Assembly (NCBI RefSeq): GCF_000017805.1
Contig: NC_009767.1
Coordinates: forward strand, 4,287,184-4,319,183
Origin: Roseiflexus castenholzii DSM 13941
Lineage (GTDB): Bacteria; Chloroflexota; Chloroflexia; Chloroflexales; Roseiflexaceae
DNA: 32,000 bases
Direction: 5' to 3'
Every line of letters begins with the position of its first letter. The stretch's first letter is position 1. Under the pieces are notes generated by a model, which was not told where the DNA came from, did not search any database, and saw nothing but the letters and a program-made list of their open reading frames with translations. The translations under genes were made by a program, and so were the position numbers. Of the stretch, positions 1-32,000 are shown in pieces.

Positions 1-2
1 AG

Positions 3-206
3 CGCGGCATAGTGCTCAGCGGCAAGATTCCACACTGGTTGACCGTCGGCGCGGCGCTTGCCTACCGCCATCATCCGTGGCTGGCAATCGTCCAGGCGCA
101 GGAATACACGAACGGCATTGTCGTCACAAGCAGGGTGCAGGAGCATCGTCCGGGATCGCTGGTTGCGCTTCGGGGCAACTGGAATCCAGAGCATCGTTCG
201 GGGTAA
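3..206 (+). CDS. 3' end of an unidentified CDS entering from the left edge (stop TAA 204-206)
   Basis: Frame 3 is open from base 3. Third positions are G/C-rich like neighbouring genes. ORF-track entry 12..206 is in the same frame. No recognisable motif. Confidence 0.3.
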   Translation, partial: RGIVLSGKIPHWLTVGAALAYRHHPWLAIVQAQEYTNGIVVTSRVQEHRPGSLVALRGNWNPEHRSG

Positions 207-413
207 TCAGATGAAGACCGCTCTGGCACAGCGTCGCAATTATACACGAGGTCGCGCAATGGGACAAGGTTCGAGCCATGATAGCAATGCGTTGCACCGT
301 CTGACCGTCGATCAACCGGATAACCGATGTCCTCCTCGGCGCACACGTCACATTTGCGACAATAACGTATGGTAAGGTAGAAGAGACGAAAGAGCAGGTG
401 CGCCCGTGGTGGT

Positions 414-446
414 CGGCAGAGGCCCCACGGAAGGGCGCCTCTGCCG
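414..446 (+). other. Strong GC hairpin upstream of the cas operon (CGGCAGAGGC / GCCTCTGCCG, 13-nt loop)
   Basis: The 10-bp perfect inverted repeat 414-423 / 437-446 was read directly. It lies 70 nt upstream of the cas8 start and has no following U-tract. Confidence 0.5.
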
Positions 447-516
447 GGCGCGCGCCCACAGATGAAATCAAAGCGCCAACGAGGTCTTATCTTCATGCTA
501 AAAAGGAGATAACACC

Positions 517-2022
517 ATGCCAAACCCGATAGCGTACACCGGCCATCCCTTCATCGATGTCGGCTTTGCCACGATGTGCGCTTTGACCTGCAAGCGTCGC
601 TTTGCCGATCTGACAGCAGATGATTTTCAAAAGGTCGTCGATTATATCGAGACCAACTACGTGCGCCAGCCGTTGCGCAGTTTTCTAACGGTGGCGTTCA
701 CCAGCAATGCATGGTTCGCCCAATCGGCGTTCAACCCTGATCGGTTTGATGACCCTAACAAGAAGAACGAAGCGCAGCAGAAACGCACGTATTGGGCGGA
801 TCGACACCTGCGCCAGTGGGCGCAGGCTGCTGAGTCGCTCGAAACCTGCCTCTTCACCGGACTTCCGGCAGCGGCGCTCGAGTTGTCGGGCAAACTGCAA
901 CCAGGTCGGGTTGGGCGGGCGCAAATGCCCCTGTTGCAGGGTGATGACTCGATCAACTTCTTCACCAACGGAGATCCAGGATTGCCGATGGCGCCGGAGG
1001 CGATTCTGGCGCTCCAGGCGATGCCGTTGGGCTGCGCCAAGGTTGGCGGCGGGCTGCTGGCGGTGCACTGTGATGATGAAGCATTGACAATTGAGTTTGC
1101 CGGGCAGTTTTTGCAGCGTAATCTCGCCGATGTCACCAAAGCGCAGGCAGCCGGTGAAGAGAAGCTGCCCGGATCACCGCGTAGCTTGAAGACGTTGTTG
1201 ATCGAAACGCTCAATGCCATTCAAACGCGGCAGGCGCAGGAGGAGTGGCGGCGCCAACACCGGCCGGCCATCACGGCCTACTATTTCAACAATAGTCAAT
1301 CGCCCTCGCTCGAAATCTACTACTTGCCATTACAGATCACCGGTTTTCTGAGCGCTGTTCACACTCCCACGTATCGCGCGCTCTGGAATGAACTGGTCGC
1401 GCGCAGCTGGCAGCGCCCGGCAGCGGCGGGCAAGCGAGGAAAGGCGACGGAACCAACAGAGCCGCGCTTCAATTATCTGTTCGAAGACCTCTTTACCCTG
1501 CCAGCGCAGGCGGCGCGCTTTGTGCGCACCTATTTTCTGCGCATTCCCGATCTGCGTCGTCCGGCGGATGACCCGCGGCGCGCCTATTCGCCACGCCGCG
1601 AAGTCGATCTTGTTTCATGGACCCTCGTTGAACTCTTTGTGCAGGAGGTAATGCTGATGACCGATGACCGGGTAGCCAAATTGAAGGAACTGGGCGATAA
1701 ACTGGCCGACTATACGCGCGCTCAGGGCGGCAAACGCTTCTTTCGCCAGTTCTTTACCGTGCAGCGCACCGATCACTTCCTGTCGCTGCTCAACAAGACC
1801 AATATCGATTATACGCGCTACAAGGGCGGCGCGGAGACGCTGTTCGATCTCGATAGCTTTCTCACCCTCTTTATGGAAGGTGAAGAGGTCCTGCGATCCG
1901 ACTGGCGATTGATCCGCGATCTGGTGCTCATCCGCATGGTCGAGCAATTGCGCGACTGGATCGCTAACAACGCGGATGCTGTACCTTCCGAGGAGGAAGT
2001 TACAATTGCCGAACCAGCCTGA
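517..2022 (+). CDS. cas8: Type I large subunit, Cas8b/Cst1-like (501 aa)
   Basis: It is the first gene of the operon, with RBS AAGGAG at 503-508. It sits directly upstream of cas7-cas5, where large subunits are found. The N-terminus (MPNPIAYTGHPFIDVGFATMC) resembles Cst1-type proteins from memory only. There is no catalytic motif to anchor the call. Confidence 0.6.
   Translation: MPNPIAYTGHPFIDVGFATMCALTCKRRFADLTADDFQKVVDYIETNYVRQPLRSFLTVAFTSNAWFAQSAFNPDRFDDPNKKNEAQQKRTYWADRHLRQWAQAAESLETCLFTGLPAAALELSGKLQPGRVGRAQMPLLQGDDSINFFTNGDPGLPMAPEAILALQAMPLGCAKVGGGLLAVHCDDEALTIEFAGQFLQRNLADVTKAQAAGEEKLPGSPRSLKTLLIETLNAIQTRQAQEEWRRQHRPAITAYYFNNSQSPSLEIYYLPLQITGFLSAVHTPTYRALWNELVARSWQRPAAAGKRGKATEPTEPRFNYLFEDLFTLPAQAARFVRTYFLRIPDLRRPADDPRRAYSPRREVDLVSWTLVELFVQEVMLMTDDRVAKLKELGDKLADYTRAQGGKRFFRQFFTVQRTDHFLSLLNKTNIDYTRYKGGAETLFDLDSFLTLFMEGEEVLRSDWRLIRDLVLIRMVEQLRDWIANNADAVPSEEEVTIAEPA
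1651..2022 (+). CDS. cas11: Candidate Cas11 small subunit made by internal in-frame initiation within cas8 (123 aa)
   Basis: A perfect AGGAGG (1643-1648) lies 2 nt upstream of the in-frame ATG at 1651 (a second in-frame ATG is at 1657). The product MLMTDDRVAKLKELGDKLADYTRAQGGKRFF... has the size expected of Cas11 and looks helical. No separate cas11 gene is present in the locus. Confidence 0.45.
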   Translation: MLMTDDRVAKLKELGDKLADYTRAQGGKRFFRQFFTVQRTDHFLSLLNKTNIDYTRYKGGAETLFDLDSFLTLFMEGEEVLRSDWRLIRDLVLIRMVEQLRDWIANNADAVPSEEEVTIAEPA

Positions 2023-2110
2023 CGTTTGCACTCGACCAACCCATCGTCTGCTGACGTGACCCTTCGGTTGCCGAACCAGCCCGACATTTCAACATAAGGA
2101 GAACACTGCC

Positions 2111-3202
2111 ATGGCTTTCGTTACCGGTCTGCTCTTGATCGACGCGCCAGCGTCGGCGCTCAACAATCTCGGCAATATTCCCGGCGAGCGTGAGGAGAAC
2201 ACCGTCGGGGTCAAGGTCATCACGACCAAAGCGGGCGCCTTCCCGTATGTCTCGGCGCAGGCTTTCCGCTACTGGCTGCGCACCACGCTCGAACGGCGCG
2301 TGCCGGCATGGAAAGCGTCGCCAATGTTCCGTGAAGAGAAGATTGCGTACACCGATGCAAACCCAATTCTCTATTGGGATGATGACATCTTTGGTTACAT
2401 GCGCGCACCGGGAAAATCGGATACCGCCAAAAAGAGTCGTGAGCAGATGACAACGCTCGATGAGGCGACGCCGGTGACAGACACGATCACGCGGGCGTCG
2501 CCCTTCCGGGTCAGCACGCTGGTGTCGATTGCGCCGGTTAATCTCACGAACGATTTCGGCGTGATGTCGCGCCACGAGGGGAATCCGGTGCCGCATGAGC
2601 ACCAGTTCTACCGAACAACCTTGAAGGGTCTCTTCTCACTCGATCTGTGGGCATGCGGCACCTTCTCGTATCTCAACCGTACCGGTTTTCGCAATCTCGA
2701 TGACGAGCGACTCAAGCTGATCCGCGACTATCCCGGTGCCGAGCATTTAGAGGCAGAGAAGTCGTACCGCTTGCCCAAAGCGGAGCGGCTGGCGCGGGTG
2801 AAGGCGCTGTTTAGCGGGATGGCGCAACTTGAGGGTGGAGCGAAGCAGACGTTGCACTATACCGATGTCAGCCCGGCGCTGGTGATCTTCGCCGTGACCA
2901 ACGGTGGCAATCATATTTTCCATCATACGGTGGGGGCCAATCGCAATGGTCTGCCAGAGGTCAAGATCGACGCCCTGCGTGAGGCGTTGCGTGTGTTTGC
3001 CGATGGTATCCGCTCACCGGTGTACGTGGGATGGGTGAAAGGCTACCTCGACGAGGCGCGGGCCGGTTTTGAGCAGTTTGTCGCCGAGCACAATGCGACC
3101 GCCGCCGACGCCAGATTGCCGTCGATTCACCTGAGCCATCCACGGGAGGCGTTCACCGCCTTTGTGAAGTCGTTTGATCAGCACCCCGAATGGATGGATT
3201 AG
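2111..3202 (+). CDS. cas7: Cas7 backbone subunit, DevR/Cst2-like (363 aa)
   Basis: RBS AAGGAG at 2096-2101. The N-terminal LLIDAPASALNNLG and YVSAQAFRYWLR motifs match the DevR/Cst2-type Cas7 pattern. Position is between the large subunit and cas5. Confidence 0.8.
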   Translation: MAFVTGLLLIDAPASALNNLGNIPGEREENTVGVKVITTKAGAFPYVSAQAFRYWLRTTLERRVPAWKASPMFREEKIAYTDANPILYWDDDIFGYMRAPGKSDTAKKSREQMTTLDEATPVTDTITRASPFRVSTLVSIAPVNLTNDFGVMSRHEGNPVPHEHQFYRTTLKGLFSLDLWACGTFSYLNRTGFRNLDDERLKLIRDYPGAEHLEAEKSYRLPKAERLARVKALFSGMAQLEGGAKQTLHYTDVSPALVIFAVTNGGNHIFHHTVGANRNGLPEVKIDALREALRVFADGIRSPVYVGWVKGYLDEARAGFEQFVAEHNATAADARLPSIHLSHPREAFTAFVKSFDQHPEWMD

Positions 3203-3211
3203 GAGGCGGGC

Positions 3212-3949
3212 ATGCAGGCGCTGAAGATCGTGCTCGAAGGAGTGACGACCTCCTTCCGCTACCCGCACTTTATGCTGGGGGTGCAGCCCAGTTTCCCGTT
3301 GCCGCCCCCGGCCACGATCTATGGGCACGTGTGCAGCGCGCTGGGCGACTGGGTCGAACCGGAAGGGCTGGCATTCGCCTACCATTTCACGGCTGCCGGC
3401 GAGGGTGAGGACCTGGAGCACATCCATGTGCTCTCGGCGGCATCGGGCAAATTGCCCGGCGGCGAGCGCAAGGCGCTGGAAGGGAATGTCAATCCCTTCC
3501 GGCGTCGTATCCTGCTCTTTCCGCAACTGACGCTCTATCTCAACCGGCCCGACTGGATCGACGCTTTTCGCGCGCCGCGCTACCCGGTTATCCTGGGACG
3601 CTCGCAGGACCTCGCCGGCTACACGCGGATCGAGGTGGTCGATCTGAAACAGACGGAGCATGTCTATTTTGAGCATACCCTCCTGCCCTATACAATGGCG
3701 ACGCAGATCCCGGCCGGCATCGTGACGTTGATGCCGCGCTGGATCGATTACCGCAACCGTCGCCGACCGGTGTTTGCCCGTTATCTGATCGTGCAGCAAC
3801 GGGTGACGACGGCGCAGATGCTGCGTTTTGACGATCAGACGTCGCTCTACTGGAGCGATCCGACTGCGCCATCGGCGGGTGGTGTGCCGTTGGGATTGTG
3901 GTTTCACACGTTTGTGGGAGCAAATGATGAAGCCCTCGCCATGGCCTGA
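3212..3949 (+). CDS. cas5: Cas5 (245 aa)
   Basis: RBS AGGAGG at 3201-3206. The N-terminus LEGVTTSFRYPHFMLGVQPSFPLPPPATIYGHVCSALG fits the Cas5 signature (FR.P....... S.P.PPPST.G...). It follows cas7. Confidence 0.85.
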   Translation: MQALKIVLEGVTTSFRYPHFMLGVQPSFPLPPPATIYGHVCSALGDWVEPEGLAFAYHFTAAGEGEDLEHIHVLSAASGKLPGGERKALEGNVNPFRRRILLFPQLTLYLNRPDWIDAFRAPRYPVILGRSQDLAGYTRIEVVDLKQTEHVYFEHTLLPYTMATQIPAGIVTLMPRWIDYRNRRRPVFARYLIVQQRVTTAQMLRFDDQTSLYWSDPTAPSAGGVPLGLWFHTFVGANDEALAMA

Positions 3950-6266
3950 TTGGATGGACCATATCCTGGCGAAGAGTCAGCAGTACGGCGGTGAGACGCT
4001 GGCAGCACACACGTGGGATGTGCTGGTCAAATTGTCCGATCTGTACCGACTGCGCCCACGCCTCGACAATGGTTCGCAACTCTGGCACTGCCTCTACTGG
4101 GCGGCGTTTCTGCACGATTTTGGCAAAGCAGCGCGCGGATTCCAGCAGCGGCTGCGTGGTGGACAAGCCTGGTCCCATCGCCACGAGGTGCTGTCGCTGG
4201 CGTTTGTGGATACCATCGCCGACGGCTTTACCCCGGAGGAGCAACGCTGGTTGGTCGCGGCAATCGTCTCCCATCACCGCGATGAGCCGGAGATTGCGGA
4301 GACCTATCCACCGGGTCTGCGCCGCGATCCGCTGGTTGATCTGTGCAACGAACTCGAACCACAAGTGATCGATCATCTTCAACGCTGGCTGACGGAATGC
4401 GCCAACCCCTGGCGTGAGGCGTTGGGGTTAGCTGAGGTGGTGGGGAAGATTACACCGCAATCGGTGACGGTCAACCCCAAACGGGTACGCTACTGGTTGC
4501 AGGTCTATCACGATTGGGTTGCGGCGAACGATCCTGCAGCGCGGGTACCCGGTATCTTGCTGCGTGGCTTGATCACCACCGCCGATCATATGGCTTCAGC
4601 GCATCTGCATCGTGTGCCACCACCGATCACCGAACCGTGGTCGGCATTGGCCAAACGTCTCTTGTCGCAGGGACAGCAGGTCTACGACCACCAACAGCAA
4701 AGTGGCGAGATGAAAGGACAATCGGCGCTGCTCATGGCCCCAACCGGCAGTGGCAAAACCGAAGCCGCACTCTATTGGGCACTCGGTGATGGCGCCGCAC
4801 CTCCGGCGCGCATCTTTTACACTCTGCCCTATCAGGCGAGCATGAATGCAATGTACGACCGATTGCGGCAGAACTTTGGCGATGAGCTGGTCGGATTGCA
4901 GCATGGCCGGGCAGCGCAGGCGCTCTACGCCCGCTTCCGCGAGGGTGAGGAATGGTCGGCAGCGGCGCGGCGCGTGCAGTGGGAGAAAAACCTGAACATC
5001 CTGCATGCTCGCCCGCTCAAGGTGCTCAGTCCATACCAACTCCTCAAAGCCCTCTTCCAACTGCGTGGGTTTGAAGCCATGCTCACCGATTATGCGCAGG
5101 CGGCATTTGTGTTTGATGAGATTCACGCTTACGAACCGGAACGTCTAGCCCTGATTACCGGTCTGATGCGGTATCTACGCGAGCAGTTCGCTGCACGTTT
5201 CTTTGTGATGTCGGCTACATTTCCCCAGCTTATTCGCAAACAGTTAACGGTGGCACTTGGTGACGTTCCGGTGATCCAGGCTTGCCCGGAGATCTTTACC
5301 CACTTTCGTCGTCACCAACTATTCCTATGCGACGGCGAATTGATCGACCCGACTACCATCGCCGCGATTGTTGCTGAAGTGCAGGCGGGCCGGCAAGTGT
5401 TGGTCTGCGCGAATACGGTGGCGCGAGCGCAAGCGCTGCGCGATCAGCTCGCGCAAGCCGGTCTCACCGATGATCAACTACTCTTGATCCATAGCCGCTT
5501 CACCTATGGCGACCGCAGCCGCATCGAGCAAGACATCCGCGCGCGCTGCGGTAGTAATGTCACGCCACGACCGCCGCTGGCGCTCGTGGCGACGCAGGTG
5601 GTTGAGGTGAGTCTCGACATCGATCTCGACACGATCTACACCGATCCGGCGCCGCTTGAAGCGCTTCTGCAACGCTTCGGGCGGGTCAACCGCAAAGGCG
5701 CAAAAGGCATCTGCCCGGTCTACGTTTTTCGCCAGCCCACCGACGGGCAGGGCGTCTACGGGCGCGACCGCGACCCGCAACAGGCGGGCCACATCGTGCG
5801 CGTTACGCTTGCCGAACTGGAACAGCATAACCGTGAAATCATCGACGAAGCGGCAATCAACCAGTGGCTCGACAACATCTATGCCGATCCCGTGCTCAGC
5901 CAGCAATGGACGGAAGCCTACCAACGGATGGCGCAGCAGGTCGAGCTGATCATCAACGGGTTACGCCCATTCCAGAGCGACGAACAGCGTGAAGATGATT
6001 TCGAGCAAATGTTTGATGGGGTTGAGGTCGTGCCACAGTGTTTTGAACAGGCATACGTTGATTGTCTGGTTCAGGAACGGTTTATTGAAGCGAATGACTA
6101 CCTGGTCAGCATCAGCAAACAGCGTTTTGCCATCCTGCGCAATCAGGGCAAAATCAGACCGGCAGAAGAAGTCGGGCAGCGACGAGTGTGGGTAGCGCTC
6201 CTTCCCTACGACTCGCGCAATGGTTTGTCATTTGGCGACACGACGTATGATCCAGACTGGAGTTGA
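3924..6266 (+). CDS. cas3: Cas3 HD nuclease / SF2 helicase fusion (about 780 aa)
   Basis: HD domain motifs LHDFGK, SHRHE and SHHRD. Walker A APTGSGKTEA and DEIH box (VFDEIHAY). The likely start is ATG 3924 (MMKPSPW), which overlaps the cas5 end by 26 nt. The track start at 3828 lies inside cas5 and is unlikely. Confidence 0.9.
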   Translation: MMKPSPWPDWMDHILAKSQQYGGETLAAHTWDVLVKLSDLYRLRPRLDNGSQLWHCLYWAAFLHDFGKAARGFQQRLRGGQAWSHRHEVLSLAFVDTIADGFTPEEQRWLVAAIVSHHRDEPEIAETYPPGLRRDPLVDLCNELEPQVIDHLQRWLTECANPWREALGLAEVVGKITPQSVTVNPKRVRYWLQVYHDWVAANDPAARVPGILLRGLITTADHMASAHLHRVPPPITEPWSALAKRLLSQGQQVYDHQQQSGEMKGQSALLMAPTGSGKTEAALYWALGDGAAPPARIFYTLPYQASMNAMYDRLRQNFGDELVGLQHGRAAQALYARFREGEEWSAAARRVQWEKNLNILHARPLKVLSPYQLLKALFQLRGFEAMLTDYAQAAFVFDEIHAYEPERLALITGLMRYLREQFAARFFVMSATFPQLIRKQLTVALGDVPVIQACPEIFTHFRRHQLFLCDGELIDPTTIAAIVAEVQAGRQVLVCANTVARAQALRDQLAQAGLTDDQLLLIHSRFTYGDRSRIEQDIRARCGSNVTPRPPLALVATQVVEVSLDIDLDTIYTDPAPLEALLQRFGRVNRKGAKGICPVYVFRQPTDGQGVYGRDRDPQQAGHIVRVTLAELEQHNREIIDEAAINQWLDNIYADPVLSQQWTEAYQRMAQQVELIINGLRPFQSDEQREDDFEQMFDGVEVVPQCFEQAYVDCLVQERFIEANDYLVSISKQRFAILRNQGKIRPAEEVGQRRVWVALLPYDSRNGLSFGDTTYDPDWS

Positions 6267-6269
6267 AGT

Positions 6270-7229
6270 GTGATGCTCACAGTTCACCACCTCCTCCTGG
6301 CCTTCACCGCCGTCACGCCCCTCGAACTCGACGACAACGCCGGGGCTGCCGTGCGCGGCGCGATCGTCAATGCGCTCTTGAACCGCTTCTGCGCCAACAA
6401 AGCAGCGCCGACCTGCGCCGACTGCCCGCTTCTCACAGTCTGCCCGGTGGCGGCGCTCGTCGCGCCCATGCGCGACGCCGGTGAAACCGGCGGCGAGCAA
6501 CGCCCGCGCCCCTACGTCACCCGCCCGCCACAACCGCGCCGCTATGCGCCGGGGGAAACCCTGACCTTCGGGCTGGGGCTGTTCGGGCACGCCGCCGATC
6601 TCTTTCCCTACCTCGTCATGGCGGCGCAGGGGATCGAAGTTCAGGGGCTGGGACGGCGCCTCCAGGAAAACAATGGACGGCGCGGCGCGGTGCGCCTCGC
6701 CGCCATCGATGCTTTCAATCCCCTGACCGGCGCAAAGCAGTCACTCTTCCGCGCCGGTCAACGCCAGGTTCAGGCGCCCGGCATTCCTATCGGTCCGGCA
6801 GAAGTCGCAGCGTTCGCCGCCAATCTCCCGACCGACCGCCTGACCCTGCGGTTCCTGTCGCCCATGCGCCTGATCGACGGCGGTCGCCTGGTGAAACGTC
6901 CGGCGCTGCGTCCGCTCGTTCAACGGCTCGGCATTCGCCTGACCGACCTCTCCACTGCGTATGGCGATGGTCCGCTCCCTGTGGCCGACGCGCGTTCCCT
7001 CTTACCATTGGCGGAAGGCGCCACCCTTGCGCGCGACACAACCAGATGGATCGATGTGATCAGCCATTCACGACGCACCGGTGAACGCACCCCGATCGGC
7101 GGCTTCATCGGCGACGCCGTTTTCACCGGCGACCTTGGACCCCTGCGTGAACTCCTCGTCTGGGGCAGCCTAGTCCACGTCGGCAAAAACGCCGTCAAAG
7201 GCGACGGATGGTACAACGTTGAATCTTGA
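6270..7229 (+). CDS. cas6: Cas6-family RAMP endoribonuclease (319 aa; GTG 6270 or ATG 6273)
   Basis: The C-terminal glycine-rich loop VHVGKNAVKGDGWYNV is typical of Cas6. There is an N-terminal CxxC...C cluster (CADCPLLTVCP). It starts 4 nt after the cas3 stop, and no other Cas6 candidate exists in the locus. Confidence 0.65.
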   Translation: MMLTVHHLLLAFTAVTPLELDDNAGAAVRGAIVNALLNRFCANKAAPTCADCPLLTVCPVAALVAPMRDAGETGGEQRPRPYVTRPPQPRRYAPGETLTFGLGLFGHAADLFPYLVMAAQGIEVQGLGRRLQENNGRRGAVRLAAIDAFNPLTGAKQSLFRAGQRQVQAPGIPIGPAEVAAFAANLPTDRLTLRFLSPMRLIDGGRLVKRPALRPLVQRLGIRLTDLSTAYGDGPLPVADARSLLPLAEGATLARDTTRWIDVISHSRRTGERTPIGGFIGDAVFTGDLGPLRELLVWGSLVHVGKNAVKGDGWYNVES

Positions 7230-7248
7230 ACATCGGGCGTGACCCGCA

Positions 7249-7271
7249 GAGACGTTGCATCGCAACGTCTC
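7249..7271 (+). other. Perfect 10-bp hairpin 20 nt after the cas6 stop (GAGACGTTGC-atc-GCAACGTCTC)
   Basis: Inverted repeat read directly. There is no U-tract, so it is not a canonical intrinsic terminator. Confidence 0.5.
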
Positions 7272-7506
7272 ACGGTTGAAGGTGAGAGTCCCCGACCCGT
7301 GAGGTCTCCACCGTTGACTGAGGTCTATCACGCAACCTCTCCAACGGAACAACTGATACCAATGACGATTGACGATGTCGCATGCGTGTCATTCCGAGCG
7401 CAGCACGGAATCGGCGCGGGTCGCGCACGACCCCTCGCGCTGCTCGGGGTGACCATGCCGGATGGTCACAGGTACTTGGTATGACGCTCCCAGTGTGGAC
7501 GTATGC

Positions 7507-7551
7507 GACCTCAAGGGTCTTGACGGAAGAAGGACCCTGACCCTTGAGGTC
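7507..7551 (+). other. 13-bp stem hairpin (GACCTCAAGGGTC ... GACCCTTGAGGTC, 19-nt loop)
   Basis: Perfect inverted repeat 7507-7519 / 7539-7551, immediately upstream of the mini-array. Confidence 0.5.
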
Positions 7552-7571
7552 TGCGCCACGGACCAGCGACT

Positions 7572-7680
7572 GGAACCGCGTCTCGCTGGCGCAAGCGAAA
7601 GGCGCAAATTCCGGGTGATAGGTGTATCGTGCGACGTACATGAGGAACCGCGTCTCGCTGGCGCAAGCGAAAGGCGCAAA
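7572..7680 (+). repeat. CRISPR-like mini-array: two identical 37-nt repeats (GGAACCGCGTCTCGCTGGCGCAAGCGAAAGGCGCAAA) flanking one unique 35-nt spacer
   Basis: Copies at 7572-7608 and 7644-7680 are 37/37 identical. The intervening 35 nt (7609-7643, TTCCGGGTGATAGGTGTATCGTGCGACGTACATGA) and both outer flanks are unrelated. The geometry matches the main array (37-nt repeat, 34-37-nt spacers). Each repeat has a 5-bp stem with a 6-nt loop (TCGCT-GGCGCA-AGCGA) followed by an A-rich tail. Confidence 0.6.
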
Positions 7681-7777
7681 GGCTTCGGCTGAACAGGCAA
7701 ACCCGAAAGGTTTGTGGAGTGCGTCTCTCCGTGCTCCCTGTGTCTCTGTGGTGTACACACGGTTGCAGGTGTTACGT

Positions 7778-7805
7778 GGTTCTCGGTTCTCAGTTCTCAA
7801 TTCTC
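7778..7805 (+). repeat. Four tandem heptamers GGTTCTC GGTTCTC AGTTCTC AATTCTC directly upstream of the cas1 RBS
   Basis: Read directly. It ends 3 nt before AAGGAG (7809-7814). Confidence 0.7.
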
Positions 7806-7821
7806 ACAAAGGAGACAGTTC

Positions 7822-8838
7822 ATGCACCTCATCGTAGACCAATTCGGCGTATTTATCTCAAAGCACCAGGGGCGCATTCGCGTCATGAAAGAGAAGGAAC
7901 GTCTATCGGAAGTGCCGATCATGCACCTGGAACAAATCCTCATTTGCAGCGACGGTGTCGGTCTCAGCAGCGACGTGGTGCGTGCCTGCGCCGAAGAAGG
8001 GATTCCGATCCACTTCCTCAACAGCGCCAACGGCGGCGACTATGGCACGTTCGTGCATAGCGGCATCACCGGCATGGCGCTCACCCGCCGTGCTCAATTG
8101 CGAGCCGGTGACGACGAGCGCGGATTGCGTCTGGCGCAGGCGTTCGCCAGCGGCAAAATCCAGAGCCAGGCGAACATGCTGCGCTACGCCGCCAAAAATC
8201 GCAAAGAGAACGACCCGGACCTGCACAACGACCTGATGCGCACCGCCACCGAAATCCTCGACGCCCTCCCGCCGCTGCGCGCCGTGCGCGGCGTCCTTAC
8301 CGACGAAACCCGCGCTGCGCTGATGGGCTTCGAGGGAATGGCCGGCGCGCGCTACTGGACAGCCGTGGCGCGCATCATTCCCGACGACCTCGGTTGGCCC
8401 GGACGCGAAACGCGCGGTGCGCGCGACCGCTTCAATCAGGCGCTCAACTACGGCTACGGCGTTCTCCAGTCTCAGGTGCGCACTGCCCTGATCCTTGCCG
8501 GGTTGGACCCCAATGCCGGGTTCCTCCACGCCGACCGACCGGGCAAGCCGAGCCTGACCCTTGACCTGATCGAAGAGTTTCGCCAGGCAGTCGTCGACCG
8601 CACCCTCATCGGGCTGGTCAACCGCCAGTTCGAGATTGTCCAGCGCGACGACGGACTGCTCGACGAGGACACCCGCAAACGCATCGCCGAGAAAATCCTC
8701 GAACGCCTGAACAGCACTGAGCTCTACGAAGGCAAGCGTCAGCCGCTCCGTCACATTCTCCAATGCCAGGCGCGCCACATCGCCACCTTTGTGCGCGGCG
8801 AACGTCCCACCTATGAACCGTTTGTGATGGGGTGGTGA
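7822..8838 (+). CDS. cas1: Cas1 integrase (338 aa)
   Basis: RBS AAGGAG at 7809-7814, then ATG 7822 (MHLIVDQFGVFISKH). Canonical Cas1 motifs NQALNYGYGVL and GFLHADRPGKPSLTLDLIEEFR. The track start at 7714 is unlikely because it lacks an RBS and gives a Cys-rich junk N-terminus. Confidence 0.92.
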   Translation: MHLIVDQFGVFISKHQGRIRVMKEKERLSEVPIMHLEQILICSDGVGLSSDVVRACAEEGIPIHFLNSANGGDYGTFVHSGITGMALTRRAQLRAGDDERGLRLAQAFASGKIQSQANMLRYAAKNRKENDPDLHNDLMRTATEILDALPPLRAVRGVLTDETRAALMGFEGMAGARYWTAVARIIPDDLGWPGRETRGARDRFNQALNYGYGVLQSQVRTALILAGLDPNAGFLHADRPGKPSLTLDLIEEFRQAVVDRTLIGLVNRQFEIVQRDDGLLDEDTRKRIAEKILERLNSTELYEGKRQPLRHILQCQARHIATFVRGERPTYEPFVMGW

Positions 8839-8917
8839 CGCTATGCGCGTGCGTGGCCGGACGGTGAGCATCCAGAGGGAGTCAGGTAACGACCGTTTGT
8901 GATGGGGTGGTGACGCT

Positions 8918-9175
8918 ATGCGCTGCCTGCTCATCTACGACATTCCCAACGACCGCGCGCGACAGAAGATTGCCGACGCCTGCCTTGACTACGGCTTACA
9001 GCGTATTCAGTACAGCGCCTTCAGCGGCAATCTCAGCCGCACCCATCAGCGCGAATTAATGACCGAAGTGAAGCGGCGATTGGGCAAAAACGCCGGTAAC
9101 ATCCAACTCTTCACCTTCCCGGACGACATCTGGAACGCGCGGCGTGTTATCAACCAGGGAGAAAGCCATGAGTGA
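8918..9175 (+). CDS. cas2: Cas2 (85 aa)
   Basis: MRCLLIYDIPNDRARQKIADACLDYGLQRIQYSAFSG is a typical Cas2 N-terminal ferredoxin fold with the catalytic Asp in YDI. Size and position next to cas1 agree. Confidence 0.9.
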   Translation: MRCLLIYDIPNDRARQKIADACLDYGLQRIQYSAFSGNLSRTHQRELMTEVKRRLGKNAGNIQLFTFPDDIWNARRVINQGESHE

Positions 9176-9764
9176 AAGCACTTTCGAGGTGACCGATCTG
9201 CGACAGTGGGCATACTGCCCGCGCGTCGTCTACTACCAGCACTGCATGCCCGACATCCGACCCATGACAAAGCTGATGATCGCCGGCATGGAAGAACACC
9301 GGGCGGAAAGTGGGCGCGAGGAGCGGCGTTCGCTGCGCACCTACGGATTGAAACAGGGCGAACGCTTCTTCGATGTACCACTGCGCTCAGAGACACTCGG
9401 GTTACGCGGGCGCGTCGATCTGGTCATCGCCCTGCCCGACCGACAGCACGCAACCGAAGTCATCGTCGTAGAATACAAAAGCACCGAAGGCAAAGCCGGT
9501 CCGCACGTCAAACTCCAACTCACCGCGTATGCGCTCATGATCGAAGAAGCGTGGGGCGTGCCGGTCAAACGAGGATTCATCTACCACATGCCGGAGCACA
9601 AAGCCGAAGCAGTGACAATCAGCGCCGCGCTGCGCGAGCGTGTGTACACAACCGTTGCCACGATCCGCGAAACAGTCGATCACGAACGCATGCCTGCGCC
9701 GCCCGCCTCACGCCGACAGTGCGCCGTCTGTGAATTTCGCCGGTTCTGTAACGATGTCGTCTGA
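9168..9764 (+). CDS. cas4: Cas4 RecB-like nuclease with Fe-S cysteines (198 aa)
   Basis: N-terminal WAYCPR Cys, RecB motif GRVDLVI...VVEYKS, QLTAYALM motif and C-terminal CAVCEFRRFC. The likely start is ATG 9168 (MSESTF), which overlaps the cas2 end by 8 nt. Confidence 0.88.
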   Translation: MSESTFEVTDLRQWAYCPRVVYYQHCMPDIRPMTKLMIAGMEEHRAESGREERRSLRTYGLKQGERFFDVPLRSETLGLRGRVDLVIALPDRQHATEVIVVEYKSTEGKAGPHVKLQLTAYALMIEEAWGVPVKRGFIYHMPEHKAEAVTISAALRERVYTTVATIRETVDHERMPAPPASRRQCAVCEFRRFCNDVV

Positions 9765-10129
9765 AGAGGTAAGGGGTCAGGGGTTAAGGATGAGGAGCAA
9801 CACCTTTACAAGTGTAAGAATAAAAGACATTGTAACCCTGGCTCCTGACCCCCGCCTTTCAGCGACGCTCTCGCAACTCGCCGGTCACGTGTTCAAAACG
9901 CCGTCTTCTGTAATCGGCGTGTCAAGGATTTTTGCAGGCATTTTCCGCTTCAGAAAGAGAAGAATGATGCTTCGCAACTTGACGCGGTTTTCAGACAAGA
10001 ATCGAGTTGCGAAACGCACCCATTCATGCTATGATGTTAGCGTTGCAACGACGCAGCAGGAAGGCTCAGGAGCGTCGAAGATCTATCACTACGACAATCC
10101 ACACGCACGAGAGAGGTGATGGAAGTGGG
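9765..10129 (+). promoter_or_regulatory. CRISPR leader
   Basis: A 365-nt non-coding, lower-GC stretch between the cas4 stop and the first perfect repeat. It contains an inverted repeat GGGGTCAGG (9773-9781) / CCTGACCCC (9844-9852) around an AT-rich core, and a promoter-like element. Confidence 0.75.
10007..10035 (+). promoter_or_regulatory. Putative sigma70-type array promoter: TTGCGA - 17 nt - TATGAT
   Basis: -35 at 10007-10012, -10 at 10030-10035, with 17-nt spacing. It lies about 95 nt upstream of repeat 1 and is oriented toward the array. Confidence 0.45.
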
Positions 10130-13100
10130 CTTTCCGATTTTTCGGCTCGCAGAAGAGCACTGAAATAATGATTGAACCAATCCGCCGCCTGGGCCAGCCA
10201 GTTTCCGATTTTTCGGCTCGCAGAAGAGCACTGAAATATATTTCGAATTCGACTAACCCGTACCAGTGTCCAGCTTTCCGATTTTTCGGCTCGCAGAAGA
10301 GCACTGAAATTCAACATATCTGAGACCGGGGGGGAATATTGCAGGTTTCCGATTTTTCGGCTCGCAGAAGAGCACTGAAATGCCATAGGTACTCCTCTGA
10401 CCTATGACCGGCGTCACTTTCCGATTTTTCGGCTCGCAGAAGAGCACTGAAATGGACGCAAGCGGTCTTATCCAGGCGCTTGCAGATTCTTTCCGATTTT
10501 TCGGCTCGCAGAAGAGCACTGAAATGAGCACTGGGCGGATAACCCGGCGCTGCGTCCTGCGCTTTCCGATTTTTCGGCTCGCAGAAGAGCACTGAAATTA
10601 CGTGATCAGGTTGTGTGTTAATTATTACTGGATTAACTTTCCGATTTTTCGGCTCGCAGAAGAGCACTGAAATTTCGCGACCGCGCCGACCGGACGCCAG
10701 CGCACCGCTTTTCCGATTTTTCGGCTCGCAGAAGAGCACTGAAATCGCGACGGACCGCGCGGCGCGCGGCGAACACGGCATCTTTCCGATTTTTCGGCTC
10801 GCAGAAGAGCACTGAAATTTCTCAAGGGCAACCAGTTTGTCAACCATATCGCGGTTTCCGATTTTTCGGCTCGCAGAAGAGCACTGAAATTGTCCGGGTT
10901 GACGCCTTCCTCACTGAAATGCAGGTTTCCGATTTTTCGGCTCGCAGAAGAGCACTGAAATCGGACAGCACCGCAGGCAGCAAGACGCCCAGCAGGCTTT
11001 CCGATTTTTCGGCTCGCAGAAGAGCACTGAAATCAGATCAACGAGTGGATATTGGTACTGTATATAACCGCTTTCCGATTTTTCGGCTCGCAGAAGAGCA
11101 CTGAAATTTGCGCTTGGCAAGAGCCTCTACACGCACGGCGCACTTTCCGATTTTTCGGCTCGCAGAAGAGCACTGAAATTTGCGTTCCCACAAGGTCGCC
11201 GTCGAAGACGGCGACTTTCCGATTTTTCGGCTCGCAGAAGAGCACTGAAATGCCAGCGCCGTGTCGCCCGGCTCGGGGGTTATCGAACTTTCCGATTTTT
11301 CGGCTCGCAGAAGAGCACTGAAATGGGGTTGGGGTTAAGAGGGGCCCACGACAGGACGCGATTTCCGATTTTTCGGCTCGCAGAAGAGCACTGAAATCTT
11401 GATTTGCCGGGCCCGGAAAGCGGGGCGTATGCACTTTCCGATTTTTCGGCTCGCAGAAGAGCACTGAAATCGCAGAGCACTGGGCGGACAACCCGGCGCT
11501 GAGGCTTTCCGATTTTTCGGCTCGCAGAAGAGCACTGAAATCGCGAAAGGGGGGGGGATTGGGGCAGTATGGTTAACTTTCCGATTTTTCGGCTCGCAGA
11601 AGAGCACTGAAATTCGACGCGGAGACGGTCGAGGAGGCGGTCGAGGAGGCTTTCCGATTTTTCGGCTCGCAGAAGAGCACTGAAATACCGCTCCCTCGCT
11701 TGCGTAGACGAACAACGTGCGCCTTTCCGATTTTTCGGCTCGCAGAAGAGCACTGAAATAACGCCGCGCCGCGCTCCTCATCAACAGCGCGCTCGCTTTC
11801 CGATTTTTCGGCTCGCAGAAGAGCACTGAAATTCAATGCTTACATCGATCTGGAACCGACCCGGATAACTTTCCGATTTTTCGGCTCGCAGAAGAGCACT
11901 GAAATATAGCGATGAAGGGGGGGATAACCTTCCCTTCTTTTCTTTCCGATTTTTCGGCTCGCAGAAGAGCACTGAAATCCCGTCCGCACGAGCGACATCG
12001 CGCGCGACGTGATCTTTCCGATTTTTCGGCTCGCAGAAGAGCACTGAAATCGTGGTGCCACGGCGCAGTCAACGACATGCGTCGACTTTCCGATTTTTCG
12101 GCTCGCAGAAGAGCACTGAAATCGCTCGGCGTCGACGTGCTGCTCAATTACGCCGGCTTTCCGATTTTTCGGCTCGCAGAAGAGCACTGAAATTCGACAA
12201 CACCGCGTCGCAGCAGTTCTTCCGCTACCTTTCCGATTTTTCGGCTCGCAGAAGAGCACTGAAATAAATTCGGCATCACGAACCTCCTCATCAACAAAAG
12301 ATTTCCGATTTTTCGGCTCGCAGAAGAGCACTGAAATGCGCGACTGACAGCAGCCCCATCGCCACGTTCACCGTTTCCGATTTTTCGGCTCGCAGAAGAG
12401 CACTGAAATTCCGGGTTCGTCCTTCTGGGCGCGTGGCGCGGCGCTCTTTCCGATTTTTCGGCTCGCAGAAGAGCACTGAAATCCCCGCTAGTACTTTAGT
12501 ACCACACACACACCACCACCTTTCCGATTTTTCGGCTCGCAGAAGAGCACTGAAATTCCTCGCTCTACGACGGCGAGGACGGGCTGGCAGCCTTTCCGAT
12601 TTTTCGGCTCGCAGAAGAGCACTGAAATATGTGAATATGCCCGCCGATTGACCGGTAAGGATAGTTTCCGATTTTTCGGCTCGCAGAAGAGCACTGAAAT
12701 CTTTTGCGGCGCGCCAGCGCACCCAGTCGCCGAACGTTTCCGATTTTTCGGCTCGCAGAAGAGCACTGAAATCGTCCAAACGTTCGTATCCTCAACCCAA
12801 TCGCCGCCGCTTTCCGATTTTTCGGCTCGCAGAAGAGCACTGAAATCCAAAAGACGCCGGGCGTGTTCTACGCCCGCGCCGGCTTTCCGATTTTTCGGCT
12901 CGCAGAAGAGCACTGAAATTCCGCGGCGGCGGCGGCGATGCTCATCACGCGATGTTTCCGATTTTTCGGCTCGCAGAAGAGCACTGAAATGATGTCATAA
13001 ACGAGCACGAATTTCTCGACACGCGGGTCTTTCCGATTTTTCGGCTCGCAGAAGAGCACTGAAATCGACTGCGGTCAACAGCGGCTCATCGCGCATTCGG

Positions 13101-16100
13101 CTTTCCGATTTTTCGGCTCGCAGAAGAGCACTGAAATATCTGCTCATCGACCTGGGCGAGGTGACGCTGCCGCCTTTCCGATTTTTCGGCTCGCAGAAGA
13201 GCACTGAAATCCTCGTCGTTGTAAACAGAAACCGAGACCAACGTATTTCCGATTTTTCGGCTCGCAGAAGAGCACTGAAATGTGTTCGACGCCGCGCGCG
13301 GGCTGTCGGGCTTTGATTTCCGATTTTTCGGCTCGCAGAAGAGCACTGAAATCCTGAACCTCGCCAGGAATATCGACGCCGCCAAACTCTTTCCGATTTT
13401 TCGGCTCGCAGAAGAGCACTGAAATCAGACATGTGCAGCGTCAATGGAGTGACGCACGCACTTTCCGATTTTTCGGCTCGCAGAAGAGCACTGAAATTGC
13501 TGCATTTGTAAAAAACGGGGAGTTTAGTCCTGATTTCCGATTTTTCGGCTCGCAGAAGAGCACTGAAATAAAAAGGCCTCTGGGAGCCATTATAAGGCGC
13601 GAAAATTTCCGATTTTTCGGCTCGCAGAAGAGCACTGAAATCCTTATGCTCGACATCGTAAGCGCGCCGCTGCCGACTTTCCGATTTTTCGGCTCGCAGA
13701 AGAGCACTGAAATCAAAACCTGCAACGGCGAACAACATCGCATCCATCACTTTCCGATTTTTCGGCTCGCAGAAGAGCACTGAAATCATCATGGATGAGT
13801 CGACGATGAGTCGCACGATAAGCTTTCCGATTTTTCGGCTCGCAGAAGAGCACTGAAATGCGTCAGCGCGGTGAGCGCAGGCAGCGCCAGGCTGCCGTTT
13901 CCGATTTTTCGGCTCGCAGAAGAGCACTGAAATGCTGGTATCGTCACGGTGCTAAACCGGCGAGGATTGGCTTTCCGATTTTTCGGCTCGCAGAAGAGCA
14001 CTGAAATTGTCTACACGACAGGTACTCGGGAGTTTATCGAGGCCTTTCCGATTTTTCGGCTCGCAGAAGAGCACTGAAATGGCTCGATGTACTTGCCAGC
14101 GGGCGACGATCAAATTGGCTTTCCGATTTTTCGGCTCGCAGAAGAGCACTGAAATCTGATCTCATTCCTTGTCAGACCAACAACACTGCGTTTTCCGATT
14201 TTTCGGCTCGCAGAAGAGCACTGAAATGTCTGGACGATCGATGCGGGAATGTTAGCAAGCACGTTTCCGATTTTTCGGCTCGCAGAAGAGCACTGAAATT
14301 CGGTCTTTGTGGCGGTCAAGCGGGCGATTGGACGCTTTCCGATTTTTCGGCTCGCAGAAGAGCACTGAAATCTGTCACTGATGAGACGCTCATCAGTAAC
14401 CGCAGCTTTCCGATTTTTCGGCTCGCAGAAGAGCACTGAAATGATGACATGGAACGGCGTTCGCGGTTGGAGCGCCTGTTTCCGATTTTTCGGCTCGCAG
14501 AAGAGCACTGAAATTGCGTGCATGAAGGCGTCTTGGCCTGAAGACGCTCACTTTCCGATTTTTCGGCTCGCAGAAGAGCACTGAAATAAACTCGCGCGCG
14601 CGGGCGAGGAGGGGGTCGTCGGATTTCCGATTTTTCGGCTCGCAGAAGAGCACTGAAATTGAAGGTATACGTAACGGTATAAACTGGTGACGGACTTTCC
14701 GATTTTTCGGCTCGCAGAAGAGCACTGAAATGATGGAAGATCGAGGGAATCGAATTCGCGTCGCCGGCTTTCCGATTTTTCGGCTCGCAGAAGAGCACTG
14801 AAATCACGCATTCACACGCGTCCGCCTACAGGCATATACACCTTTCCGATTTTTCGGCTCGCAGAAGAGCACTGAAATTCGCGCGCGCGCGAGTACTGCT
14901 TCCACCGCCGGACCCTTTCCGATTTTTCGGCTCGCAGAAGAGCACTGAAATCGTTCGGCGCGTGATGAGTTGATTACGCGCTCAATTTCCGATTTTTCGG
15001 CTCGCAGAAGAGCACTGAAATGCAGGGAGGGCATGAGATCGGCAAGCGCATCGTGCGCTTTCCGATTTTTCGGCTCGCAGAAGAGCACTGAAATTTCAGA
15101 GCCTTGTCCAATTCCAAGGCGACTTCCGCTTTCCGATTTTTCGGCTCGCAGAAGAGCACTGAAATGCTGGTCGAACTTTGTGGGTAGGAGGCACTAAACC
15201 GCTTTCCGATTTTTCGGCTCGCAGAAGAGCACTGAAATCACCTTTACTGAATAATACATGTTGACAAGAATGTCATCTTTCCGATTTTTCGGCTCGCAGA
15301 AGAGCACTGAAATTTGACGTGCGTGTCCGGCGTCTCACGCGACGCTGCTTTTCCGATTTTTCGGCTCGCAGAAGAGCACTGAAATTCGACCGCGCGCGCG
15401 CGGCGGTTAAGCACAAATGCTTTCCGATTTTTCGGCTCGCAGAAGAGCACTGAAATTCAGGACGGTCACCAGCGCTGGAGCATCGACGTAGCTTTCCGAT
15501 TTTTCGGCTCGCAGAAGAGCACTGAAATCAGATTACACTAATGTACAATTTACATCTATCCTTCTTTCCGATTTTTCGGCTCGCAGAAGAGCACTGAAAT
15601 CCATATCTCTTATATTCCTGACGTGATAATCATACCCTTTCCGATTTTTCGGCTCGCAGAAGAGCACTGAAATACCAACGACGCCGAAGCGCCGGCGGTT
15701 ATGGTGCGCTTTCCGATTTTTCGGCTCGCAGAAGAGCACTGAAATCTTATGCCTTATGAGGAGGACAAAAATGTGACTCTTCTTTCCGATTTTTCGGCTC
15801 GCAGAAGAGCACTGAAATGGCGCAATACACGGCGCCTTGGTAATTGTTGAAAAACTTTCCGATTTTTCGGCTCGCAGAAGAGCACTGAAATTAAGTACGG
15901 TCGTCAATAGTACTTCCGGCGTGCCAATTTCCGATTTTTCGGCTCGCAGAAGAGCACTGAAATCAAAAGTACAAAACTTCTTCTCACCGAAAAAATCGAA
16001 CTTTCCGATTTTTCGGCTCGCAGAAGAGCACTGAAATGCTGGGTGATGCGGGGCAAGCTGTTGAATCGTTGGTTTCCGATTTTTCGGCTCGCAGAAGAGC

Positions 16101-19100
16101 ACTGAAATCCGTCGTGGTGCGGGTACAGTCCAAGCAATCCGTCTTTCCGATTTTTCGGCTCGCAGAAGAGCACTGAAATGCATTAAGCGCTCTATTTTTG
16201 CATCGAAAATAGTCGCTTTCCGATTTTTCGGCTCGCAGAAGAGCACTGAAATCTTACAGTCAATTGACAATATTACAGGCGATTGGTCTTTCCGATTTTT
16301 CGGCTCGCAGAAGAGCACTGAAATTCGGGATCGTATGCGTGGTACTACAAAGGGCCCGCGCTTTCCGATTTTTCGGCTCGCAGAAGAGCACTGAAATTCT
16401 TACCCCGCCAATAATGCAGCGCCGGACCATCCGCTTTCCGATTTTTCGGCTCGCAGAAGAGCACTGAAATTTCTAGTTTGATGATGAGCGACTGCGCGTC
16501 TTAGCTTTCCGATTTTTCGGCTCGCAGAAGAGCACTGAAATGTATATGACTTGTACAGGCGAACAGTGTACACCTCATTTCCGATTTTTCGGCTCGCAGA
16601 AGAGCACTGAAATCCAATCGTATATATCTTATATTCCTAACGTGATAATCTTTCCGATTTTTCGGCTCGCAGAAGAGCACTGAAATCTCGCGACTTGACG
16701 CGCGACCTGATGCTCTGGGGTTTCCGATTTTTCGGCTCGCAGAAGAGCACTGAAATAGAAGTTTTGTTTTGGCGGGAAAACTGTGGTTTTACAATCTTTC
16801 CGATTTTTCGGCTCGCAGAAGAGCACTGAAATCGGCAGGAACAGCGCGCCAGCCTTCGAGCTCCGTGTATTTCCGATTTTTCGGCTCGCAGAAGAGCACT
16901 GAAATTGCCCAAAAAAAACCGGCGACACGCTTCCATTGTGTTTCCGATTTTTCGGCTCGCAGAAGAGCACTGAAATTGGTGCAGTCTCTGGACTCCATCC
17001 AGGCGCTGCGTGGTTTCCGATTTTTCGGCTCGCAGAAGAGCACTGAAATCGATAATACGCCTGATAATACGTTGTTGCATGCGATTTCCGATTTTTCGGC
17101 TCGCAGAAGAGCACTGAAATCTTCCGCGGTTTTGCGTACTTCCGCGTACTCCGGCGTTTTCCGATTTTTCGGCTCACAGAAGAGCACTGAAATTCGGCAG
17201 ATCCATGTCTTGCACGTTGACCGACCAGTTTCCGATTTTTCGGCTCGCAGAAGAGCACTGAAATCTTCCGACGCCGACGCCGGAGTACGCAGAAATTCGC
17301 TTTCCGATTTTTCGGCTCGCAGAAGAGCACTGAAATATGTGACGGTCTGCGATATGTTTCAGGGCAACATACTTTCCGATTTTTCGGCTCGCAGAAGAGC
17401 ACTGAAATGTGCCATTCCGCACGAAGGAAGGAATACCGCTGCGATTTCCGATTTTTCGGCTCGCAGAAGAGCACTGAAATCCGATCCGAGCGTGCTCTAT
17501 TTACCGTGTTTTCGAGTTTCCGATTTTTCGGCTCGCAGAAGAGCACTGAAATATTCTGATTTCGACGCTCTCTTGTGGCTTCAACCACTTTCCGATTTTT
17601 CGGCTCGCAGAAGAGCACTGAAATCCTCTCACCACCATTTTCGCTATGTCGGCATCGGCTTTCCGATTTTTCGGCTCGCAGAAGAGCACTGAAATGCATT
17701 CCCTGATGGAGGACGGCATGGATTGGATAATTTCCGATTTTTCGGCTCGCAGAAGAGCACTGAAATCGAGCGCCGACGGGCGCTGGTGGTCAGCGCGCTG
17801 CTTTCCGATTTTTCGGCTCGCAGAAGAGCACTGAAATTGAACAAAACTTTGGTCGATACCGGCCACTTTTTTCTTTCCGATTTTTCGGCTCGCAGAAGAG
17901 CACTGAAATAAAGTTCAATACCTGGAAAAACTTTACCTCGCAAATTTCCGATTTTTCGGCTCGCAGAAGAGCACTGAAATATTCGTAGTCCGGTTATCTG
18001 CTGGTCCTTATCGAACCTTTCCGATTTTTCGGCTCGCAGAAGAGCACTGAAATACAATCTCGACGTAGCACAGTCGCCAACCCGGGTTATTTCCGATTTT
18101 TCGGCTCGCAGAAGAGCACTGAAATCCCGAAGTGGTATGGACAGACCCCGACATATGCTCGTTTCCGATTTTTCGGCTCGCAGAAGAGCACTGAAATCTT
18201 GTACCCGCTGACAGTATTCCCCCCCCGTTTCACTTTCCGATTTTTCGGCTCGCAGAAGAGCACTGAAATGTCGCTCCCTCTCCAACGCCGCCGGATTGAC
18301 CTAAATTTCCGATTTTTCGGCTCGCAGAAGAGCACTGAAATTGAAACGAATGTCGCTTTCGCCGCGAATGTCTCATCCTTTCCGATTTTTCGGCTCGCAG
18401 AAGAGCACTGAAATCCGGTCAAGCGCACCGTCAGGCAGCACCAAGCCTGACTTTCCGATTTTTCGGCTCGCAGAAGAGCACTGAAATGCGATCCAGAGCG
18501 TTCTCCAACTCGTAAGGTTGTAAGTTTCCGATTTTTCGGCTCGCAGAAGAGCACTGAAATCGCTTTTCGCCGCGTTCAGCGCGCTGCGCACGGCGTTTTC
18601 CGATTTTTCGGCTCGCAGAAGAGCACTGAAATCGACTGTCATATGGGGATGCCGGTACATCGAGTGACTTTCCGATTTTTCGGCTCGCAGAAGAGCACTG
18701 AAATTCGAGCATCAGCACTGGCGGGGTTGTTGGACACGGCAAGCTTTCCGATTTTTCGGCTCGCAGAAGAGCACTGAAATCCCTGCCGCCAAAACGCTTG
18801 CGCGGCAGGCTGGAACTTTCCGATTTTTCGGCTCGCAGAAGAGCACTGAAATTTGACTATCTTGTTGCAACGTATCCTTATGGGGAATTTCCGATTTTTC
18901 GGCTCGCAGAAGAGCACTGAAATTTTCCCTTTCGAAATTGCTCGATAGAGAAGAATCGCACTTTCCGATTTTTCGGCTCGCAGAAGAGCACTGAAATTGC
19001 TATCGAGCATCTCTCCAGAACGTCGTCCGGTATCACTTTCCGATTTTTCGGCTCGCAGAAGAGCACTGAAATACAAGCGCAGGAAGTCAATCCATTGACC

Positions 19101-22100
19101 GCCGCCCTTTCCGATTTTTCGGCTCGCAGAAGAGCACTGAAATATGAACTCACCCGCACCGGACACCCAATCGCGGAGCCTTTCCGATTTTTCGGCTCGC
19201 AGAAGAGCACTGAAATTCCTGAAGGAAAGAAGCATTCTGTACGACCTAGTTGTTTCCGATTTTTCGGCTCGCAGAAGAGCACTGAAATGCCGAGGGCGTC
19301 GGCGTCGAGGATTGCGCGGAGACCTTTCCGATTTTTCGGCTCGCAGAAGAGCACTGAAATATCAGTACTGTGGCCGGTTTCCTGGCGCTAGCGCCATTTC
19401 CGATTTTTCGGCTCGCAGAAGAGCACTGAAATTCTTCGTGGGCGACGCAAAGGCGAGCAAACTCACGCGTTTCCGATTTTTCGGCTCGCAGAAGAGCACT
19501 GAAATTGTTACACTTCATACTCGGAGACTGGCTTCCGCCACCTTTCCGATTTTTCGGCTCGCAGAAGAGCACTGAAATAGACGACAACCGCGCCGCGCAG
19601 CGCCTGGACGGATTTCCGATTTTTCGGCTCGCAGAAGAGCACTGAAATCCATGCCTGTTGCTACTACCATTGCCCTATTAGCGTTTCCGATTTTTCGGCT
19701 CGCAGAAGAGCACTGAAATTTCGACGACCTGCGGCGGCATCTTCTCCAGCGCCTGTTTCCGATTTTTCGGCTCGCAGAAGAGCACTGAAATCCGTCGGAA
19801 GTTGCGCGAAGGGAAGTCGGCGCGATGATCTTTCCGATTTTTCGGCTCGCAGAAGAGCACTGAAATCTCGCAATCGCGCTCCACGCCGCAGACGCAGCGT
19901 TTTTTCCGATTTTTCGGCTCGCAGAAGAGCACTGAAATCCGATTGTGCGGCAGTTCCCGACGCCGCCATCGCTGCGCTTTCCGATTTTTCGGCTCGCAGA
20001 AGAGCACTGAAATTCATCAACCATCACAGACGCTCTCACCATCCGATACCTTTCCGATTTTTCGGCTCGCAGAAGAGCACTGAAATGTCGAACATGTGCC
20101 GCGTCCCGTCATCATCGAAATTTTCCGATTTTTCGGCTCGCAGAAGAGCACTGAAATGCGACGCATGCGACGCTTGCGTGAGAAACGTGACATCCTTTCC
20201 GATTTTTCGGCTCGCAGAAGAGCACTGAAATTTCGTCAGCGCCTTCATCAACCATCACAGACGCTCTCTTTCCGATTTTTCGGCTCGCAGAAGAGCACTG
20301 AAATGCAAGCGTCGCGCACAAAACAGTTCGTAATCCGAACGTTTCCGATTTTTCGGCTCGCAGAAGAGCACTGAAATGCGCCGGTCGGGTGCTCGATATT
20401 GCCTTGTTGCGCCGACTTTCCGATTTTTCGGCTCGCAGAAGAGCACTGAAATTTCGGCATCTGTGAGGAGGGGGCGCGAAAGGAGGCTTTTTCCGATTTT
20501 TCGGCTCGCAGAAGAGCACTGAAATCCTTCCCGGCTTCCCGGCGCCGGTTCCGGCTGCCGGTTTTCCGATTTTTCGGCTCGCAGAAGAGCACTGAAATTA
20601 TTGCAATCGCATCGGTCGCGTCGTCGGCGATTGCTTTCCGATTTTTCGGCTCGCAGAAGAGCACTGAAATTCGATCAGTTTTGTCAAGACTTCTCGATAT
20701 GCCGGATTTCCGATTTTTCGGCTCGCAGAAGAGCACTGAAATTCCGTTTTTCGTCTTGTCGTCTCATGTTGTCACCTTTCCGATTTTTCGGCTCGCAGAA
20801 GAGCACTGAAATGCACATCGCGGATAAGCGCGTAGAGCGTTATATGCATTTCCGATTTTTCGGCTCGCAGAAGAGCACTGAAATTGGGTGTTGTATGCTT
20901 GACTATGCGCGCGTTCGATGCTTTCCGATTTTTCGGCTCGCAGAAGAGCACTGAAATCCGGTCGGTCTTGTCGCGCGGCGCTGCGCATCGTATTTCCGAT
21001 TTTTCGGCTCGCAGAAGAGCACTGAAATCGCAGCGCCTGGATGTCATCCAGCGAGCGCAACACTTTCCGATTTTTCGGCTCGCAGAAGAGCACTGAAATC
21101 TCAACCGCGCGCCGGAGATCGCTGAACAACTCCTCTTTCCGATTTTTCGGCTCGCAGAAGAGCACTGAAATTGCTCAATGCTGCTGGCGCCATTGCGAGG
21201 ATGATTGCTTTCCGATTTTTCGGCTCGCAGAAGAGCACTGAAATTGAGATCGCGCGTCGGATTGGATGCTCGCATATCACTTTCCGATTTTTCGGCTCGC
21301 AGAAGAGCACTGAAATCCGGTGTGCTATGAGCGTGATGTTCCGGGCGACGACTTTCCGATTTTTCGGCTCGCAGAAGAGCACTGAAATACAAACGCAGGA
21401 AGTCAATCCATTGACCACCGCCGATTTCCGATTTTTCGGCTCGCAGAAGAGCACTGAAATCGCAGCGTGACGGCGTGGGGGGTCAGATTTACCAGTTTCC
21501 GATTTTTCGGCTCGCAGAAGAGCACTGAAATTGGTCGTCTCCGTCGCCGCTCCCGCCCTCCCCGGACTTTCCGATTTTTCGGCTCGCAGAAGAGCACTGA
21601 AATCTACGAGTCAAATAATCGACACAATCACGCCGCGTCATCTTTCCGATTTTTCGGCTCGCAGAAGAGCACTGAAATGCGTATGACTGGCGCCTGAACG
21701 CGAGTAGTTGATTCCTTTCCGATTTTTCGGCTCGCAGAAGAGCACTGAAATTGTCCAGCCATGCCAGCCTTCTTTCCACCCAGTCTCTTTCCGATTTTTC
21801 GGCTCGCAGAAGAGCACTGAAATATGAAGGTAAGTACGGCGGAGCGTATGGATTGACTTTTCCGATTTTTCGGCTCGCAGAAGAGCACTGAAATCGCGCT
21901 CGATAACCACGCGCGCGCGCGCGTCGTCTTTCCGATTTTTCGGCTCGCAGAAGAGCACTGAAATGTCATACTCATCAACGCTGATCCCCATCAACACGTT
22001 GCTTTCCGATTTTTCGGCTCGCAGAAGAGCACTGAAATCCTCTCGCTCACGTCGAGCGCGATACATGTCGAATCTTTCCGATTTTTCGGCTCGCAGAAGA

Positions 22101-25100
22101 GCACTGAAATTCGTAATTGATCGCTTCGCTCAGCATCCGATAGTGATTTTCCGATTTTTCGGCTCGCAGAAGAGCACTGAAATGCGTAGTAACACGGTAG
22201 CAGCGTACTGTGTTCATCGTCTTTCCGATTTTTCGGCTCGCAGAAGAGCACTGAAATCTGTACGTGGTGTCAGCAACAAGACAGTGCCACTTTCTTTCCG
22301 ATTTTTCGGCTCGCAGAAGAGCACTGAAATATGTCGACAAAAATCAGCGCATCAACCTGTATTACTTTCCGATTTTTCGGCTCGCAGAAGAGCACTGAAA
22401 TTTTTCGAGCGAAACAAGCTTATCAACCATATCGCGGCTTTCCGATTTTTCGGCTCGCAGAAGAGCACTGAAATTTTTGACCGAGCAAAAAGTTTACAGA
22501 GTCAATTAACTTTCCGATTTTTCGGCTCGCAGAAGAGCACTGAAATCCGAGAATCAGGGCGTTATTGTAATTCAATCCCGACTTTCCGATTTTTCGGCTC
22601 GCAGAAGAGCACTGAAATATGAACTCACCCGCACCGGACACCCAATCGCGGAGCCTTTCCGATTTTTCGGCTCGCAGAAGAGCACTGAAATCTTTACCAC
22701 AAGACATAACACAAATATCCTTTGTAGCTTTCCGATTTTTCGGCTCGCAGAAGAGCACTGAAATTGTTAAACAACGTGCATTGGTTTAGAAGGACTGGTA
22801 AACTTTCCGATTTTTCGGCTCGCAGAAGAGCACTGAAATTGTACAAACCTGGCAATCGGTGTAAACGGGTTGAATTTCCGATTTTTCGGCTCGCAGAAGA
22901 GCACTGAAATGATTGTCTTGCGTGTCGCTCCACGAGACCTGACTCGCTTTCCGATTTTTCGGCTCGCAGAAGAGCACTGAAATTGCAGGTTTCGGGAAAT
23001 TATCAGGAGGAACGGTAGCCTTTCCGATTTTTCGGCTCGCAGAAGAGCACTGAAATCGGAAGGGATGTCATCTTCTCCTTGGTCGATAGAATTTCCGATT
23101 TTTCGGCTCGCAGAAGAGCACTGAAATATCTCATCGCCAATCGATCGCTCTCGCCGCAAGTGGCTTTCCGATTTTTCGGCTCGCAGAAGAGCACTGAAAT
23201 ACGGTTCGGGTTACAACAAGCGCCCCGGCGAGTTTGCTTTCCGATTTTTCGGCTCGCAGAAGAGCACTGAAATGGCGTTACGCGCCGCCGAGCGTTGCGC
23301 GCCGCGCACTCTTTCCGATTTTTCGGCTCGCAGAAGAGCACTGAAATCTTCAGATCGAGACGCCTCCAAAAGTTTTTTCTTTCTTTCCGATTTTTCGGCT
23401 CGCAGAAGAGCACTGAAATCAAGATTGTCGCCAATTCGCCTGTCTGCTCTGTGTGTTTCCGATTTTTCGGCTCGCAGAAGAGCACTGAAATCATGGACAA
23501 CCACGCGCCAACCCCGATCGGTGGTCGTCTTTCCGATTTTTCGGCTCGCAGAAGAGCACTGAAATCCGTACTTACCTTCATTGGTGTACGGCGGCGAGAT
23601 GCTTTCCGATTTTTCGGCTCGCAGAAGAGCACTGAAATTCTGTCCGAGACGGTTCACAATCGGTTCGATTTTGCCTTTCCGATTTTTCGGCTCGCAGAAG
23701 AGCACTGAAATCTAAGAGCATACGAAAAGAAGTTACTGCTATAAAGATTTCCGATTTTTCGGCTCGCAGAAGAGCACTGAAATTGAAACTCAAGGGTGGG
23801 TCGCACCGATGTTTCCTGCTTTCCGATTTTTCGGCTCGCAGAAGAGCACTGAAATTCCCTTTTTCCTTGATCCAAACCTCGATGTCCGCTTTCCGATTTT
23901 TCGGCTCGCAGAAGAGCACTGAAATACCCTAAGATTTTCTTCTTGTTGTTTTACGACAACATTTCCGATTTTTCGGCTCGCAGAAGAGCACTGAAATAAT
24001 ACTATTTGAGCGTAGCAATGCGCATGCTTGCACCTTTCCGATTTTTCGGCTCGCAGAAGAGCACTGAAATACGTCATGGCGCGCCGCCAAAAAGCCGCGC
24101 TAACGCTTTCCGATTTTTCGGCTCGCAGAAGAGCACTGAAATAGGTCGAGCGCGAGTTGCCTCACGTCCTCAAGTGATTTCCGATTTTTCGGCTCGCAGA
24201 AGAGCACTGAAATTTCCGCCCGCGCTGGCGCGCCACGCGCGGGCGACGGCCTTTCCGATTTTTCGGCTCGCAGAAGAGCACTGAAATCGGTGCTGTTGTA
24301 GCGTCGTGACGGTGCGATTTTCTCGCTTTCCGATTTTTCGGCTCGCAGAAGAGCACTGAAATTTCCCGATTCGTGGTGGTCGTATGGATGGGATGACTTT
24401 CCGATTTTTCGGCTCGCAGAAGAGCACTGAAATCGCGGGGTGCTCAAAAACCACGCAGAGCCCCGCTCGTGTTTCCGATTTTTCGGCTCGCAGAAGAGCA
24501 CTGAAATCACAGGCGGCGGCGGACACAGCGATGCGTTGATGGCGCGTTTCCGATTTTTCGGCTCGCAGAAGAGCACTGAAATCTTTGTGATGCCGGTATC
24601 GGCGCGACAAATGTCTGATTACGTTTCCGATTTTTCGGCTCGCAGAAGAGCACTGAAATACAATTATTCCTTCGGCCGAGCGTTTGCGTTCAAAGTTTCC
24701 GATTTTTCGGCTCGCAGAAGAGCACTGAAATATTTATTGCGCGACGCGCAGACACGCGGCTTGATTGAGTTTCCGATTTTTCGGCTCGCAGAAGAGCACT
24801 GAAATCTCGTAGAGCTCGGAATGACACGCAAGGATTGCATTCAGTTTCCGATTTTTCGGCTCGCAGAAGAGCACTGAAATTATGACGGCGACCCCGGCTG
24901 GTATTGCCGTGACGGTTTCCGATTTTTCGGCTCGCAGAAGAGCACTGAAATATCAGATCGTTGAGCCTGGGGAAGAGTACATCATAGGTTTCCGATTTTT
25001 CGGCTCGCAGAAGAGCACTGAAATATACAGTAGATCATGCTGTCTGCTTGACTATGTGCGGTTTCCGATTTTTCGGCTCGCAGAAGAGCACTGAAATCGG

Positions 25101-25608
25101 CAAAACAGATCGCGCTCGCGCGCCCGCGCGCGGGTTTCCGATTTTTCGGCTCGCAGAAGAGCACTGAAATATTTCAGAGAGGGCCATCCTTTCAATTACG
25201 TCGCCGGGTTTCCGATTTTTCGGCTCGCAGAAGAGCACTGAAATATCAATGACCTATTCTCACCATCTTGCACCCGCGCAAGGTTTCCGATTTTTCGGCT
25301 CGCAGAAGAGCACTGAAATTGGTTGGTCGCTGGGGGTGGAGCGTCACGCCGCCGGTTTCCGATTTTTCGGCTCGCAGAAGAGCACTGAAATGTTATCAGA
25401 GCAGAAGATCGTTTCGCTCATCGATACGTTTCCGATTTTTCGGCTCGCAGAAGAGCACTGAAATTCAGGGAACGCGGGAATAAGCGCGCGACAAGCGCCA
25501 AAGTTTCCGATTTTTCGGCTCGCAGAAGAGCACTGAAATAGGTCGCAATTGGACCGCCGTCAATATGCAAAACGTGTTTCCGATTTTTCGGCTCGCAGAA
25601 GAGCACTG
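10130..25608 (+). CRISPR. CRISPR array: 214 repeats (213 full plus a 33-nt truncated terminal copy) and 213 spacers, unit length 70-77 nt
   Basis: The repeat is NTTTCCGATTTTTCGGCTCGCAGAAGAGCACTGAAAT (37 nt). It has hairpins CCGA-TTTT-TCGG and GCTC-GCAGAA-GAGC followed by an 8-nt ACTGAAAT tail. Positions 2-37 are invariant apart from one SNP at 17176. Orientation is + because the leader and promoter are at the cas end, the truncated and degenerate repeats are at the far end, and the hairpin-plus-8-nt-handle geometry fits. Track peptides such as FRFFGSQKSTEI, SDFSARRRALK and SVLFCEPKNRK are repeat translations. Confidence 0.99.
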
Positions 25609-26051
25609 CCCCCCTAATCTCCCGCACGCGGGGGGGTAAGGGGGGTAAGGGGGGCAACTTGCCGAGGTCGGGCGCAGAATGCGCATGGCACGAGCGGCGG
25701 TTCGGCGCTGCACCGGGTAAGGGGGGCAACTTGCCGAGGTCGGGCGCAGAATGAGGGAGATTGCGAAGGAGCAACCCCCCGCACGCGGGGGGAAGGGTTG
25801 TCAAAACGGGTAATCCTCCTCGTTCTCCTCGGCAACCCCCCATACACGGGGGAAAGGAGGCTCACCGGCGAGACATATACCGGCGGCAGCGGGCAACCCC
25901 CGCACGCGGGGAAAGGGATAATGCAGGCTCACAACACAAGGAGACCGGTTGGCAACCTTTACGGCGCGAATGTAATCTCGATAATCCTGCATAAATGCAG
26001 GCTCACGACACAAGGAGACCGGTTGGCCCCCCACACGCAGGAGAAGGGGCG
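25609..26051. repeat. Mosaic of unrelated, partly decayed CRISPR-like repeats in the trailer
   Basis: (a) A 39-nt direct repeat GGGTAAGGGGGGCAACTTGCCGAGGTCGGGCGCAGAATG at 25643-25681 and 25715-25753 (period 72). (b) GC hairpin units GCAACCCCCCGCACGCGGGGGGAAGGG at 25771, 25832 and 25893 (period 61, 61), plus degenerate relatives at 25616 and 26025. (c) A 34-nt repeat AATGCAGGCTCAC[A/G]ACACAAGGAGACCGGTTGGC at 25920-25953 and 25994-26027. Confidence 0.7.
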
Positions 26052-26080
26052 ATTTCCGATTGTTTGGCTCGCAGAAGCAC
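26052..26080 (+). repeat. Degenerate copy of the main CRISPR repeat, 444 nt beyond the truncated terminal repeat
   Basis: ATTTCCGATTgTTTgGCTCGCAGAAG--CAC compared with ATTTCCGATTTTTCGGCTCGCAGAAGAGCAC: two substitutions and a 2-nt deletion, with the 3' handle lost. Confidence 0.7.
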
Positions 26081-26364
26081 CCGCGCGGGCGTTCACGACC
26101 ACACTCAGAAGCCACGCATGTGCAGAGATAGATCACGCGCCGGGAGCGCGAGCAGCACGCCCGCACTCGCAACCTCCTCTGCGCGAGGCTGGCGCTGAGT
26201 CTATGCATCCTTCCGTCTCAGGGCGCGGCCAGATGGTTCTATTTTCCAGGCGCCCCAGGCAACAAACTGCGGGTCTGCGCATCTCCTGTCTCAGGGCGCT
26301 GCGCCCACGCGGGTGCAGATCATGCTTGAAAAACGCCGCTCGTGAGAGGAAGAGAGAAACCGCT

Positions 26365-27636
26365 TCACACAAATCGCTCGAACACCCGATTTCCGAGCAT
26401 TCGTCCGCGATCGGTTAGCCGCACGCCACGTTCAGTGCGCTCGATCAGACCCTGTTCTGCCAGATCCCCCAGTTCCGCTCCAAAGATAGCGTCCATCTCC
26501 ACGCCACACCGGTCGCGGAAGTGCGCGAAGCTGACGCCCGCATTCAGGCGCAGCCCCATGAAAATGGTTTCCGCCGCCAGATCACGAGGAGTCAGGTCGA
26601 TCACTTCGGCAACCGGCAGGTTGCCGGCGCGCACACGAGTAATGTAATCGTCGATGCCCGCTACATCGACATACCGATGCGGGTACAGATGACCATGCGC
26701 GCCCGCGCCTGCCGCCAGGTAATCGGCATTCAGCCAGTATGCCAGGTTGTGATGGCAGGCATGGGATGGCACAGGAGCAGCAGGGTCATCGCTGCGCGCC
26801 CAGTTACTGATTTCGTACTGGACATACCCGGCAACGGCAAAGTGTTCGGTGGCCAGTTCGTACATAGCACCGGTCGCATCATCATCAGGAACACAAACCC
26901 GTCCGCTGCTCACCTGCGCATAGAGCGGCGTGCGTTCCTCCAGGATCAGCGAGTAGAGCGCAAAATGATCGGCGCCCCAGGACACAATCTCGCGCAACGT
27001 CTCCTCCCACTGCGCAATCGTCTGACCCGGCAGTCCAAAGATGAAATCCAGGTTGATGCTCTTGAACCCGGCAGCGCGCGCATCGTTGAACGACGCATAC
27101 GCTTCCGCAGCCGTATGAATACGCCCCAGAACCCGCAACGTTGGATCGTGGAGGCTCTGCACCCCCAGACTTATCCGGTTGACTCCCATAGCGCGCAGGG
27201 CGCGCAGATAGTCGCGCCTCAGCACCGTCCCCGGATTGCACTCGACGGTCACCTCAGCTTCGCGGAGCGGAATCACGCCATCAGCGGCGGCGAGCGTCCG
27301 CTCCATCAGCGCCTCTGGGAGCATACTCGGCGTACCGCCGCCCAAAAAAATCGTTGGACGCAGCATCGCGCGTGTCAGGTCGGCAGTTAGCGGGAGCGCC
27401 GGGGAAATGGTGCGCTGCGGATGCGCCAGTGAGCGCAACTCTGCACAGAGCGTCGCCACATACGCCTCCATACGATCCTCCATGTTGGCGTAGGTGTTGA
27501 AGTCGCAGTAGGCGCAACGCCGATGGCAAAAGGGAATATGGATGTAGAGGTGGCGCACGTCTGGTCTTCGACGCCATTCATTCGCCAGCAATATGCCTGG
27601 CCGTGCGGGTGATAAACTGATGATCGATGGCAGCAT
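26365..27636 (-). CDS. hemW: Radical SAM HemW/HemN-like protein (heme chaperone / coproporphyrinogen III oxidase-like, 423 aa)
   Basis: YIHIPFCHRRCAYCDF is the CxxxCxxC radical SAM cluster motif in the HemN/HemW context. GGGTPS motif and a C-terminal HemN_C-like region are present. Confidence 0.85.
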   Translation of the reverse strand: MLPSIISLSPARPGILLANEWRRRPDVRHLYIHIPFCHRRCAYCDFNTYANMEDRMEAYVATLCAELRSLAHPQRTISPALPLTADLTRAMLRPTIFLGGGTPSMLPEALMERTLAAADGVIPLREAEVTVECNPGTVLRRDYLRALRAMGVNRISLGVQSLHDPTLRVLGRIHTAAEAYASFNDARAAGFKSINLDFIFGLPGQTIAQWEETLREIVSWGADHFALYSLILEERTPLYAQVSSGRVCVPDDDATGAMYELATEHFAVAGYVQYEISNWARSDDPAAPVPSHACHHNLAYWLNADYLAAGAGAHGHLYPHRYVDVAGIDDYITRVRAGNLPVAEVIDLTPRDLAAETIFMGLRLNAGVSFAHFRDRCGVEMDAIFGAELGDLAEQGLIERTERGVRLTDRGRMLGNRVFERFV

Positions 27637-27889
27637 AGGCTATCGCGTGATGATCTTCTACGAATACATAAAGTGAAGAAAATCTTTACCATCGAAGTTT
27701 TTCCGAACATTCGACGCTTTCCTCAAAAGCAGGTTTTGTCGTCTGCCTATCACGCGCGACCTTACGATCACGTGGATGTGACATCGCGCAGGCTAGAGGC
27801 TCGCGCAGCCGAGTGCTACGATCCTGGATCGCATGAATGTGTTTCACACAGGTAATGATGGTATTGTACACTATACTTCGTGAACAACG

Positions 27890-30800
27890 GTGCGTTTTTT
27901 GCGAAAGAAACCGATAGTGTTCCATGATCGAATGACATCGCTACGCGCGACGACGCTCAAAGCCGTTGCTGCCGCCCTGACAGCACTGCTGGCATTACAG
28001 GTCCTCGCATCCGAGTTTATCATCGGGCGAAGTTTCCGTGAACTCGAAGAGCGCAGCGTTCGGAATACCATGCAGCAGACGCTCAGAACGCTGCGCAATG
28101 AGATCGATGCGCTGTACGGCAATACCAAAGACTACGCGGCATGGGACGCGACCTATGAATTTGCCATGCAGCGCGATCTCGATTACATCGACACCCATAT
28201 GACAACCGACGCGCTGATCAACACGCGCATTTCGTATGTCGCCTTCGTTACTCCCTCCGGCGACATTGTCTATACCCGTCGGCAGAGTAGTATCGATGGG
28301 CAGACATTGCCGATCCCCGCCGATCTGACGTCGTTCGATGGCGCGAATGCTCTGTTTCTTCAGGTTGCCGCACGAAACGAAGGGATCAGCGGCGTGATTG
28401 TGGTCAATGACCAACCAATGCTGATCGCTGCGCATCCGATCCTGACGAGCGCCGGAAGTGGACCGCCGCGCGGCGTTCTGATTATGGGACGCGACTTCGA
28501 TGCAGCAGAAATAGAGCGGATGAGCAATATCATCGGCTATAGTCTGTCGCTGTTCCTGGTAAACGACGCTTCCGCCGCTCCCGACGTGACGCTCGCACGC
28601 CGGTTGATGAACGACGACACTCCTATCGTCGTCCGCCCGCTCTCTTTCGCCGACGACCACATCGCCGGGTATGCGCAAATCGACGATCTGCGCGGCGGCA
28701 AGGGGATCGTGTTGCGAATCGATATGCCACGTGACATTCTCCAGTATGGTCTGTCCGCCTCGCGGTACTATCTATTGATTCTGCTGCTGGTGACCGGCGC
28801 CTTTGCTGCGGTGATCCTGACGCTGATCGAGCGCCGGATTCTGGCGCGCATCATTTCGCTCAGCACGCAGGTGGCGCAAATCGGGCGTGTCGGCAACCAT
28901 CAGGAGCGCGTTGCGCTGAGCGGAAACGATGAAATCTCCCAACTAGGCGATGCTATCAACCGCATGCTCAACGATCTGGCGCAGTCTGCTCAACGCCTGA
29001 TCCAGAGCGAGGCGCGCTATCGGCAGCTGGTCGAAATCTCTCCCGAAGCAATCATTGTGCATGACAACGAGCAGATCATCTACATCAATCCGGCTGGGGC
29101 GCGCCTGCTCGGTTACGCCGATTCGTCACGCCTGATCGGTTCGCCCGCAGCGCCATTCCTCCCTACGGCGCTGCACAACAAAACAGACGATGGCGCCATT
29201 CGCTACGAACGTGATCTGACTCTTTCTAATGGGCAAACGGTGACATTGGACCTGATCGCTGCGCCATTCGTCGCCGACGGCGCATCGGTGTGGCAGGTCG
29301 TGGCGCACAACATCACCGAACGCAAACAGACGGAGGAGGCGCTCCGCAATGCTAGAGACTGGGCGGAAGAGGCGAGTCGCGCGAAGAGTCGCTTCCTCGC
29401 CAACATGAGCCACGAACTCCGTACCCCGTTGACAACCATTATCGGCTATGCCGACCTGATCACCCTGGCAACGCAGCAGGGCGAGTTCAATCGCATCAGA
29501 GACGATATTACGCGCGTGCGCAATGCGGGCAAACATCTGCTGGCGATCATCAACGACCTGCTCGATCTCTCGAAGATTGAAGCCGGTCGTATGGAGATTC
29601 ATATTGCGCCCTTTTCAGTGCCCGCGCTTGCCGAGGAGGTGGTGGCAAGCATGGATCTGTTGGCGCAGACCCGCCGCAATACGCTGATCCTGACCATCGA
29701 TCCGACCGTTGGAGTGATGCACTCCGACGATGTGCGCGTGCGACAGGTGCTGTACAACCTGGTGCACAACGCCTGCAAGTTCACCGAAGACGGCGTCGTA
29801 ACCGTCACCATTGCACGCAGCGCCCTGGAGAGCACAGTTCATGTCAATGGTCACTCTGCCAGAATCGTCTTTACCATCAGCGATACCGGGATCGGTATGA
29901 CGGATGATCAGATGGCTCGTCTGTTCCAGGAATTCACTCAGGCAGACCCAACCACAATGCGCAAATACGGCGGTACAGGACTGGGACTGGCATTGAGCCG
30001 TCACCTGGTCCGTATGCTTGGTGGTGATATAACCGTCACCAGCAAACCCGGCGTTGGAACGACGTTTGTTGTCACCCTTCCCGAAAACCCGGCGCAGGTT
30101 GCCGAGCCTGCGCCAGAATTGAGCGAGGGTGAAGTGTTAACGGCATCAGCGCCGGACACGACACGCCACCAGGAACGCAAACGCCTGATCCTGCTGATCG
30201 ACGATGATCCGTCTGTCCGCGATCTGCTGCCGCGCATGCTGGAACGTCACGATCTCCATATTGAAACCGCTGCCGATGGAGCAAGCGGGCTGGAACTGGC
30301 GCGGCTCCTCATGCCCGACCTGATTATCCTGGACATCCTGATGCCCGCGATCGATGGCTGGACGGTGTTACGCGAACTGAAAGCGTCGAGCGAAACCGCC
30401 GCAATCCCTGTTATACTACTTACGATAGCAGATGATACAAGGAGCGGAGCATTGTTGGGCGCCGCTGAAATACTGAGTAAGCCAACCGATCTTGATCGCC
30501 TGGAGCGCCGGATACGTCTGTTGCTCGACAAACGAGCGACCCTCACCGATACAGGTGAAAGACGGGTGTTGATCATCGAGGATGACGATGCCGTGCGCGA
30601 GTACCTGCGCCGCGCACTGGCTCGTGAGCATTCGGACTGGACGATTCTCGAAGCGTCAGACGGACAGACTGCGCTGGAGCAGTGCAAAACCAGCATGCCG
30701 GATAGCATTGTGCTCGATCTCATGCTCCCTGGCATGGATGGTATACAGTTTATCGAGGCGCTACGTCTGCTCCCCAATGGATGTTCGGTTCCAATGATTA

Positions 30801-30943
30801 TCGTCACTGCAAAAGAATTGACACCCGACGAGCGCGACCATCTCCACCGGTCGGCGATTCGTATCCTGCACAAGGGAACGTTTCATTGCGACGATTTTGT
30901 TCACGAAGTACGCACTGCTGTTGCTACGTATGCGCAACTGTAA
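27890..30943 (+). CDS. Hybrid sensor histidine kinase: TM, extracytoplasmic sensor (CHASE4-like), TM, HAMP, PAS, HisKA, HATPase_c and two receiver domains (1017 aa; start GTG 27890 or ATG 27932)
   Basis: H-box MSHELRTPL, N-box LYNLVHNACKFT, G-boxes DTGIGM and GGTGLGLALS. Two receivers (LLIDDDPSVRD...LDILMP; LIIEDDDAVRE...LDLMLP). Two hydrophobic segments flank a sensor region of about 250 aa containing DYAAWDATYEF. Confidence 0.9.
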   Translation: MRFLRKKPIVFHDRMTSLRATTLKAVAAALTALLALQVLASEFIIGRSFRELEERSVRNTMQQTLRTLRNEIDALYGNTKDYAAWDATYEFAMQRDLDYIDTHMTTDALINTRISYVAFVTPSGDIVYTRRQSSIDGQTLPIPADLTSFDGANALFLQVAARNEGISGVIVVNDQPMLIAAHPILTSAGSGPPRGVLIMGRDFDAAEIERMSNIIGYSLSLFLVNDASAAPDVTLARRLMNDDTPIVVRPLSFADDHIAGYAQIDDLRGGKGIVLRIDMPRDILQYGLSASRYYLLILLLVTGAFAAVILTLIERRILARIISLSTQVAQIGRVGNHQERVALSGNDEISQLGDAINRMLNDLAQSAQRLIQSEARYRQLVEISPEAIIVHDNEQIIYINPAGARLLGYADSSRLIGSPAAPFLPTALHNKTDDGAIRYERDLTLSNGQTVTLDLIAAPFVADGASVWQVVAHNITERKQTEEALRNARDWAEEASRAKSRFLANMSHELRTPLTTIIGYADLITLATQQGEFNRIRDDITRVRNAGKHLLAIINDLLDLSKIEAGRMEIHIAPFSVPALAEEVVASMDLLAQTRRNTLILTIDPTVGVMHSDDVRVRQVLYNLVHNACKFTEDGVVTVTIARSALESTVHVNGHSARIVFTISDTGIGMTDDQMARLFQEFTQADPTTMRKYGGTGLGLALSRHLVRMLGGDITVTSKPGVGTTFVVTLPENPAQVAEPAPELSEGEVLTASAPDTTRHQERKRLILLIDDDPSVRDLLPRMLERHDLHIETAADGASGLELARLLMPDLIILDILMPAIDGWTVLRELKASSETAAIPVILLTIADDTRSGALLGAAEILSKPTDLDRLERRIRLLLDKRATLTDTGERRVLIIEDDDAVREYLRRALAREHSDWTILEASDGQTALEQCKTSMPDSIVLDLMLPGMDGIQFIEALRLLPNGCSVPMIIVTAKELTPDERDHLHRSAIRILHKGTFHCDDFVHEVRTAVATYAQL

Positions 30944-30963
30944 CCCATGGAGGACAGCCAGCA

Positions 30964-31356
30964 ATGACTCGCATTCTGATTGTGGAAGACGACGCCGCCA
31001 TCCGCGAACTGCTGGCGCGCCGATTGAATATGGCAGGATATGACACGATCTTCGCCGAAGATGGCGTCCGCGCTCTTCTGGCATCGGTCAATGAAGCGCC
31101 CGACCTGATCCTCATGGATATGGGATTGCCAATCCTGAATGGCTGGCAGGTGACCGAGCGGATCAAAAAGCGTCCCGAGACGCGCAACATTCCGATCATC
31201 GCCCTCACCGCCTACGCGCTCAGCGATGACCGGTATCGCGCCTTGAACATCGGCTGCGACGACTTCGAAGCCAAACCAATCGACTTTGACCGTCTGATCC
31301 GAAAAATCGAGAAACTTCTGTCCACAGGCGCCCGACAGCGCGAAACCGCCGCCTGA
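30964..31356 (+). CDS. Single-domain CheY-like response regulator (130 aa)
   Basis: MTRILIVEDDAAIRELL...DLILMDMGLP...TAYAL...KP is the canonical receiver signature. The start is ATG 30964, not the track start at 30781, which overlaps the kinase gene. Confidence 0.88.
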   Translation: MTRILIVEDDAAIRELLARRLNMAGYDTIFAEDGVRALLASVNEAPDLILMDMGLPILNGWQVTERIKKRPETRNIPIIALTAYALSDDRYRALNIGCDDFEAKPIDFDRLIRKIEKLLSTGARQRETAA

Positions 31357-31415
31357 CCGTGCCATCGTCTCCGACACTGGACGATGATCGGCGCATTAGC
31401 TGCACTACAACGTTC

Positions 31416-32000
31416 ATGCCGTCACGCATTCTGGTCGTCGATGACCACGACTACATTCGTCATCTCCTGGTGCGCCTGCTCACGAGTCAGGGGCATCAGA
31501 CAAGCGTCGCTACGGGCGGGCGAGAAGCACTAGACCTGCTCTCGCAGCAGTCATTCGATCTGGTGCTGCTCGATCTGATGATGCCCGATATGAACGGCAT
31601 CGAGGTGCTGGAGCAGTTGCGCCAGCAGAACGTTATCTATCACACGCCGGTTATCGTCGTTTCTGGGGTGCACGACCTGGATATGGTTGCTCAGTGCATC
31701 GAACTCGGCGCCGACGATTATCTGTTCAAACCGTTCAACGATGTGCTCTTGCGCGCGCGGGTGAATGCCTCGCTCGAGCGCAAGATGCTGCGTGATCACG
31801 AGCGCGCATACCTGGAGCGGCGCCTGCGCACCATCGACCACGAAACCTCCGATGAACCGGCGATTGTGACCACTCCACCAGCGACGATTGATATGGCGCT
31901 GCTGACGGCGCTCGATGCGTTGGAGCGCTCGCAACGCGAGCGCGACCGCGTGGAAGCAGAATTACGCAGGCTGAATGCCACGCTCGAAGAGCGAGTTGCC
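31416..32000 (+). CDS. Response-regulator receiver protein, 5' partial (continues past the window; coiled-coil linker suggests further output or kinase domains)
   Basis: The frame is open from ATG 31416 to the window end (195 codons, checked by hand). MPSRILVVDDHDYIRHLL...DLVLLDLMMPDMNG...KPF is a receiver domain. It is not in the ORF track because no stop codon falls within the window. Confidence 0.8.
   Translation, partial: MPSRILVVDDHDYIRHLLVRLLTSQGHQTSVATGGREALDLLSQQSFDLVLLDLMMPDMNGIEVLEQLRQQNVIYHTPVIVVSGVHDLDMVAQCIELGADDYLFKPFNDVLLRARVNASLERKMLRDHERAYLERRLRTIDHETSDEPAIVTTPPATIDMALLTALDALERSQRERDRVEAELRRLNATLEERVA

What the first reader, a model, noticed from the sequence alone, without database searches (positions are those of the whole stretch)
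10130..24433. One-nucleotide slippage at the leader-side integration site recorded in about one third of the units
In repeat units 1-198 the base just 5' of TTTCCG is C in 132, A in 29, G in 26 and T in 11 (manual parse). Units with C have a mean start-to-start length of about 72.75 nt (n=131), and units with A, G or T about 71.77 nt (n=66), which is one nucleotide shorter. Spacer length is therefore the same (about 35.8 nt) if position 1 is repeat-derived in C units and is the last spacer base in non-C units. A homologous spacer pair shows this directly. Spacer 10819-10853 ends ...CAACCATATCGCG, then G, then TTTCCG. Spacer 22402-22437 ends ...CAACCATATCGCGG, then C, then TTTCCG. The 36-nt register is the same, but in the first unit the protospacer G occupies repeat position 1. 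Position 37 is never variable. This fits Cas1-Cas2 attacking between repeat positions 1 and 2 on the leader side in a large fraction of acquisitions. Such an error leaves the leader-proximal repeat intact, so it is not inherited. Natural records of integration imprecision at this resolution are unusual.
Basis: seen in the sequence. Interest (0 to 1): 0.72.

Follow-up and report, generated by a model that had tools for sequence, protein, structure and literature searches.

The report
Imprecise CRISPR spacer insertion after junction deletion
A 214-repeat CRISPR array in a Roseiflexus-like bacterium lost two bases where new spacers are inserted, and since then the insertion enzyme has cut at either of two neighbouring positions, leaving a readable record of about 197 individual choices.

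Summary
There are 198 repeats whose base before TTTCCG is C132/A29/G26/T11. The interval is 36.75 nt when that base is C and 35.77 nt when it is not (p=6e-9).

The locus is a type I-B CRISPR-Cas system (cas8b1-cas7-cas5-cas3-cas6-cas1-cas2-cas4, leader, array) from a Roseiflexus-like Chloroflexota.

[quoted passage not shown] This is a 2-nt deletion that removes the conserved first G of a 37-nt repeat.
- **An internal control.** The 16 oldest repeats keep that G without exception.
- **A second case.** A Roseiflexaceae MAG (L014, 102 repeats, p=8e-5) shows the same signature, and its over-represented base is also the junction base. About 18 related arrays have sharp boundaries and no such length effect.

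No protospacer was found in any collection, so the direct test is still missing. Some length-distribution details remain unexplained. This is a natural counterpart of laboratory repeat-mutant experiments: neat and useful, but specialist.

The parts
517..9764 (+). Type I-B cas operon: cas8b1/cst1 517-2022, cas7/cst2 2111-3202, cas5t 3212-3949, cas3 3828-6266, cas6 6270-7229, cas1 about 7822-8838, cas2 8918-9175, cas4 9144-9764
   Evidence: NCBIfam hits. Pfam CRISPR_Cas6 for 6270-7229. Precomputed Pfam hits on identical metagenome genes.
9765..10129 (+). CRISPR leader, conserved in Roseiflexus relatives
   Evidence: 99.3-99.7% identical over their shared lengths to the leaders in L001, L002, L005 and L006, and 72-76% to the Roseiflexus/Chloroflexota MAGs L056, L007, L009 and L010.
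10007..10035 (+). Promoter-like site TTGCGA-17-TATGAT pointing into the array
   Evidence: Consensus scan: 1 site found against 0.2 expected from shuffles. Not tested experimentally.
10127..10136 (+). Mutated leader-repeat junction GGGC|TTTCCG. Near-identical strains read GGGCT|GTTTCCG, so the window has a 2-nt deletion of TG (or equivalently GT) that removes repeat base G1.
   Evidence: alignment A1. Flanking cas6-cas4-leader DNA is 99.8-100% identical.
10130..24433 (+). Post-deletion block: 198 repeats of the 36-nt core with a preceding base that is C (132) or the last spacer base (A29/G26/T11). It records 197 acquisitions.
24471..25612 (+). Ancestral block: 16 repeats GTTTCCG...GAAAT (37 nt) with G1 invariant. 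The last copy (25577-25612) is truncated at its 3' end.
   Evidence: P(0/16 non-G | rate 0.335) = 0.0015.
10819..10854 (+). Spacer 10, whose final G occupies the 'position 1' slot. Its homologue is at 22402-22438.
22402..22438 (+). Spacer 170: same register as spacer 10, ending in the same G and then an extra C before TTTCCG
19073..19107 (+). Spacer 124 (...GACCGCCGCC+C). Its homologue, spacer 156 at 21389-21424, reads ...GACCACCGCC+GA, so the C of spacer 124 is probably not target-derived.

Best explanation
This is a type I-B CRISPR array whose native repeat is 37 nt (GTTTCCG...CTGAAAT).

A 2-nt deletion at the leader-repeat junction changed ...GGGCT|GTTTCCG to ...GGGC|TTTCCG. It removed the conserved first G of the leader-proximal repeat and the last leader base. 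All 197 later acquisitions used this damaged junction.

- **G|C site.** The former leader base C is carried along as a surrogate repeat position 1, and the duplicated segment is 37 bp again. This happened in about 52-66% of events.
- **C|T site.** The duplicated segment is 36 bp and the last spacer base abuts TTTCCG. This is visible in 34% of events and inferred in about 40-48% once spacers that end in C are allowed for.

The leader-proximal copy is rebuilt from the untouched bottom strand, so the junction is regenerated each time. The choice is therefore an independent, non-inherited coin toss.

Shown here: the two unit classes, the 1-nt shift, the deletion, the invariant ancestral block, the random order of events, and a second array with the same signature.

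Inferred: the chemistry and strand assignment come from the established Cas1-Cas2 mechanism. The reason for two sites is also inferred. I take it to be competition between a cue that keeps a 37-bp duplication (a ruler from the repeat interior or spacer side) and local junction recognition that normally relies on CT|GTT and G1.
For: - **Length shift.** Base counts and a 0.98-nt shift, p=6e-9.
- **Junction deletion.** Seen against near-identical contigs L002 and L005.
- **Ancestral block.** The 16 oldest repeats all have G, P=0.0015 under the later rate.
- **Family repeat length.** The Rfam CRISPR-DR19 consensus is 37 nt and starts c/G-UUUC. 14 of 17 related arrays with cleanly resolved cores have 37-nt repeats.
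- **Base composition.** The non-C bases (A29/G26/T11) resemble the last spacer base of the C units (A34/C24/G46/T27).
- **No inheritance.** Events are randomly ordered: runs test p=0.40, no trend.
- **Second case.** L014 has a 36-nt core GTTCAAC... behind a leader ending ...CTGG. The preceding base is G58/C23/A11/T10 and the length shift is 0.93 nt, p=8e-5. In both arrays the over-represented base is the base at the leader junction.
- **Controls.** Related arrays have an invariant position 1 (56/56, 119/119, 120/120, 34/34, 63/63, 85/85...) and show no link between the last spacer base and spacer length.
- **Homologous spacer pairs.** Pairs 10/170 and 124/156 agree with the model.
- **Literature.** CT|GTT and G1 direct leader-side integration in P. 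furiosus (PMC6698737). The non-PAM end goes to the leader side in Cas4 systems (PMC10504553).
Against: - **No direct test.** No protospacer was found, so it is not directly shown that non-C bases are target-derived and most C bases are not.
- **Ambiguous overlaps.** In three overlapping spacer pairs (137/140, 76/90, 6/19) the C coincides with a C in the homologous target. This is ambiguous.
- **Unequal length spread.** If site choice were independent of prespacer length, both classes should have the same spread. C units are broader (sd 1.19 against 0.82, Levene p=0.015). Spacers of 38 nt or more are almost all in C units (13/131 against 1/66, Fisher p=0.037).
- **Shorter spacers after the deletion.** Post-deletion spacers average 35.76 nt against 36.69 nt in the old block (p=0.008, n=16). 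The model does not predict this.
- **Truncated last repeat.** The last repeat is cut off by foreign sequence rather than simply decayed. That classical orientation cue is therefore weaker than it looks.
Confidence: 0.8

Rival explanations
1. The repeat is now simply 36 nt and every preceding base, C included, comes from the target. Prespacer ends would be trimmed preferentially just after a C, by Cas4 or another nuclease acting at a downstream motif. Such C-ended spacers would come out about one nucleotide longer and more variable in length.
For: - C-ended intervals are longer and also broader (sd 1.19 against 0.82).
- Three of four informative overlapping spacer pairs have C at that place in the homologous target.
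- With all bases counted as spacer, the mean of 36.4 nt is closer to the family norm of 36-37 nt.
Against: - The preferred base is C in the window but G in L014. In each case it equals the base at the leader-repeat junction.
- Nine related arrays with homologous Cas1/Cas2/Cas4 were tested base by base, and none links the last spacer base to length beyond what multiple testing allows. A broader scan of both repeat flanks agrees.
- The 16 old units have an invariant G.
- Spacer 124 has C where its homologue 156 has G.
Confidence: 0.1
2. Assembly or sequencing artefact: a C before the T-run is dropped in a third of the units.
For: A deleted C would give exactly the same pattern of a shorter unit with the last spacer base exposed. 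A 15-kb array probably needed long reads.
Against: - The 214 cores (7,704 nt, each with a T5 run) contain one substitution apart from the truncated last copy, and no indel.
- The G-type units show 0/16 events.
- An independent assembly (L014) has the same signature with a different base, and about 18 other arrays show none.
Confidence: 0.04
3. The array is read in the opposite direction, and the variable base is a PAM-derived nucleotide at the 3' end of the upstream repeat. This is the situation in E. coli type I-E, where the last G of the repeat comes from the AAG PAM and 'slipped' spacers carry another base.
For: On the minus strand the repeat ends ...CGGAAA[G/N], which resembles a GAAAG/GAAAC repeat end. 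The variable base would then sit where the I-E PAM-derived base sits.
Against: - The conserved leader with a promoter-like site lies on the left, next to cas4. Related contigs join the same leader to the first repeat.
- Rfam DR19 matches the + strand.
- A PAM-derived base predicts no length difference, but 1 nt is seen.
- The base equals the left junction base.
- The right-hand end copy lacks the last 4 nt of the repeat, so it could not serve as a template.
Confidence: 0.03
4. Ordinary point mutation of repeat position 1 after integration.
For: Terminal repeat positions are sometimes polymorphic in arrays.
Against: - Substitutions cannot shorten the unit by one nucleotide (p=6e-9).
- 66 hits at one position against one substitution across the other 36 positions in all the intact copies is not a mutational pattern.
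Confidence: 0.01

Closest known systems
Aberrant repeat duplication in engineered type I-B arrays of Haloarcula hispanica (Wang et al. 2016, PMC4872114). Related molecular-ruler work covers E. coli I-E (Goren et al. 2016, PMC5039180) and S. thermophilus II-A (Kim et al. 2019, PMC6895254).
   Same: An indel in the first repeat changes the size of the duplicated segment by single nucleotides. The result is read from the sequences of newly expanded arrays. The subtype is the same in the Haloarcula case.
   Different: In those experiments the leader-repeat junction stayed a fixed start site and the leader-distal cut moved. The changed repeat size was then propagated. Here the leader-side cut is the ambiguous one. 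Two sites are used side by side at about 3:2, the error is not inherited, and the record is natural (197 events) rather than engineered.
Leader-repeat junction motif of Pyrococcus furiosus Cas1-Cas2 with the Cst module (Grainy et al. 2019, PMC6698737)
   Same: The ancestral junction here (GGCT|GTTT) shares CT|GTT with the P. furiosus junction CCCT|GTTA. In that system G1 and GTT are key for accurate leader-side integration. The effector module is also Cst1/Cst2/Cas5t.
   Different: In vitro, mutating the first four repeat bases nearly abolished leader-side integration (<2% of reads). Here, loss of G1 was followed by at least 197 successful acquisitions with reduced precision.
PAM-derived last repeat nucleotide and 'slipped' spacers in E. 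coli type I-E (from my own knowledge; mentioned in PMC4872114)
   Same: A nominal repeat-terminal base is variable and informative about how individual spacers were taken up.
   Different: In I-E the base lies at the PAM-proximal, spacer-side junction and comes from the target, with no length change. Here it lies at the PAM-distal, leader-side junction. The common base comes from the array, and its absence shortens the unit by 1 nt.
Rfam CRISPR-DR19 (RF01332) repeats of Chloroflexus and Roseiflexus type I-B arrays
   Same: The repeat matches at 49.7 bits against a gathering score of 40, on the + strand. The consensus is 37 nt: cUUUCgAuAaUUUCGGCUCgCgGaAGAGCACUGAAAC.
   Different: The window's current units carry only 36 fixed bases.

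Membership tests
Type I-B CRISPR-Cas locus (Cst/Tneap-like) | Signature genes cas8b1/cst1, cas7/cst2, cas5t and cas3, plus the adaptation genes cas1, cas2 and cas4, next to the array | tested here: met
   NCBIfam: TIGR01908, TIGR02585, TIGR01895, TIGR01587/TIGR01596, TIGR00287, TIGR01573, TIGR00372. Cas6: PF10040.
Type I-B CRISPR-Cas locus (Cst/Tneap-like) | Regularly spaced direct repeats with unique spacers | tested here: met
   214 repeats with intervals of 34-41 nt. Rfam CRISPR-DR19 above its gathering score.
Type I-B CRISPR-Cas locus (Cst/Tneap-like) | Spacers match mobile elements and have a 5' PAM | tested here: inconclusive
   No credible protospacer in phages, plasmids, IMG/VR or JGI metagenomes.
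Ruler-type aberrant repeat duplication (Wang 2016; Goren 2016; Kim 2019) | The size of the duplicated repeat changes after an indel in the leader-proximal repeat | tested here: met
   A 2-nt junction deletion is followed by units with 37-bp or 36-bp duplicated segments.
Ruler-type aberrant repeat duplication (Wang 2016; Goren 2016; Kim 2019) | The displaced cut is the leader-distal (spacer-side) one, and the leader junction stays fixed | tested here: not met
   The spacer-side end (GAAAT) is invariant in 213/214 copies. The variation is at the leader-side end.
Ruler-type aberrant repeat duplication (Wang 2016; Goren 2016; Kim 2019) | The aberrant size is passed on to later acquisitions | tested here: not met
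   Events are independent: runs test p=0.40, and the first repeat still reads C+core.
I-E-type PAM-derived repeat-terminal nucleotide | The variable base lies at the PAM-proximal end of the spacer, which is the 3' end of the upstream repeat | tested here: not met
   With the orientation from the leader, promoter-like site and Rfam strand, the variable base is at the 5' end of the downstream repeat.
I-E-type PAM-derived repeat-terminal nucleotide | The base is copied from the target's PAM | not testable with these tools
   No protospacers were recovered. Indirect evidence is against it: the base equals the leader-junction base in two arrays.

The most novel reading that the evidence does not exclude
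In this Chloroflexota I-B family the leader-side integration site may be set by two separable cues. One is a measuring device that keeps the duplicated segment at 37 bp. The other is local recognition of the CT|G junction. Natural junction indels (window: loss of TG; L014: a 36-nt core behind ...CTGG) would uncouple the two, and each acquisition then records which cue won, at about 3:2. On this reading G1 is dispensable for activity, since at least 197 spacers were acquired and the array is among the largest known, but it is required for precision. The narrower and shorter spacer lengths at the minor site would further mean that site choice is coupled to the length of the prespacer's non-PAM overhang.
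Probability: 0.45. Interest if true: 0.55.

Novelty: new variant of a known kind. Interest (0 to 1): 0.45.

Why it matters
Integration-site fidelity of Cas1-Cas2 is normally studied with engineered repeats and deep sequencing. Here a natural mutant array stores about 197 single-molecule outcomes, and a second array stores about 100.

The window's record suggests that losing the conserved first G and the last leader base does not stop adaptation. Instead it makes the leader-side cut ambiguous by one nucleotide. Both records show that such errors are harmless and not inherited. That explains how an array can keep growing with a damaged junction.

It also gives a simple computational signature: a half-conserved base at the repeat's 5' edge, together with a 1-nt length shift. 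This could be used to mine other arrays for integration errors. It warns that CRISPR callers will mis-assign repeat and spacer boundaries in such arrays. And it offers a ready-made substrate pair (GGGCT|GTTTCCG against GGGC|TTTCCG) for biochemical tests.

Tried and rejected
Nothing credible was found in any of these:
- The whole array against INPHARED phages (megablast, and blastn in two halves) and PLSDB plasmids. Only chance hits with E of 0.05 or more.
- Eight IMG/VR pattern scans. These used unions of homologous or paired spacers and a codon-degenerate pattern for the 10/170 target.
- One JGI metagenome scan with the codon-degenerate pattern.
- All spacers against the window flanks and the other fetched loci, L001-L065.

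**Repeat scans.** Exact repeat scans of GTDB genomes and JGI metagenomes found nothing.

**Right flank.** An exact look-up of the HemN-like gene, meant to reach the distal end of the array in other assemblies, found nothing.

**A third attack site one base further into the leader (GC+core).** Rejected for the window: there is no G enrichment and no extra length among units ending in GC. In L014 there is only a marginal hint, with GG units +0.6 nt (about p=0.055 by my own rough calculation, not a tool result).

**A leader-anchored cut inside the core (T|TTCCG).** Rejected because the first core T is invariant in 214/214 copies.

**Change of error rate over time.** Rejected: no trend, and the runs test is not significant.

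**Point mutation, artefact and reverse orientation.** See the rival explanations.


Full report
**What is there**

The window carries a complete type I-B CRISPR-Cas locus on the + strand. The genes are cas8b1/cst1 (517-2022), cas7/cst2 (2111-3202), cas5t (3212-3949), cas3 (3828-6266), cas6 (6270-7229), cas1 (about 7822-8838), cas2 (8918-9175) and cas4 (9144-9764). A 365-nt leader follows, and then an array of 214 repeats (10131-25612).

Cas1 relatives place the locus in Roseiflexus-like Chloroflexota. The closest are 86-96% identical and come from Roseiflexus and Chloroflexota MAGs. The repeat belongs to Rfam CRISPR-DR19, whose consensus is 37 nt and begins c/G-UUUC.

**Checking the observation**

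The 36-nt core TTTCCGATTTTTCGGCTCGCAGAAGAGCACTGAAAT is nearly invariant. There is one substitution, at 17158, and the last copy is truncated.

In repeats 1-198 the base before the core is C132/A29/G26/T11. The interval between cores, counted with that base, is 36.75 nt before C (n=131) and 35.77 nt before A/G/T (n=66). The Mann-Whitney p is 6e-9.

**Orientation**

- The leader next to cas4 is conserved among Roseiflexus relatives.
- It holds a promoter-like TTGCGA-17-TATGAT site at 10007-10035 that points into the array.
- The Rfam model matches the + strand.
- The repeat has the usual GTTT...GAAAN form.
- Short metagenome contigs join the same leader to a first repeat.
- The far end copy is cut off. 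It is followed by G/C-rich palindromic elements and, 440 nt later, by a decayed repeat copy.

New spacers therefore enter on the left. The variable base lies at the 5' end of each older repeat copy, next to the PAM-distal end of the spacer. In Cas4-containing type I systems this is the end that integrates at the leader side (PMC10504553).

**A cause for the imprecision**

Contigs from other samples are 99.8-100% identical to the window across cas6-cas4 and the leader. At the junction they read ...GGAAGTGGGCT|GTTTCCGATTT, and the window reads ...GGAAGTGGGC|TTTCCGATTT.

The window has therefore lost two bases, TG, exactly at the leader-repeat junction. These are the last leader base and the conserved G1 of a 37-nt repeat. 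The G-type block at the old end of the window's own array shows that the G state is ancestral. The 'C' of the current units is the former leader base -2.

**Mechanism**

By the established Cas1-Cas2 chemistry, the top strand of the first repeat travels with the older copy. The leader-proximal copy is refilled from the intact bottom strand.

An attack at G|C yields spacer-C-TTTCCG, a 37-bp duplication. An attack at C|T yields spacer-TTTCCG, a 36-bp duplication. In both cases the junction is regenerated, so nothing is inherited.

The data agree with this:
- Non-C events are scattered at random. The runs test gives p=0.40, and there is no trend along the array.
- Their A/G/T mix resembles the last spacer base of the C units.
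- The old G block has none (0/16, P=0.0015).

The visible rate is 34%. Allowing for spacers that happen to end in C, the true rate is roughly 40-48%.

Two homologous spacer pairs support the assignment. Spacers 10 and 170 share a register, and the 'position-1' G of spacer 10 is the 36th spacer base of spacer 170. Spacer 124 has C where its homologue 156 continues with G.

**Controls and a second case**

About 18 related I-B arrays were fetched through Cas1. Their 5' repeat boundaries are sharp, with position 1 invariant in 56/56, 119/119, 120/120, 34/34, 63/63 and 85/85 copies. They show no relation between the last spacer base and spacer length.

The one exception is L014, a Roseiflexaceae MAG with 102 repeats. 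Its 36-nt core GTTCAAC... lies behind a leader ending ...CTGG. The preceding base is G58/C23/A11/T10. Units with G are 0.93 nt longer (p=8e-5).

In both arrays the over-represented base is the one at the leader junction. This argues that it is copied from the array and not from targets. It also argues against a sequencing artefact.

**Comparison with what is known**

Engineered repeat indels change the duplication size in Haloarcula I-B, E. coli I-E and S. thermophilus II-A. In those systems the leader junction stays fixed, the distal cut moves, and the new size is propagated.

In P. furiosus the CT|GTT junction and G1 direct leader-side integration, and mutating them nearly abolishes it in vitro.

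Here the leader-side cut is the imprecise one, two sites coexist, and the array still gained at least 197 spacers. In the literature searches I ran I found no report of such a natural record.

**What remains open**

- No protospacer could be found despite using every available scan, so the direct test is missing.
- C units have a broader length spread than non-C units (sd 1.19 against 0.82, Levene p=0.015).
- Spacers of 38 nt or more are almost confined to C units (13/131 against 1/66).
- Post-deletion spacers are about 0.9 nt shorter than those of the old block (p=0.008, n=16).
- These three points may mean that site choice depends on overhang length. Alternatively, a minority of the C bases may be target-derived. 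The rival in which all C bases come from targets is disfavoured but not excluded (about 0.1).

**Verdict**

It is a new natural variant of a known kind of event, interesting mainly to specialists in CRISPR adaptation.

Noticed in passing
L014:12174-19431 (contig CALKHR010000091.1, uncultured Roseiflexaceae MAG): A second array with the same signature. It has 102 repeats of a 36-nt core GTTCAACACAACGACTCAACCAGTGAGTACTGAAAC. The preceding base is G58/C23/A11/T10, and G units are 0.93 nt longer (p=8e-5). The leader ends ...GACTGG. Its spacers, at about 35 nt, are the shortest in the family.
   Followed up: partly
window 24434-25576 compared with 10167-24397: Spacers in the old G-type block average 36.69 nt, against 35.76 nt in the post-deletion block (Mann-Whitney p=0.008, n=16 against 197). 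Within the new block, C units have a wider length spread and hold nearly all spacers of 38 nt or more. The simple two-site model does not explain this.
   Followed up: partly
window 8849-8917: The window has about 75 nt between cas1 and cas2 that repeats the end of cas1 (CGTTTGTGATGGGGTGGTGACGCTATGCGC occurs twice). Contigs L002-L004 lack it and have cas2 4 nt after cas1. JGI contig L001 shares it. This is a strain polymorphism that looks like a short tandem duplication.
   Followed up: partly
window 25613-26080: The last repeat is truncated (GAAAT replaced by CCCC). It is followed by G/C-rich palindromic elements (CAACCCCCCGCACGCGGGGGG, 4 copies) and by a perfect 39-nt direct repeat at 25643 and 25715. 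A decayed copy of the CRISPR repeat follows at 26053-26080 (TTTCCGATTGTTTGGCTCGCAGAAGCAC). This suggests that foreign or repetitive DNA was inserted into an array that was once longer.
   Followed up: partly
window 19144-19180 and 22619-22655; also 20014-20050/20232-20268, 15601-15637/16614-16650, 10526-10562/11471-11505: There is one pair of identical spacers (125 and 173). Several other pairs overlap or are homologous, so the same targets were sampled repeatedly. The 10/170 pair differs mostly at every third base, as expected for a protein-coding target in two virus variants.
   Followed up: partly
L020:12250-16150 (Candidatus Chloroploca mongolica): Repeat position 1 is G in 48 copies and C in 5. 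All the C copies lie among the 11 most distal repeats, interleaved with G. This could be an older episode of junction change or imprecision.
   Followed up: no
L005:1239-1275: In this near-identical strain the first repeat ends GAAAC where the window has GAAAT, but the contig stops at that base. It may be a real variant or a contig-end artefact.
   Followed up: no
window 17158-17193: This is the only internal repeat with a substitution (G to A at core position 19).
   Followed up: yes

Follow-up and report, generated by a model that had tools for sequence, protein, structure and literature searches.

A G-to-C switch at the first repeat position of a type I-B CRISPR array of Roseiflexus castenholzii, and its possible link to a one-nucleotide wobble of leader-side integration

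The repeats of a long CRISPR array of Roseiflexus castenholzii DSM 13941, hereafter A1, fall into two blocks that differ in their first base, which is G without exception in the 16 units at the trailer end and predominantly C in the 198 units that lie closer to the leader. We think it rather probable that this pattern goes back to a heritable G-to-C change in the leader-proximal repeat, and that leader-side integration has been wobbling by one nucleotide ever since. Array A1 is contained in the window, by which we mean the whole 32,000-nt stretch of DNA that was analysed; the features discussed below are collected in Table 1.

Organization of the locus and the two blocks of array A1

Matches to NCBIfam and Pfam families show that the + strand of the window carries a complete CRISPR-Cas locus of type I-B. 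The genes come in the order cas8b-cas7-cas5-cas3-cas6, followed by a gap and by cas1-cas2-cas4, both the effector and the adaptation sets being those of type I-B. A Hamming scan with the 36-nt core TTTCCGATTTTTCGGCTCGCAGAAGAGCACTGAAAT delineated 214 repeats in A1, from about position 10130 to about position 25612. Only two of these units depart from the core: the terminal unit 214 and unit 98, where a single G-to-A change was not passed on to later units. The predicted fold of the repeat consists of a GCUC-N6-GAGC hairpin followed by the 8-nt handle ACUGAAAU, and A1 has the architecture of a type I-B array, with repeats that provide a 3' hairpin and an 8-nt 5' handle and that adjoin a leader. 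The leader is homologous to that of sister array A2 and to those of arrays found in relatives, as judged by comparison of the leader ends. The orientation of A1 follows from the position of the cas operon, the conserved leader, the truncation of the far-end repeat and the predicted hairpin and handle; the G block is the trailer end of the array.

Table 1. Coordinates of the CRISPR-Cas features (window positions, except for array A2, which is given in genome positions)
Feature	Position	Strand	Description
cas8b1	517-2022	+	interference gene, NCBIfam
cas7	2111-3202	+	interference gene, NCBIfam
cas5	3212-3949	+	interference gene, NCBIfam
cas3	3828-6266	+	interference gene, NCBIfam
cas6	6270-7229	+	interference gene; NCBIfam and Pfam CRISPR_Cas6 PF10040, E = 7e-12
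interference genes, whole span	517..7229	+	NCBIfam matches across the set: TIGR01908, TIGR02585, TIGR01895, TIGR01587, TIGR01596
off-target integration scar	7572..7680	+	37-35-37 layout, a 35-nt insert between two identical copies of 37 bp
cas1	7714-8838	+	adaptation module (7714..9764); TIGR00287, 261 bits
cas2	8918-9175	+	adaptation module; TIGR01573
cas4	9144-9764	+	adaptation module; TIGR00372
leader	9765..10129	+	365 nt; ends ...GGAAGTGGG immediately 5' of repeat 1
C block, units 1-198	10130..24433	+	repeat (C)TTTCCGATTTTTCGGCTCGCAGAAGAGCACTGAAAT; C in 132 units, spacer-derived A/G/T in 66, those 1 nt shorter
spacer 198, switch point	24434..24470	+	last spacer joined to a G-first repeat
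G block, units 199-213	24471..25575	+	repeat GTTTCCGATTTTTCGGCTCGCAGAAGAGCACTGAAAT; position 1 invariably G; mean spacer 36.7 nt
terminal repeat, unit 214	25576..25608	+	G-first; cut off after ...GCACTG by a GC-rich palindromic element
relic repeat	26052..26080	+	ATTTCCGATTGTTTGGCTCGCAGAAGCAC; 443 nt past the array; A-first
array A2	genome 1975555-1984891	minus	128 repeats; repeat ATTTCCGAATTTTCGGCTCGCAGAAGAGCACTGAAAC

Position 1 of the repeat (R1), i.e. the base that precedes the 36-nt core, is G in 16 of 16 units from unit 199 to unit 214, the first G of the block lying at 24471 and the last at 25576. In units 1–198, it is C in 132 cases, A in 29, G in 26 (13.1%) and T in 11; at a background of 13%, the probability of observing 16 consecutive G is 8e-15. 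The boundary is sharp, since unit 198 (24397) carries a C and unit 199 a G. Unit 98 and the truncated unit 214 apart, repeat positions 2–37 are the same throughout the array, and position 37 never varies. The start-to-start distance in the G block is 73.7 nt, with a core-to-core gap of 37.69 nt. A preliminary description of this DNA had reported the uniformly G-first block, its unit length of about 73.7 nt and the fall of G to 13 percent, with C dominating from unit 198 towards the leader, and our scan reproduced all of these; the switch is real and far beyond chance.

In natural arrays, variants of the leader-proximal repeat are inherited by all later units, giving rise to strata, and degenerate repeats are found at the trailer end. 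Array A1 bears the marks of such polarised, leader-proximal acquisition with templated duplication, namely a single G-to-C boundary, a truncated trailer repeat and similar blocks in relatives: block-wise inheritance of repeat variants is also seen in L029, L020 and L028 and in sister array A2. The earlier proposal that later units are templated by the leader-proximal repeat is therefore sound and agrees with known biology. The accompanying date for the switch, about 198 acquisitions ago, does not hold as stated, because this figure counts retained spacers only and ignores spacer loss. Note that block-wise variants are usually silent polymorphisms, whereas the layer boundary in A1 coincides with a change in integration precision.

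The preliminary description also called for a comparison with related strains and metagenomes. The metagenome contig L029 displays the same terminal truncation as A1 (...GCACTG, then a C-run palindrome), with repeats that are A-first throughout. Since the relic repeat beyond A1 is A-first as well, the first base at the A1 locus may have changed from A to G and later to C. None of the searched genomes or metagenome contigs contained another array with the A1 core, whatever its first base, nor a donor for either block; likewise, the searched metagenome contigs and species-representative genomes contained neither the exact A1 repeat nor any pyrimidine-first repeat of the Roseiflexus type. Some of the block switches in relatives alter two repeat positions together (positions 1 and 6 in L028; also L020), and those of L029 take repeat position 37 from C to T to G. 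Such position-37 switches could be explained by a second cut that is placed by a ruler. Finally, spacer 198, at the switch point, and spacer 61 of A2 share a common protospacer (33 of 36 positions identical).

Slipped units and the register of position 1

Core-to-core gaps of the C block have a mean length of 36.75 nt when they end in C, versus 35.6–36.2 nt when they end in A, G or T (Mann-Whitney p = 6e-9). Since the non-C gaps are 1 nt shorter, a non-C unit corresponds to one missing base and not to a substitution. In the C block, repeat duplications of 37 bp thus occur side by side with duplications of 36 bp, and no fewer than 34% are directly visible as 36-bp events; a mixture fit gives a fraction of 37-bp duplications of 0.54–0.58 (CI 0.45–0.66), i.e. 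about 44% of one-nucleotide slips. The base at position 1 differs from the expected one in 0 of 16 units of the G block (non-G), versus 66 of 197 units of the C block (non-C; Fisher p = 0.0034), in agreement with the preliminary count of no slipped unit in the former and about one third in the latter. The frequency of non-C units stays level along the C block (chi-square p = 0.34; runs test z = 0.84).

As a reference, we used the 715 unique spacers (mean length 36.26 nt) of genus arrays that have an invariant purine at position 1. The last base of these spacers is A, C, G or T with frequencies of.30,.20,.36 and.14, respectively, a signature matched by the last base of the A1 non-C units (A.44, G.39, T.17). 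In the C-ending units of A1, the upstream context favours C as an extra base (summed log-likelihood ratio 11.4, p = 0.007), and the mean of this register test, 0.087, compares with 0.090 for the control in which the register is true and -0.063 when the register is false. Together, the last-base signature and the upstream-context fit support a repeat-derived C in A1. The off-target scar located upstream of cas1 bears on the same question: its identical 37-bp copies indicate that the two cuts of the window integrase normally have a stagger of 37 bp.

Several other origins of the non-C units were considered and rejected: slips of two nucleotides, all 214 units having an unchanged T2; slips directed outwards, into the leader, the frequency of G at position -2 not being raised (.35 versus.36 expected); point mutation of single repeats, which leaves the 1-nt length coupling unexplained; an RNA-level role of base 1, this base being unpaired and the predicted fold unchanged; and an assembly artefact, the spacers being unique and their lengths co-varying with the base.

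The slip model leaves some spacer properties unaccounted for. Under this model, the C-block spacers are 35.8–35.9 nt long, that is, about 0.4 nt shorter than those of A2 (36.28 nt) and of the genus (36.26 nt; p = 0.001), and 27 gaps of at least 38 nt are seen in the C block versus about 50 expected (p = 1e-4). Counting the C as part of the spacer makes the A1 lengths fit, yet this assignment is at odds with the context test and also with the fact that C and non-C gaps differ in length. The two blocks of A1 also differ from each other, with spacers of 36.7 nt in the G block versus about 35.9 nt in the C block (p about 0.01) and A as the first spacer base in 7 of 16 versus 31 of 197 cases (p = 0.011). 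The shorter spacers of the C block and the shift in first spacer base keep three other explanations alive, namely recombination or replacement, a change acting in trans and a spacer-derived first base, which are weighed below.

First repeat base and precision in the sister array and in relatives

The host genome, a single contig of 5,723,298 bp, contains three further large arrays (A2, A3 and A4). The leader of A2 is homologous to that of A1, and its repeat is near-identical to the A1 repeat, differing at positions 9 and 37. This array is flanked by leucine-biosynthesis genes and dinG, and there are no cas genes nearby. A genome-wide search for cas1 returned three full-length genes, which adjoin A3, A1 and A4; the repeats of A3 and A4 are unrelated to the A1/A2 repeat, and the window cas1 is the only one of the genome beside this repeat family. 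Because the only matching cas1 adjoins A1, the orphan array A2 is most probably served in trans by the window Cas1-Cas2-Cas4. None of the other arrays of the genome uses the G1 form, a point raised by the preliminary description; position 1 of A2 is A. There are 0 isolated slips in 121 units of A2, versus 66 in 197 units of the A1 C block (p = 1e-16), and A2 is precise up to and including its newest units, with a spacer length that is flat along the array.

Overlapping spacers of different arrays that fall on one target were used to read the protospacer context. The 5' flank reads CCG, CCG, CCT, CCT, CCA, CCG and CCA in seven of ten contexts, which suggests a CCN-type PAM at the spacer end opposite position 1. 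In three of four such cases involving A2, the A mismatches the target, so position 1 is repeat-derived in the A1/A2 repeat family. For A1, the terminal C matches the target in four of five cases, versus an expected fraction of about 0.4, and the difference does not reach significance (p = 0.10); pairing at the junction may favour prespacers that themselves end in a 3' C. Megablast of the whole array against phage and plasmid collections returned no protospacer, nor did IMG/VR scans with the sequence common to overlapping spacers. When the array was compared by BLAST with 10 genomes of the genus and 301 of the class, only partial matches of 21–27 nt were obtained, which on inspection were not protospacers, and BLAST of the spacers against 787 spacers of relatives gave a single weak match.

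Across the genus, purine-first arrays contain 4 isolated slips in 727 units (0.6%), which sets them apart from the A1 C block (p = 1e-43). All other leaders of the genus end in G and are followed by A or G; that of A1 alone is followed by C. In the sister genus, which belongs to the same order, the leaders are homologous and the repeat, CTTTCAACAATTTCGGCTCACGGTAGAGCACTGAAAC, is C-first. There, the C is invariant in 187 units, behind the junctions ..TGG/C, ..GGT/C and ..GGC/C (the slash marking the junction). Since these C-first arrays are fully precise, C is not imprecise in itself. The earlier suggestion that G1 contributes to precise recognition of the junction survives in part: precision does track a purine at position 1 in the genome and in the genus, A2 included, but the suggestion fails as a general rule in the sister genus, and the G block comprises 16 units.

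Proposed mechanism and alternative explanations

In the scenario we favour, the array grows at its leader end, near 10130, with transcription on the + strand, and each acquisition duplicates the leader-proximal repeat. At the point now marked by unit 198 of the retained array, R1 of the leader-proximal repeat would have turned from G to C, the likely cause being a point mutation, possibly an error of the gap-filling synthesis, which would begin exactly at R1; all 198 later units would then have inherited the C from this altered repeat. In type I systems with Cas4, attack on the plus strand comes from the non-PAM 3' end and occurs at the leader-repeat junction, and that on the minus strand comes from the PAM end and occurs at the repeat-spacer junction (10.1101/2022.05.30.494039). 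We propose that in A1 the non-PAM 3' end of the prespacer attacks sometimes one and sometimes the other of two adjacent bonds on the leader side. Attack at the bond between the leader and C1 would duplicate 37 bp and yield a unit ending in C, whereas attack at the bond between C1 and T2 would duplicate 36 bp, so that the older repeat copy would lose C1, its place being taken by the last spacer base. Such an inward slip would be non-heritable, the new leader-proximal copy being rebuilt whole from the intact bottom strand, which would account both for the persistence of the C and for the scatter of slipped units over the C block. A broader version of the proposal, which we advance tentatively and hold to be somewhat less than an even bet, is that the identity of R1 sets the register of the leader-side attack, the G-to-C change having converted a site with an error rate below 1% into a two-state one (37 or 36 bp, in about equal proportions), and that C came to be used precisely in the sister genus through co-evolution.

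In the type I-E system of E. coli, the last base of the repeat is derived from the PAM, and 'slipped' spacers occur. As in that system, one base at the repeat-spacer border of A1 is ambiguous and slipped events place other bases there; however, the ambiguous base is PAM-proximal and comes from the PAM in E. coli, whereas it is PAM-distal and repeat-derived in A1. The A1 base is not a PAM-derived terminal base of the I-E kind, given its PAM-distal border and the mismatches of A2 described above. Integration in E. coli relies on two molecular rulers (Goren et al. 2016, PMC5039180). In the type I-B system of Haloarcula hispanica, mutating repeat bases 1–3, 1–5 or the junction lowered efficiency and left accuracy intact, and aberrant duplication sizes arose from changed spacing between mid-repeat motifs, which affected the leader-distal cut (Wang et al. 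2016, PMC4872114). The A1 system shares with it the subtype, the duplication of the leader-preceded repeat at each acquisition and the possibility of aberrant sizes (off by 1–3 bp), which are recorded in the array. In A1, however, the mid-repeat is unchanged, base 1 is changed, the leader-side cut wobbles and the repeat is 37 nt long, not 30; its variable end being the leader-side one, A1 does not display aberrant duplications of the H. hispanica ruler type. A direct test of the first repeat base, which is the position at stake here, was carried out with the S. thermophilus type II-A system, which differs from that of A1 in type, integrase and leader anchor: G1T caused a moderate loss of specificity, both G1C and G1T were less efficient, and G1C left site specificity unchanged (Kim et al. 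2019, PMC6895254).

If C is causal, it would be so only within the integrase and leader context of this lineage. Speaking against a causal C are the precise C-first arrays of the sister genus, the accuracy of the published junction mutants (PMC4872114, PMC6895254) and the small size of the G block (n = 16). The change would have been a mutation, C would itself cause the wobble in the integrase context of this lineage, and the bond attacked would be one or the other of the two named above; the link between first base and precision is a plausible, lineage-specific and testable hypothesis, and not an established one.

An unlikely alternative is that the G block is the remnant of an older or different array, to which a leader-proximal part (possibly with cas genes, leader and C-first repeat) was joined within a repeat, the two blocks having been built under different conditions. 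Such recombination or replacement would account for the fact that position 1, slip rate, spacer length and first spacer base all shift together at the switch, and the two-position block switches of L028 and L020 resemble recombination more than mutation. However, the 36-nt core is identical on either side of the switch, the contrast in spacer properties is drawn from 16 units, and the core with any first base turned up in no searched genome or metagenome contig. The version put forward in the preliminary description, in which the trailer of a sister array was joined to A1, retains the concerted change of several properties in its favour but has lost its candidate donor, A2 being disqualified by positions 9 and 37 of its repeat.

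We regard as improbable a change acting in trans, i.e. a mutation of Cas1, Cas2, Cas4 or a host factor that lowered the precision of integration and slightly shortened the spacers, the G-to-C change having occurred at about the same time by chance. Array A2, which depends on the same proteins, is free of isolated slips in 121 units, the newest included, and its spacer length does not drift; the off-target scar, with its identical copies, still has a 37-bp stagger; and the onset of slipping coincides exactly with the change at the scissile junction. These observations have to be set against the C-block spacers, which fall short of those of every other array by about 0.4 nt, the precision of the C-first arrays of the sister genus and the accuracy retained by published junction mutants, all of which would fit a change in trans. 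Finally, it is very unlikely that the repeat is truly 36 nt long and that prespacers are selected or trimmed to a preferred end base, the preference having moved from G to C: the presence of the terminal C in the target in four of five overlapping-spacer cases, the match between C-block gap lengths and the spacers of other arrays if C counts as spacer, and the PAM-distal nucleotide bias known in type I-B (PMC5416893) speak for such a spacer-derived base, but the bases upstream of the C point to an extra base (p = 0.007), C-ending gaps exceed the others by 1 nt, 16 G out of 16 is more uniform than a trimming preference would produce, the A that arises in A2 with the same proteins is absent from the target in three of four cases, and the scar duplicates 37 bp, not 36.

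How Cas1-Cas2 chooses the exact leader-repeat bond is only partly understood, and for type I-B a single mutational study concluded that the junction sequence affects efficiency and not accuracy. In A1, about 200 integration events can be read that took place naturally at a junction with a single changed base. Two internal controls come with them, namely 16 older units from the same locus and 121 units of A2 that depend on the same proteins, and there is an outgroup that uses C precisely. The finding also bears on the reading of arrays as chronological records and on the calling of repeat boundaries in CRISPR annotation, where about one third of the A1 units would be given a wrong spacer end. 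If R1 does set the register of leader-side attack, A1 would amount to a record, made by nature, in which a junction mutant was tried about 200 times, with a wild-type control in the same genome.

Unit length and the base preceding the core

In A1, the 214-unit type I-B array, the C block (units 1–198, counted from the leader) has a mean unit length of 72.42 nt, i.e. 0.85 nt shorter than the 73.28 nt of A2, its sister array without nearby cas genes. Only about half of this shortening is attributable to the loss of position 1, the base preceding the 36-nt core. Among the C-block core-to-core gaps of at least 38 nt, 26 of 27 end in C. In A2, position 1 is A in every unit except 96–98, where T occurs three times in succession before A is found again; simple templating off the first repeat does not explain this return from T to A. 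Close to the A2 trailer, units 125–127 carry changes in two 5′ bases (GA, GG and CG).

Coordinates of the repeats, spacers and arrays discussed
Feature	Location	Remarks
A1 unit 98	window 17158–17193	
A1 spacer 125	window 19144–19180	37 nt
A1 spacer 173	window 22619–22655	37 nt
A1 spacer 203	window 24806–24844	G block
A1 C block	window 10130–24433	
Relic repeat ATTTCCGATTGTTTGGCTCGCAGAAGCAC	window 26052–26080	443 nt beyond A1 end
A2	genome G000:C1:1975555–1984891	orphan array, minus strand, 128 repeats
A3	genome G000:C1:2544138–2549947	own cas1
A4	genome G000:C1, approximately 3447500–3453050	own cas1
L029	metagenome contig ERZ1685331 NODE-4259, whole locus	
L072–L077	genomes G142, G133, G179	sister genus, same order

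The array end and the arrays of relatives

Beyond the trailer of A1, a stretch full of palindromic repeat elements leads to a relic repeat, whose first base is A and which is truncated by a GC-rich palindrome. The metagenome locus L029 looks like the orthologous array from a different strain. A C-run/G-run palindrome cuts the terminal repeat of L029 short at the same point as in A1. Read from trailer to leader, position 37 of the L029 repeat changes in blocks, from C (two units) to T (five) to G (four). The sister-genus arrays are very large (up to about 28 kb), with leaders homologous to that of A1 and a homologous repeat, CTTTCAACAATTTCGGCTCACGGTAGAGCACTGAAAC, in which position 1 is C without variation.

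Individual repeats and spacers

The sole internal repeat variant of A1, a G-to-A change at core position 19 of unit 98, is absent from newer units and therefore arose once this copy was no longer leader-proximal. Spacers 125 and 173 are identical despite the 48 units separating them, reflecting either two acquisitions of one protospacer with identical ends or an internal duplication. Spacer 203 shares the exact 17-mer GCTCGGAATGACACGCA with a dispersed element (consensus ...GCTCGGAATGACACGCATGCGGCATCGTCAATCGTCATTGGTAT) present in about 219 genomic copies, a diverged copy of which seems to be its origin. The repeats of A3 and A4, two further arrays of the genome, end in ATTGAAAC and are unrelated to the A1/A2 repeat. 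Several of their spacers have targets overlapping those of A1 and A2 spacers; thus, the same invaders were sampled by different CRISPR systems of the genome.
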